Below are positions 1 through 64,000 of a stretch of DNA of 64,000 bases, piece after piece. Each line of letters begins with the position of its first letter. Within the stretch, counting starts at the first letter, position 1. The DNA comes from a virus. Location of the stretch: the IMG/VR virus record IMGVR_UViG_3300012944_000006, one strand, 5' to 3'. The notes under the pieces are model-generated. The model did not search any database. It worked only from the letters and a program-made list of their open reading frames with translations, and was not told the DNA's origin. The translations under genes and the position numbers were made by a program.

Positions 1-6
1 GTCATA

Positions 7-318
7 TTAACCACCGAAATTCGTAGTGTAATGTCCTGCCTTGGAAGTTCCATTCCTAAGCATAATGTTCTCGCTCTCTACATCTTTTGCAGGCTGCATG
101 AGGCGAAGAGTCTGACGAAGCCAGACACGAACCCGTTCTTTAATAGTGGAGGCCAACGGCTCTTCCAATTCATACGTCTGACCTGGAAGGAACTCCATAT
201 GATTAATCCGAACCGTAGGGAACGGGAAATCCAAAGAATCCCTTTCAGGAATCTCAACGTACTGCTTTGTAACCCTAGCGGCTACTGCTTGTGCTTCTGG
301 TGAATCAATTTTCGGCAT
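7..318 (-). CDS. hypothetical protein, distal end of head block
   Basis: 103-aa ORF co-oriented with and downstream of the capsid gene; no diagnostic motif. Confidence 0.55.
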   Translation of the reverse strand: MPKIDSPEAQAVAARVTKQYVEIPERDSLDFPFPTVRINHMEFLPGQTYELEEPLASTIKERVRVWLRQTLRLMQPAKDVESENIMLRNGTSKAGHYTTNFGG

Positions 319-340
319 TGTATACCTTTAAATGAAAATA

Positions 341-380
341 GGGCCTAAGACCTCATAAGTCTCAGGCCCTTTTGTTTTTA
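341..380. terminator. stem-loop with U-rich flanks on both strands (possible bidirectional intrinsic terminator)
   Basis: gggcctaagac / gtctcaggccc stem (1 mismatch), then ttttgttttt on + ; tattttcattt follows it on -. Confidence 0.5.
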
Positions 381-612
381 CTGAAACGGTCCGCCTGTGT
401 TATCGACATTACCGTACTCGCCCTGAGGACTGCCCGGAGAACCCATACCATTGGGACCTGGAACAGTACCATCATCGACTTTCGGAATTGCCGAAACAAT
501 CGGACTGCGATTGCCTTTATGCAACTTCTGATCCATCAAACCATGTCCTTGAGGGTGCCCAATTTGATGAACCTCGTGATGCGGCCTACTTTCTTCGAAT
601 TTACTCAAGATA

Positions 613-993
613 TTACTCCTTGTTTCTATGTGGACAAATACCACCATTGCGATATCGACCTATATTGCAATTATAACAGAGTGTTTGAAAATCAACAGGA
701 AAATTGTTACGTTTAATCCAATACCAAAAAGCCGTGCCACTTGATACTTCTTTTCGATGTTCCTTACCATTACCTTCAATATGATCTATTGTTAGTAACA
801 TGAAATTATCTTCCCCACAACAAGCACACATTTTTCCATAATGAGAGAAAATAAGTTCTTTAAGTCTTATCCGGGCAACATTAACAATTTTCAAGATCTG
901 TTCTTTGTTGATTCTATAACGGCTATTGTTACATGGTTTGCATCTAGCTCCAACTTTCTTTTGTCGAAGTTTATAGCATTCTAAACATTTCAA
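613..993 (-). CDS. HNH homing-type endonuclease
   Basis: Cys pairs CLEC..CKPC and CACC..., TIDHIEGNG (DH..N) and CYNCN motifs typical of HNH nucleases; free-standing between non-coding gaps. Confidence 0.85.
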   Translation of the reverse strand: MKCLECYKLRQKKVGARCKPCNNSRYRINKEQILKIVNVARIRLKELIFSHYGKMCACCGEDNFMLLTIDHIEGNGKEHRKEVSSGTAFWYWIKRNNFPVDFQTLCYNCNIGRYRNGGICPHRNKE

Positions 994-1021
994 TAGCCGC
1001 TATCCTCTTAGTTATAAATAT

Positions 1022-2032
1022 TTAGACGTTTGTGCTGTTCGCGCCAGAAGAGCGTGTACGCCACAACCAGTTGTTGTTGGTGATGATTGCCTTAAAAGCA
1101 AACTTCCAACCAAGCTTACGCGACTGCTGAAGAGGATCAGTCTGTCCACCCGGAGCTACAACGTAAACCCGAAGGTTCTGAAGATCAGCAATCTGATAGG
1201 CAAACCGGGCAATTGCAAAGCCCGAGTACACCTTGTTCGTAAAGCCTGCACTAGCCTGCGTAGTTGCCGCAAAACCAGGAGCGTTCGAACGGACGATCTT
1301 GAAACCACCAAGGGTATCAACTTCACCACGCCAGATTTTCTCAGGCGAATTAAGCTGATGGGAAGCCTTGAAGTCGGGATCTTTAAGCAGTGAAGCGTAA
1401 ACCTGCGGAGGGCAAACAAATACATATTCGCCGGAATCCATAGGCCGTCCACCCTGATCCTGAAGCAGAGCATCCAGTTCCACAACGTCAGCATAAGCAA
1501 CAGTGTCACTTGCCACCAGCGTAGCATCCGATACCCTACCATTGGGGTAGTACGTATTGGTTGACGCATTTAGAACGTTAAACACGAGCTGATCATAAGT
1601 TTCTGCCGCCTGCAAACCAAGCAGGTATATGGTCTTCTGAACCACCGGATGCTTTGCAGTAAGCTCACTCAGATCGCTAAGGCGAACGAGGAAGCCATAC
1701 TGTTCTGCAACAGCCTGAAACGTGTCCACAACCAAACCGACAGCATCCGGAGGAATACCCTCAGTAAGCTGAACAGGTGTTGCGGAAGTTGCAAATTTCT
1801 CTTCACGGACGAACTGAATCGTTCTCGAAGAGTTACTAGGAATGGGCGTCTTATCACCAAACTGATCCAGAATGGTGTTAAGCTCCGCTACTTCCAGCAA
1901 TCGAGCGCTAAAATAAGTCTGAAGGTCTCCAGCCACGTTACCCGCGTTACCCACAGTACCAGTGGTAACAGTTACAACGTCGGCACCAAAACCGAGAAGA
2001 CTAAGCGCAAATCCAAAAATGTTTCTAAACAT
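1022..2032 (-). CDS. major capsid protein (HK97-fold type inferred)
   Basis: 336-aa ORF directly downstream of scaffold-like and portal ORFs in canonical head order; call rests on synteny and size. Confidence 0.7.
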   Translation of the reverse strand: MFRNIFGFALSLLGFGADVVTVTTGTVGNAGNVAGDLQTYFSARLLEVAELNTILDQFGDKTPIPSNSSRTIQFVREEKFATSATPVQLTEGIPPDAVGLVVDTFQAVAEQYGFLVRLSDLSELTAKHPVVQKTIYLLGLQAAETYDQLVFNVLNASTNTYYPNGRVSDATLVASDTVAYADVVELDALLQDQGGRPMDSGEYVFVCPPQVYASLLKDPDFKASHQLNSPEKIWRGEVDTLGGFKIVRSNAPGFAATTQASAGFTNKVYSGFAIARFAYQIADLQNLRVYVVAPGGQTDPLQQSRKLGWKFAFKAIITNNNWLWRTRSSGANSTNV

Positions 2033-2044
2033 TTGAGCCTCTTA

Positions 2045-2890
2045 TTAGAGCCGCCAGTTCTGGACTCCGAGCCTCTCCTGTTGTTCAATGATTGCTTTAC
2101 GGCCTTCCTTCGTTTCTAGCGAAGGTTGGGCTTGGGATTGCGTTCCTTGAGTTGGAGGAGGGGCCACTTGATTCGACTGAACCGTTGGCCTTGTCTGTTG
2201 TACACCTTGCCCATTACGAGCTTGCTGTACCAACTCAGGCAGTTTCACACCATGATGAACATGGTACGCCATTTTATAAAACTCTGGGAGCTGATTCCCC
2301 GCTTGAGGATTACTCTCAGCAACATTAATAGCTTCTTTCAAAAGAGGAAAGGAGTCTAGAGTTTGCTTATATTCATCGGAATTTGCAAACTTCCGAAAGT
2401 CCGCTATCTCGTGTTCGACTGTCTCAATAGCCTGAGAACGAACAAAGGAAGAGATTGTAGGTCCTAATGGAGCCAACGTATCCATGATAAGCTGACTCTG
2501 AACTTCCAAATACTTTTCCGGGTTCTTCTCTTCCACGGCCCTCGAAAGGTCCCTGAAATAAGCGTCTCTGTCGGCCTGATAACTCTTCCGACCTTCTACC
2601 TGTTGCTGATTCTTCTTAAGCGGATCATGTCCGGTTGCAGAATTTAGCTGCTGCCTAAGATCGGCAATGAGCGAATCTTTGTGCTCAGTGCCCTTGACCG
2701 CATCTTCCACAGTTTTATAAACCGTTCCTGTCGAGGTCTTTAGGAAAGGTTCAGATTCATTAGTAATAACCTGCTGCGTATTGGTGTTAGAAGCCGATAC
2801 AGAAGAAGCGCCTTCTCCGAAAATATCATCCAGGGAAAGATCCCCACCCGGAGCATCGGACAAATCTACTGAATTAACTATTTCTGGCAT
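2045..2890 (-). CDS. scaffolding protein (putative)
   Basis: 281 aa, acidic/Gln-rich, helix-prone, located between portal and capsid genes. Confidence 0.5.
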   Translation of the reverse strand: MPEIVNSVDLSDAPGGDLSLDDIFGEGASSVSASNTNTQQVITNESEPFLKTSTGTVYKTVEDAVKGTEHKDSLIADLRQQLNSATGHDPLKKNQQQVEGRKSYQADRDAYFRDLSRAVEEKNPEKYLEVQSQLIMDTLAPLGPTISSFVRSQAIETVEHEIADFRKFANSDEYKQTLDSFPLLKEAINVAESNPQAGNQLPEFYKMAYHVHHGVKLPELVQQARNGQGVQQTRPTVQSNQVAPPPTQGTQSQAQPSLETKEGRKAIIEQQERLGVQNWRL

Positions 2891-2934
2891 TTTCTATCCT
2901 TGTGGGATTACACATTTAAATTAAGTCTTGTGGA

Positions 2935-3300
2935 CTATTCTACGCGCTCTATATTCGCGTAAATTCTATTGAACAGATCCAACTCATCTTCAGTTGGAAC
3001 TGCGACAGGCCTACGAGTCTTCTCTAGACTCCGGTCACACTCAGCTTCTAGGTATCCAAGCCAAGCCAAACCATTTTGTAGGTTGTCAACTTCTCTAATT
3101 CTTGCATGGCGTTTGTTCTTAAGTTGACTCTCAAGAAAAGCCATTTGAATTCTTAGCCTCCGGCAAAGTGCCTGAAAGCCCGGATGACCCTTAAGATTTG
3201 CAATTGCAATCTCATCTTCTTTTGATATAGGGTCTAATCTACGATTTGGAATCTCTACTACAACAATCTCAGGCTTAAACAGTTTTCGTAGAAGTCTCAT
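2935..3300 (-). CDS. hypothetical protein
   Basis: 121-aa ORF, ggag RBS and dispersed motif copy immediately upstream. Confidence 0.6.
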   Translation of the reverse strand: MRLLRKLFKPEIVVVEIPNRRLDPISKEDEIAIANLKGHPGFQALCRRLRIQMAFLESQLKNKRHARIREVDNLQNGLAWLGYLEAECDRSLEKTRRPVAVPTEDELDLFNRIYANIERVE

Positions 3301-3526
3301 TATTCTCCGTAGGGGGTTGGGGCCTGGTGTAGTTGAAAATCAATTGGAAATGATCCATCCCCTGAGCAAGCTCCACAAGAAGATCATCCTCTTCACTCTC
3401 TGAACTAATCACAATCTGAACGGGTGCATCTGGCGCAATTGCAATATTAGCCTGCATTAACTTCTCCCATGCTTCCCAAACCCAATGCATTAGCTCCACC
3501 TTGCTGAGCTTCTGTTCTAACTCCAC
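3275..3526 (-). CDS. small acidic hypothetical protein (start uncertain: 3526, 3490 or 3457)
   Basis: ORF overlaps portal 3' end; the internal ATG at 3457 overlaps the last portal codons. Confidence 0.4.
   Translation of the reverse strand: MELEQKLSKVELMHWVWEAWEKLMQANIAIAPDAPVQIVISSESEEDDLLVELAQGMDHFQLIFNYTRPQPPTENNETSTKTV
3309..3329 (-). promoter_or_regulatory. dispersed motif copy (YACCAGGC-N5-8-CCCCT), gene-proximal
   Basis: - strand reads caccaggccccaaccccctac then ggagaata ATG of 2935-3300. Confidence 0.5.
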
Positions 3527-5498
3527 TGCTCATACCACCACCAGGAATCGCTCCCTCATGCTGGACTGTTGCAGGTCGGCCCCCAGGATGTTTACCATGA
3601 CTGGGAGCCTTAAGAGGGTGGCTGCTACCACTCCCTCCGGGCTTACCCGTACCTTTGTGCTTTGCTATTTCTACCGCAGCCTCAGTGTCCACAGTCTTTT
3701 CGAGAAGGGCCATCTGCATTTGTTGCTGCATCTGAGCCTGCTGTTCCATCTGAACCTCTTCATCTGACTTAATCAGATCGTTGATGTTCCGAATCTCCAT
3801 GACCTTGCCGATCTCTCTAAGACCTTCGCCAGCCCTCCAGTAGGGGGTGTTCATGGCGATGTTGGCAAATGCCATTAGATTACGTTGCCGGACTTGCTTG
3901 TTGGTTGCATAGTTTGCAGCCACAAGATTAAATTCAAAATTGCCTATGATCTCCGCAGGGCTGATCGACACCCATTTGGGGATCATAGGCGGCTGCTTGG
4001 TCATCTGAACCTCTTCAGCATCGCTCATAAACTGCTGAACCATTGAGGAACACATAGCCAAGAGTGGCTGAAGGATATCCATCTCCAAGTTCCGAATGAA
4101 CATCTTAAACCGATAGTTCGATTCGTTGATAATACTGGAGATGCCGGTTGCAGTACGGTTGCCTTGCGATCCACCGATTGCCTTACCGTAAAAGTCAGAT
4201 ATCCCCGAAGCCATCTCAATCATGCCCTTATAAAGGTCCATGATAGCATAATCACCCTGATTAGGGGTGAATAAAGGCAGAGGCGAAATAACATCATTTG
4301 GATTACCATTGACGCCTACTTTACCGCCGGGAACGTTGAACTGATTCAACGCCTCATGATCTATATCTGCGTTTAGATCATAGGCAAACCTACGGTTAAT
4401 TCCCAGGTTCCAGTTGTCTGTTACCATATTCGCAAACTTGTTCAGAGATTCTGTCAAGTCTGTGATGGTCTCAATAGCGCCTAAACCATAGACTTCATTA
4501 GGCAGCTTGATATAACTTGTATAAAGGATGGCGTTCCGCTTATGATCAAACTGATTTTCTCCGTGCCAGAGCAGCTTGGCAGGACCAGTATAGACCTTTC
4601 GCTTGTAGGGAGAATAGGCCGTTGCTCTATAGCTTGCTCGGAGATCTTTCCAAGCAATTGCTTCTGAGTCTTCACCGAATGTGATAGTAGTAACGGTTCC
4701 TTGATAGACATCCCATAGCTCCGCAATGCGGATCAAAACTGTATTTACATCATCCGGATACTTAGATGCGATCTCTGTCTCAAGCTCTGCAAGTACTTGA
4801 GGATCATACATATCCTGTCCGGTAGCAGCTTTATAAGCCTGCGATTCACGCTTCATAACAATGAAGGGAATTTCAGTAAGCTGTCCCACAATCCCTTTGT
4901 CCGGATCACAAAGTAGATCATAAATATCAATAGCCGTCAGCTTTGGACAAGCCATCGGCACTTGAAAGGTCTGAGGCTTCTGCCCAATCATAATAGGCTG
5001 GCCGTCAGGACCGGGAATCACATTACCCTTAGCATCCTGTTGATAAACAGCAACTGGTTTAGTTAGTGTTTTAAAATCCCAGTTCCAATCAACTTTAATA
5101 CCACCATGCCCATATATAGCAATGTTCCGTACCAATGTTTCAAAAGCGTCTTGGAGTCGTGCTTCTGTAAGCTTTTTGTCCAAGACCAGAGACATAGACT
5201 CAGCCGAATGGTCGTCCTGAGCTGTAACACCCGACACTTCAAAGAAAGGCGCGAAAGAAAAGAATGCATCAGATACCCTCGATGTGATTGTTTCCACATT
5301 GGATAGAGGATAAGGGACGAAAGTATTCGACCTTGCTGTTACATTGTCGGGGAACTTCTGAGCGTCTCTCTGCCCAATATACTGACGATAGAACGTAGCT
5401 CTACGTTGATCGTATTGCCGTCTATAGTCCAACATCCTCCGCAAACTACGGAGTGTTAGATCTTTGATGTCCCCTGTACCTGGAGAAGCTTGATTCAT
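3447..5498 (-). CDS. portal protein
   Basis: 683 aa, between the terminase side and scaffold/capsid; Gln/Gly-rich C-terminal tail; synteny-based. Confidence 0.75.
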   Translation of the reverse strand: MNQASPGTGDIKDLTLRSLRRMLDYRRQYDQRRATFYRQYIGQRDAQKFPDNVTARSNTFVPYPLSNVETITSRVSDAFFSFAPFFEVSGVTAQDDHSAESMSLVLDKKLTEARLQDAFETLVRNIAIYGHGGIKVDWNWDFKTLTKPVAVYQQDAKGNVIPGPDGQPIMIGQKPQTFQVPMACPKLTAIDIYDLLCDPDKGIVGQLTEIPFIVMKRESQAYKAATGQDMYDPQVLAELETEIASKYPDDVNTVLIRIAELWDVYQGTVTTITFGEDSEAIAWKDLRASYRATAYSPYKRKVYTGPAKLLWHGENQFDHKRNAILYTSYIKLPNEVYGLGAIETITDLTESLNKFANMVTDNWNLGINRRFAYDLNADIDHEALNQFNVPGGKVGVNGNPNDVISPLPLFTPNQGDYAIMDLYKGMIEMASGISDFYGKAIGGSQGNRTATGISSIINESNYRFKMFIRNLEMDILQPLLAMCSSMVQQFMSDAEEVQMTKQPPMIPKWVSISPAEIIGNFEFNLVAANYATNKQVRQRNLMAFANIAMNTPYWRAGEGLREIGKVMEIRNINDLIKSDEEVQMEQQAQMQQQMQMALLEKTVDTEAAVEIAKHKGTGKPGGSGSSHPLKAPSHGKHPGGRPATVQHEGAIPGGGMSSGVRTEAQQGGANALGLGSMGEVNAG

Positions 5499-5854
5499 TA
5501 AGCCTTAGAAACAACACTGTAGTACAGCGTGCCAGTAGCCGCCCCACCAAAGGGAACGATCACTTCGTTGTAACGCCCCATATCAAAGATCTCAGGAACG
5601 TTTGCGGGGAGATAAATGTCATTAGCTGTTGCAGTCGTAGCGCCAGCAGAGGCGAAACGAACAAACATCGGAGATGTAGCCACCAAACGGACTAGAACAT
5701 TGTGCCCAAGGGTGATAGGGGTTCCAATCGTAGTGATCGAAATTGCCTGAGAAGCACCATTAGCCTTAGTGTTAGTACCGTTAGTAACAACTTGGTAAAA
5801 AATAGGAGTGGCGATTAGAGTGTACCTCTTTCCCTGCGCTCTGCAGGTTTTCAA
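5498..5854 (-). CDS. Ala/Thr/Gly-rich small virion-block protein
   Basis: 118 aa, beta-prone composition like 6434-6898 and 6908-7282; stop/start overlap with portal. Confidence 0.5.
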   Translation of the reverse strand: MKTCRAQGKRYTLIATPIFYQVVTNGTNTKANGASQAISITTIGTPITLGHNVLVRLVATSPMFVRFASAGATTATANDIYLPANVPEIFDMGRYNEVIVPFGGAATGTLYYSVVSKA

Positions 5855-6169
5855 TTATTCGCTCGAAATCTCAATCTTAGGGTGACGGTATGGGACGAAA
5901 TCCCAAGTTCCAGCCTCTACCATTTCCACAACCTTGTGGATAACTTCTTCCAACTCAGACAGGCGCTGATCCCTCATTTCTGGGGGCGTGGTCGCCATAT
6001 CATGCCAGAAGTAAACTTCCCAACACTTCGGACAGTTCTTGGTAGGAGCCAAGCTCGGATTCTTTCGATTAGGCCCATAATAGTTATGTTGCCCACAGTA
6101 GATGTAGATCTTATTAGGATCTAGGGCATCTTTAATCGCTTGTGTCTTTTCCTGTTCTGTCAGTGCCAT
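5855..6169 (-). CDS. hypothetical Cys-containing protein
   Basis: 104 aa with CGQH...CPKC pairs (possible zinc ribbon). Confidence 0.5.
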   Translation of the reverse strand: MALTEQEKTQAIKDALDPNKIYIYCGQHNYYGPNRKNPSLAPTKNCPKCWEVYFWHDMATTPPEMRDQRLSELEEVIHKVVEMVEAGTWDFVPYRHPKIEISSE

Positions 6170-6434
6170 ATTTCCTATAAAGTTGGAAACTACAGAGCAT
6201 TGTCCGCATTCCCATTATGTAAGCCAAGAAGATCGGATGAAAAAAACCAATCAGCCCTAGAATGGCTGCTGGACCCATGATGCCGCTATATGCAGCCTTC
6301 CTAGGTCCAAGCCACTTAGTTAGATATTTAATAAATAGGTTAAGCTCTGAATCTGGCTTCTCTCGAAGTAATTCATCGGTAAAATAAGCGTCATACAGAG
6401 ACAACCCAAACCAGAGCAATAACCCAAATATCAT
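6132..6434 (-). CDS. small membrane protein
   Basis: Trimmed to the ATG at 6434 (TAATG overlap with upstream stop); hydrophobic segments MIFGLLLWFGLSL and AAILGLIGFFHPIFLAYIMG. Confidence 0.5.
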   Translation of the reverse strand: MIFGLLLWFGLSLYDAYFTDELLREKPDSELNLFIKYLTKWLGPRKAAYSGIMGPAAILGLIGFFHPIFLAYIMGMRTMLCSFQLYRKYGTDRTGKDTSD

Positions 6435-6898
6435 TAAGCAGGAACCACAGACACCTGTAAGATACAATTAGCGAGTCCTGTCAACGTACCCGACAGAATT
6501 ACACCAATACGATCCCCTGGGCTAATAGTCCCCTGAGCTGCCGTTACGGTAGTACTTAGTGTTCCATACAACACGGTATTAGCCGTACCCGTCAACGGGA
6601 TAGTAGCAGTTAAAAGTGCAGTTCCAGCACCAGCCGCCTGAGTACCTGTAAGATGCTCAATCGTCAAAGCCGCACCTGATCCACCAGCCGTACCATAAAC
6701 AACTGCTACACCAACCACTTTAAAACTAGGATTGACATTAGCAGTCCCAGAAACAGAAAAGTTAGGGGCAATAAAGATCCCCTGACTCACCGAGGTAGCA
6801 CTGAGTGCCACATTAACAGTCTCATAAGGCATAACCTTATTACTGCCAACGATGGTAGTACTGGCGAGAACCGGAGATTCAGTAGAAAATAAACTCAT
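6434..6898 (-). CDS. Ala/Thr/Gly-rich structural-block protein
   Basis: 154-aa ORF in head block, composition typical of beta-rich decoration/fibre proteins. Confidence 0.5.
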   Translation of the reverse strand: MSLFSTESPVLASTTIVGSNKVMPYETVNVALSATSVSQGIFIAPNFSVSGTANVNPSFKVVGVAVVYGTAGGSGAALTIEHLTGTQAAGAGTALLTATIPLTGTANTVLYGTLSTTVTAAQGTISPGDRIGVILSGTLTGLANCILQVSVVPA

Positions 6899-6907
6899 CT
6901 AATCTCC

Positions 6908-7282
6908 TTATCGAAGGATGAAGAAAGCAATCTTCACCGTGTTAGCTGCCGTACCCGCAATACTAAACCGGACAGTGCAACCAGTCGCAGTAATCGTATC
7001 TGTAGAGACGCTGATGAAAGCCGCAGCAGGCTGAGTTCCGCCAACTACCATTGCCGCCACGCCCGAAGCGTTAACCGCAGAAGCCAGACCAGCAGCGAAC
7101 TGGACCGTCTGAGTTCCATCAATAAAATTAAGAGTCGCGGATGTAGAAGCACCATCCAAGATAAAGGTTGCCGTACCCGCGTAAGATACTTCGGTTCCGG
7201 TAGCCTCGTTATTGGCGAGAATCTGGCCGGACTTCGCGGGTCCAGCAGTCAGATACACACCATTCTGTGCAGTAATTGCCAT
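6908..7282 (-). CDS. Ala/Thr/Gly-rich structural-block protein
   Basis: 124-aa ORF, aagga RBS, dispersed motif copy 28 nt upstream. Confidence 0.5.
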   Translation of the reverse strand: MAITAQNGVYLTAGPAKSGQILANNEATGTEVSYAGTATFILDGASTSATLNFIDGTQTVQFAAGLASAVNASGVAAMVVGGTQPAAAFISVSTDTITATGCTVRFSIAGTAANTVKIAFFILR

Positions 7283-7310
7283 TTATTCTTTTCCTTATTC
7301 GAATAGAGGT

Positions 7311-7334
7311 ATAGAGGGGAATTGTTGCCTGGTG
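7311..7334 (-). promoter_or_regulatory. dispersed motif copy
   Basis: - strand reads caccaggcaacaattcccctctat, 28 nt before the ATG at 7282; pairs with 7339-7359 as a hairpin. Confidence 0.5.
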
Positions 7335-7338
7335 GCTA

Positions 7339-7359
7339 TACCAGGCCTTAATCCCCTAG
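7339..7359 (+). promoter_or_regulatory. dispersed motif copy, inverted partner of 7311-7334
   Basis: taccaggccttaatcccctag. Confidence 0.45.
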
Positions 7360-7383
7360 TTGCTTGACCCCGGAAGTCAAATC

Positions 7384-7989
7384 TTAGTCATCTTCACTCT
7401 TATTACCATTGAAGACGGGTTTAATCTTATATTCACCATTCTCTTCGTAGACTGCCACGATCCCACCAGGTTTAACTAACTCCCCTGATTCGGGTCTTGC
7501 CTCTGTATTATGTCCTATGTAGTTCTCAAGAGATGTGATGTTTGAAGTGTGGGTAAAGAAAACTGTTAAAGCCTTCTTGGATTTTTCCAGTTGCTCATCA
7601 AAAAATCCATGTGTGCGCCATCTAAACTGCTGTAAACTCTCCCCGTTGGGTATTTCTACCTCAGGGTTCTGTACAAAGAGATTTAAGGCGTCTAAATTTG
7701 AATCTTTATCAAGTCCGCTGAAAAGTCCCAATCGCCACGGGAGTAGACCCCGATCCTGCTGAATTGGTATCCGTTTAGGTAAAGCCAGCACTTCTGCCGT
7801 ATTTACCGTCCGAATTAGAGGACTAGCGAAGATCCTGACTACTTGCTGGCTCCAGAGGAACCTAGCAGCGTCTAAGGCTTGTTTCTTCCCGGTAGCATCA
7901 AGCGGGACATCAATCCAAGATCTAAAACATCCTGACGCATTAAGAGTTGTCTCGCCATGCCTCACGAGGAAGGCCAATAATTTTTTCAC
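7384..7989 (-). CDS. histidine phosphatase superfamily protein (phosphoglycerate-mutase-like)
   Basis: N-terminal FLVRHGETTLN (RHG catalytic motif) and distal FFTHTSNI second His. Confidence 0.85.
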   Translation of the reverse strand: MKKLLAFLVRHGETTLNASGCFRSWIDVPLDATGKKQALDAARFLWSQQVVRIFASPLIRTVNTAEVLALPKRIPIQQDRGLLPWRLGLFSGLDKDSNLDALNLFVQNPEVEIPNGESLQQFRWRTHGFFDEQLEKSKKALTVFFTHTSNITSLENYIGHNTEARPESGELVKPGGIVAVYEENGEYKIKPVFNGNKSEDD

Positions 7990-7990
7990 G

Positions 7991-9532
7991 TCAAGTATAT
8001 GAATTGTTAATGTTGGTGTCTGTAGGACCTCGCCACGTCCTACCTCTTGGTCTTAAGGCCAATAAATATTGACAAGCATTCATAAGGTGATCGCCACGCT
8101 TAACAGGCTTGTCTTTCGACATCCCCTTCTGAGATCCCTTACCAAAGGAATCCCATACGTAGGATTCAATTTCGTTTACAAAAGATACCAATCCTTTAAA
8201 AACAAAGAGTTTTGGGTGTCTGGATGCAGTGTCCAAGGTAGCAGAGATATACTCACGCATGACATTGAGTGCAAAGTCAGCCTCTCTGGGCGCAAGCCGC
8301 ACTGGAATCCCTGCTGCTCGATATAACTGGAATCCCTGTCTATGAGTTTCGGCATTTCTAGCCGCCCCCCAATAAGCATCCAAAATCCAGGTATCAATCC
8401 TGTCCCCGGCGTTGCGGACGAGTATATCCTTGGCGTGCTCGGAAACGATCTGATCTTTTTGATAGTACTCGCGGTATAAGTAAACATCATTACGGGGACT
8501 AATAGCAGCCCAAATAGCCGCTGTAATTCCCGTCGCCGCTGGATCAATCGAAACAATCCGTCGCCAATCCTCAGGGATCTTAAACGGTTTGATAACATGA
8601 ACATTTTGATCCCAATCTGGGTAGATCAATCCTGAACGTTGAATGAAGTCTCCGTAGAGTCTAGCATTCTCTTCCGGGTGTCCTGCCCACTTCTCTTTGA
8701 GTTTTACCTTCTCCTCTTCAGGAATAAAGGGATTATCAAGAGCCGAGAGCTTTACAAAGATTACATCCTTGCGACCACCCAACCATTCTTTATAAAGGTT
8801 ATAAATCCAAGGGCGCTTCGCACCGGAACCTATATCGGTAAGCGGCGTGACGGTAACAACAATTTTTCCGCCACAATCAACGGTTCTCTGATAGACCTCA
8901 TCGAAGATTTCTTCGTCACATTCCTCGTCGATCCAAGCCAAATCAACAGATGCGCTCTGCATCTTTTCGCGTCCCGAGTCGGCGGACTTACAAGTGAGGT
9001 TTGAGCGTCTACCATTTACATCAGTCTGGACCTGAAATTCGCTGTCGGACAATCTTCCGACATAAGCATTTGGCGTTCGAGGAAGGAACCCAGGATGCCT
9101 GTGGCCTCGTCTAAGCTTTTCATTCCAGATAACATCTCGAATAACTGAGAAGTCAAGGCCAATTGCCCATATATTTGCTCCGTGGTCTGGAATGGGGAGA
9201 TTTTTGACATATCTCCAACTAGGCTCATTGAGATAATAGTCTTTCCCCATAAGCCAAGCAGTCGCAAGAAACGCTCCTCTTTCGGTCTTAGAACTTCGAT
9301 TCCCGCCAAGGAGGACATAGATTTTGATGTCTGAGGTAAATTTCGCAAAATCTTCCTCAATCCTGTTGTAAAACTCCTGACAATCAGCGGCCTGATCACT
9401 CGACCAGTACTTCGCAAAGTTGTCGGCCTTACGTTTCTCCTCAAAGGCTTCTAGCGCTAGGAGAGCATCCGCAGGTTCCATCGTCGCTAGTTTTTGAAAA
9501 GCCAGTTCTAGATCAGCCATTAATGATCCCAA
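7991..9532 (-). CDS. terL: terminase large subunit
   Basis: 513 aa; Walker A-like GGNRSSKT, Walker B-like DLAWIDEE, C-terminal nuclease-like VSIDPAATG; position in packaging block. Confidence 0.9.
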   Translation of the reverse strand: MGSLMADLELAFQKLATMEPADALLALEAFEEKRKADNFAKYWSSDQAADCQEFYNRIEEDFAKFTSDIKIYVLLGGNRSSKTERGAFLATAWLMGKDYYLNEPSWRYVKNLPIPDHGANIWAIGLDFSVIRDVIWNEKLRRGHRHPGFLPRTPNAYVGRLSDSEFQVQTDVNGRRSNLTCKSADSGREKMQSASVDLAWIDEECDEEIFDEVYQRTVDCGGKIVVTVTPLTDIGSGAKRPWIYNLYKEWLGGRKDVIFVKLSALDNPFIPEEEKVKLKEKWAGHPEENARLYGDFIQRSGLIYPDWDQNVHVIKPFKIPEDWRRIVSIDPAATGITAAIWAAISPRNDVYLYREYYQKDQIVSEHAKDILVRNAGDRIDTWILDAYWGAARNAETHRQGFQLYRAAGIPVRLAPREADFALNVMREYISATLDTASRHPKLFVFKGLVSFVNEIESYVWDSFGKGSQKGMSKDKPVKRGDHLMNACQYLLALRPRGRTWRGPTDTNINNSYT

Positions 9533-9954
9533 AGGGTTCGAGGAAGATTGCTACGAAGTGCAACTGATATCTTCTGGGTCGCATTTTCCCAAATATCTAG
9601 ATAAATATCTTTAATCGCCGGAGCAACATAAGGATCAATGAATTCAGCCATCGGCTCGGTAAAAATGTGTGCTATTTCATGTAGAAGATAATAAGCCGTT
9701 GATTCCTTATCTTCCTTCCAAATCTCAAAAGATGTAGGATAAATCTTAATATAGGCCTGATCATATCGAGGATCTACGTTTATCGAGTAAATCAGGTCTC
9801 GACCAATAGAATCCTTCTTATCCTCTACTTGCTCCAATCGAATATCCCATCCTTGTAGAGCAAAGTTGGCTTTATAATTAGCAAGAGTTTTTACGATCCA
9901 CTTCTTGTAAGCTAGTTGCTCTCGGGATTGTTTGGATATTGATCTATTTGACAA
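9520..9954 (-). CDS. hypothetical protein with HExxH motif (possible Zn-metallopeptidase)
   Basis: LLHEIAHIF in a 144-aa ORF; no further support. Confidence 0.4.
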   Translation of the reverse strand: MSNRSISKQSREQLAYKKWIVKTLANYKANFALQGWDIRLEQVEDKKDSIGRDLIYSINVDPRYDQAYIKIYPTSFEIWKEDKESTAYYLLHEIAHIFTEPMAEFIDPYVAPAIKDIYLDIWENATQKISVALRSNLPRTLWDH

Positions 9955-9981
9955 TTTTTAGAATCCCCAGTCTTTGGTTTA

Positions 9982-10209
9982 CTATACTTTTGATTCTGGA
10001 TTATTAGGATACAAACAGTTATCAGTAACTTCGATAACCTTTTTAACCTGATTATACGAGTCTCTGATAGATAAGAGGGGTTTTACTGCCTGGTCTGAAG
10101 GTGTAACCTCCTCCAAGCACTGAGCAAAGCAATTGGCATCGCAGTCGGGTCCGACTGTTAGACATTCATCCAAGCCTTCCTGATATGATGTAGCTGATTT
10201 ATGATCCAT
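9982..10209 (-). CDS. hypothetical protein
   Basis: 75-aa ORF, start/stop-coupled to neighbours. Confidence 0.5.
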   Translation of the reverse strand: MDHKSATSYQEGLDECLTVGPDCDANCFAQCLEEVTPSDQAVKPLLSIRDSYNQVKKVIEVTDNCLYPNNPESKV

Positions 10210-10637
10210 TAATTTGGTTTAACGTCCTTAATTCCGGCGAATTTGGCTTTAAGGACTGCTAGATCCTTTGCATTTAAGTCATTGAAGATATTAATAGTAC
10301 TATTATCTCCAACCCAATTTTCGAGCTTTGCGAGATCCATGATAGCTTTCGCAGCTTTATCATATTGCTCTGCCTCGACCATCTTATTGATAATAAACAC
10401 AAGTTGACCCACCGCCGCAGTACGATTGCGAGATGGGTCATTCGCAAACTCCTTATAGAGTTTGTTGCGTTCTGTCGCCAGCACCTGTTTGAAGGATCGG
10501 GTGCGGACAATGTTCTCACACTCCCGGTTCGTAATCCCCAATTCGAGGAGCTGCGAGGCCCTGAAGAGTGTGCAACCCTCCACGACCATTATTGCAGCAG
10601 CTTTTTCGTACCAATGTTCGGGAGTTCGGTTGTTCAA
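10209..10637 (-). CDS. terminase small subunit (putative)
   Basis: 142 aa, HTH-like segment ASQLLELGITNRECENIV, located upstream of terL with two small ORFs between. Confidence 0.4.
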   Translation of the reverse strand: MNNRTPEHWYEKAAAIMVVEGCTLFRASQLLELGITNRECENIVRTRSFKQVLATERNKLYKEFANDPSRNRTAAVGQLVFIINKMVEAEQYDKAAKAIMDLAKLENWVGDNSTINIFNDLNAKDLAVLKAKFAGIKDVKPN

Positions 10638-10823
10638 TTTAAATTTGTGGCGTTTCTCTGAACGGTTCTCAAGTCACACAACTTTCGCGGGGCATGTGTC
10701 GCCTATCACCCTACTTGCAGCCTAAGGAAGCTTTCGGGTGCGATGCTTAATACGGGATAGTGCCAGGGAGAATGTCCGTTGCGGACGGTAAGGAAGGAGA
10801 GATCACACTATCCCGTATAACTA
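10638..10823 (-). promoter_or_regulatory. structured 186-nt leader/intergenic RNA
   Basis: 13-bp perfect inverted repeat 10750-10762 / 10806-10818 enclosing hairpin gtccg-ttg-cggac (10774-10786). Confidence 0.4.
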
Positions 10824-12098
10824 TCAGTACCATAACACACCCTTTTGTACCATCCCATTGAAAGAATTTTCATATATTTTTTCACATTCTTCCTCAGAGA
10901 GGGGACTACAGCCTGGTGGGGGGGTATTCCGATAGAAATCTCTTAAGTCCTTGGATAGCAGAGCTTCGCAGTGAATCTGCGGACAGTACGCCGCTGCTCT
11001 TCCTAATCCCCAAGAATTCGTGTTCACAGACGGATATAGCTGCTGATAGAAAAAGATAGACTGGGTTTCGTGTACTGGGGTCATCGTCCTCGGCTGGCTC
11101 CGCCAGTAAACATGAGAGTCCGTACGCCTCACGAAGAAGGGACTGTAGGGTTTCCCATCGCGTATTTCGGATGTCACTAACCATTTAGGCTTTAATCTCC
11201 TAAGTTCTTCAGTATTTGAGGGATATAGGCTTCTCCAGCGCTCTGCTGCCTCTTCCAGGCCTGCACGGGGCTTCCAGTTGGTCCGGGCTTCAACTCTGTT
11301 GGCTGAGGCAAACCGGGGGCAATTAGGTGTCCAAAGCCATTGGGTCATCTCAATTCGCATGTCAAAGTGGCATTTGAAACAAATTATCTCATGTTCATAG
11401 ACATTCTTCCACATATCCTCCAAAGCCCAGACTTTATTGGGGATAATGTGCATCGGATCATTTTTCAGGACTGGTCTACAGGCGTAGTCGAATGGAAGTG
11501 GTTCATGACATATTGAGCAGTTTCGTCCCAGGGTAAGGAGGATTTTGTGCCAAAGCTCGCATTTGGCGAATTCTTGGGCTGTATTGGGTCCCGGTCGATA
11601 AGGGCCGAATTTTGCATGGTGGGCGTAGATAGAGAGCCACTTACATACGTTTCGGACATAGCGCTTCGCAGCACCCTCAACAGCTTTGTCAACGCTCCCT
11701 CTGTCTGGCGCATTGAATCTATTAGTGTTTTTAACGTATCTTCGCCAAGAAGTTCGTTTTTCGTTCTCAAAATTCCAGTTAAGGACTTTCTCTCGGCCTT
11801 TAATGCTGACTGCTTCTGGTTTAAATACTGGCGGGTGTGTTTTAACGTCGTTAACAATTCGTTCGTACCATCTAGTATATCCATAGAAGAACCTGTCAAT
11901 TGCTTCTTGTTCACTTAAATCCTTCCATGCTGCTTTATAGTTTGGTTTTCTTGTCTCATGATGGTAGTCTTTGAACTTTTGAAGCTGATCTCCCTTGTCT
12001 TCTCGGGACATATCCTTGTATTTCTGGCGTCTCAAGAGGTTATAAGCATCTTTCTCCTCCTGGGTCATTGCATTCCAATTTCTAGGCATTCTCCACAT
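10824..12098 (-). CDS. HNH-domain protein (terminase-associated type?)
   Basis: CSICHEP...MHIIPNKV...ICFKCHFD matches the CxxC..H..N..CxxCH HNH layout; adjacent to packaging genes. Confidence 0.6.
   Translation of the reverse strand: MWRMPRNWNAMTQEEKDAYNLLRRQKYKDMSREDKGDQLQKFKDYHHETRKPNYKAAWKDLSEQEAIDRFFYGYTRWYERIVNDVKTHPPVFKPEAVSIKGREKVLNWNFENEKRTSWRRYVKNTNRFNAPDRGSVDKAVEGAAKRYVRNVCKWLSIYAHHAKFGPYRPGPNTAQEFAKCELWHKILLTLGRNCSICHEPLPFDYACRPVLKNDPMHIIPNKVWALEDMWKNVYEHEIICFKCHFDMRIEMTQWLWTPNCPRFASANRVEARTNWKPRAGLEEAAERWRSLYPSNTEELRRLKPKWLVTSEIRDGKPYSPFFVRRTDSHVYWRSQPRTMTPVHETQSIFFYQQLYPSVNTNSWGLGRAAAYCPQIHCEALLSKDLRDFYRNTPPPGCSPLSEEECEKIYENSFNGMVQKGVLWY
10896..10918 (-). promoter_or_regulatory. 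dispersed motif copy inside the 3' end of 10824-12098
   Basis: - strand reads caccaggctgtagtcccctctct. Confidence 0.4.
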
Positions 12099-12423
12099 AC
12101 TCCACTTTAAGGTTCTTATCCTGCATCATTTCGTCAACTTTACGCTCAACCTCTGCAATAATGCCTTTTCTACGCATAACTTCCATCTTTATCCATGTTT
12201 GCATCAAAGAATTCTCACAACACTTGCGAAAAGCTTCCTTCTTGTTCGAAGGTTGATCTCTTCCGTCTCTATGTTCTGCTCGGGCTCCAGAAGGTGGATG
12301 GATGCAACGTACCCCATTTTGCTTGGCATTGCGGTGTTGACCCCCATTTCCGCCTGTGCAGAAGGTTTGAAAGATAAAATCAGAAGCTGTTAAGGAAAAC
12401 AGTGGTTTTCTATTCTCATCCAT
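12082..12423 (-). CDS. GGQ-domain protein, class-I release factor / ArfB-like peptidyl-tRNA hydrolase
   Basis: TGGNGGQHRNAKQNGVRCIHPPSGARAEHRDGRDQPSNKK aligns by eye with the RF1/RF2/ArfB motif SGxGGQxVNKxxSAVRxxHxPTGxxxxCQxxRSQxxNK. Confidence 0.85.
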   Translation of the reverse strand: MDENRKPLFSLTASDFIFQTFCTGGNGGQHRNAKQNGVRCIHPPSGARAEHRDGRDQPSNKKEAFRKCCENSLMQTWIKMEVMRRKGIIAEVERKVDEMMQDKNLKVEYVENA

Positions 12424-12470
12424 AATATCCTATATGTACCAAATCGACGGTTTTTGTACCAAAATAATCG

Positions 12471-12601
12471 GGGAACGAGTAAATGAGGAGGCAGGGCCTC
12501 TAAAATATATATATAATAAATAAAAAATTACACATAATGTCACTATATAGAGACTTGTTCCCCTATTTTTAGAGACCACCCTTGCTCATTTACTCGTTCC
12601 C
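12471..12601. repeat. nested inverted repeats around an AT-rich core
   Basis: 17-bp perfect arms gggaacgagtaaatgag (12471-12487) / ctcatttactcgttccc (12585-12601); inner tctaaaa/ttttaga arms; core aaaatatatatataataaataaaaaatt. Confidence 0.8.
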
Positions 12602-12614
12602 GCAATTTCAGCGC

Positions 12615-12634
12615 GAGGGGAGCTTTGCCTGGTG
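12615..12634 (-). promoter_or_regulatory. dispersed motif copy, minus-pointing member of a back-to-back pair
   Basis: - strand reads caccaggcaaagctcccctc, at the divergent junction. Confidence 0.5.
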
Positions 12635-12660
12635 CTGGCGTAAGTCCTTTGTTTTCATCC

Positions 12661-12681
12661 CACCAGGCCTTAATCCCCTAT
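12661..12681 (+). promoter_or_regulatory. dispersed motif copy, plus-pointing member of a back-to-back pair
   Basis: caccaggccttaatcccctat followed by tggaggt. Confidence 0.5.
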
Positions 12682-13246
12682 TGGAGGTAACATTCCCTGT
12701 GGAATCAATGACTTACGGTGATTTATTATTCGCCTAGCGGCTCATAATAAGTCTTTTGGAATCAATAGGTTGCAGACACGAGAAAGAGGTCATATTTTAA
12801 AAACTCCAAATTTTGGAGATGGGACCCATAATAACATCCGTCTGGCCAGCATGAAGCCTAAACTCAATGCTATCAATGACTTAGCTATACCTAGGTCAGG
12901 ATGGATAGTGAATAGGGTATTCACTCTAAGTTCTTTGTTATCAATAAGATACGAGATACGTAGTATACTACATAGTCCCCTAGCTATGTTGTTGATAACA
13001 AACGGGTTAGCGCTACATAGCACGGCCCTCGTGTTGATTCTAAAGGACTTAGGCTCTCAAGCTCAGAGCCATGTCACCGCGCCGAGTGGTCGCCGAGCAC
13101 CCTGAAAATTTTTTATCTCGTTTGTTTTCAGCGAGTTGCCACGTTTTCCACAGGCCGAAAAACCGCGAAAATTCAGGGAGGGTGTTGCAGCGCCCGCATG
13201 GTTGCAACGGTGAGCATCTCAGGATGCAGCCTTAAGGAGGGCTAAC

Positions 13247-13453
13247 ATGGACGCAAGAGTAGTTAGTGTCCAAGACGTTAAGCACAATGCCGTGAGATTT
13301 ACCGCCATTGTCGATTCAATGCATTTCGTTGACGCTATGTTTTGTGTCAATGAGTTCTATCGGCACCATTCAGTGAGTTACATCGGCGCTTTCGATGGTC
13401 AGCATTGGTTTGAAATGAATCGGCGTTACTCGCTACCTAGCGATATCGTCTAA
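13247..13453 (+). CDS. hypothetical protein (first + strand gene)
   Basis: 68 aa, strong RBS aaggaggg 5 nt upstream. Confidence 0.65.
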   Translation: MDARVVSVQDVKHNAVRFTAIVDSMHFVDAMFCVNEFYRHHSVSYIGAFDGQHWFEMNRRYSLPSDIV

Positions 13454-13505
13454 TCTCAACCTTCTAACCCTCTAGCCTTGCTAGAAGAAATGAGGAGAAT
13501 GAGAT

Positions 13506-13664
13506 ATGTTGTGGCAACTATTCTACTCTATTGATGGAATAGAGTATTTCTCCGCTTCCGATGATAATTTGACTAATGTTAATCTTCGGGCTGAATTTAA
13601 ACGCAAGTTTTACAATGCTACTAATATCTATATAGTAGCAACGTGCACTAGTTATTGCGGATAA
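13506..13664 (+). CDS. small hypothetical protein (52 aa, not in ORF track)
   Basis: ATG preceded by gaggag RBS; fills the gap between 13453 and 13689. Confidence 0.45.
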   Translation: MLWQLFYSIDGIEYFSASDDNLTNVNLRAEFKRKFYNATNIYIVATCTSYCG

Positions 13665-13733
13665 GCCCATTTTCCATGGGATTCTACGTTGCATCCCTTG
13701 CTTAAACCTTTAACCCCCGGTCTTACCGGGAGA

Positions 13734-14150
13734 ATGGAATATACCATGTCCGATTACGTTATCCCCGTTGACTTCCGCATTAACTCTGACAAAGAGTTAG
13801 CAGCATTCCTTCTTGCACACGTTGACTTCGCCAAGCTCGGCGGAGACAGTGAGTACATTCGGGAATCGGAGAATGTAAGTCCTGAACTCTTGGCAAAAAG
13901 CAAAAAAGAGAAGAATGTGTACTACACTCGTACAGTTCATGCTCAGAAACCAGTTTTCCTCATCGGCTCACAGTTGGAAGATGGTTCTGAGGTTGAAGAA
14001 CAATGGATCGGCTCTAGGATGCAGTGCACAATCAACATCCAACGCATTGCTCCATACGTCCCGACCGCAGAGAAGGTAGAAACACCAGAACCCGCTGCTC
14101 CCAGAGCCGCTATGACGTTTGGAGCACTCAAGGCAAAGTTCGCCAAGTAG
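13734..14150 (+). CDS. hypothetical protein
   Basis: ORF 13689-14150 trimmed to the first ATG (alternative ATG at 13746). Confidence 0.6.
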   Translation: MEYTMSDYVIPVDFRINSDKELAAFLLAHVDFAKLGGDSEYIRESENVSPELLAKSKKEKNVYYTRTVHAQKPVFLIGSQLEDGSEVEEQWIGSRMQCTINIQRIAPYVPTAEKVETPEPAAPRAAMTFGALKAKFAK

Positions 14151-14162
14151 GGGAGGTTCAAA

Positions 14163-14339
14163 ATGAAACACTTGCATGTTTCAATTCACCGCTATGATGG
14201 CTTTAATACTTGGGCCTCGTACGGTACACACTGTTTCACTTTCGGCTGGTTTTCTATCAGCCATACGAAAGAATCAAGTTGTTCTGGTCGAGACTGCCTG
14301 TACGGAAAGTGCAAACTGCATCCGATAATTTACCCCTAA
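14163..14339 (+). CDS. small Cys-containing hypothetical protein (58 aa)
   Basis: ggggagg RBS 7 nt upstream; followed by a terminator. Confidence 0.5.
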   Translation: MKHLHVSIHRYDGFNTWASYGTHCFTFGWFSISHTKESSCSGRDCLYGKCKLHPIIYP

Positions 14340-14360
14340 GCACATTCGATTGAAATACTT

Positions 14361-14396
14361 AGCACCCAGTTTAACCGCTGGGTGCTTTTCTCTTTT
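14361..14396 (+). terminator. rho-independent terminator
   Basis: agcacccag-tttaaccg-ctgggtgct 9-bp stem followed by tttctctttt. Confidence 0.8.
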
Positions 14397-14895
14397 ATGC
14401 GCTATTATGCAATTGCCTAATGGCGAACAAAAGGGAAAAAGTTACACGGTAGGTAAAATTTACCATGCACAGTGTAAAAAATTCGCGTTCGCCTGGAACT
14501 ACGAAACCTTTCGTAGGGCAATCGGCAAAGGGGTCAAAACGTCGATCGACTCCGACCGCACAGCGCGGTTTGCTGGCGTCCAGAGGCCCCGTCAGCGCGT
14601 TGAAAGCAGCGTGGTGCACCTGCCCCACTCAAATTTGCCTGAAACGGCTCAATTGGCGCGGTAAAACGATTTACCAAATTTTCCTCAATTTTCGCCCAAC
14701 TCCACTCACTAGCACACTAACGCTATGGGATGTATATGTAGGATGCTACATAGGGGACAATGTAGCCCAAGAGGGTAAATGGACATTTACCGTTGTATGC
14801 AATACGCCACTCCCGCTAGACCAGTATATGTACATGTCTCTAACGGCACTACAGCACTACTGTGAAACAACAACCCCGCAAATGAGGTTAGCATT

Positions 14896-15045
14896 ATGAA
14901 CCAATTCATTCCTATTAACGCTGCTGTTAATGCAAAACTAACAGTGGCCGAACTGATTAGTATCCTTAGCATTACACCCAAGGATACTATATTATACTTT
15001 AAACTGAAAGCGTTGTACCGTAAGGTGTTACGGGAGGCCAGATGA
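14896..15045 (+). CDS. small hypothetical protein, possible HTH (49 aa)
   Basis: gagg RBS; ATGA overlap with the next ORF; LTVAELISILSITPKDTILYF resembles a helix-turn-helix. Confidence 0.45.
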   Translation: MNQFIPINAAVNAKLTVAELISILSITPKDTILYFKLKALYRKVLREAR

Positions 15046-15404
15046 ACTTTGCTACATACAAAGCGAAGTTAAGCCAAGAGCAGGATGGACATAAGTCCTT
15101 TCGTCCATTCCCCTTAACGGCTGAGACTGAAGACACTCAGCTTATGCGTCTCGAAGATGAGACAGAAAGCGTGAGACTACACCACGCTCTAAAGATTGCC
15201 AAACAATGCTATGACCGCATAGTATTAGGGCAAATGACTTCCGTACCAAACGACATCGAACGGTATTGCCAAGTAGAGCAAGTGTGGCATACCATGATAC
15301 CTGCCATTGTATCAATGGTGGTTGACCTTAACCCGATGTATAACCCAGATGCTATCGCGCCTAGTTACAAGTGCGCCAAGCATTTCCTGAAAGGGAGAAT
15401 ATGA
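15042..15404 (+). CDS. hypothetical protein
   Basis: 120-aa ORF, translationally coupled on both sides. Confidence 0.6.
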   Translation: MNFATYKAKLSQEQDGHKSFRPFPLTAETEDTQLMRLEDETESVRLHHALKIAKQCYDRIVLGQMTSVPNDIERYCQVEQVWHTMIPAIVSMVVDLNPMYNPDAIAPSYKCAKHFLKGRI

Positions 15405-15760
15405 GAGAATTAAGCGCAACATCAACCCCTGAAGAAGTAAGAACAGCGTGGGCTTTTGCATTAGAGAGTGGAGAGTACCCCCAAGGCAAGCTCTACCTAA
15501 ACAACAATGATCAATTTTGTTGCTTAGGTGTCCTCTGTGAACTTGCCGTAAAAGCAGGCATGACTGAACGAGGTACTGAGATTCTTGTAAGATACGAGGA
15601 TAAAAATGGATATGGTGATGCCAGCACTCAATATGCCCCAACTGGTGTTAGGATGTGGGCAGGATTGTCCTCTTCTGAACAGCAGAGATTAACAGTTGCT
15701 AATGACTTCTATAACAAGTCCTTCTCCGAAATAGCAGAGATGGTTAGAGCAATCGATTAG
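15401..15760 (+). CDS. hypothetical protein
   Basis: Trimmed to the ATG at 15401 (gggaga RBS, ATGA overlap). Confidence 0.6.
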   Translation: MRELSATSTPEEVRTAWAFALESGEYPQGKLYLNNNDQFCCLGVLCELAVKAGMTERGTEILVRYEDKNGYGDASTQYAPTGVRMWAGLSSSEQQRLTVANDFYNKSFSEIAEMVRAID

Positions 15761-15804
15761 TTCTTGCTCAAGCCCACATAACAGTGGGCTTTATGGAGGA
15801 ACTA

Positions 15805-15930
15805 ATGACAACTTTAATACTTTTCTTCGGGATGGTTTTAGCCAACCATTCTGGTTTTAACGTACCACCACCGCACGGACATATGCCAGTACAGTATGGC
15901 GTACCTCCGGGCAGAACTTCTCTACGATAG
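15805..15930 (+). CDS. 41-aa hydrophobic peptide
   Basis: ggagga RBS; MTTLILFFGMVLA hydrophobic N-terminus. Confidence 0.4.
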   Translation: MTTLILFFGMVLANHSGFNVPPPHGHMPVQYGVPPGRTSLR

Positions 15931-15954
15931 CGATGACATTAGATTGCTATCTAA

Positions 15955-15978
15955 CACCAGGCCATCAACCCCCTCTAT
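15955..15978 (+). promoter_or_regulatory. dispersed motif copy
   Basis: caccaggccatcaaccccctctat, 49 nt before the ATG at 16028. Confidence 0.5.
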
Positions 15979-16027
15979 TAGGAACATCAACATTTTGTTT
16001 TAACAATCAGGTAAAAAGGAGTAAACA

Positions 16028-16294
16028 ATGAAGAAATTAGTATCTGTAACTGAAGTAGAAGGAGAAGGGCTCGAAGCTCTTCTTGGTGAACAGGTTCTCT
16101 TGTTCGGATTAAATTATATTTATGCTGGAAAACTTTCCGGTGTAAACGACACGTTTGTACAATTGGAGGAGGCTTCAATTGTTTATGAGACAGGACCTTT
16201 TAACACAAAAGGTTACAAAGACGCTCAGACACTTCCAGGAAACGCCTGGTACGTCCAACGCGGAGCTATTGAGTCTTTCGGTCTTGGAAAATAA
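16028..16294 (+). CDS. hypothetical protein
   Basis: 88 aa, aaggag RBS, dispersed motif copy 49 nt upstream. Confidence 0.65.
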   Translation: MKKLVSVTEVEGEGLEALLGEQVLLFGLNYIYAGKLSGVNDTFVQLEEASIVYETGPFNTKGYKDAQTLPGNAWYVQRGAIESFGLGK

Positions 16295-16527
16295 TGATCC
16301 GAGGACGAAAACAACGTTGGTCTGGGACTGGATCTGGATCTGGGTCTTGGTCTAGGACTGGGTTTTGGTCTGGATCTGGGTCTTGGTCTTGGACTGGGTC
16401 TGGATCTGGGTCTTGGTCTAGGACTGGGTTTTGGTCTGGATCTGGGTCTTGGTCTTGGACTGGATCTGGGTCTAGGACTGGATCTAGGACTGGATCTGGA
16501 TCTGGGTCTAGGTCTGGATCTTGGTAA
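16294..16527 (+). CDS. Ser/Gly/Trp/Thr/Arg dipeptide-repeat protein, copy 1
   Basis: MIRGRKQRW then (S/T/F)(G/W/R) repeats to the stop; TAATG overlap with the upstream ORF. Confidence 0.6.
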   Translation: MIRGRKQRWSGTGSGSGSWSRTGFWSGSGSWSWTGSGSGSWSRTGFWSGSGSWSWTGSGSRTGSRTGSGSGSRSGSW

Positions 16528-16536
16528 AGAGTAATA
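16294..16536 (+). repeat. hexanucleotide-periodic array, direct repeat copy 1
   Basis: units (tct/act/ttt)(ggg/gga/tgg/agg); 11 GATC sites in 16296-16520; same flanks as 18105-18347. Confidence 0.95.
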
Positions 16537-16578
16537 TACCCGATACGTAAATGTATCCATTGAGTTACGGAGGTAACC

Positions 16579-16770
16579 GTGCAATCTGAATGGGATTTGT
16601 GGTTGGACACATTTGTCCAACTACAACACGCAGCCATTGCAGTTAAGAAAGATCATGAGGCTGTATTAGCTATTAGCCATGCAGCGCACGAACTTAACCG
16701 TTGTAAAGCAGGCTATCATCAACCCGGTGGCAAAAAGTTCTATCCATTTGGATTTGAGATGTTGGCCTAA
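16579..16770 (+). CDS. hypothetical protein
   Basis: GTG start with ggagg RBS. Confidence 0.55.
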   Translation: MQSEWDLWLDTFVQLQHAAIAVKKDHEAVLAISHAAHELNRCKAGYHQPGGKKFYPFGFEMLA

Positions 16771-16812
16771 ACACAGTCCTCCCCCAATTAACCCGCTGTA
16801 AACAGGTGACTT

Positions 16813-17097
16813 ATGCACATTGAGATTATTCCTCAAGACCATAAAACAGTTGAGCAGACAACGAATAAGTTCGCTACTGCCCATCCTGAGTTTGTCAACC
16901 CACTAACGATAGCGTTGACACGTCGTTATCTTAAGGCTGAATACCACGCAGCAACACGCAATCGCACGTTAGTGCTATTCACCAAAGAGAAGGGTAAGAA
17001 GGCAAAAGTCGTAGCCTCCTACCTAATGACAAAACAACACTCTAACAGCTATGAAATTCCTATCTCGAAGGAGTTTCTTAACTCTAAGGCGGTGTAG
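16813..17097 (+). CDS. hypothetical protein
   Basis: 94-aa ORF in + operon. Confidence 0.55.
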   Translation: MHIEIIPQDHKTVEQTTNKFATAHPEFVNPLTIALTRRYLKAEYHAATRNRTLVLFTKEKGKKAKVVASYLMTKQHSNSYEIPISKEFLNSKAV

Positions 17098-17099
17098 TC

Positions 17100-17342
17100 A
17101 TGCCCCTTACAGTAGATCGTACACCTATTCAACGAGCTGTTGCTAAGTTCCCCTCCACGTTTCATTTAATAGATACGTGGGACGCAACATTTCGCATAAA
17201 CCCGGACAAATCCTACTGGGATAACAACGGGGTAATCAAACTGCAGGTTGAAGTTGTTGAGAACACCAACAACGATGAATGGCGTCCATTCTGCTTCTAC
17301 ACAGTTATGGGATTGGCATCACGTTTGGAGGTAGAACCATGA
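17100..17342 (+). CDS. hypothetical protein
   Basis: 80-aa ORF in + operon. Confidence 0.55.
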   Translation: MPLTVDRTPIQRAVAKFPSTFHLIDTWDATFRINPDKSYWDNNGVIKLQVEVVENTNNDEWRPFCFYTVMGLASRLEVEP

Positions 17343-17536
17343 AAGACATGGATGCTTCTCTAACAATTGTTAAACGTGTTCGTCTCCCCAGGTACTACGG
17401 CAATGGTACATTTGATACCTACATCGACATGTACCCGATAGACATCCCTAGACGATGGGAAGAGTTACTTTCCATCAGTGACAGAAACTACCTTGCTAAC
17501 CTACGAATAGGGTATAAAAATGACCCTCTCTATTAA
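17339..17536 (+). CDS. hypothetical protein
   Basis: Trimmed to the ATG at 17339 (ATGA overlap with the preceding stop). Confidence 0.55.
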   Translation: MKDMDASLTIVKRVRLPRYYGNGTFDTYIDMYPIDIPRRWEELLSISDRNYLANLRIGYKNDPLY

Positions 17537-17708
17537 CATTTCAGCCCAAACCCCCTATCTAGCCATCAGGGAGGGATACGTTCTACCGTATCCCATCTCT
17601 GATTGTGCTAGTGCAAAGGACATGGTTCCATACGCAATCTATCCTAGCGTCTCAGCGTTAATAAAGATGCTATCCACCAGGCCCCTAACCCCCTCTATGG
17701 AGAACTAG
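17520..17708 (+). CDS. hypothetical protein
   Basis: 62-aa ORF; its 3' end contains a motif copy. Confidence 0.45.
   Translation: MTLSINISAQTPYLAIREGYVLPYPISDCASAKDMVPYAIYPSVSALIKMLSTRPLTPSMEN
17675..17698 (+). promoter_or_regulatory. dispersed motif copy
   Basis: caccaggcccctaaccccctctat then ggagaactagaga ATG 17712. Confidence 0.5.
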
Positions 17709-17711
17709 AGA

Positions 17712-17939
17712 ATGAGTTCAATCGAGTATTGTGGATGTGTTGCTGCTCCCGCACGTGGCTCAGTCAAGTGTGGTGGTAGTAAGTCTAAATCTATGTTCAA
17801 CATGCCAGTCATCCGTTCGGCTGGCGCACAGTATCAGGATTCCATCTACGGCATTGGCATGCGTGTTCACAATGAACGTGTTGTAAAAAACAAGGTAACA
17901 GGACATCGTTGCACTGTTTGCGAATCCACCAAATCCTAA
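17712..17939 (+). CDS. small Cys-rich protein (possible zinc ribbon)
   Basis: CGC...KCGG ... HRCTVCES; motif copy and ggag upstream. Confidence 0.55.
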   Translation: MSSIEYCGCVAAPARGSVKCGGSKSKSMFNMPVIRSAGAQYQDSIYGIGMRVHNERVVKNKVTGHRCTVCESTKS

Positions 17940-18104
17940 GTAGAACAAAATCTGCGGGGGTACTGTCATGCTCAACTAATCGATTTGACAGGGAGCCTAA
18001 AAACTCCCTTCATCGGAGCCAATAACATCCAGCCTCTACGTGGCGGCTCTAACAATGTCAGGTTGTAACCCCGATAACTAATGGGTGGATTTTAGGGAGT
18101 AAAC

Positions 18105-18338
18105 ATGATCCGAGGACGAAAACAACGTTGGTCTGGGTCTGGGTCTGGATCTGGGTCTTGGTCTAGGACTGGGTTTTGGTCTGGATCTGGGTCTTGGTCT
18201 TGGACTGGATCTGGGTCTAGGACTGGATCTAGGACTGGATCTGGATCTGGGTCTTGGTCTTGGTCTAGGACTGGGTCTTGGTCTAGGACTGGATCTAGGA
18301 CTGGATCTAGGACTGGATCTAGGACTGGGTCTTGGTAA
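18105..18338 (+). CDS. Ser/Gly/Trp/Thr/Arg dipeptide-repeat protein, copy 2
   Basis: Same first 11 codons and same length (77 aa) as 16294-16527; gggag RBS 7 nt upstream. Confidence 0.6.
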   Translation: MIRGRKQRWSGSGSGSGSWSRTGFWSGSGSWSWTGSGSRTGSRTGSGSGSWSWSRTGSWSRTGSRTGSRTGSRTGSW

Positions 18339-18347
18339 AGAGTAAAA
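18105..18347 (+). repeat. hexanucleotide-periodic array, direct repeat copy 2
   Basis: Same unit set; 10 GATC sites in 18107-18320; ends tcttggtaaagagtaa as in copy 1. Confidence 0.95.
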
Positions 18348-18359
18348 AAGGAGACCATA

Positions 18360-18509
18360 ATGAACGAAAAACAAATCCGAGATGATCTTAAAGTGATCGA
18401 CGAAACCACCGATGATCAACTCGATACCTATATTAAGCAAGGGCTGTTACTCCTTGCAGCAATAGCCATAAACCTTTCAATTATTACCCATCGTTTGGGT
18501 GATAAGTAA
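18360..18509 (+). CDS. 49-aa protein with C-terminal hydrophobic helix
   Basis: aaggaga RBS; GLLLLAAIAINLSIIT segment. Confidence 0.45.
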   Translation: MNEKQIRDDLKVIDETTDDQLDTYIKQGLLLLAAIAINLSIITHRLGDK

Positions 18510-18511
18510 GT

Positions 18512-18718
18512 TTGCCAATAGCGATGACTGCATACGAGCGACAATTCGACCGAATCATAGGCGAGATGATAACAGCGGTGGGACATCTAGCCAACGGGCT
18601 ACAGCTCGATCAGTCACTGTCAGATCCGGATGTAGCATCGCTATGGCAAAACCTTTCAGCCAGTGACCTAGAATTCTTAGGAGAAATGAAATGCGAGAGT
18701 ATAAAGGCTGCTTTATAA
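18512..18718 (+). CDS. hypothetical protein
   Basis: 68-aa ORF (TTG; alternative ATG at 18524). Confidence 0.45.
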   Translation: MPIAMTAYERQFDRIIGEMITAVGHLANGLQLDQSLSDPDVASLWQNLSASDLEFLGEMKCESIKAAL

Positions 18719-18918
18719 GGGCCAGACAAGATGTTATCGAAAGACACAAGGCTATAGCTATCCATTATGGGATCAGCTTTAAAACACTAACGGAATCTTT
18801 ACTCGGCCCTGAACGATTTATGACAATGACTCCCCTAGCTCGTAAAGTCATTGTAAACGATCTTAAACGGCAAGCCAAAAAGGTGGCAGTTACTAAAAGC
18901 CAGATAATAGGGGGTTAA
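18691..18918 (+). CDS. hypothetical protein
   Basis: 75-aa ORF in + operon. Confidence 0.5.
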   Translation: MREYKGCFIRARQDVIERHKAIAIHYGISFKTLTESLLGPERFMTMTPLARKVIVNDLKRQAKKVAVTKSQIIGG

Positions 18919-18927
18919 TGCCTGGTG
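18907..18927 (-). promoter_or_regulatory. dispersed motif copy, reverse relative to the gene, contains GTG start 18925
   Basis: atagggggttaatgcctggtg. Confidence 0.45.
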
Positions 18928-19233
18928 CATGAAATTCTTCAAGACGTAAGTAATTATGTCGAAGATGAACGCTACTTCGGTAGAGAAGCCTTCAATGCAG
19001 CTATGACTATGCTGGCTGAGGCTAACAACGATGTCAACAAGGCTATAATCAAGGGGACATTGGATTGCTTTGATGTCCCGCGCATTAACAAGGAACGGGA
19101 CGAACTCGAACGTCGGATGAAGGCGCGTCTACACTTCACAAGAATGAAGATGCAGGAACGTCAATCGGGCAAGCCACGTAGAACTGCTCGGCAAAGCCTA
19201 ACGTTTGCTGACATTAAAGAAAGGAACAAATGA
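18925..19233 (+). CDS. hypothetical protein
   Basis: GTG start lies inside a reverse-oriented motif copy (gcctgGTGcat). Confidence 0.5.
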   Translation: MHEILQDVSNYVEDERYFGREAFNAAMTMLAEANNDVNKAIIKGTLDCFDVPRINKERDELERRMKARLHFTRMKMQERQSGKPRRTARQSLTFADIKERNK

Positions 19234-19463
19234 ACGAATCATATCGCAAGGGTTATATGGATGCTTTGCTAGTCGTTCAAGGAATGGCAGCAGGATCGTT
19301 ATCTCTTGCTCCGTTTGTTAAGCGTATTAAAGAACATAAAGCACAAACTACAAAAGGAGGTCGTTTTGAGATTAAGAAAGTTACTCGTACCCCTTATCCT
19401 GGTTGCAAGTGCAGCTACTGCCAGAGCTCAAGAGCCTCCAAAGACACTACAAATCCAAGGTGA
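19230..19463 (+). CDS. hypothetical protein (3' part overlaps the next gene)
   Basis: ATGA coupling to the upstream ORF; C-terminal CKCSYC. Confidence 0.45.
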   Translation: MNESYRKGYMDALLVVQGMAAGSLSLAPFVKRIKEHKAQTTKGGRFEIKKVTRTPYPGCKCSYCQSSRASKDTTNPR

Positions 19464-19830
19464 CCTGTGGGAAGTCTCAGTCTTTAGTTTCGATCATATT
19501 ACCAGTAGTAAGGGATATGAGACCTTCTTTTTACTTGAAGGTTATACCTTGTGCAATACACGTCAGATCTGGCTGGACAATCGAAATGATGAGGAACGCA
19601 AAGAGAGAGTAAACACTCTTTTACACGAAGCTACTCACGCTGAAGCTTGTAAACGTGGAGGCACGAATAAAGGCTATACGTATTACAATTCTTCTGACCC
19701 GGGTTCTCATGAGGGGATCTATCACATAGCAGATGCTATGGAAGATTTGTTAACACACAATCCTGAGCTTCTCAAATGGATAGGAGAATATCGTGTTCCA
19801 AAGCTTTCAAGTGACACAGAATCACATTAA
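19366..19830 (+). CDS. secreted HExxH protein (possible Zn-metallopeptidase)
   Basis: TTG start 5 nt after aaggagg; signal-like RLRKLLVPLILVASAATARA; LLHEATHAEA motif. Confidence 0.55.
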   Translation: MRLRKLLVPLILVASAATARAQEPPKTLQIQGDLWEVSVFSFDHITSSKGYETFFLLEGYTLCNTRQIWLDNRNDEERKERVNTLLHEATHAEACKRGGTNKGYTYYNSSDPGSHEGIYHIADAMEDLLTHNPELLKWIGEYRVPKLSSDTESH

Positions 19831-20074
19831 TGCAGGACATAAATCAGATATTAGATTATGTCCGATAGCTCTCGCTATTAATGGGGAACTAAAACCTGAA
19901 TATCGAGCGTGGATTGGAATGTGGGGTATGCATATTACTGAAGGAGACAAACGTGTTTTTTCAGAACAACTCCCTACTTTAGTAAGACGATTTCGGTATG
20001 ATTTCGACAACTATAACCACGTTACACCCATCTCCTTCACCCTCTCAATCCCTGCAAAATATGTCAAAGACTAA
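19793..20074 (+). CDS. hypothetical protein
   Basis: GTG start with ggagaa RBS. Confidence 0.5.
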   Translation: MFQSFQVTQNHINAGHKSDIRLCPIALAINGELKPEYRAWIGMWGMHITEGDKRVFSEQLPTLVRRFRYDFDNYNHVTPISFTLSIPAKYVKD

Positions 20075-20075
20075 G

Positions 20076-20228
20076 ATGTATGTCCTTGAGTATTCTATCG
20101 GAACACTTTATGGGTTGTTCCGATATGGATCTAAACGCAAGAAAATGAACAAGATAGTCCAAAAGCTTCATAAGAAGCACGGAAAGAGATTCAATTGGGC
20201 ACTGTTAAAAGTGCTGGACAGGGATTAA
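20076..20228 (+). CDS. small basic protein (start 20061 or 20076)
   Basis: Lys/Arg-rich 50 aa; no clear RBS. Confidence 0.4.
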   Translation: MYVLEYSIGTLYGLFRYGSKRKKMNKIVQKLHKKHGKRFNWALLKVLDRD

Positions 20229-20471
20229 ATGACTCCTAATGAAACCTTACTTAATGCCATCAGTCAGATGGCTCAGACTACTGAGGACGGCGAGGACTTT
20301 GAAGACTCCTACGCCATCCTCGATGCCGCCAGAACGATGGCTGGTGAGACAGAACTCAAACTTGCAATGGATTCACTCTATCTTGGAAACAGAGGTAGAG
20401 CCACCAAGGAACGAGATTTTATGAACAATGCCCTTTACAATCGAGAGATTGATAAAAGAATGAGATTCTAA
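20229..20471 (+). CDS. small acidic protein
   Basis: 80 aa, Asp/Glu-rich N-terminal half. Confidence 0.55.
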   Translation: MTPNETLLNAISQMAQTTEDGEDFEDSYAILDAARTMAGETELKLAMDSLYLGNRGRATKERDFMNNALYNREIDKRMRF

Positions 20472-20557
20472 TGGTAGGAGTTTCTATCTTGTTCGCAATG
20501 TTTCTTTGCGGTGTATTTTTCGGAGTGGCTCTTGTTCGAGCCTTCACCAGGCATTAA
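20471..20557 (+). CDS. 28-aa hydrophobic micro-ORF
   Basis: TAATG overlap with the upstream stop; MVGVSILFAMFLCGVFFGVALV; its stop is the TAA inside the motif copy at 20545. Confidence 0.3.
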   Translation: MVGVSILFAMFLCGVFFGVALVRAFTRH

Positions 20558-20567
20558 CCCCCTCTAT
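20545..20567 (+). promoter_or_regulatory. dispersed motif copy
   Basis: caccaggcattaaccccctctat then taggagagtt ATG 20578. Confidence 0.5.
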
Positions 20568-20577
20568 TAGGAGAGTT

Positions 20578-20766
20578 ATGATTCTGCATCACGGAACCAT
20601 CAAGGGTCTAGGTTATCGTCAAATAACCTGCACTGAATGTGGGGCATCGGAAACCTTGCCTCCCGATCAAGATCATCATTGCGTAGGATCTGGGAGTCCA
20701 AGTCAGATGACATTCGTGGATTCTTGGCTTTCTGACAAATTCGATGCTGGACATTGTGGAGGTTAA
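20578..20766 (+). CDS. small zinc-ribbon-like protein
   Basis: Trimmed to the ATG 10 nt after the motif plus aggag RBS; CTECG...HHCVG. Confidence 0.55.
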   Translation: MILHHGTIKGLGYRQITCTECGASETLPPDQDHHCVGSGSPSQMTFVDSWLSDKFDAGHCGG

Positions 20767-20767
20767 A

Positions 20768-21049
20768 ATGATCATTCGTTTTAAAACTAAATCAGGCTCT
20801 AAGTATCAAATTGATTATGAAGCTCGGGTATGGGAATGTTTCTATGCCGGTGTGAAGTCCAAAATTCGGATTGATACTGGGGTGTTCTTTAACAATCCTA
20901 TTGTTAAGTTGGGCGAACGTGTTGTGATCTTAGGCCCTGCTTTACAAGAGGGTATGTTCGGACGTTTCATTTCAACATCCCCAGTTCAGAGCTTTGAACA
21001 GTTTTATAACGAAAACGAGCTTAAGGAGGCATTGTCAGATGTCGGTTAG
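20768..21049 (+). CDS. hypothetical protein
   Basis: Trimmed to the ATG after the ggagg RBS. Confidence 0.55.
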   Translation: MIIRFKTKSGSKYQIDYEARVWECFYAGVKSKIRIDTGVFFNNPIVKLGERVVILGPALQEGMFGRFISTSPVQSFEQFYNENELKEALSDVG

Positions 21050-22331
21050 TTTAAAAGATGTTCCAGAAAACACTCTGTTTAAGTTCGTTAAGAGTGAGAA
21101 AACCAAAGACGCTTACGAATCATCTATTACTATTTTAGCAAATGTTGATTATTACTGGTATAATTCTACTCCTGGATGTATTGCCAATCCTTATCTTGTG
21201 CAATTAGGTTTTTGTACCTATAGGATGCCTAAAGAAACTTGGGCTGAATTTCAAGTGGAAATCGAGACTGATTCGATTAAACAACTTAATTTAAAGACAA
21301 AGAATTTTTTCCAACTTCGTGCTCTGACAGGTTGGGACCCGGAACTCTTTGTTGTAGATGAGAAGAACAAGATTATTCCAGCCTTTGAGTTCCTTCCTCC
21401 GAAGCCAATGGCATTAAATATTAAACGTTATATGTATCCACAAACCCTCTATTCTGATGGCTTTGCAAGCGAATGGACTTGCGGTGTGCATGATTGCCAC
21501 GGTTGGGGAATTGACACTATTCGAGAAGGTATTAAAAGAACGTTCTATGCTGCTCGTGCCCACAATCCGAAAGCGAACGTTACTCTTCAAAATACTTTCA
21601 TCATCTCTCCGATTCGGATGAAGCGCTACAATGATGAACAAATTCGGCTTGGCTGCAATCCATCGAAGAATGCTTATGGTGATGAACCTATCCAAATTCT
21701 TGATGCTCGGAAGGTTGGCTTCCGAAGCGCCGGCGGACACATACATTTTAGTATTTCTGAATATTGGAAGAAAACAGCAACTCGTGATAATTGGGGTGCT
21801 CTTGCACAAGGAATGGATCTGTTTTTAGGTCTTCCTTGTGTTGCGCTTTTCAGTGGAATTGATAATCCACTTCGTAGAACGCTTTATGGGAGAGCTGGAG
21901 AATATCGCACTCCTCCATATGGTATTGAATACCGTGTGCTTTCAAATGCATGGCTTGGGATGCCTGAGATCACCCATCTTGTGATGAATACAGCTCGATC
22001 CGCTACAAAACTCGGGCGTCTAACCAAGGAAGAGCTTAACGGGCTTATGGCTCCAGAGGAACTTAAAGAAATCATCAATGTCTGCGATGTTCCGAGAGCC
22101 AGGGCTTTTGTGGAAAAGCATTGGAATCTCTTCCTTAACCTATCGGATCTGGGTTCTTTTAATCTTTCAAAGAAACTGTGGATGGATGGTGTTAAACACC
22201 ATTTTCCAAACTATGACACTCAAATTCTTGAAAACTGGTTGATTCCAGAGAGTCCTATACAACTCGATCCTTGGATAGCCCATTCCAACGATTCTAAAAA
22301 AACTTGGGGTCAATTGGCTACAAAACTATGA
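21039..22331 (+). CDS. COOH-NH2 ligase (GS/GCS2-like amidoligase), paralog 1
   Basis: Ordered motifs GWDPELFVV ... SDGFASEW ... SAGGHIHF ... GIEYRVLSNAWL shared with 25216-26724 and 29727-30650; aaggagg RBS. Confidence 0.7.
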   Translation: MSVSLKDVPENTLFKFVKSEKTKDAYESSITILANVDYYWYNSTPGCIANPYLVQLGFCTYRMPKETWAEFQVEIETDSIKQLNLKTKNFFQLRALTGWDPELFVVDEKNKIIPAFEFLPPKPMALNIKRYMYPQTLYSDGFASEWTCGVHDCHGWGIDTIREGIKRTFYAARAHNPKANVTLQNTFIISPIRMKRYNDEQIRLGCNPSKNAYGDEPIQILDARKVGFRSAGGHIHFSISEYWKKTATRDNWGALAQGMDLFLGLPCVALFSGIDNPLRRTLYGRAGEYRTPPYGIEYRVLSNAWLGMPEITHLVMNTARSATKLGRLTKEELNGLMAPEELKEIINVCDVPRARAFVEKHWNLFLNLSDLGSFNLSKKLWMDGVKHHFPNYDTQILENWLIPESPIQLDPWIAHSNDSKKTWGQLATKL

Positions 22332-22594
22332 ACGATTGTTCAGTTTGTCATGAAGGAATATTGCTCAATCCATCTACAGGTAGGGTGTCTGCTTGTACTG
22401 CTTGTGGTGGGATGGGAGAAGTTGATCCCAATGCCATCTGTGCTTGTGGTAGAGCCGCTGTTGGTCGGAAAGATGGATTTGCCATTTGTGGTCGAGCTGA
22501 ATGTTTAGAGAATTTTAAACGAGAGGTAAAAATATCAAGTTTTGGGACTCATTCCCCTGCTTATAACACTTGGCAAGAGTACCAAGGGGATTAA
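22328..22594 (+). CDS. zinc-ribbon protein with DnaJ-type CxxCxGxG motif
   Basis: CSVCHEG ... CTACGGMGE ... CACG ... CGRAEC; ATGA coupling to ligase 1. Confidence 0.55.
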   Translation: MNDCSVCHEGILLNPSTGRVSACTACGGMGEVDPNAICACGRAAVGRKDGFAICGRAECLENFKREVKISSFGTHSPAYNTWQEYQGD

Positions 22595-22894
22595 CGAGGT
22601 CGGTAGGAGGAAGTAACAGAGTGAAACGCCTAGATTCTATTTCCGGTTAGCGCCTGCTCAGGCTAAACAACTTTAGGGTTTCCTAAATTGGACTGGAAAT
22701 AGGTGTCAGGTCGTTACTTGAATATGGTTTTCAGTAGAGCCTCTGGGGGCGGAGCAACTAAGGTAGGTGGATTCGTCCGTCTATAAGTGTGTTCCCCGAT
22801 TCAAACCAAGCTCCTACGGGGCCATATGAGAGTAGTGGAATGACAATCTAGAGGATACGCTTCTGCGATGCTTCCTCCTTAGACAATTTTTGAG
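22595..22894 (+). ncRNA. ~300-nt structured non-coding segment (candidate cis-regulatory or independent RNA)
   Basis: Nested helices 22605-22613/22871-22879, 22630-22636/22845-22851, 22637-22647/22692-22702 plus local hairpins; no ORF. Confidence 0.4.
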
Positions 22895-22900
22895 GTGACT

Positions 22901-23284
22901 ATGGAACAAACTAAAGTCTTCGTCTACGGAACCTTAAAGCAGGGAGAGGTTTCACACCACTTCCTAGAGCATATGAAGGCACGCTTCATTGCGAAAGACA
23001 CCGTTGTTGGTCGGATTGTAACGGTTCTAGGGAGGTATCCCGGTCTCGTTCCTAGTCCTACAGGTCTTGTATCTGGAGAAGCTTATGAGATTCCGGTCAC
23101 TGGATTATTGACCTTGGACATATACGAAGGCACCGATCATGGTCTTTACGAGCGTAAGCAGGTTATGACTACCGGTGGTGAATGTGTGTGGGCATACTTC
23201 GCTAAGAGGGGATTTGAGCCCGGTATTTATGTGGAATCTTCATCCCCGATGACATACTCTTGGGGCCACGGGAGTATGGAATAG
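22901..23284 (+). CDS. gamma-glutamylcyclotransferase / AIG2-GGACT family protein
   Basis: VFVYGTLKQGE ... YPGLVP ... VSGEAYEI ... LDIYEG ... YERKQV, the family signature order. Confidence 0.85.
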   Translation: MEQTKVFVYGTLKQGEVSHHFLEHMKARFIAKDTVVGRIVTVLGRYPGLVPSPTGLVSGEAYEIPVTGLLTLDIYEGTDHGLYERKQVMTTGGECVWAYFAKRGFEPGIYVESSSPMTYSWGHGSME

Positions 23285-23533
23285 GTTTAAGCTTCCTAGC
23301 CACGTAAACGGTCTAGGATGTAAATCCTTCTCTTCGGAGAGGGTCCAAAGACTTAACACAAGTCTTCGGCATAAGGTAACACCTGAAAGCGCCCTCAAAG
23401 GGGGACCAAGTAGGGAGAGCATAGTCAATGTGCCCGGCCAGCACATCCTTCCCAAAAGACTATGCTTAGAGGACACGCGACTCTGTTAGGAGAGTCCTAC
23501 GTAGCTCCTACCCAAGTTTAGAAAAGGAGAAGT
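23285..23533 (+). ncRNA. ~250-nt structured non-coding segment
   Basis: UUCG-capped 7-bp hairpin 23326-23343; hairpin 23349-23365; 9-bp helix 23418-23426/23458-23466 enclosing 23428-23433/23441-23446; hairpin 23479-23496. Confidence 0.4.
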
Positions 23534-23917
23534 ATGGCAGAAAAGAAGCCGTTGATGCAATTGACGTTGGCAGCTCTTAGGAAGAAGTATCCTGAGGGGG
23601 AGTATGGGAATAACTATAGTTGTTACCACAACGATTTTTATCTACAGTCTAGGGGATTTTATCACTGCTGTGGAGCTCTAGAGATTGGGGTGTTTGATGG
23701 CTTTCAAGATGGTGATCCTGAAAAGAATCAAGCCTTTCTTGCTCGTGCCATTAAAGAATTCATGTTTAGTAATAGGGTTAGAACTGTGTTCTGTTCAACC
23801 ATAACTGCCCAAAAAGAAGAAAGGGCAGCTTTAGAGGCCATCGGGTTTGCAGAAGTCACCACAAGTATCAATCCCAAGACCCGTAATCGAATCACATTCT
23901 GGGCTTATTCGGAGTAA
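23534..23917 (+). CDS. hypothetical protein (weak GNAT-like C-terminal resemblance)
   Basis: aaggaga RBS; ...ALEAIGFAEV...NPKTRNRITFW resembles the GNAT C-terminal strand-helix; weak. Confidence 0.5.
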   Translation: MAEKKPLMQLTLAALRKKYPEGEYGNNYSCYHNDFYLQSRGFYHCCGALEIGVFDGFQDGDPEKNQAFLARAIKEFMFSNRVRTVFCSTITAQKEERAALEAIGFAEVTTSINPKTRNRITFWAYSE

Positions 23918-23919
23918 GC

Positions 23920-24438
23920 ATGGCGGAACTTAGAGTTCCAATTCGACTCATCTGGCGGTTATGTTATCCGGCTGGACATCGGTTGAATCCAAATCCGGTT
24001 CTTACAGACGAACAGCGTAAGAATCCTGTAGATGCAATCGTTGTCCAAGCTAGGGTTGTGCCGAGTCGTAATACATCCTTTGAGAAAGGCAATCTCCCAG
24101 AGCATGACTACAAGTATTATCAAGGCAGCTCGATGATTAATAGTCAAGTGGCAACATGCCGTTGGTGTCAAACGGTTGTCTATGGGGAGAAAGCACGACT
24201 AGAACATAAAGCCGGAGGTTGTTTACATTGGATAGATGTGCTTGGAGAATGGATGCGGACGGATGGGTCTTGTGTTGTTTGTGAGACGAAGACTAGCTTC
24301 GCTAAATGGGGCATTCCCTTATGTAGCACGAACTGCATCAATGCGTTTCGATACTTCAGCCCAACGCCTTGGAGAGATGAACAACTAATAGTGAAAAACT
24401 TCGAGAAGGGGCGAAAAGTCGGTCATGTTAAGGTATAG
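23920..24438 (+). CDS. Cys-rich zinc-finger protein
   Basis: CRWC...HKAGGC ... CVVC...CSTNC. Confidence 0.55.
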   Translation: MAELRVPIRLIWRLCYPAGHRLNPNPVLTDEQRKNPVDAIVVQARVVPSRNTSFEKGNLPEHDYKYYQGSSMINSQVATCRWCQTVVYGEKARLEHKAGGCLHWIDVLGEWMRTDGSCVVCETKTSFAKWGIPLCSTNCINAFRYFSPTPWRDEQLIVKNFEKGRKVGHVKV

Positions 24439-25219
24439 CTATCGAACCGCTAGGGCTTTGAATTTTGGGGATAGATACGCTACTAGAACACCGTTTCCAG
24501 GCCGTTGGCCTCTACGTCTGATAATCAGTAAACGTGAAAATCAAGTAGAGACCGGCAAGGATATAACTGTCTATAACGGAAAGCCATCTCGAAATGCTTG
24601 GCGGATTTGGGAGAATTGTATACGAGATCCTGATCGGCATCGAACGGTTTGGTATCGGGGTTGGCTCTATGATCGACACGCAAGATGCGCTGTTTTTAGT
24701 GACCTAGATGGAGATGGTGGCTTTCGTAGAAGCGCATTGTTCTTCCGTTATTACTTCATGCCGGAGGGTTGCAACGACAAGGCGATATTTGAGTCACAAC
24801 CTCTTAGGATTCGAGAAGGGGCGATCTTTGTGAATCCTCGCTTTGAATATCCCAAGGCCCAGTTTCATGCTGGATTAAGGTCCAATATCCGAGGCGGCAA
24901 TAAGGCACGAATGCCGGAGAACATTCAGGAGCTGGGTGAGTATATGTATCCACAATTCCTCAATAACCCCCCCCTACCAGGCCCTAATACCCCTCGTCGT
25001 CCGGGGCAGAGAGTTATAGCAGTACACGCTCCAGAAGAAGAAGCAGAACATACAAGGCTGTTTGGGGTGTTTAATAAAATTCGAACGGGAATAGGTACTC
25101 CTGTTGTCTTTAGAGAACCGCCTATAAGGTTCCCTCGGTGGGTTGTTACGACGGTTGAGCCTCCATTGGGGCCAGAGCAGCCAAATGATCCGTATCAAGA
25201 TGAGGACGGGAACGCATGA
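24425..25219 (+). CDS. hypothetical protein, Pro-rich C-terminus
   Basis: 264-aa ORF; carries an in-frame motif copy (LPGPNTPRRP). Confidence 0.55.
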   Translation: MLRYSYRTARALNFGDRYATRTPFPGRWPLRLIISKRENQVETGKDITVYNGKPSRNAWRIWENCIRDPDRHRTVWYRGWLYDRHARCAVFSDLDGDGGFRRSALFFRYYFMPEGCNDKAIFESQPLRIREGAIFVNPRFEYPKAQFHAGLRSNIRGGNKARMPENIQELGEYMYPQFLNNPPLPGPNTPRRPGQRVIAVHAPEEEAEHTRLFGVFNKIRTGIGTPVVFREPPIRFPRWVVTTVEPPLGPEQPNDPYQDEDGNA

Positions 25220-26724
25220 GTAATCTGTTCTACAAACCGGAATTCCTCAAAGATTATGTCAGCGGTGGACCTAAGCAAGATCGTTGGGCGGAGATCCTTC
25301 CTAAGGATACAAGAGAACTCTGGACAAGTAAGTTCTTGAACTTTAAGAACGATGAATTCAAACCTAATGCTAATCATAGGTTGCTCAACAACTTTATGAT
25401 TGGTTCTGATCCTGAGTTTGTTTTTGTACACGGAGGAGACAGACATAAAACTTCTGCTATAGCAGTAGGTCTCAAAGTAGGGTTGGCTGCTGGAGCTGAT
25501 CAGAATGAACGACTTGGAGAACTGAGACCATATCCTTCTACCTATGTAGCCGAGCATTTGGCTTCCATCCTTGTGACTCTTCGTTGGATGTATCTGGTTA
25601 ATTCGGCATCATCCTCTTTTAATTGGAGAGCTGGAGCTTGGTATGATGCTGATGGTATCGGAGGTCATATTCATTTCGGGCGTAAGCGTCCCAATCGAAT
25701 CGAAGAGATACGTGGTTTGAATGGTTTGGCGTTGATGTTGGCTCGGCTTGGTTTGTTTCCAATGACTGAGTGGCATACTAGAATGGGTGGAGATTCTAGG
25801 GGTCAACTTTATGGGCGCTTTGGGGATATTCGGACTCAGCTTCATGGATATGAATATCGAACGCTACCATCGTGGTTGAATTCTCCAATAATTGCCTATA
25901 TATGTCTGGCAGCCAGCAAACTTGTGATCTTTGATCCAGATGTTACAATTCCCTGGGCGGACATTATTGAGAAAGACGAAAATCCGTTAGTTCGATTGCG
26001 AGGGTTGGCGAAGCTTTACAAGGGGCGGGATGATGACGCAGCAATTCTTTATCACATTTTAGGACAACCTAATCGGTGGACTGGTGATCCTGTGTCTCGT
26101 AGCTTTAAGGCAGCTTGGGGTATTCCAACAGCTGAGATGCTGGCGGTTACTGGATTTGAACATTACATTCTGCCTGATTCTATCGAACCTACAAAAACGG
26201 AAGTTGTTGAAATTGAAGACCATCTTCTTCAAGAGCGTCCTTTGACATTCTCACAACCAGTTCCTAATTTTGTATACACAATTCCGCCAACCTATACTTG
26301 GTTGCCGAGTGTGATTCAACCCGCTCGTAGGGCTGGTTTTGGGGACTTGATTCATAATGTTGTGACGGGTAAAGGTGTTCCAAATCTCAGGATTGAGTAT
26401 CTCGCAGATCAACAGAAAGTTGCTGTAAGTCCTAGAATGTGGGTTTATTGGAATATTAAGGAAAGAGAATACTTTCAAAACGAGATTGAAGGTAAGATTG
26501 AGAATGCTTGGGATGGATACGTCGTTGGTTTTCCTAGAACTTGGTGTATTCCTCCTGGGATTAAGAAGGCCAGACATTTCCTGTTTGATTCTGGTCTCCT
26601 ACCCGCATGGCGGGTAAAGGAAGTTCAGGAAGATTCTTTGTTAGCGTGGATCCATCTCCATTCCGATAAGAAAACAACTAAAAAGATTATTAAGACGTAC
26701 CATAAAAGCGGGAGAAATCTATAA
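25216..26724 (+). CDS. COOH-NH2 ligase (amidoligase), paralog 2
   Basis: IGSDPEFVFV ... IGGHIHFGRK ... GYEYRTLPSWL; ATGA coupling upstream. Confidence 0.7.
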   Translation: MSNLFYKPEFLKDYVSGGPKQDRWAEILPKDTRELWTSKFLNFKNDEFKPNANHRLLNNFMIGSDPEFVFVHGGDRHKTSAIAVGLKVGLAAGADQNERLGELRPYPSTYVAEHLASILVTLRWMYLVNSASSSFNWRAGAWYDADGIGGHIHFGRKRPNRIEEIRGLNGLALMLARLGLFPMTEWHTRMGGDSRGQLYGRFGDIRTQLHGYEYRTLPSWLNSPIIAYICLAASKLVIFDPDVTIPWADIIEKDENPLVRLRGLAKLYKGRDDDAAILYHILGQPNRWTGDPVSRSFKAAWGIPTAEMLAVTGFEHYILPDSIEPTKTEVVEIEDHLLQERPLTFSQPVPNFVYTIPPTYTWLPSVIQPARRAGFGDLIHNVVTGKGVPNLRIEYLADQQKVAVSPRMWVYWNIKEREYFQNEIEGKIENAWDGYVVGFPRTWCIPPGIKKARHFLFDSGLLPAWRVKEVQEDSLLAWIHLHSDKKTTKKIIKTYHKSGRNL

Positions 26725-27743
26725 TGTGTGGAATCGCAGGCATTAAAAGAATGGGCAATGAGCCAATAACTGTAGAAGAAATCTGTATTCTTTTATGCTC
26801 GTTGGAGCATCGTGGGAACCATGCGACAGGAATTGCTGTTGAAAACAATGGAGATATACACGTCTGCAAGAAAGATGTCCCCGCTTGGTCTTTCACGGCC
26901 AGTGATGAGTTCAAGGGATTTGTAGGGGAACATCTGAACGACGGCACGAATACGGTCCTATTGCATACCCGAGCTGCTACAAAGGGTGCGCCATACAAGA
27001 ATGAGAACAATCATCCGATGTATGCTGGAGAAACGGCTGTTGTTCACAATGGAGGTATCCGAAACGATGACTTTATATTCCGTAATCTATCCTTAAAGCG
27101 GAGTTGTGAGACGGACTCGGACATCATTCGAGCCATCCTTGATAAAGAAGGTCTTACTCGCAAGGGTGTTCGAGAATTGGAGAAGCTAGATGGTTCAATG
27201 GCAATAGCAGCCGTTCATCCAGATGCTCCTGAATATGTTCTCTTGGCTCGAAGCGGTAATCCTCTGATCATTGGAACCACAAACTTTAAGATCTATTGGG
27301 CTTCAGAACAACAAGCAATTCAAAAGGCAGTTCGTCCTTGGACTAAGAGATTTGGGCTTTGGTCTAGAGCTTCCAGCAGTGGTGATATCGTATACACTGC
27401 TATGCCAGATAATACAGCCTATCTGATGGGACCAGAGGGTCTGGATTGGAAGCAAGAAGTTAAGATCTGTGCTCAATTCCACGCTCCGATGTATCGAATG
27501 CACGAGAGTTATTTCACAAAGACTTCCAACTGGCGAGCAGAACGTCGGAGGCAGGCAGGTAAGACAGGAGAAGAACCTAAGAATCTCAGTCGGTATGCTG
27601 AGGTTGATAAGGCGGCATGGTGCGCTCTTTGCCCTTCTTGCAAAAAAGGCGTCACTAAAACCAATGTAATAAAGCCTTGGCGGAAATACAAATGTTCTAA
27701 TTGCAAAGCATCGCTTGCAGCACTTGATCAAAAACCAAACTAA
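26724..27743 (+). CDS. class-II (Ntn) glutamine amidotransferase with C-terminal zinc ribbon
   Basis: MCGIAGI (Cys2 nucleophile), LEHRGNHATGIA, HTRAATKG..NNHP, VHNGGIRN; CALCPSC...CSNC tail; TAATG coupling. Confidence 0.85.
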   Translation: MCGIAGIKRMGNEPITVEEICILLCSLEHRGNHATGIAVENNGDIHVCKKDVPAWSFTASDEFKGFVGEHLNDGTNTVLLHTRAATKGAPYKNENNHPMYAGETAVVHNGGIRNDDFIFRNLSLKRSCETDSDIIRAILDKEGLTRKGVRELEKLDGSMAIAAVHPDAPEYVLLARSGNPLIIGTTNFKIYWASEQQAIQKAVRPWTKRFGLWSRASSSGDIVYTAMPDNTAYLMGPEGLDWKQEVKICAQFHAPMYRMHESYFTKTSNWRAERRRQAGKTGEEPKNLSRYAEVDKAAWCALCPSCKKGVTKTNVIKPWRKYKCSNCKASLAALDQKPN

Positions 27744-27753
27744 AGGAGCAAAC

Positions 27754-28500
27754 ATGCGGTTCATTATTGCTAGGGGGGCTGGTCCTACCGGAACTCTTTT
27801 GCAAGAGCTTGTTCTTGCACAGATGAAAGAAGATAAAGTCCGAGACCGAGATTGTATCATTTGTTATGGTGCAGGTAGATTGGAGACACAAACTCCTACA
27901 TTGAACGCTCATTGTTCTGATATGACCAAGTTAGAACAAGCGGTTCGTTTGCAAGAACAGATGCCTGAAGAATCTTTGGCTGTATTTCGGCCAGATCAAC
28001 TAGAGGGGGTTAGATGGCCTGGTGGGGTTTTCTTGGGACGGAAGACACAGCATACTCAGGGCAAGGATATTCGAATTATCCTAGAGCCCTGGCAAGTGAC
28101 TGCGGCGGTACAAGCAGGGACGACTTTCTTCACAAGGTATGTGTCATCAGAACGAGAGTTCCGAGTTTGGGTTTATCGGAACAGGCATCTGGGAACCTAT
28201 GAGAAGGCTCTCACACGTCCAGCGGAGTTTAAAACTATCGGTCGAAATTATCACAATGGTTTCTCATTCCAGCGTATCGAGTCGAATAATGTGCCGGAAG
28301 CTCTCAAGGTAATCGCAAAGGACGCAATTCGATATTTGGATTTGGATTTTGGGGCTGTCGATGTTCTAGGAACTGCTGAGGGATACAAGGTTCTGGAGGT
28401 GAACTCAGCTCCGGGTGTACAAGATGATCGTAGAGCTGTGATTCAGGGGTTGGCCCATCGCATCGTTAGGTGGATGGCGAATGACTGTCCGGGGAGGTAG
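27754..28500 (+). CDS. ATP-grasp ligase (RimK-like)
   Basis: GRKTQHTQGKDI, SEREFRVWVY, DLDFGAVDVLG..GYKVLEVNSAPG; aaggag RBS. Confidence 0.75.
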   Translation: MRFIIARGAGPTGTLLQELVLAQMKEDKVRDRDCIICYGAGRLETQTPTLNAHCSDMTKLEQAVRLQEQMPEESLAVFRPDQLEGVRWPGGVFLGRKTQHTQGKDIRIILEPWQVTAAVQAGTTFFTRYVSSEREFRVWVYRNRHLGTYEKALTRPAEFKTIGRNYHNGFSFQRIESNNVPEALKVIAKDAIRYLDLDFGAVDVLGTAEGYKVLEVNSAPGVQDDRRAVIQGLAHRIVRWMANDCPGR

Positions 28501-28504
28501 ATAA

Positions 28505-28843
28505 GTGGCAGTAAGAAAATACTACGCCTATTGTGATAATCGTAATTGGTATTATGGGGCAGCAAGTTTCTACCGCTTGAAAGATAAGGTAGATGCTTAC
28601 ATAGCGGAAAGGCCAGGACCCGCATATGCGACAACTCGCGCACGATATAATACGTTGGTTGAAACGTGTACCAAGCTCTCATGGCGCAAAAAACTGCCGC
28701 GATATTGGGCACTCTACAAGAACTACGTTGGAACTGACACACGGGGATTTCTCAAAGAATATCCCATACGAAACAAAAAAGAGTTCAAAGCCTCTGAGTA
28801 TCGTGCCCTCATCTCCGTCGGAAAGTATGACTCACGTGCCTAA
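28505..28843 (+). CDS. hypothetical Tyr/Arg-rich protein
   Basis: GTG start after ggaggt RBS. Confidence 0.5.
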   Translation: MAVRKYYAYCDNRNWYYGAASFYRLKDKVDAYIAERPGPAYATTRARYNTLVETCTKLSWRKKLPRYWALYKNYVGTDTRGFLKEYPIRNKKEFKASEYRALISVGKYDSRA

Positions 28844-29201
28844 CACAGAGTATAATCACAATACGGGGCGACTGCTTATTACTACTATAGATTTTATAAA
28901 GGATAAAGTCCTTTGTTCTCGACATGGTTGGCAACAGGGATGGTGGTTTGAATACAGACCAGGCAACCGATCTTTAACATGTCCTAGTTGTCTGGAGAAT
29001 GAGATTAAGACTACATTCATTCCTGCTACGGAGATCCTAGAACCAGAAGAATCTAAGGATGCGGTTGAAGCATGTGCTTATTGTCCGGCTAAGCACGATA
29101 CTAAATGCATCGAGTGTGGTCAGTACATCTGTAAGGATCACTCCAGATGGAAGGGGATGCTGTGTCTAGATTGTGAAGTGTCAAGAGAAGCCCTCCTTTG
29201 A
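28827..29201 (+). CDS. Cys-rich (B-box-like) zinc-finger protein
   Basis: Trimmed to the ATG at 28827; CPSC...CAYC...CIECGQYIC..H...CLDC; stop overlaps the sigma-factor start (TTGA). Confidence 0.5.
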   Translation: MTHVPNTEYNHNTGRLLITTIDFIKDKVLCSRHGWQQGWWFEYRPGNRSLTCPSCLENEIKTTFIPATEILEPEESKDAVEACAYCPAKHDTKCIECGQYICKDHSRWKGMLCLDCEVSREALL

Positions 29202-29743
29202 ACACCAGGCTTAAGTCCCCCTCAAGGGAGAACTATGAGAACTGGCTTTATGATCAGTATAGGAAAGCCACGGAAGATGAACGTCCAGAGATCTTTCGTA
29301 GGCTCTTTAAGGTTCTAACTGTTCACGCATCTCGGGTTATCTATATGATTCTTCGGTCTTTACAAGAGGATATGGCTGAAGAGTTAGCTCAGGATGCGTT
29401 ATTAGAGATCGACAGCTTTCAAGGTGACAGTCTGTTCTCTACGTGGTTCCATGCTAGAGTGAAATATCATTGCTACAATGTTCGTCGTTCGTTGCGGTCT
29501 AGAAACACAACTTACTTATCTCAAACAAAGGACACCAGCGCGATTGATGCCGTTGAGACAAGGGTTATATTGCAAGAGTTAATGAGGGATTGGTCTGACA
29601 CAGAGCGTAAGGTTGTAGACTACGTTCTTGAGGGATACACAGTTCGAGAAATTGCGGACATCTTAGGCATTTCGGCAATGACAGTATCAAGAACTTGGCA
29701 ACGAATCTTGGATAGGATAAGAGAACATGGCACTAGTAAATGA
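29198..29743 (+). CDS. sigma-70 family (ECF-like) sigma factor
   Basis: Region-2-like FRRLFKVL...EELAQDALLEI and region-4 HTH EGYTVREIADILGISAMTVSRTWQRILDRI; only in-frame start is TTG 29198. Confidence 0.75.
   Translation: MNTRLKSPSRENYENWLYDQYRKATEDERPEIFRRLFKVLTVHASRVIYMILRSLQEDMAEELAQDALLEIDSFQGDSLFSTWFHARVKYHCYNVRRSLRSRNTTYLSQTKDTSAIDAVETRVILQELMRDWSDTERKVVDYVLEGYTVREIADILGISAMTVSRTWQRILDRIREHGTSK
29203..29223 (+). promoter_or_regulatory. dispersed motif copy inside the first codons of the sigma-factor ORF
   Basis: caccaggcttaagtccccctc then aagggagaact ATG (out of frame). Confidence 0.4.
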
Positions 29744-30650
29744 CTTTTTGATTGGGGCTGATCCAGAATTTGTATTGTTGAACCCGCCGCATGTAGTGAA
29801 TACCTATGCGAACAATAGGTATCGTGCTATATCTGTGGATTATGGTTATGATCACGGGGGCTATGTTATAGAACCACATCCTGAACCAGCTCTTTCAGTG
29901 CGTCAAGTTGTTAAGAACATTAAGAAGTGTCTGGTTACTGTTGGTAAAGAAAATACTATTGGACATAAGTGGAGGGCCGGGGCCTACATAACAACTCCAG
30001 AACGGGGAATCTCTCTTGGTGGTCATGTCCATGTAGATAGATTAAATCCCACCACAGATCAACTTCGAGCTTATGATACCTTCACAGGCAATTTAGAACG
30101 TCTCGACATCCTCCCCCGTAATGAATCTATTTATCGTAGAGGTCATTCTGCATATGGTAATTGGGGCGATGTCCGATGTGAACATGGGCGACATGAATAT
30201 CGGTCAATGTGCTCGTGGTTGTTTAGTTCTAAAGCTGCAACGTTGTCCATGACAGGAATTAAGTTGGCGGTTGTGGCTCCAGAAACAGTAGAACGGTTGG
30301 ATTCAATAGAGGGGCTTAAGGCCTGGTATGAGAAATTCTATGGGAAGGATGATGATGTAGATTGGATTTTGAACAAAGGATACTTTGATAAAAGTCTGGA
30401 AGCAGTGCCGGATACTGATGTAAAAGAGCCTTGGGGAATTGAAAAGGCTTTGGCCTTGGAGATTAAAAAAAAGCCAGAGCAAGAAAGGTCCCCTTTAAAT
30501 GACATGCAACAGGTGTATCTTGAAGGTCTTCGTCAAAGGAATTTGGCAGAAGAAGCAGTTGTAGCCCGAGCACAAGAATTGGCTAACGCTCGAAGATTGC
30601 GAGAAGAAAGAGTGTATTTAAATGCCGGGATTGATTGGGGGAATTTTTAA
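29727..30650 (+). CDS. COOH-NH2 ligase (amidoligase), paralog 3 (minimal)
   Basis: IGADPEFVLL ... LGGHVHVDR ... RHEYRSMCSWL. Confidence 0.7.
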   Translation: MALVNDFLIGADPEFVLLNPPHVVNTYANNRYRAISVDYGYDHGGYVIEPHPEPALSVRQVVKNIKKCLVTVGKENTIGHKWRAGAYITTPERGISLGGHVHVDRLNPTTDQLRAYDTFTGNLERLDILPRNESIYRRGHSAYGNWGDVRCEHGRHEYRSMCSWLFSSKAATLSMTGIKLAVVAPETVERLDSIEGLKAWYEKFYGKDDDVDWILNKGYFDKSLEAVPDTDVKEPWGIEKALALEIKKKPEQERSPLNDMQQVYLEGLRQRNLAEEAVVARAQELANARRLREERVYLNAGIDWGNF

Positions 30651-30728
30651 CGATTCTTACACAAATAACAACTATTAAAATCCTGCCTGTTACAAAACAA
30701 TAAGAAAATACACAAATAGGTGAAATAG

Positions 30729-31004
30729 ATGAAACAATTACCTCTGCCTAAGGGCAAGGCTGTACAACTTTATTGGGTTGATTCTGCTATAAAACACGGA
30801 TGGCAACATCTTAATCAGGATAATTATGGAGTTGAAACAGTCTCGTCGATGGGCTATGTGGTTGAATCCAAACCCGAGCATCTCACTCTGACCTGTAGCA
30901 TATCTGCTAGTGATGGCGTCATCGCGCCACTTTCTATTCCTTGGGAAGCAATCGTAGATATTCAATTATTGCCGGATGAATGGGACTCAGAAAAGACTCC
31001 CTAG
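30729..31004 (+). CDS. hypothetical protein
   Basis: 91-aa ORF after an AT-rich 78-nt gap; aggtga RBS. Confidence 0.55.
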   Translation: MKQLPLPKGKAVQLYWVDSAIKHGWQHLNQDNYGVETVSSMGYVVESKPEHLTLTCSISASDGVIAPLSIPWEAIVDIQLLPDEWDSEKTP

Positions 31005-31751
31005 TTGGAATTTGATAGATCACTTTTAACATTTAATCCTAAAAATCATGGACACTATTACAATGGACAACGACTCCTTGGAGTTACAACAGCGCTTGGC
31101 ATCATCTCTAAGGGAGATGCTCTGGTCCAATGGTCAGCAAATCAAGCAGTTGAGTATCTTCGACTTAACTTGGTTGGGGAAATCACTGCTGAGGAGCTTG
31201 ATAAACAATTTAGCAATGCTAAGCGACACTGGCGCGACGTTAAGCAAGAGGCGGCTGACATTGGTACGCTTGCTCACAATTGGATTGAAAGACATCTCAG
31301 AGGAGAAGCTCCCAATCTCTTGCCAGAAAATGAGTATGCCAAGAGATCCTGTGAAGCCGCCGTCAAATGGATTGAACTACATAGATGGCGAACAGTTTCA
31401 ATCGAACAACAAGTCTACCTCCCAAAGCTAGGCGTAGCAGGCATTTGCGATTGGTACGCTGAGATTGATGGGGAGCTTGCAGTTCCAGATTGGAAGACTT
31501 CTAAGGATGTTTATTCAATTTATCGTTATCAGACCGCAGCTTATCTGAAGGCGATTGAAGAGGAGACGGGAGAACGTGTAAAGAACCGATGGATCTTGCG
31601 GATTGATAAGTTGACTGGTGAGTTTCACGACGTACTGCTACCACGGAAGGATTTAGCAGCAGACTTCCGCGCTTTTAAGAACGCAGTCGCCCTTTACAAA
31701 AGAGAACGAGAGTTGCAAAAGGTGGATTGGAATGTCAAAGCAACCATATGA
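31005..31751 (+). CDS. PD-(D/E)xK nuclease (RecB/Cas4-like exonuclease)
   Basis: GICDWYAEIDGELAVPDWKTSK ... YRYQTAAYLKA (D..D/ExK..QxxxY layout). Confidence 0.65.
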   Translation: MEFDRSLLTFNPKNHGHYYNGQRLLGVTTALGIISKGDALVQWSANQAVEYLRLNLVGEITAEELDKQFSNAKRHWRDVKQEAADIGTLAHNWIERHLRGEAPNLLPENEYAKRSCEAAVKWIELHRWRTVSIEQQVYLPKLGVAGICDWYAEIDGELAVPDWKTSKDVYSIYRYQTAAYLKAIEEETGERVKNRWILRIDKLTGEFHDVLLPRKDLAADFRAFKNAVALYKRERELQKVDWNVKATI

Positions 31752-31953
31752 AGTAGAATTGATTGTTACTACTCGGCATCTTTATAGTACCTTTGCCTAT
31801 TCTCCAGAAGGTGCTACTGCCGAAGCCGAAGTCATGCTTAATGCTGGCGATAACGGAGAAGTTGTTAGTCGAGACGTAGAGACTGCCGACGCTTACCCGA
31901 TCCAAGATGTTGATTCTACAGAGGATAATATTGACGAGACGGAGGAAGTATAG
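31732..31953 (+). CDS. small highly acidic protein
   Basis: 73 aa, Asp/Glu-rich C-terminus DVDSTEDNIDETEEV. Confidence 0.5.
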   Translation: MSKQPYEVELIVTTRHLYSTFAYSPEGATAEAEVMLNAGDNGEVVSRDVETADAYPIQDVDSTEDNIDETEEV

Positions 31954-32730
31954 GTGGCGGAGATCGTCCTCTCTGTTAGGAGACCTGAAGTACAATTTGT
32001 AAGAGCAGAGATTCAGAAGAAAACAGGATTAGTGTATTGTCTGGATGGCTTGCCTAAGACAGGCAAAACTCGCTTTGCTTTAACGATGCCGGGTCCTATT
32101 GTTATTCACGACTTCAATGCTGGTTTAGATGGTGTGATTGATCCATTCATTGAAGCCGGGAAAGAGATCTATCCTTTTACATATGAGATACCTCTGTCTA
32201 GAGATCTTAGCAAAGACTTTGCAACTAATCTTATGGAGTCTTCGAAGAAGTCTTGGGAGACCTTCGCAGAGAACTTTCTGGCTAGTCTTAAGCACGGGAA
32301 CTCTATCGTTATCGACTTGGGTTCCGAGGCTTGGGAGTTGGTTCGCTTAGCAAGATTCGGTAAGCTGGACAAAGTTATGGCTATTCAGTATGGGGCTGTA
32401 AACGTTGAGTTCAGACAGCTTACACAACGTGCTCTTCGTTCGGGGAAGAACGTGGCCTTCCTTCATAAACTCAAACCAGAGTATAAGAACGATCAGAAAA
32501 CGGGTGAACTAGAGCGTCAGGGTTTCGGGGACATTGGATTCGATGTCGAAGCAACCCTACGTTCTGGCCGTGATCCGAAGATTAAGACAGTGGACCAGTT
32601 CTCAGTTACTATTGAGGAGAACCGTAAGAACTTTAAAGCAAATGGGTTAGCACTAACTGGAGAGAAAGCTACATTCCAAAACATCGCAATGGCAATCTAT
32701 CCAGATTCAAAGGTGGAGGACTGGCAGTGA
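31954..32730 (+). CDS. RecA-like P-loop ATPase (Sak4 / AAA_24-like recombination protein)
   Basis: Walker A GLPKTGKT, Walker B-like SIVIDLGSE; sits between the nuclease and an SSB-like ORF. Confidence 0.55.
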   Translation: MAEIVLSVRRPEVQFVRAEIQKKTGLVYCLDGLPKTGKTRFALTMPGPIVIHDFNAGLDGVIDPFIEAGKEIYPFTYEIPLSRDLSKDFATNLMESSKKSWETFAENFLASLKHGNSIVIDLGSEAWELVRLARFGKLDKVMAIQYGAVNVEFRQLTQRALRSGKNVAFLHKLKPEYKNDQKTGELERQGFGDIGFDVEATLRSGRDPKIKTVDQFSVTIEENRKNFKANGLALTGEKATFQNIAMAIYPDSKVEDWQ

Positions 32731-33113
32731 GTGAAACGGTTTATGTAACAAGGCAGTCGGTGGACTTTGAGTTTCCTACAACAATGGAAGCTCAGGAGGC
32801 TTTGAACATGATGGCGGATGATATTGTAGCAGAAGATGTTACAACGATCATGCATCTAAATGTTCAGTACAATAAGCCTATGATCTCTGTCCGAACGGAG
32901 ATCTTTGCCAATCCTTCAGAGTTCTTTAACTGGGTGAATGATACAGAGGAGGCGTTTGAACAGGTCCACGGTGCGTTTAAACGTTGCAATTTCTTTGTAG
33001 AGGCTAAGACTGTACTCGAAAGTTCCGTGGTGGCGCGTCCAAAAGAAGAGGAAGGATACCTAATGGCTCTCCCCGCAGCTATTGTTGATGAAAATAATTC
33101 GTTCACTAGCTGA
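32727..33113 (+). CDS. hypothetical protein
   Basis: 128-aa ORF, GTG start after ggagga. Confidence 0.5.
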   Translation: MSETVYVTRQSVDFEFPTTMEAQEALNMMADDIVAEDVTTIMHLNVQYNKPMISVRTEIFANPSEFFNWVNDTEEAFEQVHGAFKRCNFFVEAKTVLESSVVARPKEEEGYLMALPAAIVDENNSFTS

Positions 33114-33250
33114 TACAAATAGCCGAGAAATGGTACTTATAGCTGTAAGAAATAGTTAAGGTTGCCGGACTGAATGCGCTACCCGGAAATTAACTAAGCT
33201 TGCAGGGCTTACATGCGTTAAGTGTATCCTAGTAGGCCCTTTAAATTGAA

Positions 33251-33408
33251 AGACCAACAAGAGGGGATTTGAGCCTGGGTAGTTGGTCGTAGAAGCTGAT
33301 TGGGATTTTGTAAATCCGAGCAACGTCTGGAGGGGAGACGACTCGGTGCCTGGTGTCCCTAAGCCACTACGATCATAATAACTATCCAGGCTCAAATCCC
33401 TTTGGTCT
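33251..33408 (+). promoter_or_regulatory. Y-shaped structured RNA element abutting the RBS of 33425
   Basis: 15-bp perfect helix 33264-33278/33386-33400 extended by 33251-33257/33402-33408; inner hairpins ggattt-tgt-aaatcc and gtct-ggagggg-agac. Confidence 0.45.
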
Positions 33409-33424
33409 TGAGTAGGAGGAATGT

Positions 33425-33592
33425 ATGTTGTTGTTTCTAATACAGATAGGGTCGGTTGCTGCTGGAACTGTCATAGTGTATCTTGTACATAGATATGCTT
33501 ACAAGGCAGGATTTGAAGCTGGAGTAAACGCCACAACTTCCTTTTATGAAGGACGGCGTGATGGTATTGTAGCAGATGTGTGGGGAAAATAA
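33425..33592 (+). CDS. 55-aa single-pass membrane protein
   Basis: aggagga RBS; MLLFLIQIGSVAAGTVIVYLV. Confidence 0.5.
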   Translation: MLLFLIQIGSVAAGTVIVYLVHRYAYKAGFEAGVNATTSFYEGRRDGIVADVWGK

Positions 33593-33593
33593 C

Positions 33594-33770
33594 ATGACAT
33601 TTCTTTTAGGTATCGCTTTAACTTTCTTCGGGCCGGGTGGTGGGATTCCTAGTCCCATCGGACAGTCTGTACAAGCCCGTCCTTACGGGATCACAGGTAC
33701 AGATCCCCGGCCTTGCTGTGATTGGAATGGGGCTCATTGTCATTGCCCCGCTAAGGGCACGACCTTTTAA
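33594..33770 (+). CDS. 58-aa hydrophobic/Cys-rich peptide (frame uncertain)
   Basis: MTFLLGIALTFFGPGGG...CCDWNGAHCHC; an alternative frame from GTG 33637 encodes a second TM-like helix. Confidence 0.4.
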   Translation: MTFLLGIALTFFGPGGGIPSPIGQSVQARPYGITGTDPRPCCDWNGAHCHCPAKGTTF

Positions 33771-33908
33771 GCTTTGTTTTGATAGCCCTAGCGAAAGTCA
33801 GGCCTAACCATAACCTTTGGGGGTCGGGTAGTAGGGTGAAGACAGGTCGCCCAATGCTCGGATGGGCGTTATCATCCGGGCAACAATTATTAACTATTGG
33901 AGAATTGA

Positions 33909-34316
33909 ATGGCTTGGGAAGATGTTGATTTATCTGAAGTACGTCCGGACAATGAAGTACTGCCGGAAGAGCAGGAGTTTGTCTTCGAGTTGCTTAAGGG
34001 AGCGAAGCTTTCAAAGTTCTATCCGGATAAGATCGAAGTAGCAGCTCGGGTTGCAGAAGGTGAGTTCAAGGGTAAGATTAGCTACTTTAGCTATCCTTCA
34101 CCCGAAGAGCAACCTTGGGTGCTTGGTGTGTTTAAGCGTATGGAGATTGCTTTGGGAACGCCACAGGAAAAGGGTGAGCATCCCGTTGATTATCTCAATC
34201 GTGTAGCGGGTTCTTTCTTCATCTCAAAGATCAAGCATCGTGTTGTACAGGCTGGTGGTGACGATGTTACGAAGGCTGAAGTGAAGATCGGTAACGTGAA
34301 GAAGTATAAGGGGTAA
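33909..34316 (+). CDS. possible ssDNA-binding protein (DUF669-like)
   Basis: 135 aa, position after the RecA-like ATPase block; N-terminal pattern LPEEQEFVFELL...EGEFKGK resembles that family; weak. Confidence 0.4.
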   Translation: MAWEDVDLSEVRPDNEVLPEEQEFVFELLKGAKLSKFYPDKIEVAARVAEGEFKGKISYFSYPSPEEQPWVLGVFKRMEIALGTPQEKGEHPVDYLNRVAGSFFISKIKHRVVQAGGDDVTKAEVKIGNVKKYKG

Positions 34317-34390
34317 GCAATTGCCAAAAGCATTAGAGAACAAGTTGAAAAAAGAAGCCTCAGATAAGGGGCTCAAAGGTAAGAAGGCGG

Positions 34391-34609
34391 ATGCCTATGT
34401 CTATGGAACGCTCCGTAAGACGGGTTGGACGCCCAAGAAAGAAGAGAAGTAACCTCTGTGCGTGTGTCTGTCATACTCTTGATGGGCACACGCAAGAGAC
34501 CTTCTGTGGTGCATGTTGGGCTTTTCATGGTACGGCGTTCCGTGAAAGGATCGAGAACCTGCAACGCCTAGTTAAACAAGGAAAGAAAAATGGACGAACC
34601 TCGATATAG
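34391..34609 (+). CDS. small basic Cys/His protein
   Basis: GRPRKKR then CACVCH...CGAC; competes with a 43-codon TTG ORF at 34321-34452. Confidence 0.4.
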   Translation: MPMSMERSVRRVGRPRKKRSNLCACVCHTLDGHTQETFCGACWAFHGTAFRERIENLQRLVKQGKKNGRTSI

Positions 34610-34823
34610 TGGTCCTAATCGAAGTGGCATCTGTGTCTGTGGTCATTCTTGGAAGCAACATCATCTGGGAGTGGTTATGAATTCAGACTATATCAATGCT
34701 ACCAAAGAAGGTTACATTGCACAAGAATGTGAGCACTTTGGTTTCAATGAGATGAGCGGACTAGATGCCGATGGTGAATATCACTGTGGAAGCTATCGTG
34801 ACACGTTAGACCACCAGGCTTAA
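34590..34823 (+). CDS. small Cys/His protein
   Basis: CVCGHSWKQHH ... CEH...HCGS. Confidence 0.5.
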   Translation: MDEPRYSGPNRSGICVCGHSWKQHHLGVVMNSDYINATKEGYIAQECEHFGFNEMSGLDADGEYHCGSYRDTLDHQA

Positions 34824-34833
34824 TATCCCCTCC
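34812..34833 (+). promoter_or_regulatory. dispersed motif copy upstream of the DNA polymerase
   Basis: caccaggcttaatatcccctcc, 17 nt before TTG 34851. Confidence 0.5.
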
Positions 34834-34850
34834 AGAGGTCTCTGGAAATA

Positions 34851-37271
34851 TTGCCTAAGAAAGTCTGCGAGATTGACGCATGTAGCGGATGCCCTTTTCG
34901 TGCTAAGTTTCCTGATAATACCTTCGTTGCCCCTAGGGTTGGTTCGAACTTACGACTGGCTATTGGGGAAGCTCCGGGGAAACAGGAAGCAGAAGAAGGT
35001 AAGCCATTTGTCGGCGGGGCTGGTAAGTGGCTTCAAGTCATCTACGGTAAAGCAGGGCTTAAGGAAACAGACAATTCGGTAGTCAATGTTATCAATTGTA
35101 GACCCCCGAACAATGTATTCCCTACGGATTCACAAGCCCGTGATTACATCACCGATGCGGAAGCGCATCAAACTGTTGAGCATTGCCTTAAGGCTCACAC
35201 CCTCCCGTTCTTAAAATCCCGACCTTGGAAACGTATCGATGTATTCGGGGATAAGCCTTTAAAGTTTGTTCTCGAAAAGGGTGGTGGGATTACTAATTGG
35301 CGCGGAAGCGTCTTACCTGTTCCAGCTCTAGACAACGCTAGAATTGCAGTGCCCACGTTCCATCCCGCCTACTTAGCACGGGACCAAGTTATGCTGCCAG
35401 TCGCTATAAACGACTTGCGGAAAACTCTGGAGATAGAACCTGAGTACTACTCAATCTTCCCGTCCTTGGAGCAGGTAAAGCGATTTACCGCAACTAAATT
35501 TGCCTTTGATATTGAGACTGACCGCTGGACGCAAGAAATTAAAATGGTTGGTCTTTCGGATGAATCTTTTCATGCAATTGTAGTTCCGTTTCTGGGGCCG
35601 TATATAGATGAGTTGATACGAATCTTTGCCAATGCAACGGAAGTTATCGGCCAGAATTGTATACAATTCGATCTACCGATTCTAGCGGACAACGGTATCT
35701 TCATTAGAGGACCTAAGGAATGTCAAGTATGGGACATCATGTTGATGCACCATTTGAGGTTCCCGTCTTTCCCGCATGACCTTGAATTCATTGGTAAGCA
35801 GTTTACAAACAAAGGGGCATGGAAGGCAGACAAGGTAAGCTATGAAACCTACTGCGCTCGTGACGTTGATGTAACCTTCCGATGCTTTGAACCATTAGAG
35901 TATCTACTGAAACAAGCAGATGTTCTAAGGGTCTACAAATACATATCATGGCCGTTGGCTTTGATCTGTAAGTACATGAAGGATCGGGGAGTTTATCTTT
36001 CAGGTTCTGCTGTATTAAAGTTAAGAGAAGATTATGCGAAACAGATTGCAGATACTGAACTCGTTCTTCCAGAAGGCCTTAGGTCCTACTACGTCACTAA
36101 GCGAAAGAGGGTTAAAGCGCCTGATGGAACTGTCAATGACAAAGGAAAGCCACTCAAGTATGTCTTCGAAGATTATCAAGAAAAAGAAGTCCCTTGGAAG
36201 TCTCCGAAGATCAAGCAAGAGTTCCTTTATGAAACCTTAGGTCTTCCTGTTCAATATCACATTAAGAGCAAGAAGATCACAGTTGATAAGGGAGCTCTTG
36301 ACAAGCTCTATGTTAGACATAAGAATCCAGAATTAAAGGCTCTTAAGGATCTCAACAAATGGGCTACGTTACTTGCCAGCTTTGCTAAGGAGGATCTAAC
36401 TAAACAAGATGTCCTTCACCCATCGTTTAACGTGCATGGAACTGAGACTGGACGACTCTCCTCTAGTGGACCTAACATTCAGAATCAACCCGAATCGGTA
36501 CGATTCATGTTTGTATCTCGGCATAAGGATGGTAAAATTGTCTCAGTTGACTATTCCGGCATCGAGAACCGTATTACTGCGTATTTGGCGAATGATAAAA
36601 GACGAGCCCAATGGCTCAGCGATCCGTCCTTCAGTGAACATAAATATCTAGCTTCTAAGATGGAAGGTATTCCATACGAAGAAGTTCAGAAATCCAAAGA
36701 CAAAGACTCTGCATATGCTCAGGCCAAGATTGTAGTTCATGGTTCTGATCGTATGATGGGAGCAGAAAAGATTGCCAGACAGTTTGATTTAGATATTAAG
36801 GAAGTCAAAAAGTTTCAGTACACTTGGAAGTCTGAGATTGCTGATACTATCCGCTGGCAACAAAGAGTCTCTGGAGATATATCCAGAGTTGGGTGGGAAG
36901 CCAATCCCTTCGGACGTAAGTGGTGGGGTTGGGGTTCTGGTATTGCAACTAAAGCAGTTAGCTTCTTTGCACAGTCGGCTGCCTTTGATGTGATAGCTAG
37001 AGCGATGATTGGTTTGATGTATGAGACGATAGGCTGGCCACTGGAATGGGCCAAGCTTGTTACACCGATCTGTCAGCCGCTCCCTAAAGGAGCAACGTTG
37101 TTTATCCAAGTTCACGATGAACTGGTAGTAGATTGTATACCAGAAGTTGTGGATGAAACAATCGCAACACTTAGAAAAGTAATGACCCAACCTTGGTCGG
37201 AACTTGGTAATATGTCTTTGCCAATAGGAGTCGGGGTGGGTAACTCTTGGGGAGAATTGTTAGATGAGTGA
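34851..37271 (+). CDS. family-4 UDG-like domain fused to family-A DNA polymerase with 3'-5' exonuclease
   Basis: N-terminus: GEAPGKQEAEEGKPFVGGAGKWL and FHPAYL (UDG family 4 motifs). Exo FAFDIETD, QFDLPIL, YCARDVD. Pol VDYSGIENR (motif A) and QVHDELVV (motif C). Confidence 0.85.
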   Translation: MPKKVCEIDACSGCPFRAKFPDNTFVAPRVGSNLRLAIGEAPGKQEAEEGKPFVGGAGKWLQVIYGKAGLKETDNSVVNVINCRPPNNVFPTDSQARDYITDAEAHQTVEHCLKAHTLPFLKSRPWKRIDVFGDKPLKFVLEKGGGITNWRGSVLPVPALDNARIAVPTFHPAYLARDQVMLPVAINDLRKTLEIEPEYYSIFPSLEQVKRFTATKFAFDIETDRWTQEIKMVGLSDESFHAIVVPFLGPYIDELIRIFANATEVIGQNCIQFDLPILADNGIFIRGPKECQVWDIMLMHHLRFPSFPHDLEFIGKQFTNKGAWKADKVSYETYCARDVDVTFRCFEPLEYLLKQADVLRVYKYISWPLALICKYMKDRGVYLSGSAVLKLREDYAKQIADTELVLPEGLRSYYVTKRKRVKAPDGTVNDKGKPLKYVFEDYQEKEVPWKSPKIKQEFLYETLGLPVQYHIKSKKITVDKGALDKLYVRHKNPELKALKDLNKWATLLASFAKEDLTKQDVLHPSFNVHGTETGRLSSSGPNIQNQPESVRFMFVSRHKDGKIVSVDYSGIENRITAYLANDKRRAQWLSDPSFSEHKYLASKMEGIPYEEVQKSKDKDSAYAQAKIVVHGSDRMMGAEKIARQFDLDIKEVKKFQYTWKSEIADTIRWQQRVSGDISRVGWEANPFGRKWWGWGSGIATKAVSFFAQSAAFDVIARAMIGLMYETIGWPLEWAKLVTPICQPLPKGATLFIQVHDELVVDCIPEVVDETIATLRKVMTQPWSELGNMSLPIGVGVGNSWGELLDE

Positions 37272-37548
37272 TTGGAAACCTGAAGCTGGTGAAGTAGCGA
37301 TTATCAAGTCTACGAAGGAACCAGTATTTGTTCTTAATGTTGAGAATGAAAAAGCTGCTATTCGTCGTCCGGTTCAAGGGCAGAATGGTATCACACACAA
37401 GCAAGAAGTCTTTTGGGTAACTGAACTTCAGACAATCAAACAGCGTGTAATTGAAGAACTAGAAGAGCAGACGTTCATGCTTGATCAGCGTCGTAAGTAT
37501 GATCGTGCTTCGAATGAAAAAGCCAAAGTTGGGGAAGCAGTCAACTAA
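37264..37548 (+). CDS. hypothetical protein
   Basis: 94-aa ORF overlapping the polymerase stop. Confidence 0.55.
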   Translation: MSDWKPEAGEVAIIKSTKEPVFVLNVENEKAAIRRPVQGQNGITHKQEVFWVTELQTIKQRVIEELEEQTFMLDQRRKYDRASNEKAKVGEAVN

Positions 37549-37568
37549 GAGGGGACTTAAGCCTGGTG
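37547..37568 (-). promoter_or_regulatory. dispersed motif copy, reverse, contains GTG start 37566
   Basis: aagaggggacttaagcctggtg. Confidence 0.45.
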
Positions 37569-38711
37569 GAATTGAAAGTTCCTGATTGTCTACCTAAAGA
37601 CAGTTGGTTTCGTAAGTGGGTCGATCTATGGCCCACTGCGGAGCCATCTCAGAGTTATATTCTTTTCTCCGGTATGGTGATGTTGGGCGCCTGCTTGGGA
37701 CGTAAGGTATGGATTGATCACGATATCCATATGGTGCGTCCCATGCTTAACTTTCTAATGATCGGCCCATCAGGAACTGGTAAGAGCACTGCTGTTAAGA
37801 TTGCTAAGAAGCTACTGGGTACACTTCCAGAGAACGATAGGCCACAGTTCTTTGAGGGTGGTGCTACTAAAGAGAAGCTTCATAAAGATCTGGTGCATCA
37901 ACCTAAGGCAATTCTGTTCGCTTCTGAGCTAGCTGCCTTCTTTTCCCGCGAGAAATACAAAGAGAGTTTAATCCCATATGTTACACAACTCCTTGATTAT
38001 GAAGACGTTATCGAGATTCGCACGGTCAAAGATAACGTTGTACGTGTTGATGATCCTTCAGTTTCCATTATTGGTGGCTCTACTGTTGAATGGTTGCAAG
38101 AGCAGCTTCCCGATTCTGCTGTCACTGGCGGCTTTCTCGCTAGGTTTCTTATCATGCACGAACAGAAGAAAGGACAGAAGGTAGCAAACCCCCACAGGGT
38201 TCTAACATCCCGGCAGAAGGTTCGTCTGGATGCTTTACGTGCGGAGACGTTTGCTGAATTCCCAAAGATTGTAACGACATATGCCGGAGCTATGGACTAT
38301 GACGATTATGATGCCGCTGAGACTTATGCCAATTGGTACAATCGCCATGAGCCTGCTGTAGGTTACTTGGCTCCGTTCTCGGCTAGAGCCGGAGAGATGA
38401 TTCTACGACTGTCAATGATCTTAGCTATCAGTGGGCAGAGAAGTGCAATAACAAAAGAGGATATTGATTGTGCCATTTACCTATATGAGTACATTATTGA
38501 ACGTCTTGCTGATGTCATTGCTCCTAATACAGCTTCAGGAAAAGCTGCGCATCTTATCGTTAACACGGTTGGTACTAACAGTCTTAGTGGTACAGAGCTT
38601 GCTTCTGCTCTTAAATCTCAAACTCAACTAACAGAACTAGAGAAGGTCATGGAGAACTTGCTGTACTCCGGAGATCTTGAAGGTTCGGAAGGATTGATAT
38701 TAAAACATTGA
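37566..38711 (+). CDS. P-loop NTPase, putative replicative helicase/primase-associated protein (DUF3987-like)
   Basis: Walker A GPSGTGKST; GGFLARFLI segment; GTG start lies inside a reverse motif copy. Confidence 0.5.
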   Translation: MELKVPDCLPKDSWFRKWVDLWPTAEPSQSYILFSGMVMLGACLGRKVWIDHDIHMVRPMLNFLMIGPSGTGKSTAVKIAKKLLGTLPENDRPQFFEGGATKEKLHKDLVHQPKAILFASELAAFFSREKYKESLIPYVTQLLDYEDVIEIRTVKDNVVRVDDPSVSIIGGSTVEWLQEQLPDSAVTGGFLARFLIMHEQKKGQKVANPHRVLTSRQKVRLDALRAETFAEFPKIVTTYAGAMDYDDYDAAETYANWYNRHEPAVGYLAPFSARAGEMILRLSMILAISGQRSAITKEDIDCAIYLYEYIIERLADVIAPNTASGKAAHLIVNTVGTNSLSGTELASALKSQTQLTELEKVMENLLYSGDLEGSEGLILKH

Positions 38712-38941
38712 AAGTTAAAATACATTTCAATCGTATTAACAGGCAACGCAAAGATCCTAGAGTTTGGTCTGCTCATACTTCTAAGTCCTGCAACATGTCC
38801 GAAGGAATCGAGATTTATCACAAAGGCAAGTTGGTAGCTCGAACAGTGTTCAAACCAGATAAGAAAGACAATCCCCGAGCTTGGTTTGAAACTCAGGGAA
38901 CTATAACACAAGTCGAAGGTGTGACCCAGATTCACATCTAA
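38708..38941 (+). CDS. hypothetical protein
   Basis: 77-aa ORF (TTG), overlaps the upstream stop. Confidence 0.45.
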   Translation: MKVKIHFNRINRQRKDPRVWSAHTSKSCNMSEGIEIYHKGKLVARTVFKPDKKDNPRAWFETQGTITQVEGVTQIHI

Positions 38942-38964
38942 CACCAGGCATTAACCCCCTCTAT
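38942..38964 (+). promoter_or_regulatory. dispersed motif copy
   Basis: caccaggcattaaccccctctat, 32 nt before ATG 38997. Confidence 0.5.
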
Positions 38965-38996
38965 CCCGCTTTCCGAGAAGCATTCCAAGGAAAAAT

Positions 38997-39770
38997 ATGA
39001 GTGATCTTTATGTGGTGGCGCACGATCTCCACTATCCCAAGTGGCATCGACCTACCTTTAATGCAATGCTAGACTTCATCCGAAAGAATCGTTCGAAGAT
39101 TAAAGGATTCGTATTTGCTGGAGATGCTTTCGATAATGAAGTAATTAGTCACCACACGAAGGGCAAACCGTTGTACCGGGTTCGTGGTGGATATATGAAA
39201 GATCGTACCGGGTTTGAGACTGATGTACTCACACCCGTGGAAGAGGCCCTAGCTAAAGATGTTAAAAAAGTTTTTATCAAAGGTAATCATGAGCGTTTTG
39301 AAGATGACTTCATCGAAGAACATCCCGAACTCGAAGGCACCGTTAACCATATTGACGGGCTACATCTACGAGAGCGCGGATGGCAAATCGTGGAGCTTGG
39401 TCATTCCTTCAGAATTGGTAAACTCTGTGTCATACACGGCGAAGTACTGTCGGGTATCGGGAATCAAGCCGGAGTTTTCCCGGCTAAAAAAGCAATTGAA
39501 ATCTATGGAGATAACGTTTTAGCGGGACATACACATGCCCCTCAAAGCTTTACGAAAATCTCACCAGTCGATCATAGACGGAAATTTATGGCCTGGATTG
39601 CACCTATTCTTGGTAGTGTCAATCCTAATTATCTTAGGAATCGTCCTACTGCTTGGCTCAATGGTTTTACAGTTGTTGAACTTCGCAAGGGCGGCTTGTT
39701 TAATCTTTACCCGATCATAGTAATCGAAGGAGAGTTTTCATTTGGAGGAGTCGAATACAAAGGAAAGTAA
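38997..39770 (+). CDS. calcineurin-like metallophosphoesterase
   Basis: VAHDLHYP (DxH), AGDAFDNE (GDxxD), KGNHE (GNHE), AGHTHAP (GHxH). Confidence 0.85.
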   Translation: MSDLYVVAHDLHYPKWHRPTFNAMLDFIRKNRSKIKGFVFAGDAFDNEVISHHTKGKPLYRVRGGYMKDRTGFETDVLTPVEEALAKDVKKVFIKGNHERFEDDFIEEHPELEGTVNHIDGLHLRERGWQIVELGHSFRIGKLCVIHGEVLSGIGNQAGVFPAKKAIEIYGDNVLAGHTHAPQSFTKISPVDHRRKFMAWIAPILGSVNPNYLRNRPTAWLNGFTVVELRKGGLFNLYPIIVIEGEFSFGGVEYKGK

Positions 39771-39868
39771 GGTCTACTTTTCACCGGAGTTCCTTGAAAT
39801 ATTAAAACGAAATACGTATATGAGCCCAGAAACTTGGGCTCTTATACATTTCTGGGGAGGGAGTTGGG

Positions 39869-40027
39869 ATGAGGGAGAAGATGACAGGACCTCTTGATAA
39901 AGTATGCCCTTTTTGCAATGCGGCAATTGGGGCAAAGTGCCTAGAGAAAGTTAAGGATGGATCGAGATGGATTGAATACTTCCATCCGGAGAGGGTAGTA
40001 GCAGATGTCAGGTCCACTGAAAGATAA
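39869..40027 (+). CDS. 52-aa zinc-ribbon peptide (not in ORF track)
   Basis: ggggaggga RBS; CPFC...KC; preferred over the antisense ORF 39802-40017. Confidence 0.4.
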   Translation: MREKMTGPLDKVCPFCNAAIGAKCLEKVKDGSRWIEYFHPERVVADVRSTER

Positions 40028-40637
40028 CCGACTCAAGATCGGTGTTGATGTTGATGATGTACTTGCTGATTTTATCGGAACCTTCCGATTGATTTGTCAA
40101 GAGGTTACGGGAAGAGAACTTCCTGAACGTCCTAATACTTGGATGTGGGATAACTGGAATCTTAAGCCTGAGGAATTAGAGGCTGGATGGAAGAAGGTTC
40201 AACAGACTTATAACTTCCATACAACACTAAAGTCTTGTGCTGATCTAGAAGGCTTTGATTTCTATGAGTTCAGTCAGAAGCATAGGTTGTTTTATATCAC
40301 TACTAGATATCCAAACCACGGAGATCCTGTGGAAATTCAAACGGCTCAATGGCTTCATTGGTATTTCAACCAAGAGTTTCCCACAGTCATTGTGACGCCT
40401 AACAAGGGAGCAGTTGCCAAAGCCCTGAACCTAGATGTCTTCATTGATGATCGGGCTAAGAATCTATTGGATGTCTACAACGATACGATCCTTGCTGGTC
40501 AACCTATTCGTTTGTTTCTTAGAGACCGTGAACACAATCGTAATGTAGATAGCGAACTTCCACCAGCTTATGCCTATACCCGTGTAGAATCATTTAAGGA
40601 GTTTGCAGATAGTGTCGAAACAAGTGTCGCTGTTTGA
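40005..40637 (+). CDS. HAD-family 5'(3')-deoxyribonucleotidase-like protein
   Basis: KIGVDVDDVLADF (DxDxV HAD motif I in the NT5C-like context); distal FIDDRAKN. Confidence 0.65.
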   Translation: MSGPLKDNRLKIGVDVDDVLADFIGTFRLICQEVTGRELPERPNTWMWDNWNLKPEELEAGWKKVQQTYNFHTTLKSCADLEGFDFYEFSQKHRLFYITTRYPNHGDPVEIQTAQWLHWYFNQEFPTVIVTPNKGAVAKALNLDVFIDDRAKNLLDVYNDTILAGQPIRLFLRDREHNRNVDSELPPAYAYTRVESFKEFADSVETSVAV

Positions 40638-41106
40638 ACCGGAGGTACGTTACCACGAGGGAATTAAGCCCGGTGAAAAAATTCCTGTAACTGACGAAGA
40701 AATGATTAAAATTATAAACGGCACCTTGATCTTTGAGCCTGTTGAATCAAAACCCAAAGATGAAGGTCGTAAATTAGATGATGGTAAGATCCCTTTAGAG
40801 CTACTTCCTTTCCCGGCATTACGGGAGGTAGCAAAGGTTCTTTCCTTCGGAAGGAAGAAGTATGACTCTTGGAACTGGTCAAAAGGCATGGCTTGGAGCC
40901 GCCTTATTGGTGCTTGTAAACGGCATCTTGGGTATTTTGAGTGCGGAGTTGATATCGATAATGAAAGTAAGTTACTTCATATTGCTCATTTGGTTTGTTG
41001 CGGTATGTTTCTGCTCACGTATCAACTCTGCAATCTTGGGGTGGATGACAGGCACAAAGGGTTCAAAGAGTTCGTCGAACAAGCAGAAGGAACCTATAAG
41101 CCGTGA
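40603..41106 (+). CDS. dATP/dGTP pyrophosphohydrolase-like protein (start uncertain)
   Basis: DDGKIPLELLPFPALREVAKVLSFGRKKYDSWNWSKG...CKRH...DNESKLLHIAH resembles the phage dNTP diphosphohydrolase N-terminal domain as I recall it. Confidence 0.5.
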   Translation: MQIVSKQVSLFEPEVRYHEGIKPGEKIPVTDEEMIKIINGTLIFEPVESKPKDEGRKLDDGKIPLELLPFPALREVAKVLSFGRKKYDSWNWSKGMAWSRLIGACKRHLGYFECGVDIDNESKLLHIAHLVCCGMFLLTYQLCNLGVDDRHKGFKEFVEQAEGTYKP

Positions 41107-41483
41107 TTAAACCCGAGCCAAAAAGCATCGAGGACAGAGCGCGGGAGCTTGTCCCTAAATTGAGGGAGTTAATAAGACATAACGGTCAACTAGCAAGAAA
41201 TGAAGACCGAGCTGTATTAGAAGATATTCAAATCTATTTAGAGCAACGGGATACGCTACAGGCCAGAGTAAATCGCATTCATCTGTGCGTCGAACACTCG
41301 CTTGAAGACGCGAACAACATGGATTCCTTCTGCATGACCTGTAAGTGGATGGCGCTACAGGCCGAGAACGCAGAACTGCGTAGGATCGCTGGAGAGTATA
41401 AAAGGGATTGCTCCGAATGCGATCGAGAGACTAGCCATCGCTGCTCAACCTGCCGCACCTATGACAAATTGGTAAAGTTATGA
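41103..41483 (+). CDS. hypothetical coiled-coil/Cys protein
   Basis: 126-aa ORF, GTG start. Confidence 0.5.
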   Translation: MIKPEPKSIEDRARELVPKLRELIRHNGQLARNEDRAVLEDIQIYLEQRDTLQARVNRIHLCVEHSLEDANNMDSFCMTCKWMALQAENAELRRIAGEYKRDCSECDRETSHRCSTCRTYDKLVKL

Positions 41484-41818
41484 AACTATTAGTTATGTTT
41501 TTACTATTAGCTTCTTCAGTATGCTTCGCACAGTACGATCAATATCTTCCTGTAAAATGTGGTGAACACAAACATATTGATCTTGACGATGCGTGGAAAG
41601 ATTGCAAGTCTACCGGTCACAGTAATGATGTAGAGTGCACTATTACAGGAAGATGTATTGATGATCTTGTTCCAAGTTCGTATGACATCATCCCACTCTT
41701 TAAAATGCCGAACGAGGAAATCTATTTCGTTATACCTGATGTAGCGCATTGCAGTCCACCAGACTATGTAGAGTTGGGTATGAAGACTGTTCATTGCTGG
41801 ATACCAAAGAAGGAATAG
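41480..41818 (+). CDS. secreted small protein
   Basis: Signal-like MKLLVMFLLLASSVCFAQ; ATGA coupling. Confidence 0.55.
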   Translation: MKLLVMFLLLASSVCFAQYDQYLPVKCGEHKHIDLDDAWKDCKSTGHSNDVECTITGRCIDDLVPSSYDIIPLFKMPNEEIYFVIPDVAHCSPPDYVELGMKTVHCWIPKKE

Positions 41819-41837
41819 AGGGGATTAATGCCTGGTA
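41815..41837 (-). promoter_or_regulatory. dispersed motif copy, reverse, contains the integrase ATG 41828
   Basis: atagaggggattaatgcctggta. Confidence 0.45.
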
Positions 41838-42733
41838 CATTGTATGACCTACAAGCGCGGTATGAAAATTATATCAGGCTAACTGCGTCTAGGGGGACGG
41901 CTGTGAGATATGCCAAAGCCCTAGACCAGTTCTTTCGTAGGTTCAAAGACTATAAAGATCCTGATCAATTCACCCGGATTGACATTGAGGACTACAGACT
42001 TCAGCGATTAAAAGAAGGAACCAGTCCTACGACGGTGAACTATGAGGTTCAAGTAGTCCGGGCCTTCTGGAACTATCTGATGAACATGGATGAGGTTAAA
42101 TGGAATCCAGCATCAAAGGTTCGTAGGCTAAAACAAACAGAGCCAGAGAGGAAGTCTCTGACTCTAGAGGAGCAGGAAAGGCTATATAAATATGTTAACA
42201 ATCGTACTGTGTATGATCGCTTGCTTGTTGGTCTGTCTCTTAGCACCGGACTCAGGGCGGAAACCCTAGCCAATCTTCACACAGATCATATCGACTTTGA
42301 GAACTCTCAGCTTAACATACCGGCTGCAATAATGAAAGCAGGACGTAATCATGTTGTCCCTCTTCGACAGACTGAAGTTGTTCTTCTTCGTGGGTTGGAT
42401 AATGGTCGGGTGTTTGCTGGTTATGCACAAACTGCCAACACCCTTTCAGCAAAGCTTTCTGCTATGTTTCTTAGGTGCGGTCTTAGTTACCGTGGTTTGC
42501 GAACTGCTCGTCGTACTTTTGCGACTACTCTTCTTCGTGCTGGTAATGATCTTCGGTTGGTCCAAGATTTACTCGCACATAAGAACATCTCCACTACTTC
42601 AAAGTATCTTACTCCTGCTGATTCCCGAACTGTACGGGCAGCTATAGAAGGATTACCAAAAGCAAAAGGGGTAGCCGAAGCCACCCCCATGTCACCAGGC
42701 ATTAACCCCCTCGCTCCGAGTACGGAGGATTAA
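41828..42733 (+). CDS. int: tyrosine recombinase / integrase
   Basis: SLSTGLRAETL (Arg), HVVPL, LRTARRTFATTLL..., LLAHKNISTTSKYL (HxxR...Y catalytic layout). Confidence 0.9.
   Translation: MPGTLYDLQARYENYIRLTASRGTAVRYAKALDQFFRRFKDYKDPDQFTRIDIEDYRLQRLKEGTSPTTVNYEVQVVRAFWNYLMNMDEVKWNPASKVRRLKQTEPERKSLTLEEQERLYKYVNNRTVYDRLLVGLSLSTGLRAETLANLHTDHIDFENSQLNIPAAIMKAGRNHVVPLRQTEVVLLRGLDNGRVFAGYAQTANTLSAKLSAMFLRCGLSYRGLRTARRTFATTLLRAGNDLRLVQDLLAHKNISTTSKYLTPADSRTVRAAIEGLPKAKGVAEATPMSPGINPLAPSTED
42693..42712 (+). promoter_or_regulatory. dispersed motif copy in the last integrase codons
   Basis: caccaggcattaaccccctc; inverted repeat of 41815-41837 (18 of 19 core positions). Confidence 0.45.
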
Positions 42734-45700
42734 GGCCTAGAGTCTAAGTAACTCTGAATACTATCTATATATTTCTCCTGATCTTCTGGACCTTCTGAAG
42801 CTACTTTCTTCAACACTATAGGAAGTAGCTTTTCTTTTTCACCATCATTCGCCGCATTCCACACTTTCCAGACTTGAGAGAATTGGAGTTGCGGGGTATA
42901 GCGTTCGAGCAATGATTTGTTCCGAGTATCAAATAGATACTTAAGCTGATGAGGCTTGATGTACCCTTTGTTCAGAGCTTCTTCTAATTTATCTTCATTG
43001 ATGTTGCCCTTGGCAAACTCGTTACGAAGCTGTACGAACTGTTGCTTGCGTTCAAAGGCTACTTCATCCTCAGGTCCTTTAGATTGTGTGGTTTGGAAAT
43101 ACTTAGAAGCTAATTGTTCTGCCTCGGTCTGCCCTGCCCACTTAGGAGCGGGAAGGATTCCCGAAGCGGATTCTATCTTAGCTTGCCAATCGGTGTCTCC
43201 ACGTAGCGCACGCTCCTGAGCATTGCTGATCGAGAACGGGATGAACTGCTTGCCCATGTACATGCTAAGGTCAGCGATTCTTTTGGCGGCTGGATCACCA
43301 GGATCGGTTATTCCCCTACCATAGTAGTTCGAGTTCCGATACATGTCACCCATTGTGGACATGAGTGGGGCTTCTTTATGGAAAATCGTATCCGCTGGAT
43401 TGTGAAGGAGGTTCACAAAGTCATATGTATATAGCTTGGGATAAACTCGATTCCACTCTCCATTTAAATTTTTTGATCCGTTGCGTGGATATAGATAATC
43501 CATTCCTTCCACTGGAGGGGCTCCCGGATGCAAATGCTGGTACATGGCATTTAGATATGCAGTCATTCCGATCATTGTTAAAGCATACGCAGTCCTATTG
43601 GTTATCCGAAAGCGGTCCTTCCCTGTTACAGCTTTACCCACTGATGCAGCTAGGTCGATGGCTCCACCACCTACTTCGCGTACCGTTCCAATATTCCATC
43701 CAGGAGATCGAAGCGTTACTGCAAGAATATCTTTCATTGCGTCATTCATTCCTAAATTTTCACGAACTACCTGCCCGTAGCGGTTATCAACGGAATCCCA
43801 AGCTTTTTGAAGCTCCTGCCGAATAACCTCAGGGGATTGTCCAGCATATTCATCTCTAATCTGAGATGCCATATCATAAAAAGTTCCCATCTTAACTCTG
43901 GGGATAAGCATGTTCATCAAAGGATAGGCGAGAGCTTCAATCATACTACCAGCAAGATTGAAGGGGAGCTTGGCTCCTGCTGCTATACGAGCTTCCCTAC
44001 CTCGATAATTATCTGTAGCTAATTTCCAATTGAGCTTGAGATTCTCAATAGAATGGGCTACCAAAAGTGGATCAGCGGAGATCCTACCATTGGCTAACTC
44101 AAAATCTCTACTAGCTTGAGACATGTTAAGGAACGTCCCCGGATTATCTACCTCAGCGATCATATGATCTCCGTAATAAGTATGCCTAACAATAGGCGCA
44201 ACTACGGAAGCAGTTCTAGCTAGACGTACAACAGCCGAGCCAATCTTACCTTGATTAATTAATTGCTTCAATCCAATTGATCCATCGCTAATAGCAGAAT
44301 TTAGCAATGTCTCTGTAGCATGGAATAAAGACATTGAAAGTTCGAATTGATTAGCTAAATTGTTATAGTTACGAATCGAATCATATAAAGACAAACTGGT
44401 ATATGGAATCTTCCACTTACCCTGTAATCCCTGACTAACAAAATTATTGAACTTCCTGGCTACTGCTTCAGGTGCATAGTATTGTCCCCGGTTGATAAGT
44501 CCTTTCTCATCTTCACTATACTGCTTAGGTTGAAAGATCTTATCATCAAGTGCAACCCATCCCTGAGGTTGTTGGCCGGGATTATAGTGTACTGCCAAGC
44601 CTGTGGATTTAAATTGTTCCTGAATCTTGTGGGCCATTGTATATCTATCAAGCTGATCAATACGCATCATAGCTAGACGCACAGGATTGTATGTAGTAGG
44701 CTGTAAGCCTGCTGCCAACGCATCCTGCATGAACTGATACTCTCTATGACGTAGGAAACCAGTTGATCCTTCAAGAGGACTACGAGCCAACCAATCCTTT
44801 GCAAAGGTCTGCGCTCGTCCCACATTGTTAAAAATGTGGGGAAGATAGTTTGCAATATAGGTATCGAACTTACCTGTTACCGCTTGCGCATCATTACGTG
44901 CCCGATCCAAAGCCCCACGCAAAACGAAGGCAACATCGTCAAGATCAGGAATGCTACCACCATATTCTTTGTGCCATTGTTTCATTATCCTAGCATTAGA
45001 AGTATCCAAGACTCCCTGTACCTGAGACTTGCCCTGCTCCATATTATCCATGAACCGAAGACTTTCCGGAATTGAAAGCTGGTTCATCAACTTATCGAAG
45101 ATGTTCATGTTCTTTTCGATAATGCGATGGGTTCTATATCTTACACCCGAAGCCTCACGCATGATAGCCATTGCCTCAGAAGCCTCTGCTTTACTAGCAA
45201 ATAGATTAGCGAGACTAATAGAGGGGCTGTTAGAGCCTGGTACGGAATCAGATAGCTTCTTATAACGCTGCCTCAATCCAGCATCGTTAGCAAGATCCAT
45301 CAATTCACGATTGTCTTCAGACCAGAAGCTTTCCTTATAAGCTGCCAATTCAGTTGGAGTCATTCCTTCGTAGCGCTTGAGGAGTGTGTCCAGAGTAAAG
45401 GCGGCGATCTTCTGAGTCTCAGTGGGAGAATATGGGGCTACGTTCTGACCAATAGCACCACTCTCCCCCTTACGAGATAGAGCATCAATTGATTTCTTCA
45501 GAGCATCAGGAGCGTTGTCCTTAAGCCCTTGATGAAGAATTGTCAGTCCCTTGTGGATGAATTTAAGTTGAGAGTCTTCATCATCATAGCGTTCCACTGC
45601 ACCCTGAACAACTGTCTTAATCGAATCCTGATGCTCGGGCCACTTGGTTGTGATTTCCTCAACAATATCATTTACTTTCCCCAGGATCTTTTTACCAGCG

Positions 45701-47829
45701 GGGGTAATGCTGGCTGAGGAGGCCTGGGCCTTACGGGTGCTCTCAACGGATTTCGGAAGCTCGGTCCCACTGGGGGTTGTGGTCTCCGGGGCTCCAACAG
45801 GTTTCTCCGACTCATACAATTCCTTTGGTAGCTGACGCTTAATAGACGCAGGAAGTTTATCCAATTGGCCGCGTAGTTCGCTAGTGCCACCTTGGAGTTG
45901 TTCTTTCCACTGAGCAGTTAGATCTTGAAGCTGTGCTTTAGTTTCTCCCGAAAGCTTCTTAGCAGCGTTCTCGTAGATCGAGTTCTTTAAATCACGAAGG
46001 TCTTGATCGACTTTGTTGTAATCCGGAGTCTCAATGTGCATACCCGAACGCATAGTATCTTGAAGTTCTTCTTTGGAAATCCTGCTGGCTGACACGCTGG
46101 TAAGATTCTTAAGTTCCTCCAGTTCCTTCGGTGTTGCTCTACCTAGTGTAAGATCCCTAGGTTTCTTGCCTAGAACTGCCTCAAGGTTCTCCACAGTAAG
46201 CGGAGCAATCTGACCGCTGAAGCCCTTAGGAGCAAACGGATACTCAAGATGGGTAGGATCAAGGTCGATAGGAGAAGGCATGGAATACCTGGGCTGATAA
46301 AGATACGGCTGTGGTTTTCCATTAGCGTCTAGTTCTAGTTTCTCTGCCAACTTGGCTTTAAGACCTGGATCAGTTGTGCTACTGAAGTCTGCTTTCATCC
46401 GTTCTCTAGACTCAGCAAGCTGTGTTTTCATGTATGCTGACTGAGCAGCAAAGCCCTTAACACGCTGAAGCTCGTTAGTAGAACCAAGCTGGCGTCCCAT
46501 TAGATCGTTAAGCTTATTAAGCTGCGGTTCTGTCAAGCCAAAAGATTGCACAGGCTCTTTCAATATTTTAGACAGCTTAACAACATCTTCAGGCGCGATA
46601 CTTCCGCCCTGTGCAAACGTAGCATCCTTGGCTCTCTGTATAAGGGCAACTGCTTTATTCCCAGTCACAAGTTGATTCAAACGGAACACACGTCCCACAA
46701 GCGGACGCATCCTATCCTCAATATCCTTAAGAGCAGTTGGGGGAGCTGAGGGGGTTGTAGCCTGGGGGGTTTCTTTCGGTACAGGTACTTCTTCTTGCTT
46801 TACAACTTCAGGTTCTTTAAGAGGCTCCGGGCTAACCTCCGGGGCCTTTTGTATTTCTGGTGTAACCTCAGTAGGAAACTCATTATGCTGAACGAAACCT
46901 TTATTGTCCGGAAGCTGTTCTACAAACCCACCCGTATCTAAAGGTTCAACTATATTTCCGGATACCGGATGTCGAAGTACAGGCTCCACTGGTACAGGCG
47001 ATGTTACTTCTACCGGTACAGGCGGTGCTATTTCCACTGGAGGAGCTTGGACTGGAGCTGCCTTTTCACCAGGCCTAATAACCCCTCGTAAAGCTTCTGC
47101 CTTACGAGCATCAGCTTGTTGACGTAGCATATCCAGAGATGGCTTTACTTCAGCCTGTACATGGGCAGCGGCTGGAGTTGTAGGATGCTGTTCTTCGATA
47201 GTCTTTGCTACAGGTAATTCACCTTCGCCAGCTCCAAAGCCTAGATGTCCTAGTAAAGCAGGAAGTGCAAGTTGTCCGAATCCATAAGCCGGATGTGCTG
47301 CAAGCTGTTTGATTTGTTCCATTTGCTGAGCCTGAGCATCTTGCTGTGCTTTGAGATTAGCAACACCGGCAGCGGCACCAGTCTTACTGAATGGAATCAT
47401 AGTAAGAGTGCCGGAGTATGGATTACCAACACTCTCTCCTGAAGCCATGAAAGGTTCACCTTGGCTCTTAATAGTTTGAATAGGGTGGACAACTGGGGCG
47501 GTTATAGCAGATGCTGCGCCAGTCGCTATGTCTGTAGCAGAGCGGGTCAGGTAATCAGCCCCACCCTTCTCATCCATCGGAGACAGGACTTTGTCTACCA
47601 TACCTTGTGCAGACGAAACAAGCCCCTTAAAGCTATCCCATAGAGACGACTTTTGAGGGGCTTGGGGTGTGGACGCAGGAGTACCCCATTGTATCTGATT
47701 GTGATACACGGGGTACTTGCTTACTACTTTATTTGCAAGTTCTTCATCCGGAACATTATCATATGCACCCGGATACTTAGCTTTGATTTTTTGTCCGAAC
47801 TGCGCAGGACTTAGAAGATTATCAGCCAC
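42730..47829 (-). CDS. 1699-aa virion-associated giant protein (internal/ejection or tape-measure-like)
   Basis: Largest ORF, terminal gene of the tail block; Pro/Glu/Val-rich linker around aa 250-370; no catalytic motif seen. Confidence 0.55.
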   Translation of the reverse strand: MADNLLSPAQFGQKIKAKYPGAYDNVPDEELANKVVSKYPVYHNQIQWGTPASTPQAPQKSSLWDSFKGLVSSAQGMVDKVLSPMDEKGGADYLTRSATDIATGAASAITAPVVHPIQTIKSQGEPFMASGESVGNPYSGTLTMIPFSKTGAAAGVANLKAQQDAQAQQMEQIKQLAAHPAYGFGQLALPALLGHLGFGAGEGELPVAKTIEEQHPTTPAAAHVQAEVKPSLDMLRQQADARKAEALRGVIRPGEKAAPVQAPPVEIAPPVPVEVTSPVPVEPVLRHPVSGNIVEPLDTGGFVEQLPDNKGFVQHNEFPTEVTPEIQKAPEVSPEPLKEPEVVKQEEVPVPKETPQATTPSAPPTALKDIEDRMRPLVGRVFRLNQLVTGNKAVALIQRAKDATFAQGGSIAPEDVVKLSKILKEPVQSFGLTEPQLNKLNDLMGRQLGSTNELQRVKGFAAQSAYMKTQLAESRERMKADFSSTTDPGLKAKLAEKLELDANGKPQPYLYQPRYSMPSPIDLDPTHLEYPFAPKGFSGQIAPLTVENLEAVLGKKPRDLTLGRATPKELEELKNLTSVSASRISKEELQDTMRSGMHIETPDYNKVDQDLRDLKNSIYENAAKKLSGETKAQLQDLTAQWKEQLQGGTSELRGQLDKLPASIKRQLPKELYESEKPVGAPETTTPSGTELPKSVESTRKAQASSASITPAGKKILGKVNDIVEEITTKWPEHQDSIKTVVQGAVERYDDEDSQLKFIHKGLTILHQGLKDNAPDALKKSIDALSRKGESGAIGQNVAPYSPTETQKIAAFTLDTLLKRYEGMTPTELAAYKESFWSEDNRELMDLANDAGLRQRYKKLSDSVPGSNSPSISLANLFASKAEASEAMAIMREASGVRYRTHRIIEKNMNIFDKLMNQLSIPESLRFMDNMEQGKSQVQGVLDTSNARIMKQWHKEYGGSIPDLDDVAFVLRGALDRARNDAQAVTGKFDTYIANYLPHIFNNVGRAQTFAKDWLARSPLEGSTGFLRHREYQFMQDALAAGLQPTTYNPVRLAMMRIDQLDRYTMAHKIQEQFKSTGLAVHYNPGQQPQGWVALDDKIFQPKQYSEDEKGLINRGQYYAPEAVARKFNNFVSQGLQGKWKIPYTSLSLYDSIRNYNNLANQFELSMSLFHATETLLNSAISDGSIGLKQLINQGKIGSAVVRLARTASVVAPIVRHTYYGDHMIAEVDNPGTFLNMSQASRDFELANGRISADPLLVAHSIENLKLNWKLATDNYRGREARIAAGAKLPFNLAGSMIEALAYPLMNMLIPRVKMGTFYDMASQIRDEYAGQSPEVIRQELQKAWDSVDNRYGQVVRENLGMNDAMKDILAVTLRSPGWNIGTVREVGGGAIDLAASVGKAVTGKDRFRITNRTAYALTMIGMTAYLNAMYQHLHPGAPPVEGMDYLYPRNGSKNLNGEWNRVYPKLYTYDFVNLLHNPADTIFHKEAPLMSTMGDMYRNSNYYGRGITDPGDPAAKRIADLSMYMGKQFIPFSISNAQERALRGDTDWQAKIESASGILPAPKWAGQTEAEQLASKYFQTTQSKGPEDEVAFERKQQFVQLRNEFAKGNINEDKLEEALNKGYIKPHQLKYLFDTRNKSLLERYTPQLQFSQVWKVWNAANDGEKEKLLPIVLKKVASEGPEDQEKYIDSIQSYLDSRP

Positions 47830-47856
47830 TTACTTTTTTCTCGGATTGGTTAGTGG

Positions 47857-49104
47857 TTATTGATTGAGATTCAAGGGATCATTAGGATTTGGTTGACTAG
47901 TGGGAGGAACCATTGGATTGGGTGTATAACCATTTTGCTCTTGCAACCCACTAAGGTGCATGACTTTATCGGACAAGTCCTGTTGCTTCTTACGTAATCC
48001 CTCTAAATATTGACTATAGGCTTTTGTCCCATAGAACATCTGCTTACCGCTAACAGGGTCTTTTAAGATCTTACCTGGAGTATTAGCATCTCGATACTCC
48101 TGTTCAGCAACCGACTGTTGTTTCGTAAGTACATCAATCTGGTTCTTAAGAACTGGATCAAACTTAGCAGTACCTCGACCAGCCGTTGCGTGCCAAGCAT
48201 TCTTCTCGCTAAAGTATTCAGAGTTCATACCATCGAGAATCTTATGCCACGCAGCAGCCGGAACTTGCTCTGCACTACCATACTGTTTAATCAGTTCTCT
48301 ACCAGCAGCATCCAAATATCTATGTCCAGCTAGTTTAATAGGATCTTGTGACTCTCTCTTTAGATCTTCGAGTTGTTTGTCGTAACCAGCTTTCTGATCT
48401 GCAAGCTGTTGCTTTACATCATCGTTGTCTTTATAATGCTCCAACATTCCAGAGTAGTAATCACTCATAGCTTTGTTATGAGCGATACCAGCCTTGGCAG
48501 TATCCTGCTCCTGAGCTTCCTTCTGAAGAATAGCTACAGACTGAGCCTGTTGGAACGGAGCCATAAGCTGCGCGTTGATATGATCGTTGTGCGCTCCTTG
48601 ACTAGCCAACACTCCTTGAAACACATTGCTGATGCCTTCACCAGCCGTCTGAGCAGGCTTAGTAAAGGCAGCACCAGACATAGCACCTTCTAGGGCACCA
48701 GCAATATGAGGATGATTCTGCCACAAGCTATCGCTATGAATAAAGAGATGTGGATCTACATTGACATCATTGGTCACACCGAACCGACCAAGAAGCTCCT
48801 GAACCTGCGGAGAGTGTAGAGTATCCTGACTCATCGCAGCACCTTCGGTAGGGGAAACCCCCCCTCCAGGCCTAGATCCCCTCGTGCCCCCCGGAGTTTC
48901 ATTCCGAGGGATGTAGGGTCTGTTTTTATAAGGCGGGATGTTGGGTTTGCTACGTCCGGGATTTACCGGGGTAGCTGCCATAGGTGAAGTTCCCGGATTG
49001 ATCCCAGGGTCGCCCATCATAGGCGGTTCATTACCGGGAATAAGATGCCCTAAACCCACCGCATTAAACATATTAGAGATTAGAGGATTGTCTGTGAAAG
49101 CCAT
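47857..49104 (-). CDS. virion-block protein
   Basis: 415-aa ORF upstream of the giant gene. Confidence 0.55.
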   Translation of the reverse strand: MAFTDNPLISNMFNAVGLGHLIPGNEPPMMGDPGINPGTSPMAATPVNPGRSKPNIPPYKNRPYIPRNETPGGTRGSRPGGGVSPTEGAAMSQDTLHSPQVQELLGRFGVTNDVNVDPHLFIHSDSLWQNHPHIAGALEGAMSGAAFTKPAQTAGEGISNVFQGVLASQGAHNDHINAQLMAPFQQAQSVAILQKEAQEQDTAKAGIAHNKAMSDYYSGMLEHYKDNDDVKQQLADQKAGYDKQLEDLKRESQDPIKLAGHRYLDAAGRELIKQYGSAEQVPAAAWHKILDGMNSEYFSEKNAWHATAGRGTAKFDPVLKNQIDVLTKQQSVAEQEYRDANTPGKILKDPVSGKQMFYGTKAYSQYLEGLRKKQQDLSDKVMHLSGLQEQNGYTPNPMVPPTSQPNPNDPLNLNQ

Positions 49105-49733
49105 TAGCTAGCGTACCCACCCGCCCATCCTGTTGGAAGATTTGGAACTGGACCGCTGGTTGGCATCTGCGACCAAGTACCTTGACCTAGAGATCCTAGA
49201 ACAGAACTCCCACCCCCTCCTCCACCACCCATCATCCCACCTATTGCAGTACCAAGTCCACCAGTCAATCCGCCAAGAGCAGCGCCAGCTAACTGGGGTA
49301 GCCAAGTACCAACGCCCCCTGTAGTTTGTGTGGACTTCTGTCCGGTTTGCAAAGGTTGATAAGCCTGCATTGAAGACAACGCCCAATTACGATTCTGAAG
49401 AGCATTATTCAATGTACTGTTGAACGCACCGGACTGAAGTCCCGAGTTTGCAAGCATCGTTCGATTCAATAGAGATTGAGTAAAATTACCAGACTTGCCG
49501 ATCAATCCACCACCTGTACGAACATTAGCCAACGTATTAGAAATGTTACGCTGTCCAAGTTGTGAAGCCTGAGCCTGAGCCATCCCTAGTTGATTCTGAA
49601 AGAAAGAACTAGCTAAAGGATTCTGGGACATCTGAAGCAGAGAGTTCTGAAGCTGCGGCTGGAACGCACCGTAGGCACTCATACCTGCGGCATTATATTG
49701 ATTAGAGGTATCGGTAGTCGTCTTTGAGGACAT
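49104..49733 (-). CDS. Gln/Asn/Gly-rich virion-block protein
   Basis: 209 aa, C-terminal GGMMGGGGGGGSS run. Confidence 0.55.
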   Translation of the reverse strand: MSSKTTTDTSNQYNAAGMSAYGAFQPQLQNSLLQMSQNPLASSFFQNQLGMAQAQASQLGQRNISNTLANVRTGGGLIGKSGNFTQSLLNRTMLANSGLQSGAFNSTLNNALQNRNWALSSMQAYQPLQTGQKSTQTTGGVGTWLPQLAGAALGGLTGGLGTAIGGMMGGGGGGGSSVLGSLGQGTWSQMPTSGPVPNLPTGWAGGYAS

Positions 49734-50071
49734 TAAAGAACTTTCTTATATCGAAACTCAGGAGCGGTGCTAATCTTCTGCGCCCCCCAAGTATTCAATA
49801 CAGCTTGGTATTGTTCATCATTATCATGGACATTAAAGTAAATCTCTTTAACTCCTTGAAGTCGTAAGGCAGTTTCTAAATTCATTGCGAAGAGAAGTTT
49901 ACGTCTGGTTGGACTATCGGGATGAAAGTACATCGGATCAATCTCGAAGCAATTTCTAAGAACTGCAAAATCTTGTCCATCCATCGTTAAGACACTTGTT
50001 GCATAGCTAAGATCGGATGTTTCCGCGACCTTTGCAATCTCTTCATCGTTAGCAAGTCGTACAATATTCAT
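49733..50071 (-). CDS. hypothetical protein
   Basis: 112-aa ORF; motif copy 20 nt upstream. Confidence 0.55.
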   Translation of the reverse strand: MNIVRLANDEEIAKVAETSDLSYATSVLTMDGQDFAVLRNCFEIDPMYFHPDSPTRRKLLFAMNLETALRLQGVKEIYFNVHDNDEQYQAVLNTWGAQKISTAPEFRYKKVL

Positions 50072-50091
50072 AAGGCTCGGATTCCTTTAAT

Positions 50092-50111
50092 GAGGGGATT
50101 GTAGCCTGGTG
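50092..50111 (-). promoter_or_regulatory. dispersed motif copy
   Basis: - strand reads caccaggctacaatcccctc, about 20 nt before ATG 50071. Confidence 0.5.
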
Positions 50112-50351
50112 TTAGGCGTCGTCGTCTTGGAATTTAATATCTGGGGGTCTCTCTGTATCAATCCCTAGATGTTTAGATATAGCATATAGTGAGTTGTAGA
50201 TGTATGGCAAGTGATGCTTAGCCATCTCTTTAGTGAATCGGGTTGCGTTATCGTACTGTCGAAACCACCCGTAACCAATCTTGATTCCGGCTATTAAGAC
50301 AGCCAAACACCCAAGGACATAATAGATAGTGTTGAGTATGCCATCATGCAC
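50112..50351 (-). CDS. small membrane protein (holin-like topology)
   Basis: ILNTIYYVLGCLAVLIAGIKIGYGWF hydrophobic helix, charged C-terminus. Confidence 0.5.
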   Translation of the reverse strand: MHDGILNTIYYVLGCLAVLIAGIKIGYGWFRQYDNATRFTKEMAKHHLPYIYNSLYAISKHLGIDTERPPDIKFQDDDA

Positions 50352-50514
50352 GAGGATCTTTCAGATCAGGGTTATGTTTGAAGATTTCTTTGATATAGTT
50401 TTGAAGAGAACCAATAAGTTTCTTGTGACTTTGTAGGTCTGTCTCTCGTTGATTCGCCCACTTGTTCAGGACACTAACTCCAGAGGGTCCTGTGGATGTA
50501 ATATTCAATGGCAT
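50344..50514 (-). CDS. 56-aa hypothetical protein (not in ORF track)
   Basis: TAATG overlap with the upstream stop at 50514; fills a 160-nt gap. Confidence 0.4.
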   Translation of the reverse strand: MPLNITSTGPSGVSVLNKWANQRETDLQSHKKLIGSLQNYIKEIFKHNPDLKDPRA

Positions 50515-52970
50515 TAGATTCTCGAAATAGGGGAGTAATCGGTGATGAAAGAAGTCAGCACATCTGCAGATGTGGCCGAAGGACTGGGAGCACCAATCTG
50601 GAAAGAGTAGAATCGAGCGCGGCTGTTCGCCCCGGCAAGATAAAACTTCCTTGCTCCACCGAACGGAGCAGTTGTAAAAGATCCAGTCTTAATGGTGTAT
50701 GGAGAATCAAAGTCTGCTTGTGTAACAGCTCCGTAGACAGTGGCTACCATAGCATTTTCGTCTCCGATAGCTTCCATCTCATTAAGAACTTTCCAAACAG
50801 TGGCATCTCCCATATCCTGCCAGGTGGTTCGAACATTCCACGGAATAGACAAGTTGTTGTTCTGGAAGATAGGAGTACCACCGGGAGCAGGAACGTTAGT
50901 AAAGTCTTTGGTTTGAGTTGGATTGAAGTACCACGTCAGCAGAGAAGTATCGCAGAATTCAGTATAGAATAAGAATCTATTTCCACTACTGGGATACTGA
51001 TAAAAGAATATCGAGGTTGGCCCGTGATAATCTACCACCCCGCCTTGAGGAACGCCAATAGGGAAAGTCCAATGATACCACTTTCTAAGAGTAGTCTCAA
51101 AGATCAATAGCTCTGGATATGTCTGACCAACTCGTCTAAAGAAAACAACCGCGAAGTTATAGGGGCCATAGGTAAAGGATTTAACAGCAGCACCAGTGAA
51201 GGTTAGATCCCACTGTTGAAGATAGGAATAAACCGGAACGCCTACATCTTCATACGTATTGAAGTCAGAGAACATTACTTTATAGTCGGGAGTGATCCAC
51301 ATATAAGCTGAGGGTTGACTCTCTTTATATATGACATTCCAAACATCTTGATTCAATACGCCAGTCTGAGCAAACTGTTGATCGGGGATACTAAAGGATG
51401 CCATATCCGTTCCATACAAAGTATAGACCGCTCTGGTCGTAGCTATATGAAGAACCTGTCCATTAGATTGAAGAGCTGTAACCCGTTCATTATCAGTAGC
51501 AATAGGAATCTGGTTGGCACCAGGAAATGCTTCCTCCCATTTGGCGGTGATCAATCCTGTTGAAGTTGTAACCTCGTCAATGCTTTTTGAGAAGTAAACG
51601 TTCACACCATCAGTAACAAAGATCCTGCCCACATGAACCGTAGGATAAGTAAAAGGTTCTTGCGGGGGTAAATTATCTGCGATTCCTAAAACGTTACCGA
51701 ACTCATCCGTATCTACATATAGATTCTGCGTTAGAAGCGTTGCTCCTGAAGTATATGTCTGACTATAGGTATCAGGCATAGTATCAGTGTAGGTAAACGT
51801 TAGGTTTGTATTAGGACCTACAACCGCAGGAGCAAAAGAAGATAAAGGAATCTTCGCTACCAAATAAAGATGTTGTTCATCTCCACCATCTGAAGTAGCC
51901 AGCAGTAGAACCGTATCTACCTGCCCATCAATGACAGCGTTGGCTGTATATCGTTTGATCGGTCTATTATTCCCGGTGTTAACGACAGGTGCAGCACTTC
52001 CTACTATATCGGAGATGCTAATGTTTACCGTTAAGCTGGTGAACCCAGAATTCTGATTCGTCCAAGTTACTGTACCATCGGTGGTTGTACCACCCACAGT
52101 TTCATTCCAAGTAGGAACACTTGTCCCACTGGTTCCAGCAGTCGTTACCTTCTGATTGTAAATCCCATCATTAACAATCTGACCGAGAATATAAGTAGCT
52201 GCTGGTTGCCAAGCTGCCTTAGAAAGACTTGGAACCGGGGGATTAAAGCTATACCAAATGTCAGAGACATGACCTGTGAAGCTATTCATGAAGGCTACGG
52301 TATACTGTCTACCAGTCGCAAAGGTCAATGGACCTGTGCCATTCGGAGTAACCGTAATCAAATTGGTCTGATTGCCTGCCGCATCTAATGCGGGAAGTGG
52401 TGCGACAATGCCCCAAAGATTCGGGCCTTGAGGGGTATTAAAGCCTGGTGAGGAGTTCAGCCCCCAATTAATTTTAACCGCAGTACCCAAACCTACCGTC
52501 AAATAATTCCAGAAGCGACTGGTTACAGCGTAGATATTTCCGTTGGCTCCGAATGAAGTTTGGAAATCCGAAGGTGCAATTGTAAGTCCGCTTCTGCTAT
52601 ACGCAGACCCGTCATCATTCAGAACCTCAAGTAGATTGATATTCCGATACAAGAAAATGTTGGTAGCGCTGGTCCCTGAAGGATTAGAAGCATCCTGCGG
52701 TACGTTGTAAAAGAAGACTTGGCTCGGTGTACCAGCAGCCGGATAAGCTGCGCCACTTAAAGCACTGAGATTGTAGACTCCCCATCTCGTTCTAAAGCCG
52801 CCACTTACTCCAGGCAAAAGATTGTTTAAATCTAAGAATGCCTGAGGATTCTGGTTAGGTCCAGACGAGAAGGTGTCAATGCCAGCATCAATGAAATGGC
52901 TATAGACAGTCCGGTTAGTATACCTATGATACCAGCCTACGTATTCAGTTGGAACCTGATTGTAAGGCAT
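50514..52970 (-). CDS. large tail protein (nozzle / tubular-B-like by size and order)
   Basis: 818 aa directly after a 211-aa ORF, like the tubular A/B pair of podoviruses; analogy only. Confidence 0.5.
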   Translation of the reverse strand: MPYNQVPTEYVGWYHRYTNRTVYSHFIDAGIDTFSSGPNQNPQAFLDLNNLLPGVSGGFRTRWGVYNLSALSGAAYPAAGTPSQVFFYNVPQDASNPSGTSATNIFLYRNINLLEVLNDDGSAYSRSGLTIAPSDFQTSFGANGNIYAVTSRFWNYLTVGLGTAVKINWGLNSSPGFNTPQGPNLWGIVAPLPALDAAGNQTNLITVTPNGTGPLTFATGRQYTVAFMNSFTGHVSDIWYSFNPPVPSLSKAAWQPAATYILGQIVNDGIYNQKVTTAGTSGTSVPTWNETVGGTTTDGTVTWTNQNSGFTSLTVNISISDIVGSAAPVVNTGNNRPIKRYTANAVIDGQVDTVLLLATSDGGDEQHLYLVAKIPLSSFAPAVVGPNTNLTFTYTDTMPDTYSQTYTSGATLLTQNLYVDTDEFGNVLGIADNLPPQEPFTYPTVHVGRIFVTDGVNVYFSKSIDEVTTSTGLITAKWEEAFPGANQIPIATDNERVTALQSNGQVLHIATTRAVYTLYGTDMASFSIPDQQFAQTGVLNQDVWNVIYKESQPSAYMWITPDYKVMFSDFNTYEDVGVPVYSYLQQWDLTFTGAAVKSFTYGPYNFAVVFFRRVGQTYPELLIFETTLRKWYHWTFPIGVPQGGVVDYHGPTSIFFYQYPSSGNRFLFYTEFCDTSLLTWYFNPTQTKDFTNVPAPGGTPIFQNNNLSIPWNVRTTWQDMGDATVWKVLNEMEAIGDENAMVATVYGAVTQADFDSPYTIKTGSFTTAPFGGARKFYLAGANSRARFYSFQIGAPSPSATSADVLTSFITDYSPISRI

Positions 52971-53605
52971 TACTGAACGAATGCGCCTTTCTTAAGCAGC
53001 TCATACTGCTGTGCCCAGAAGCCAACCTCCTGGTCAAGCTTCAGATATTGACAAGCCAACATGTTAACACCGGCTACTATCAGATCCTTACCATCATTCG
53101 GGATCAAAAGAACATCCGTTAGATTCACCAGATCAGGACTGTAAGCTTCGTAGTGAACCTCATAGGTTCCATTGAAGGCTGCCTTTTGAGGAGCTGGAAA
53201 TATCACCAGGCCAGTAGTCCCCTCTCTACGATAATATTCCGGCCACTGTTGCATCGTTTTCGGAGTCAACATAGGTTCGGGAATCTGGAGGGGAGCTTTT
53301 GCCTGGACTGCATCGGCTTCTGAGGCAGGAAATATAAGATTGTCTATTGGAAGGATAACACGATCAAAGGTTCGGTCATATAGAAGAACGATACGCCGGG
53401 TGGTAGATGGGATGGTATACAAAGATGTTCCACTAACGACATTGACCGTTGTGATGTTCTGTAGAAGGGTATTGAATAACGATGTGTGAAGTGCATCCTT
53501 CTGAATGCGGTTGACCCAGGGGATTAAAATAGCTGCATCCGTAGAACCGTTAAGAACCTGACGAATGTCGTTGGTGGTATCATTGATGATATCTTGAACT
53601 GTCAT
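52970..53605 (-). CDS. tail protein (tubular-A-like by size and order)
   Basis: 211-aa ORF, start/stop coupled. Confidence 0.45.
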   Translation of the reverse strand: MTVQDIINDTTNDIRQVLNGSTDAAILIPWVNRIQKDALHTSLFNTLLQNITTVNVVSGTSLYTIPSTTRRIVLLYDRTFDRVILPIDNLIFPASEADAVQAKAPLQIPEPMLTPKTMQQWPEYYRREGTTGLVIFPAPQKAAFNGTYEVHYEAYSPDLVNLTDVLLIPNDGKDLIVAGVNMLACQYLKLDQEVGFWAQQYELLKKGAFVQ

Positions 53606-55044
53606 ATAGCGGTGGGCACCAGTGTTGCACTCTTTGCGATAAAGGCAACGGTAGTATTAGCTGGAACGGAAACAGCCTGTGCTGTAAATCCACCAGCGAT
53701 AGGCGTTAAGGAAACTCGTACCGGAGTTGCGGTAGCATTGCTGGCGTTGAGTGTGTACATTAGACCAGCAGTATTTGAGACCGTAGCGTTGTTAAAGGTA
53801 ATTGTTCCTGTGCTTATTGGAGAGGCCGTAGGGTTGGCAATGATAATTACATTTGCCGTAGTCGTATAGAATGCACTGGATTGAAGACCTGCGGTGCTTG
53901 TTCCGGGGGAGATAGATGTAGCTAGACTGGCCCCAGTACTTGCTCCCAGATAGCTTGTTGAATTAACCAGCTGATAGAAGTAAAAATTTGAATTGGGTAT
54001 AAGCGGTGGTTGTGAACATGTCATTGTCACCGGGTCCCAGAAGAGACAAAAGAATGTACCGGAACCAGAACTAGCTGCCGCATATTGATCAGCTTGTGTG
54101 ATCTTGGAGTTCGCCCAGTCCATGAAAGATATTGAATCCCAAAGGGGACCAAATGTTGCATCGTTCCTGCAACAGTCAGAACTAAAAGCTGAACTTGTGG
54201 CGGACTCAGTTACAAAAATTGGAGTTGTAGAAGCACTAGGTTGAGTTCCTGCTCGTACGAGGGTTGTGATTGAAGAGGCAAGAGCTTGCTGTCCTGCACC
54301 AGCATCTTGTAACGTGTTGAAACAAGTAGTCCAAGTTCCTGTGCATCCGGCTAGATAAGAATGATAGTCTACAAACTGTACTGATGGTGCGGTTCCTGTA
54401 TTGCCCAGAAGACCTGTGGAAGCATTCGAAAGCCAAGCTGCCGCATTGGTTGCAGGTGCTCCAAGAACAGGGCCACCCACCAAAGCGGTAGAACTGTCGG
54501 CTACAACCTGTGCAATCATGGCAGGTCCAGCAGCCGTATAGAGGGGAATATAGGCCTGGAGATTTGTTCCACTTCCAGGACAGAATTGACCTGTTAGATC
54601 GTATTCATTGCCTACTTCCCAATATAGAACTAAACCGGGATGCAATCCATCCACGTGTGCGATAGCTGCAGCGGCTCTTGTTGCCCATGTGGTATTGTTA
54701 CTGGGAGGAGTACAACCCGATGCTCCTAAGTCCGGAGGAGTCAATTCAATAGATACTATAAGTTTATATCCACGAGCAGCAGCAAGAGTTGTTATTCCGT
54801 CAATTGATGTATAACTTGGGGTGCAAGGGCTTGGGCAATTGGCCCAGACTTGTTGTAGAGAGATGAACTCTCGGGATAGAGTTACTCCCGCATTTGTCAA
54901 TAAGCCTGTGCTATTTACATCTAAGTGGGACATAGTGTTTGTCCCTTGTACTACTAGCGGTGTTCCTCCTGTGAAGCTTGCACTTACCGCCCCAAAGGAA
55001 TTAGATACCATTAATAGAATTAATGACAGATATCGTAGCTTCAT
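53602..55044 (-). CDS. signal-peptide-bearing clan GH-A-like glycoside hydrolase
   Basis: MKLRYLSLILLMVSNSFGAVSA; LYWEVGNEYD (acid/base NE motif) and PIFVTESA (candidate nucleophile Glu). Confidence 0.6.
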   Translation of the reverse strand: MKLRYLSLILLMVSNSFGAVSASFTGGTPLVVQGTNTMSHLDVNSTGLLTNAGVTLSREFISLQQVWANCPSPCTPSYTSIDGITTLAAARGYKLIVSIELTPPDLGASGCTPPSNNTTWATRAAAAIAHVDGLHPGLVLYWEVGNEYDLTGQFCPGSGTNLQAYIPLYTAAGPAMIAQVVADSSTALVGGPVLGAPATNAAAWLSNASTGLLGNTGTAPSVQFVDYHSYLAGCTGTWTTCFNTLQDAGAGQQALASSITTLVRAGTQPSASTTPIFVTESATSSAFSSDCCRNDATFGPLWDSISFMDWANSKITQADQYAAASSGSGTFFCLFWDPVTMTCSQPPLIPNSNFYFYQLVNSTSYLGASTGASLATSISPGTSTAGLQSSAFYTTTANVIIIANPTASPISTGTITFNNATVSNTAGLMYTLNASNATATPVRVSLTPIAGGFTAQAVSVPANTTVAFIAKSATLVPTAI

Positions 55045-55655
55045 TTTATAGCTGAGATGTTAAGTGTATATGTAGGAACGTTTGCAGTAGCATTGTTAAC
55101 ATTGGTCAGTTTGACAACAACAGTGTTGACTGCAGTAACTCGATAGCTATACCGGATACCAGAACCGAAGTCGATGGATGGATTGACGTAAACCACTGCT
55201 GGCATACCCGGTGCGGGGATGCCAGAGAGCGTATAAGATCTTGATTGCTCAGAGAAAGCTGTGATGCTTGTAGCAGGAACGGCAATAGAAGTTCCAAAAA
55301 CTCCTGATCCACTTGAAGGTACATAGGGTGTTAACTTAATCTGAGAAACTCCTCCCACAGTCGTAAGAGTTTCTAAATAGGTTCCATCAGGATAGTTCGT
55401 TCCACCGGTAAGATTAATTGAATTACTTTGAAGATTTGGTGCCTTGAAGATGGTACCATCGAAACTAAGTCCTTGTGGAAGACCTGCCTTAACAGTACAG
55501 GACCACAATCCGGTGACAGGATCAGCTACAATTGTTGTTCCATCCGGCTGTGGGAGATTGAAAGTTACTCCTGGATAACTAAACGAAGGGACTACAACCT
55601 GTTGCGCTGCCACCGGAAGTCCCAGTGCAAGAAGAAATAAAGCTAGTGTTTTCAC
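55041..55655 (-). CDS. signal-peptide-bearing beta-rich protein
   Basis: MKTLALFLLALGLPVAAQQ. Confidence 0.55.
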   Translation of the reverse strand: MKTLALFLLALGLPVAAQQVVVPSFSYPGVTFNLPQPDGTTIVADPVTGLWSCTVKAGLPQGLSFDGTIFKAPNLQSNSINLTGGTNYPDGTYLETLTTVGGVSQIKLTPYVPSSGSGVFGTSIAVPATSITAFSEQSRSYTLSGIPAPGMPAVVYVNPSIDFGSGIRYSYRVTAVNTVVVKLTNVNNATANVPTYTLNISAIK

Positions 55656-57454
55656 TGCGCTCCTTGTGATTGATTACCAAACAATTCAAAATTACCTGCC
55701 AAAATTCCTCGGGGTGCTGTAGGAATTATAATTGGATTGATTGTATATGCACAGGATGTGATAGTACTATCCAAGAACCCTGTACCTCCAGCTACAGAGA
55801 ATAATGTAGAAGTAGAAGGAACTGAAACTAATCCGGTGTACAGAGTACTTCCTCCACCACAACCCGTTGTTCCATTAGTTGCAGGTGATCCTGTAGTATT
55901 GTAGCATATGATAGCTCCACCGGACGTTGAAGACAAAGCAATATTCTGAGTTCCTGTGTAGGTTCCTGCTACTGGAGAACAGGTCGGAGCATTAGCCGTT
56001 GGAGTTCCTGATTGGAACTGAGCAGCTCCACGATCATCTACATAAGCATTACCGTAAAGATCTGTGGTATCCCAAGGTGCGCCAAGTGCCAAACGACTTT
56101 GATAGTTGGCGTTCTGTGAAGCAAGCTGCGCTCCGAGATTGATATTAGTAAAAGGATTAGGCGCTCCGCTAGTAACAACTACGCTATGAGCACCCCCATC
56201 ACCCGTTCCAGAATTAAGGAAGGTGTTATAATCTCCCGTAATGCCAGCACCACCACCATTACTAGAACCATTACAGTTATAATAGAGATTGTTTTTAAAT
56301 ACATTGCCGCTACCTGCTTGAAGAACTGAGCCGCAACCTGTACCAGAACTATTCGGATAAGACAAGGTGTTGTTATATACCAACCAATTGACCGCTTGGC
56401 AGTTGTTACCAGACTGGAAACATCCAAGCCAACCGTCATTATGACGACAGGTTGTACCAGTACCACCGGCAGAACAGAAGTCGGTGTTGTTATAGATCTC
56501 GATATCTGTGTCGGTTCCTGTAGCTACACCGACTACATCTCCATTTGTCTGCTGATCACGGAAGACATTGTGATGTATGAGACTTGAGGTATTGTTACCT
56601 TGAAGTTGTACAGCTTCACCGTGATTAATGCTGCCGTCAAACAAGCCCCATACATAGTTATGATCAAAGCTTCCACTATTCCATCCACCACTGACAATTG
56701 TAAGAAATGTAGTACCTGCATTATGTAAGTAACTATTGGTAACAGTAACACCAGTTAAAGCACCGCCATTAGCAAACCAGAAGTAGGTTTCTGAGTTGTT
56801 GTTGCCGTTGCTGTTCAGTCCTTGGCCGAACCACTCAACCGATGTCCAGATGATACCATTTGCCCCTGTATGCATTACACCGTTGCCACCGTCGCAACCA
56901 TTTGTTGCGGTGGATGTACAGGTTGAATCATCAATTATGATTCCACATTGAGTTGGACTTGGGGAAGGACCCGTCATTGCTCCAGGTGGATTGTGATTAA
57001 CTCCGCCGCAACCAACATCATCTAAAGCTGAAGGGTTGCCATTGAAAGTTGTATTAGCACCAATAGCAGACACGATTGTACCAGAACCAGCCGAGCGCCA
57101 TGCAGCTTGACCTGATCCCATTGTGGATGTATTCCAACCAGCTCCAATCCCACAACCATTACCGAAGTCATAGTTTTGGGCTTTGCGTATCTCAGCTTGT
57201 CCACTTGCACCGCTGGTAGTATGACTAAAGGCATGACCATATGTATTAATGGGACTGGCACTTGGAGCACTACCGTGCGTCCCATCACCATCGGCTAGAT
57301 AATAAATATCCCCTCGCACTAAATTGGAGGGAAGAAGTTCCATGTTATTCCAATCAGCGCCTGTACCGCCACCTGTTGCAGCAGGACCAACAGCATGACA
57401 AGCAGCAAATACCGGAGTCGATAAAGCGAATAGTGCAAGAATTAAACGTTTCAT
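55652..57454 (-). CDS. signal/lipobox-bearing right-handed beta-helix-like protein (polysaccharide lyase/hydrolase type)
   Basis: Trimmed to MKRLILALFALSTPVFAAC; Gly/Asn/Thr-rich periodic segments (NNTDF, NNTLSY, NNLYYNC). Confidence 0.55.
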   Translation of the reverse strand: MKRLILALFALSTPVFAACHAVGPAATGGGTGADWNNMELLPSNLVRGDIYYLADGDGTHGSAPSASPINTYGHAFSHTTSGASGQAEIRKAQNYDFGNGCGIGAGWNTSTMGSGQAAWRSAGSGTIVSAIGANTTFNGNPSALDDVGCGGVNHNPPGAMTGPSPSPTQCGIIIDDSTCTSTATNGCDGGNGVMHTGANGIIWTSVEWFGQGLNSNGNNNSETYFWFANGGALTGVTVTNSYLHNAGTTFLTIVSGGWNSGSFDHNYVWGLFDGSINHGEAVQLQGNNTSSLIHHNVFRDQQTNGDVVGVATGTDTDIEIYNNTDFCSAGGTGTTCRHNDGWLGCFQSGNNCQAVNWLVYNNTLSYPNSSGTGCGSVLQAGSGNVFKNNLYYNCNGSSNGGGAGITGDYNTFLNSGTGDGGAHSVVVTSGAPNPFTNINLGAQLASQNANYQSRLALGAPWDTTDLYGNAYVDDRGAAQFQSGTPTANAPTCSPVAGTYTGTQNIALSSTSGGAIICYNTTGSPATNGTTGCGGGSTLYTGLVSVPSTSTLFSVAGGTGFLDSTITSCAYTINPIIIPTAPRGILAGNFELFGNQSQGAQ

Positions 57455-57461
57455 AGATCCT

Positions 57462-58286
57462 TTATTTAAAGAATGCTGCAATAGCAATAACGCTGGAATC
57501 GCCAGTATATGTTACCTGACAATTCGTAGCCGATCCGGTTGTTTGAATGTTGGTTCCAATCATAGAATCCCACTGGGCAGTTACTGAACCACCTGTGGGA
57601 ATAGCACAAGGGGCTGCAACTACAATAGCGGATGCTCCGATACCATTACCAGCACTACTTACCGCATAAAGCTCTCCATTGCCTGCGGGAGTAATTGAAC
57701 CCGGAGAGACCGCCGAACCCGCTGCAAATGCACCCGCAGAGGCAACATCAAGTGCGGGAGTGGCTCCTGTATAAGTGTAAGGAAACCCACCAATAGCAGC
57801 TCGGGTAGTAGTAGCACTAGTCAGAGTAAAAGAAAATGTATGTAATGTTCCTACTGTGCCATTGATAATGTAGCAAAGGTTCGTCCCGCTCGTACCTGTG
57901 TGAACAAAGATAACCGTGTTACAAGTAATTATATTGCTCTTACTATCCGTAACTGTAAAGGTATCAAGCGCTAATCCATGACCTACATCAATAAGTACAA
58001 GCTTGGCACTTGTGGTTGTACAAGTTCCTGTGGTAAGAGGCGTACTTGTCACCGCTACCGCACTGACCATTGTACAGTTAGTTCCAGTTGCAGCATATAA
58101 TGAACTAGCAGCAGTCCCTGTCCATGTTGATCCAATTGCAGGCATAGACTGTTGAATATAATCCCAACTAAGATACTTACTTTCTAACGAAGGAATAAAA
58201 TACGTCTTGTTCCCGCTATGCAATACCGTAGTACCGTGTGCAAAGGATGAAGCTAGAATGCAGAAAGCAATAAGCTTTTTAAACAT
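57462..58286 (-). CDS. signal-peptide-bearing Thr/Ala/Gly-rich protein
   Basis: Trimmed to MFKKLIAFCILASSFAHG (TAATG overlap with the upstream stop). Confidence 0.5.
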   Translation of the reverse strand: MFKKLIAFCILASSFAHGTTVLHSGNKTYFIPSLESKYLSWDYIQQSMPAIGSTWTGTAASSLYAATGTNCTMVSAVAVTSTPLTTGTCTTTSAKLVLIDVGHGLALDTFTVTDSKSNIITCNTVIFVHTGTSGTNLCYIINGTVGTLHTFSFTLTSATTTRAAIGGFPYTYTGATPALDVASAGAFAAGSAVSPGSITPAGNGELYAVSSAGNGIGASAIVVAAPCAIPTGGSVTAQWDSMIGTNIQTTGSATNCQVTYTGDSSVIAIAAFFK

Positions 58287-60067
58287 TACCGTGTTACGCC
58301 CCAATTAATTGTCAATGCTGCCGGAGTAAGAGAACCGCTGGTGTTATTGCAAACCTTAAAGTTAACGTTCCCAGATGTGGGATAAGACTGGATATAAAGG
58401 CTACCCGTAGCCGAAACTGCATATCCGGTTACAGCCGTAGGATCAGCATTTGGAGTAATCACAATTCGATCTGTAGTAGTAACACCAGTTGCCGCTACCG
58501 TGATTACGGTAGCACAAACTCCCGTAGTAATTGCACCCGTACCCATCGCAGTTGAACCACTAGCAATGGTCTGAGTAACCGTACCCTGTCCAAAGAGTGC
58601 TCCAGAAGGCAACCAGTTTACGTTGTCTGCACTTGAGAACACATCACACTGGTTGGTTCCAATTGTAAATGTCGTTCCAGCACCAGGCAAAAAAGCCCCT
58701 GCAGAGATCGTGAGGGTTACAAGTCCTGTGTTTTCATTACAAGCTTTGAACGAGAAGTTGTTACCTAGAGTTGCAGCCGTAGTAAGAGTAACAGCAACTG
58801 CAGAAGCGGAGTTATAAAGAACCGAGCTACCACGATCTGTTGCTACTACAGTATCAGTTGTGCCTGCAACAGTACGACCTGGAACACCAGAAAGACCCCA
58901 TGCAGCCGGTTGACCTACACCACCCGAAGGAGTTGAAGTAAGAATCTGAGGAACTCCGTTGGGAGTAGTTGGTAGGGTAGGAAGTCCAGTAATTGCTTCG
59001 CACTGTCCATCTGCCGGAACATATGCTTGAGCAGCCGTACCACAACCTGTCAAACCAGCCAAGAAGGAAGCCAAATCAGAAGCCACAGCAGCAACTGCAG
59101 TACCCGAGCCGTTAGTTCCTAGAAATTTAGAACTAATTAAAGCCGTATCTTTCAAAGAACTAAACGAACCCGCAGCCGGAGTCGTACCTCCAATCGCCGC
59201 CGGAGTTGCAAGATAAGTAGCTAAGTCTAAAGCAACAGGAGCAATAATAGAACCAGAAGGGGACCAACTGTAAACAAATACATGTCCACTGGTTGTAGGC
59301 CCTGCAATATAAGTTGTAGTGCCGGCTGCAGATTGATAAGGAGCCGAACCTAAAGCACCCCCACCAAGATTGGTAGAGGTAGTTGCAGTCGTAGCAGTTG
59401 TTGCGTTAGTGGCGTTTGTTGCATTGGTCGCTGTTGCCGCGTTTCCGGTGTAATTGCTACCAGCAATCTCAAACTTAACTATACCACCAGATGTATTCGT
59501 AGCCGTGATAGACAAACCTACGCTGTTAGTAACAGAATTTATAAGATTCAAAAGCGTCTGATTTAAGTTCGGAGTACCGTTGGTTTGAGTAGCTGGACCA
59601 CTTCCACCACCACCTGTCGCTGCAGTACAACTTGTCCCATTACAAACATATACAGTATTAGTACCAGTATCGGCACTGATTGTACCAGCATTTATTAAAA
59701 AACTTAAAGTTCCTGCAGATCGCGCAGAAGCAGTTGTAACCTGTCCATTGTTTGGATTGGTATTACTAGCAACCGATTGAACATAATAGTTATACTGGAT
59801 ACCCGCAGTCAACCCAGTAAGACTGACACTATGAGTAAGGACCAATGTAGGATCTAAGGTTGAACTACTACCAGTCGCACCAAGTTGACCATAAAAGACT
59901 TGAGACGAAGAAGCAATGTCCGTAGTCCATATGATTGTAGCTGATGTCGAGGCTACAGTTCCCACCCCAACACCAGAAATAACTGGGGGTACTGCAGTAG
60001 GAAGTTGAGCTTGAAGCGGGGCAACTATGCCCAAAATCAAACCAAGTATATATGTAAAACGTTTCAT
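58286..60067 (-). CDS. signal-peptide-bearing fibre-like protein with FN3-like N-domain
   Basis: Trimmed to MKRFTYILGLILGIVAPLQAQ; SATIIWTTDIASSSQVFYG; NATNATNATNATTATTATT run; motif copy upstream. Confidence 0.55.
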   Translation of the reverse strand: MKRFTYILGLILGIVAPLQAQLPTAVPPVISGVGVGTVASTSATIIWTTDIASSSQVFYGQLGATGSSSTLDPTLVLTHSVSLTGLTAGIQYNYYVQSVASNTNPNNGQVTTASARSAGTLSFLINAGTISADTGTNTVYVCNGTSCTAATGGGGSGPATQTNGTPNLNQTLLNLINSVTNSVGLSITATNTSGGIVKFEIAGSNYTGNAATATNATNATNATTATTATTSTNLGGGALGSAPYQSAAGTTTYIAGPTTSGHVFVYSWSPSGSIIAPVALDLATYLATPAAIGGTTPAAGSFSSLKDTALISSKFLGTNGSGTAVAAVASDLASFLAGLTGCGTAAQAYVPADGQCEAITGLPTLPTTPNGVPQILTSTPSGGVGQPAAWGLSGVPGRTVAGTTDTVVATDRGSSVLYNSASAVAVTLTTAATLGNNFSFKACNENTGLVTLTISAGAFLPGAGTTFTIGTNQCDVFSSADNVNWLPSGALFGQGTVTQTIASGSTAMGTGAITTGVCATVITVAATGVTTTDRIVITPNADPTAVTGYAVSATGSLYIQSYPTSGNVNFKVCNNTSGSLTPAALTINWGVTR

Positions 60068-60081
60068 TCTCTGTCTTTCAG

Positions 60082-60102
60082 ATAGGGGATTATGGCCTGG
60101 TG
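60082..60102 (-). promoter_or_regulatory. dispersed motif copy
   Basis: - strand reads caccaggccataatcccctat then ctgaaagacagaga ATG 60067; also encodes the endonuclease VII C-terminus. Confidence 0.5.
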
Positions 60103-60395
60103 TTAGCATCGGTTGATAAATAATTAATCGCTTTTTGTAGTAATTCTGGCGAGTCTTTAAATTTATCTAATGCTGTATTACATAGATGGCAAAGTAGTCC
60201 TCTTACTTTTCTGGTATTGGGATCTCGGTCTATACACAATCTAGTATGTTTCTTATCAAAGTTTGTCTTTTTACAGATGGCACAAACTCCATTTTCTTGT
60301 TCTAAGAAATCTTCATATCGTTGGATAGATAAACCATGATAACGAGCATAAGATCTTTCTATCTCATATGGGGATAATTCATATTGATTTAACAA
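60090..60395 (-). CDS. recombination endonuclease VII-family nuclease
   Basis: CAICKK...LCIDRDPNTRKVRGLLCHLCNTAL matches the Endonuclease_7 layout. Confidence 0.8.
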   Translation of the reverse strand: MLNQYELSPYEIERSYARYHGLSIQRYEDFLEQENGVCAICKKTNFDKKHTRLCIDRDPNTRKVRGLLCHLCNTALDKFKDSPELLQKAINYLSTDANTRP

Positions 60396-60409
60396 TTGAT
60401 ATAAATCCT

Positions 60410-61687
60410 CTAGATTCCCAGACTTGGGTAGTCTAAACGATTTCCATATTGGTATTGACTGGTGGAATCCGGGGTGATGTAATCCGTCTTTCTAAAATTG
60501 ACGTTAAGATCTTTTCTAATCTGACGGATGCCATCTAGAAACTCTTGCTTCCAGATAGAAGCCTTACTATAGTCACCCGAGCGTGGGGGATTATTGCTAA
60601 TGGGGTTTTGATATAGTTCGGTGAAGAAGTTAACTCCAGCAATCACAACATCCTTGTAGATGTCTGGAATGGAAAGCACATCAGTGATATTTCGAATTAT
60701 GGGACGTTGCCTAAAGTATCTAAATTCAATTACATAGCCGAACAGCGGTTCCAAGTTACTTGACTGCGGAGCCGTTCTTGTGTTTAGTACAATACCACTG
60801 GTAGGCTCTACGAAGTTTCCAGTCAACGGACTTATGTTCTGTAAGGTCATATCGTTTGGTCCACTCGGACCCATGCCTACATATAGATTCCAACGATTGT
60901 ATTGAACATTGGCTGCTGATGCAATCTCAGGCAGAGGTTGTGCAGCATTGAGTAAGAAACCAGATGGAATGAAAATGGTAGCAAACTGGGCTGATGGAGT
61001 TCCCTCATTGTTCTGAGTATCCACGAACGTAGCCGATACGTAATAGGTTCTAGCTGGTAAAGCTCCTCCAGCACTGAGGGTACAGTATGGGGGAAGCGGA
61101 ACGGGAACATATGCGTTCTGATTGTCTGGGATTGGAAAGATATCTAACTCACCCGGATTAGTGATCTCATAATGAAACGAGCGAGGCCTATCATATCGAG
61201 GAGAAGTATCTTGATAGGAGTAGGCAGGCGAGTTTAGTACTTTGAAGGAATCCGGCATAAGCTGACGCCAGTTAGATCCATCAAAAACTTGATCATTGGG
61301 GATTGACCAGACATCAGGCAGAGCCAATCCTGTTTGAACTGTACCTGCGGGAGCCGTTCCATTAGCAATCCAGTATCGTCCTTGTCCAGGTTGGGTAATG
61401 AATTTCTGCTTTTCAGATAACAAGAACTGCCATTGAGATTCTCTAAGAATCCTCTGCTGGACACGATTTACATAGTCAAGAATCTGAGTCCGATTTGTCG
61501 TTCGAACCTGGGCATCTCCGATCACAGCATTAATAATATCGTTAGCTGTGGTTGTATAAAATCCACCTGAAGGAATAGTCCCACTACTACCTATAAGAGT
61601 AGTGGTGAGACTCCCATCTGGATCAACGTTTAGACTCCAGAACTGTCCGAGATCATCGGTGAAATAAGCAAAAGAAGGAACTGACAT
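60410..61687 (-). CDS. tail/baseplate-block protein
   Basis: 425-aa ORF between the spike and the nuclease. Confidence 0.5.
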   Translation of the reverse strand: MSVPSFAYFTDDLGQFWSLNVDPDGSLTTTLIGSSGTIPSGGFYTTTANDIINAVIGDAQVRTTNRTQILDYVNRVQQRILRESQWQFLLSEKQKFITQPGQGRYWIANGTAPAGTVQTGLALPDVWSIPNDQVFDGSNWRQLMPDSFKVLNSPAYSYQDTSPRYDRPRSFHYEITNPGELDIFPIPDNQNAYVPVPLPPYCTLSAGGALPARTYYVSATFVDTQNNEGTPSAQFATIFIPSGFLLNAAQPLPEIASAANVQYNRWNLYVGMGPSGPNDMTLQNISPLTGNFVEPTSGIVLNTRTAPQSSNLEPLFGYVIEFRYFRQRPIIRNITDVLSIPDIYKDVVIAGVNFFTELYQNPISNNPPRSGDYSKASIWKQEFLDGIRQIRKDLNVNFRKTDYITPDSTSQYQYGNRLDYPSLGI

Positions 61688-64000
61688 TATTGACTAACCG
61701 TGCAACCCCATGAAACTGCTGAAGGTGTGATTGATCCTGTAGTAGGATTCGTAAGCCGAACCGATACTGTATTGCTTGCGCTTATCCAAGAAGACCAAGA
61801 CAAATTTACATTACCTAAGGTAGCTAGTGGTGAGCACACAGCTCCGTGCATCGAAGTGGTAGCACTGGTTACTGTAACCGTTTGTTCTTGCGCTGTTTGA
61901 GCTGCTATAGCAGTATAGGTTAGAGTACCACTTCCTGTAAGAAGTGTACTCGCAGCCAAAGGTGTAGTACCCTTAAAGATATTAGCTGCCGACAAATAGG
62001 AACTCGCATTGAACTGCGACGTGGTTGTAATGATTGGAGAGAAGGGACATCCAGTTCCAGACCAAGTAGCTGGAGCATAAATATCTACCGTCATAGCCGG
62101 GTCAGTACTTAAACCCCCAAAACGAAAATAATGAATCGGCGATGCTGATGGACCAATCGATTGGAATGTTTGCCAAGTAGTTGTAAGATTGGCAAGCGTT
62201 ATAGGTGCGACGTTTCCAGATACGTTTCCGTCGAAACGAAGAGTACCTGTTCCCGATGGAACCTTCAGCTGTACGCAGGTTGTAATAGAACCAGAAGGTC
62301 CAGACGAAGAAGAAGTATTGGTGTAATTCCAATTTGCACTAGCTGCATTGAGAACAACCTCGCAGGCATTGTTTCCACCATCAGGATCGGGTTGACCGCA
62401 AGTGATTGAAGAAATTGGAGTTATGCTGTAGTTTGCAGGCCAACCCGCAGTCGCAGCAACCATGTTAGCAGAGTTCTGTATGTAGTTAGCACCCCTGGCA
62501 ATTTTAACTGCCCCAGATACTTGACTATTTATACCATTAACTGAATCAGAAGAATAATAGATCTTCCAAATACTTCCACCAGAATCCCATGTTTCTTGAG
62601 TAAACACGGGAGTAGTATTAGCTGGCTGACCTTTAAAACAAAAGCGATTGATAGTAAACGGTGAAGTTGAGGTAAGATCATACCAGCAACGACTGTCTTT
62701 AAAATGCAGGCCTGCGTCTGGCATTGAGGAAGAACCCCCCAATGTGTTTTCTGAAAATGAATTCTTTCCGGCCGGTCCAGTCGGTGACATCTCGACTCCG
62801 GCATTTCTGTCTACAAACAAGCCCCCTGCTACATTCGCGCCCGAATTGTAAGTAAGAAACTGGATCGCATAGGAACCGCCCCCATAAATGTTGGGAATAT
62901 TCGCTGCTGAAGACACGATGTTAGCAGTAGCAGTTGTGTTTTGGATCGCATAGACAATGCCAAAATTTGGGACAATGACATTTCCAGAGTTTGTTGCTGG
63001 CGTCGATCCATAGCCTCGAAACACATTATTGATGAGCTGGACGCTGTAACCTTGGGACTGCGCATTGCCGGAAAAGCCAGAACCAGTACCGGGGATGACT
63101 GTCTCTATACCTTCAACGCGATTACCCACCGTGACTTCGCCGCAGGGAAATGCAACCAATGTGCAATTCGATGAATATCCCCCGCTGCCCGAACCATGGT
63201 TCGCTTCAAGGTGATTGTCCTGAAGCGTGACTGACCCGAAGTTGTTTCCATTGGTAGTCCTGATAACAACCCCGGTAACCCATGCCGCCCCAATTCCTGA
63301 TCCACTTGTGCAGAGCCCAGGGCGTGAGCAAGAAACCCCTCGAATCACACCATGTGGTGAAAGATCGCTAGCGAATCCAGAATAGATTATACGTTCGAAA
63401 TCGTTCTGTTGTTTACTTGCATCTGCAGCACAAGGGGCTGAAGACAGCGGATTTGCATCCGCGCAAGTAAGATCCAAAAAGTTTTGGGGAGTAAGAGTTG
63501 CAGCGTTTGTAGGTGAATCTAAATATACAGGAAACCAATCAACAGTATTTAATGGAATTGTAGTAGCTGTTGCAGTAATACCTGAAGTTAATGTAGCTGT
63601 TTCGGAATGCCCACCGACTCGAACACTATGATTAATACGAGGTTGCCCTGAAAATGGAAATCCTTCAAAATAACAATTCTTAATCGTACCATTTTCGACT
63701 AGGAACTCAAAACCATTTTCAAAGTTCAACGGTTTTGCGGAGCATCCATCAACCGAAATGTTCTGTCCAGTTGCGTAAAGAGCATAGTGAGAATCTGGAA
63801 TAATAACCCCACTGGCTGGATAAACACCCGCAATGCAGTTGTCTCCCCAACAAAAACCACTGTCATCCTGCCCGGCACCAATTATTTTAAGATTATTAAA
63901 ATAACTTTCATTATCGGCAACAAATTGAGCAGGCCAACGGCAGTTGGTGATGGTTATGTCATCACCACCAACACGTTCACCATCACCTTGAATATTTAAA
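61687..64000 (-). CDS. beta-helix tailspike-like protein, 5' end outside the window
   Basis: The reading frame stays open upstream of the listed TTG at 63729 to the window edge; Gly/Asn/Ser/Thr-rich periodic sequence. Confidence 0.6.
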   Translation of the reverse strand, partial: LNIQGDGERVGGDDITITNCRWPAQFVADNESYFNNLKIIGAGQDDSGFCWGDNCIAGVYPASGVIIPDSHYALYATGQNISVDGCSAKPLNFENGFEFLVENGTIKNCYFEGFPFSGQPRINHSVRVGGHSETATLTSGITATATTIPLNTVDWFPVYLDSPTNAATLTPQNFLDLTCADANPLSSAPCAADASKQQNDFERIIYSGFASDLSPHGVIRGVSCSRPGLCTSGSGIGAAWVTGVVIRTTNGNNFGSVTLQDNHLEANHGSGSGGYSSNCTLVAFPCGEVTVGNRVEGIETVIPGTGSGFSGNAQSQGYSVQLINNVFRGYGSTPATNSGNVIVPNFGIVYAIQNTTATANIVSSAANIPNIYGGGSYAIQFLTYNSGANVAGGLFVDRNAGVEMSPTGPAGKNSFSENTLGGSSSMPDAGLHFKDSRCWYDLTSTSPFTINRFCFKGQPANTTPVFTQETWDSGGSIWKIYYSSDSVNGINSQVSGAVKIARGANYIQNSANMVAATAGWPANYSITPISSITCGQPDPDGGNNACEVVLNAASANWNYTNTSSSSGPSGSITTCVQLKVPSGTGTLRFDGNVSGNVAPITLANLTTTWQTFQSIGPSASPIHYFRFGGLSTDPAMTVDIYAPATWSGTGCPFSPIITTTSQFNASSYLSAANIFKGTTPLAASTLLTGSGTLTYTAIAAQTAQEQTVTVTSATTSMHGAVCSPLATLGNVNLSWSSWISASNTVSVRLTNPTTGSITPSAVSWGCTVSQ

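Follow-up and report, generated by a model that had tools for sequence, protein, structure and literature searches.

Five consecutive tail-operon genes with predicted signal peptides in a soil podovirus: a candidate exported set acting on envelope polysaccharide

Why would a tailed phage carry a run of proteins with export signals among its tail genes? The question is raised by an uncultivated SU10/phiEco32-like podovirus from soil, of which we analysed a stretch of 64,000 nucleotides (the window). The phage looks lytic-type and probably infects a member of the Acidobacteriaceae. It has five overlapping minus-strand genes (53602-60067), here ORF1 to ORF5, whose products begin with a Lys/Arg n-region that is followed by a hydrophobic core and a cleavage site of small residues. 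An initial annotation had offered three explanations, i.e., glycan-degrading or surface-modifying factors that are exported and not part of the virion, uncleaved membrane anchors, or a moron cassette captured from the host.

Predicted export signals inside the structural operon

The block lies inside the structural operon. Ahead of it are the tailspike P0161 (residues 186-955 of 955 aa; 61687-63999, minus strand), which is a pectate-lyase-like beta-helix, a 425-aa adaptor-like tail protein representing a second SU10_adaptor paralogue (60410-61687, minus strand), and an endonuclease VII gene of GC 0.33 between the adaptor-like gene and the block (60090-60395, minus strand). At the other end, the stop of ORF1 overlaps the start of the SU10-type adaptor gene (52970-53605, minus strand), so that the block is translationally coupled to it, and the nozzle-like protein comes next (50514-52970). 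The block thereby occupies approximately the position of the fibre genes in SU10 (PMC9509320), and both this position and the coupling within the operon count against a non-virion role. As the initial annotation had pointed out, a copy of a repeated 23-nt motif precedes the block at 60084-60106 on the minus strand (AGGGGAnnnnnGCCTGGTG on the plus strand; motif families D2 and D3). This copy, 17 nt upstream of the ORF5 start and possibly a phage promoter or regulatory site, shares 91% identity with another at 50093-50115, which precedes the gene that starts at 50071.

Signal peptides were called by a simple heuristic n/h/c rule (positive n-region, hydrophobic h-region of 7-15 residues, small residues at -3/-1) combined with comparative evidence. 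The rule was positive for all five ORFs of the block. Among the remaining 96 ORFs of the window it picked out about 3, namely a 112-aa ORF (41480-41818), a 49-aa junk ORF and, weakly, the capsid protein. Given this background of about 3%, five flagged ORFs in a row are far beyond chance. The N-termini have a charge of +1 to +3 and a best 8-residue Kyte-Doolittle mean of 3.0-3.3, and cleavage is predicted at SFG/A, VAA/Q, VFA/A, AHG/T and LQA/Q in ORF1 to ORF5, respectively (the slash marks the cut). Even though the n/h/c predictor is crude and three of the five ORFs needed trimming to an internal Met, we give almost no credence to the alternative that the resemblance is due to chance or to wrongly annotated start codons. 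The trimmed starts of ORF3, ORF4 and ORF5 fit ribosome-binding sites and gene overlaps, their homologues start at the equivalent Met, and the trimmed ORF5 matches the public gene call P0123 in length (593 aa). Additionally, hundreds of homologues share the signal. All five ORFs were thus present as first described, with the quoted N-termini correct.

Whether these segments are removed after export is a separate matter. The h-regions are hydrophobic enough to serve as uncleaved signal anchors or SAR-like segments, which would keep the proteins attached to the inner membrane, on its periplasmic side, until the cell lyses; phage SAR endolysins are an example of proteins that are first tethered to the membrane and then released. 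However, all five h-regions are short and followed by small residues at -3/-1, and Gln is found at +1 in ORF2, ORF5 and many homologues. The position of the signal ahead of a conserved mature start is fixed while its sequence varies, in 7 of 7 members of the ORF1 family and nearly all of about 110 members of the ORF3 family, which is typical of cleaved signals. Likewise, the proteins carrying the C-terminal domain of ORF5 have a signal peptide at the start of 54 out of 54 complete ORFs. Uncleaved anchors are therefore improbable. The even Cys counts of the mature chains (10, 16, 6, 8), compared with 0-0.5% Cys in core virion proteins, lend weak backing to export. The tailspike P0161 begins with MLGQSF.., lacks a signal peptide and is nevertheless Cys-rich, so Cys content cannot tell exported proteins from virion-surface proteins.

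Predicted enzymes and fibre-like proteins of the block

Two of the five proteins are predicted carbohydrate enzymes. ORF1 (480 aa; 53602-55044, minus strand) consists of a predicted signal peptide (...NSFG/AVSA) and a GH39-like hydrolase of clan GH-A. Its profile (A1) matches GH39 beta-xylosidases with an E-value of 3.7e-12; the matches to solved beta-xylosidases cover the N-terminal half only, and PslG is not among them. PF01229 is recorded on two homologues, and the catalytic Glu pair, E147 (NEYD) and E280 (VTE), is invariant. Judged by these sequence features, ORF1 is a predicted enzyme of the GH39 family, which refines the GH-A-like hydrolase proposed at first. All homologues have a variable signal peptide followed by a conserved mature start, and ORF1 aligns with them over essentially its whole length. 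No fibre- or spike-type domain was found in ORF1.

ORF3 (601 aa; 55652-57457, minus strand) starts at an ATG behind AAGGA and has a predicted signal peptide (...PVFA/ACHAV), a right-handed beta-helix core (residues ~20-490) and a CHB_HEX_C-like C-terminal domain (~495-575). The initial annotation had called it beta-helix-like, and the AF2 model (pLDDT 80, pTM 0.79), a parallel beta-helix, and Foldseek agree. The Foldseek matches, to GH136, Pel9A and PL6 lyases (entries 7v6m, 5gqc and 1ru4, beside the PL6 lyases), have probabilities of up to 1.0 and TM scores of only 0.3-0.5; by sequence, no solved enzyme matched significantly (best E 0.19). The model thus suggests a beta-helix of the polysaccharide lyase/hydrolase type, i.e., a putative carbohydrate enzyme. 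More than 100 homologues are 45-65% identical, nearly all with an N-terminal signal peptide ending in ..AFA/ACHAV. Residues 1-490 match signal-peptide-bearing homologues that are mostly found on unassigned metagenome contigs, and ORF3 is up to 65% identical to signal-peptide-bearing proteins of ~500 aa, one of them from a Tunturiibacter genome. Since ORF1 and ORF3 align over the full enzyme length with relatives bearing signal peptides, no virion-docking domain has been added to either.

The Cys after the predicted cleavage site of ORF3 had been taken as a possible lipobox, which would make ORF3 a lipoprotein processed by signal peptidase II. The lipobox pattern is [LVI][ASTVI][GAS]C, in which the Cys at +1 does not vary; ORF3 reads F-A-A-C. 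Homologues have other residues instead of this Cys (AFASYHAV, ATNHAV, AAVHAV) or a Cys at a shifted position, and it falls outside the invariant or nearly invariant columns of the alignment (A2). Since several members of the family lack the Cys at this site, a lipobox is not supported for the family.

The remaining three proteins resemble fibres or beta-sandwich binding proteins. In ORF5 (593 aa; 58286-60067, minus strand), a predicted signal peptide (residues ~1-20, ...PLQA/QLP) is followed by an FN3-like domain, a NAT/TAT-rich fibre-like stretch, a beta-sandwich region and a conserved C-terminal domain. The FN3-like assignment of the initial annotation stands weakly, as the Pfam matches are below the cut-off. 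In fold searches, the AF2 model of residues 360-593 matches phage fibre and spike domains, and by this model ORF5 is tail-fibre-like in structure, which counts against a non-virion role. The C-terminal domain (residues ~495-593; 58289-58585, minus strand) is modelled as a 95-residue beta-sandwich with pLDDT >94, and has two conserved Cys and the motif YPT..NVNFKVCN..ITP..T.NW (alignment A3). It is 50-66% identical across 58 IMG/VR phage contigs and occurs in 2 of 401 Acidobacteriota genomes, and is thus essentially phage-specific. It is also homologous to the C-terminus of the tailspike P0161 (hhalign Prob 93%), and in other carriers it is combined with tailspike-type beta-helices or with a tail collar domain of phages; both observations count against a non-virion role. 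We also considered whether this C-terminus could be a sorting domain (T9SS CTD, PEP-CTERM), and found no Pfam or NCBIfam match. Its tandem duplication in the phage contig L131, and partly in L169, argues against sorting, as does the fact that the superfamily also terminates fibres without signal peptides.

ORF2 (204 aa; 55041-55655, minus strand) has a GTG start behind AAGGAG and a predicted signal peptide (...PVAA/QQVV). The C-terminal domain of the tailspike probably recurs in the second half of ORF2, as indicated by the match to the spike domain profile (hhalign Prob 86%, E 5.6e-6); besides this domain, no homologues were found. ORF4 (274 aa; 57462-58286, minus strand), with an ATG overlapping the ORF5 stop and a predicted signal peptide (...SSFAHG/TT), has an Atlas model of tandem beta-sandwiches (two Ig/FN3-like domains), the nearest clusters of which are viral. 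In none of the five proteins of the block was an N-terminal adaptor-, nozzle- or baseplate-docking domain visible, as the predicted signal peptide leads directly into an FN3-like or catalytic domain.

Recurrence and origin of the cassette

The block represents a cassette type that we found in more than 50 other uncultivated phages, while 50,697 cultured phage records gave no match, the ORF5 C-terminal domain included. Downstream of the genes carrying this domain, the next gene is flagged for a signal peptide in 88% of cases and the following one in 57%, compared with a background of 6%. ORF4 holds the +1 position downstream of ORF5, and has no significant similarity to the +1 family common in other cassettes. 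The cassette of one complete siphovirus (L138/G543) has the capsid gene on one side and the connector genes on the other, and the ordinary tail-tip genes, which lack signal peptides, are placed after Dit. In another contig (L156), the cassette comes after the terminase gene. These locations show that the cassette has no tie to the fibre position. The initial annotation had seen neither this freedom of position, nor the recurrence, nor the C-terminal domain common to ORF5, ORF2 and the tailspike.

The main rival explanation is that the proteins are receptor-binding proteins of the virion which fold and form disulfide bonds in the periplasm, and dock onto finished particles only once the compartments are mixed by a holin lesion or by lysis, or else in the lysate. 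The fibre or spike fold of the C-terminal half of ORF5, the domain in common with the tailspike, the collar and beta-helix domains of other carriers, the overlap with the adaptor gene in a structural operon and the even Cys counts are all consistent with such fibres. So is the phage L137, in which the only large fibre-like genes seen beside the adaptor bear signal peptides. On the other hand, ORF1 and ORF3 are plain enzymes after the signal peptide, ORF5 begins with an FN3-like domain, and a docking domain is not visible. The siphovirus has its ordinary tail-tip genes elsewhere, and the position of the cassette differs among phages. Additionally, this phage already has a spike without a signal peptide, and as this ordinary tailspike is present together with an adaptor and a nozzle, the virion can do without the block proteins. 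To our knowledge, no tailed phage assembles with exported fibres folded in the periplasm, and a literature search gave no precedent for tailed-phage fibres that are exported and then assembled. We therefore consider this explanation unlikely.

A further explanation is that the block is a moron or auxiliary cassette from the Acidobacterial host, with signal peptides that are merely inherited and have no phage-specific role. The enzymes do come from host-type families. The search for cellular relatives of ORF1 (~35% identity) led only to Acidobacteriaceae/Terriglobales MAGs, in which the surrounding genes are unrelated, and ORF3 has the relatives described above, including the one in Tunturiibacter. 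The endonuclease VII gene of deviant GC adjoins the block, and homologues of the 425-aa adaptor-like protein adjoin the adaptor in the relatives L001 and L137, so that the block resembles an insertion here. However, the moron claim held only in part. The overall GC of the block is that of the phage, its GC3 (0.28-0.34) is below that of other phage structural genes and not raised toward a high-GC host, and its codon choice correlates with the remaining phage genes. This comparison with the rest of the genome, suggested at the outset, gave no sign of recent capture. No terminators of its own above chance were found in the block. Furthermore, the great majority of occurrences of the ORF5 domain and of ORF4-like proteins are in viruses, and the signal-peptide cassette is conserved across phages. 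The ORF3 core was not detected in 151 sampled host-family genomes, while its CHB_HEX_C-like C-terminal domain is often encoded on its own in genomes of Acidobacteriaceae. No host locus combined two or more genes of the block, and all 117 GH39-like loci that were found lacked other window proteins. The best reading is that the cassette is phage-borne and not a recent host capture, and inherited signals without a role in the phage are improbable.

Proposed role and known systems

Collectively, we lean towards the block being an exported set that binds and cuts envelope polysaccharide and is made late in infection. Among the three options of the initial annotation, exported factors fit best, because ORF1 and ORF3 match homologues with signal peptides and have no added docking domain, and because the tailspike of this phage bears no signal peptide. 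The block would be transcribed together with the late tail genes, and the five proteins would leave the cytoplasm via the Sec pathway and be cut by signal peptidase I. They may then act in the periplasm or at the surface of the infected cell, on EPS, capsule or LPS. ORF1 and ORF3, as GH39-like and beta-helix enzymes, would be the cutting part, while ORF5, ORF2 and ORF4 would bind, ORF5 and ORF2 with the same type of C-terminal domain as the tailspike. If so, the benefit could be clearance of the matrix for progeny escape, destruction or masking of receptors on infected cells and debris, or exclusion of other phages; no block protein matched the PADLOC models for anti-phage defence or superinfection exclusion. 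We infer export, cleavage, substrate, final location and benefit to the phage alike.

Prophage CAZymes with signal peptides are known but uncommon (5% in a survey; PMC13507307). ORF1 and ORF3 resemble the auxiliary glycoside hydrolases of soil phages in being phage-borne members of host-type CAZyme families. Here, however, five signal-peptide genes stand in a row inside a tail operon, the enzymes are joined to fibre-like binders with a tailspike domain, and the cassette recurs across phages. With tailspike and tail-fibre depolymerases (CBA120 TSPs, P22-type spikes), free forms included, the block shares the beta-helix/fibre architecture, the spike-type C-terminal beta-sandwich and a likely polysaccharide target. 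Known depolymerases lack an export signal and, after synthesis in the cytoplasm, are either bound to the virion or set free when the cell lyses, whereas the block proteins have predicted Sec-type signals and no visible virion-docking N-terminus.

Among bacterial enzymes, the PslG-type periplasmic GH39 exopolysaccharide hydrolases have a signal peptide and are presumed to act on the exopolysaccharide of their own producer. ORF1 has the GH39 family in common with them, but is phage-encoded. T5 Llp, Cor-type lipoproteins and endolysins with signal peptides or SAR segments are exported phage proteins whose target is the infected cell's envelope, and some exported phage accessory proteins are encoded beside receptor-binding genes. 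While these are small single proteins which block a receptor or lyse the wall, the block comprises five genes for large enzymes and fibre-like proteins, without a conserved lipobox. Finally, the MAT fibre proteins of Bdellovibrio are tail-fibre-like, bear signal peptides and are displayed outside the cytoplasm. They are encoded by genes of a cellular predator and have variable C-terminal tips, whereas the genes described here belong to a phage and their C-terminal domain is conserved.

Five adjacent genes with predicted export signals

The five minus-strand ORFs that the initial annotation had placed at 53602-60067 are real and are close-packed or overlapping: ORF1 (53602-55044), ORF2 (55041-55655), ORF3 (55652-57457), ORF4 (57462-58286) and ORF5 (58286-60067). 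ORF1, the last of the block in the direction of transcription, overlaps the start of the adaptor gene (52970-53605, minus strand). Ribosome-binding sites back the starts chosen earlier, and so do the gene overlaps, the start positions of homologues and a public gene call. Each N-terminus has one to three Lys/Arg residues, followed by a hydrophobic run of 10-15 residues and small residues at -3/-1, and the claim that all five begin with export signals was borne out, with 5/5 flagged by a simple heuristic rule. The signal-peptide calls come from this crude rule of our own, which has a background of 3-6%, and from comparison with homologues, which gives strong support. Elsewhere in the window the same rule picked out three ORFs only: one of 112 aa, a junk ORF and, weakly, that of the capsid protein. 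The block appears as five consecutive late genes of one phage operon, with products predicted to be built for export. Models of T9SS and other sorting signals gave no matches, and models of defence families gave none for the block proteins.

ORF1 is a GH39-like clan A glycosidase. Its profile matched GH39 beta-xylosidases (E 3.7e-12), both catalytic Glu are invariant, and all its homologues have a variable signal peptide ahead of a conserved mature start. The AF2 model of ORF3 (pLDDT 80, with low confidence in the C-terminal 110 residues) is a right-handed beta-helix, and its closest solved folds are GH136 lacto-N-biosidases, pectate lyase Pel9A and PL6 alginate/chondroitin lyases. The signal ends in ..AFA/ACHAV (slash, predicted cleavage site) in nearly all of the ~110 ORF3 homologues, and the suggested lipobox, i.e., a lipoprotein identity for ORF3, was rejected as a family feature. 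The C-terminus of ORF3 is a CHB_HEX_C-like domain common in large Acidobacterial surface proteins; among 151 sampled genomes of the Acidobacteriaceae-type family this domain alone matched, and the ORF3 core had no matches. Since ORF1 and ORF3 match signal-peptide-bearing relatives over their whole catalytic length, nothing like a virion-docking domain has been added to them. An 11,577-bp contig seems to carry homologues of both ORF1 and ORF3 (P0003, P0090).

Outside the block, the 112-aa protein (41480-41818, plus strand) is a sixth, unlinked protein with a strong signal peptide (..SSVCFA/QYDQ), whose gene closes the plus-strand early/middle block, and it gave no family matches. The major capsid protein (1022-2032, minus strand) has a conserved hydrophobic start (..FGFALSLLGFGADVVTV..) which is weakly signal-peptide-like and is kept in L001 (3949-4986), an IMG/VR relative of the phage. 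Gln appears to be very common at the predicted +1 position (..A/Q..) in ORF2, ORF5, the 41480-41818 protein, the IMG/VR loci L128-L185 and proteins P0002-P0006, and occurs in phage proteins and Acidobacterial homologues alike. The pattern is reminiscent of the 'Q-rule' of Bacteroidota, which concerns N-terminal pyroglutamate.

The block proteins contain 1.3-2.6% Cys, with even counts in the mature chains, and the tailspike is in the same range; core virion proteins contain 0-0.5%. Cys content as proof of export was ruled out by the spike, which is equally Cys-rich and signal-peptide-free, and Cys content therefore marks surface exposure, not export. The core virion and ejection proteins encoded at 42730-52970 and 1022-5498 (both minus strand) are almost Cys-free: those of 1,699, 415 and 209 aa lack Cys altogether, and the 818-aa nozzle-like protein has a single one.

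The phage, its host and the origin of the block

The window is a nearly complete phage genome, and public contigs with its proteins are 63-65 kb. It encodes an SU10-type portal, two SU10-adaptor paralogues, a capsid protein and a large terminase, as well as a family A DNA polymerase and a phiEco32-type COOH-NH2 ligase. This gene set marks the phage as an SU10/phiEco32-like podovirus. Two IMG/VR contigs are relatives, L001 (portal 51%, capsid 66% identity) and L137 (adaptor 55% identity). No cultured phage resembling it was found: tblastn of 50,697 records gave 0 matches to ORF1, to the nozzle-like protein or to the C-terminal domain of ORF5. Shine-Dalgarno sites are present at several genes in the window, and no tRNA genes were found in it. 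The host is probably an Acidobacteriaceae bacterium, judging from homologues: when each prokaryotic species, represented by one genome, was scanned with sequence patterns taken from the ORF1 alignment, cellular ORF1 relatives occurred only in Acidobacteriaceae/Terriglobales MAGs, and one named ORF3 homologue comes from Tunturiibacter.

Several further features of these genomes were observed. In L137 (1709-3697) the window's capsid protein is matched in two ORFs (residues 22-111 and 126-281) ~1.2 kb apart, and the gene may be interrupted by an intron/intein, a mobile element or a frameshift. At 25216-27743 (plus strand) the ligase gene is followed by an ORF starting MCGIAG..., a start typical of class II glutamine amidotransferases, and the pair suggests a nucleotide or DNA modification module. 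A 241-nt stretch occurs in two 90%-identical copies (16228-16600 and 18039-18381) with internal repeats in 12/18-nt steps, and these encode Gly-Ser-Trp-rich 77-aa ORFs (16294-16527 and 18105-18338). A 23-nt motif, AGGGGAnnnnnGCCTGGTG (reverse complement CACCAGGCnnnnnTCCCCT), is found in ~20 copies in both orientations, often just upstream of gene starts such as those of ORF5 and the gene starting at 50071, and could serve as a promoter or regulatory site specific to the phage. Its copies include 60084-60106, 50093-50115, 3311-3333, 10896-10922, 12616-12685, 15955-15985, 17675-17705, 20545-20569, 28002-28027, 30306-30332, 37546-37572, 38942-38966, 41815-41840 and 42693-42717, among others.

The proposal that the block is a moron captured from the host stands only in part. 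ORF1 and ORF3 are members of host-type families, but GC, GC3, codon choice and the content of host loci speak against a fresh capture. The overall GC of the block is that of the phage, and its codon choice matches other phage genes. The GC3 of the block is 0.28-0.34, below that of the phage's other structural genes, where a raised value would be expected had the block been taken recently from a host of high GC. No host loci with two block genes were found, and promoter-like or terminator-like sites within the block are not more frequent than in shuffled sequence. In L001 and L137 the adaptor paralogues are neighbours; here the block and an endonuclease VII gene (60090-60395, minus strand) separate them. 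The endonuclease VII gene, flanked by the adaptor-like gene on one side and the block on the other, has a GC of 0.33 and a GC3 of 0.22, well under the rest of the phage. Because the paralogues are split here, the block looks like a rearranged or inserted phage-to-phage cassette, and less like a new acquisition from the host.

Recurrence of the cassette and domains shared with the tailspike

ORF5 begins with an FN3-like part, which is followed by a fibre-like stretch rich in Asn, Ala and Thr and by a C-terminal half. In the model, of low confidence in the first 36 residues of the fragment, this half resembles domains of phage fibres and spikes: the CBA120 TSP4 N-terminal domains, T4 gp9/gp10, a capsid spike and many 'tail fiber protein' models. 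The 95 residues at the end of ORF5 are 50-66% identical across 58 IMG/VR contigs. The proteins carrying this domain are 200-2,500 aa long with unrelated bodies; Pfam on ten of them gave a pectate-lyase-like beta-helix in one and a phage tail collar domain in another. All 5'-complete carriers (54/54) start with a signal peptide. Among ORFs of at least 150 aa, 88% of those next downstream of the ORF5-domain gene (+1) were flagged for a signal peptide, followed by 57% at +2 and 20% at +3, with 34% at -1 and 6% far from the gene. In 26/47 loci the +1 gene belongs to one ~250-aa family with a conserved mature N-terminus, its hallmark being a signal peptide and then Q-GGM-GPGPGT. The ORF5-ORF4-ORF3 layout of the window is the same as in those loci.

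ORF4 was considered as a member of this +1 family, and the match was not significant by HMM or hhalign; the two are alike only in size, position, a ..TP..N.EL.. motif and an ..AFFK ending. ORF4 has two beta-sandwich domains (Atlas model) and its closest clusters are viral. No relatives of ORF2 or ORF4 were found in IMG/VR.

The cassette type occurs in >50 uncultivated phages, and a signal peptide, a fibre- or spike-like body and a conserved C-terminal domain, followed by more signal-peptide genes, is a common arrangement in such phages. The ORF5 domain was present in 2/401 Acidobacteriota genomes and is nearly absent from cellular genomes and cultured phages.

The tailspike, a beta-helix protein at 61687-63999 (minus strand), has its 5' end outside the window, and an exhaustive protein search retrieved the full 955-aa version (P0161). 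It starts MLGQSF.. without a signal peptide, and its pectate-lyase-like domain begins at residue 41. The C-terminal 95 residues of P0161 represent a second large C-terminal-domain family (245 matches), which is found at the end of proteins with a signal peptide (71/112 of those of at least 200 aa) and also of proteins with classic fibre N-termini. The C-termini of ORF2, ORF5 and the spike had no similarity to each other by BLAST, and an HMM of the ORF5 domain matched ORF5 alone. In profile-profile comparison by hhalign, the spike family matched the ORF5 domain (Prob 93%, E 3e-7) and the C-terminus of ORF2 (Prob 86%, E 6e-6), the latter being the single result behind the ORF2 assignment. These matches suggest that the virion spike and two predicted exported proteins have one distal-domain type in common, which is probably a glycan-binding or trimer-capping beta-sandwich.

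The spike domain (61690-62004 in the window) carries the motif ..VSVRVCNPT.GSITPSAV.W... Among P0171-P0310 there are many free-standing 100-190-aa proteins with little beyond the spike-type domain, starting MP.RPANI.. with a coiled-coil-like segment.

Exported factors, virion fibres and known systems

We lean slightly towards an exported, non-virion role for the block. The phage already has a spike, an adaptor, an adaptor-like protein and a nozzle, and the mature block proteins have no docking domain, which speaks against the block encoding virion fibres that fold in the periplasm. Such fibres would fit the location of the genes within the structural operon, roughly at the position of the SU10 fibre genes gp12-gp16 (PMC9509320), and also the fibre- or spike-like look of ORF5 and other domain carriers. 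L137 likewise has no other large fibre gene beside its adaptors. However, the cassette lies between capsid and connector genes in the complete siphovirus G543, where ordinary signal-peptide-free tail-tip genes follow Dit, and after the terminase gene in L156. Periplasmically folded virion fibres are an unlikely explanation.

We give a similarly small chance to a broader proposal, in which the proteins would form an undescribed large class of Sec-routed receptor-binding proteins of tailed phages. With a cleavable signal peptide at the start and the conserved spike-type domain at the C-terminus, these would acquire their fold and disulfides in the periplasm, and would attach to virions only once lysis mixes the compartments. 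Alternatively, the infected cell would display them as adhesins or decoys made by the phage. If either branch were true, the cassette in >50 phages would point to a so far unknown step in how phages assemble or spread.

According to textbooks, structural and fibre-like proteins of tailed phages are made and assembled in the cytoplasm; if the block proteins are virion parts, phage assembly would have an undescribed periplasmic branch. Phage sugar-cutting enzymes are usually regarded as virion spikes or cytoplasmic 'auxiliary' genes. If the block instead provides exported enzymes and binders, as we favour, phages would remodel the polysaccharide coat of the host from outside, before lysis. This would matter for how viruses spread through biofilm-like matrices in soil and for the turnover of soil carbon, and the cassettes would be a source of secreted depolymerases.

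No precedent for tailed-phage fibre-like proteins with Sec signals, or for such a cassette, was found in the literature, and according to a paper on DGRs (PMC6199706) the DGR target proteins of phages carry no signal peptides. Phage carbohydrate enzymes with signal peptides have been described but are infrequent; a survey of prophages (PMC13507307) puts them at 5%. Phages are also known to export lipoproteins and endolysins, and we would class our finding as a variant of the exported glycan-active proteins that phages encode.
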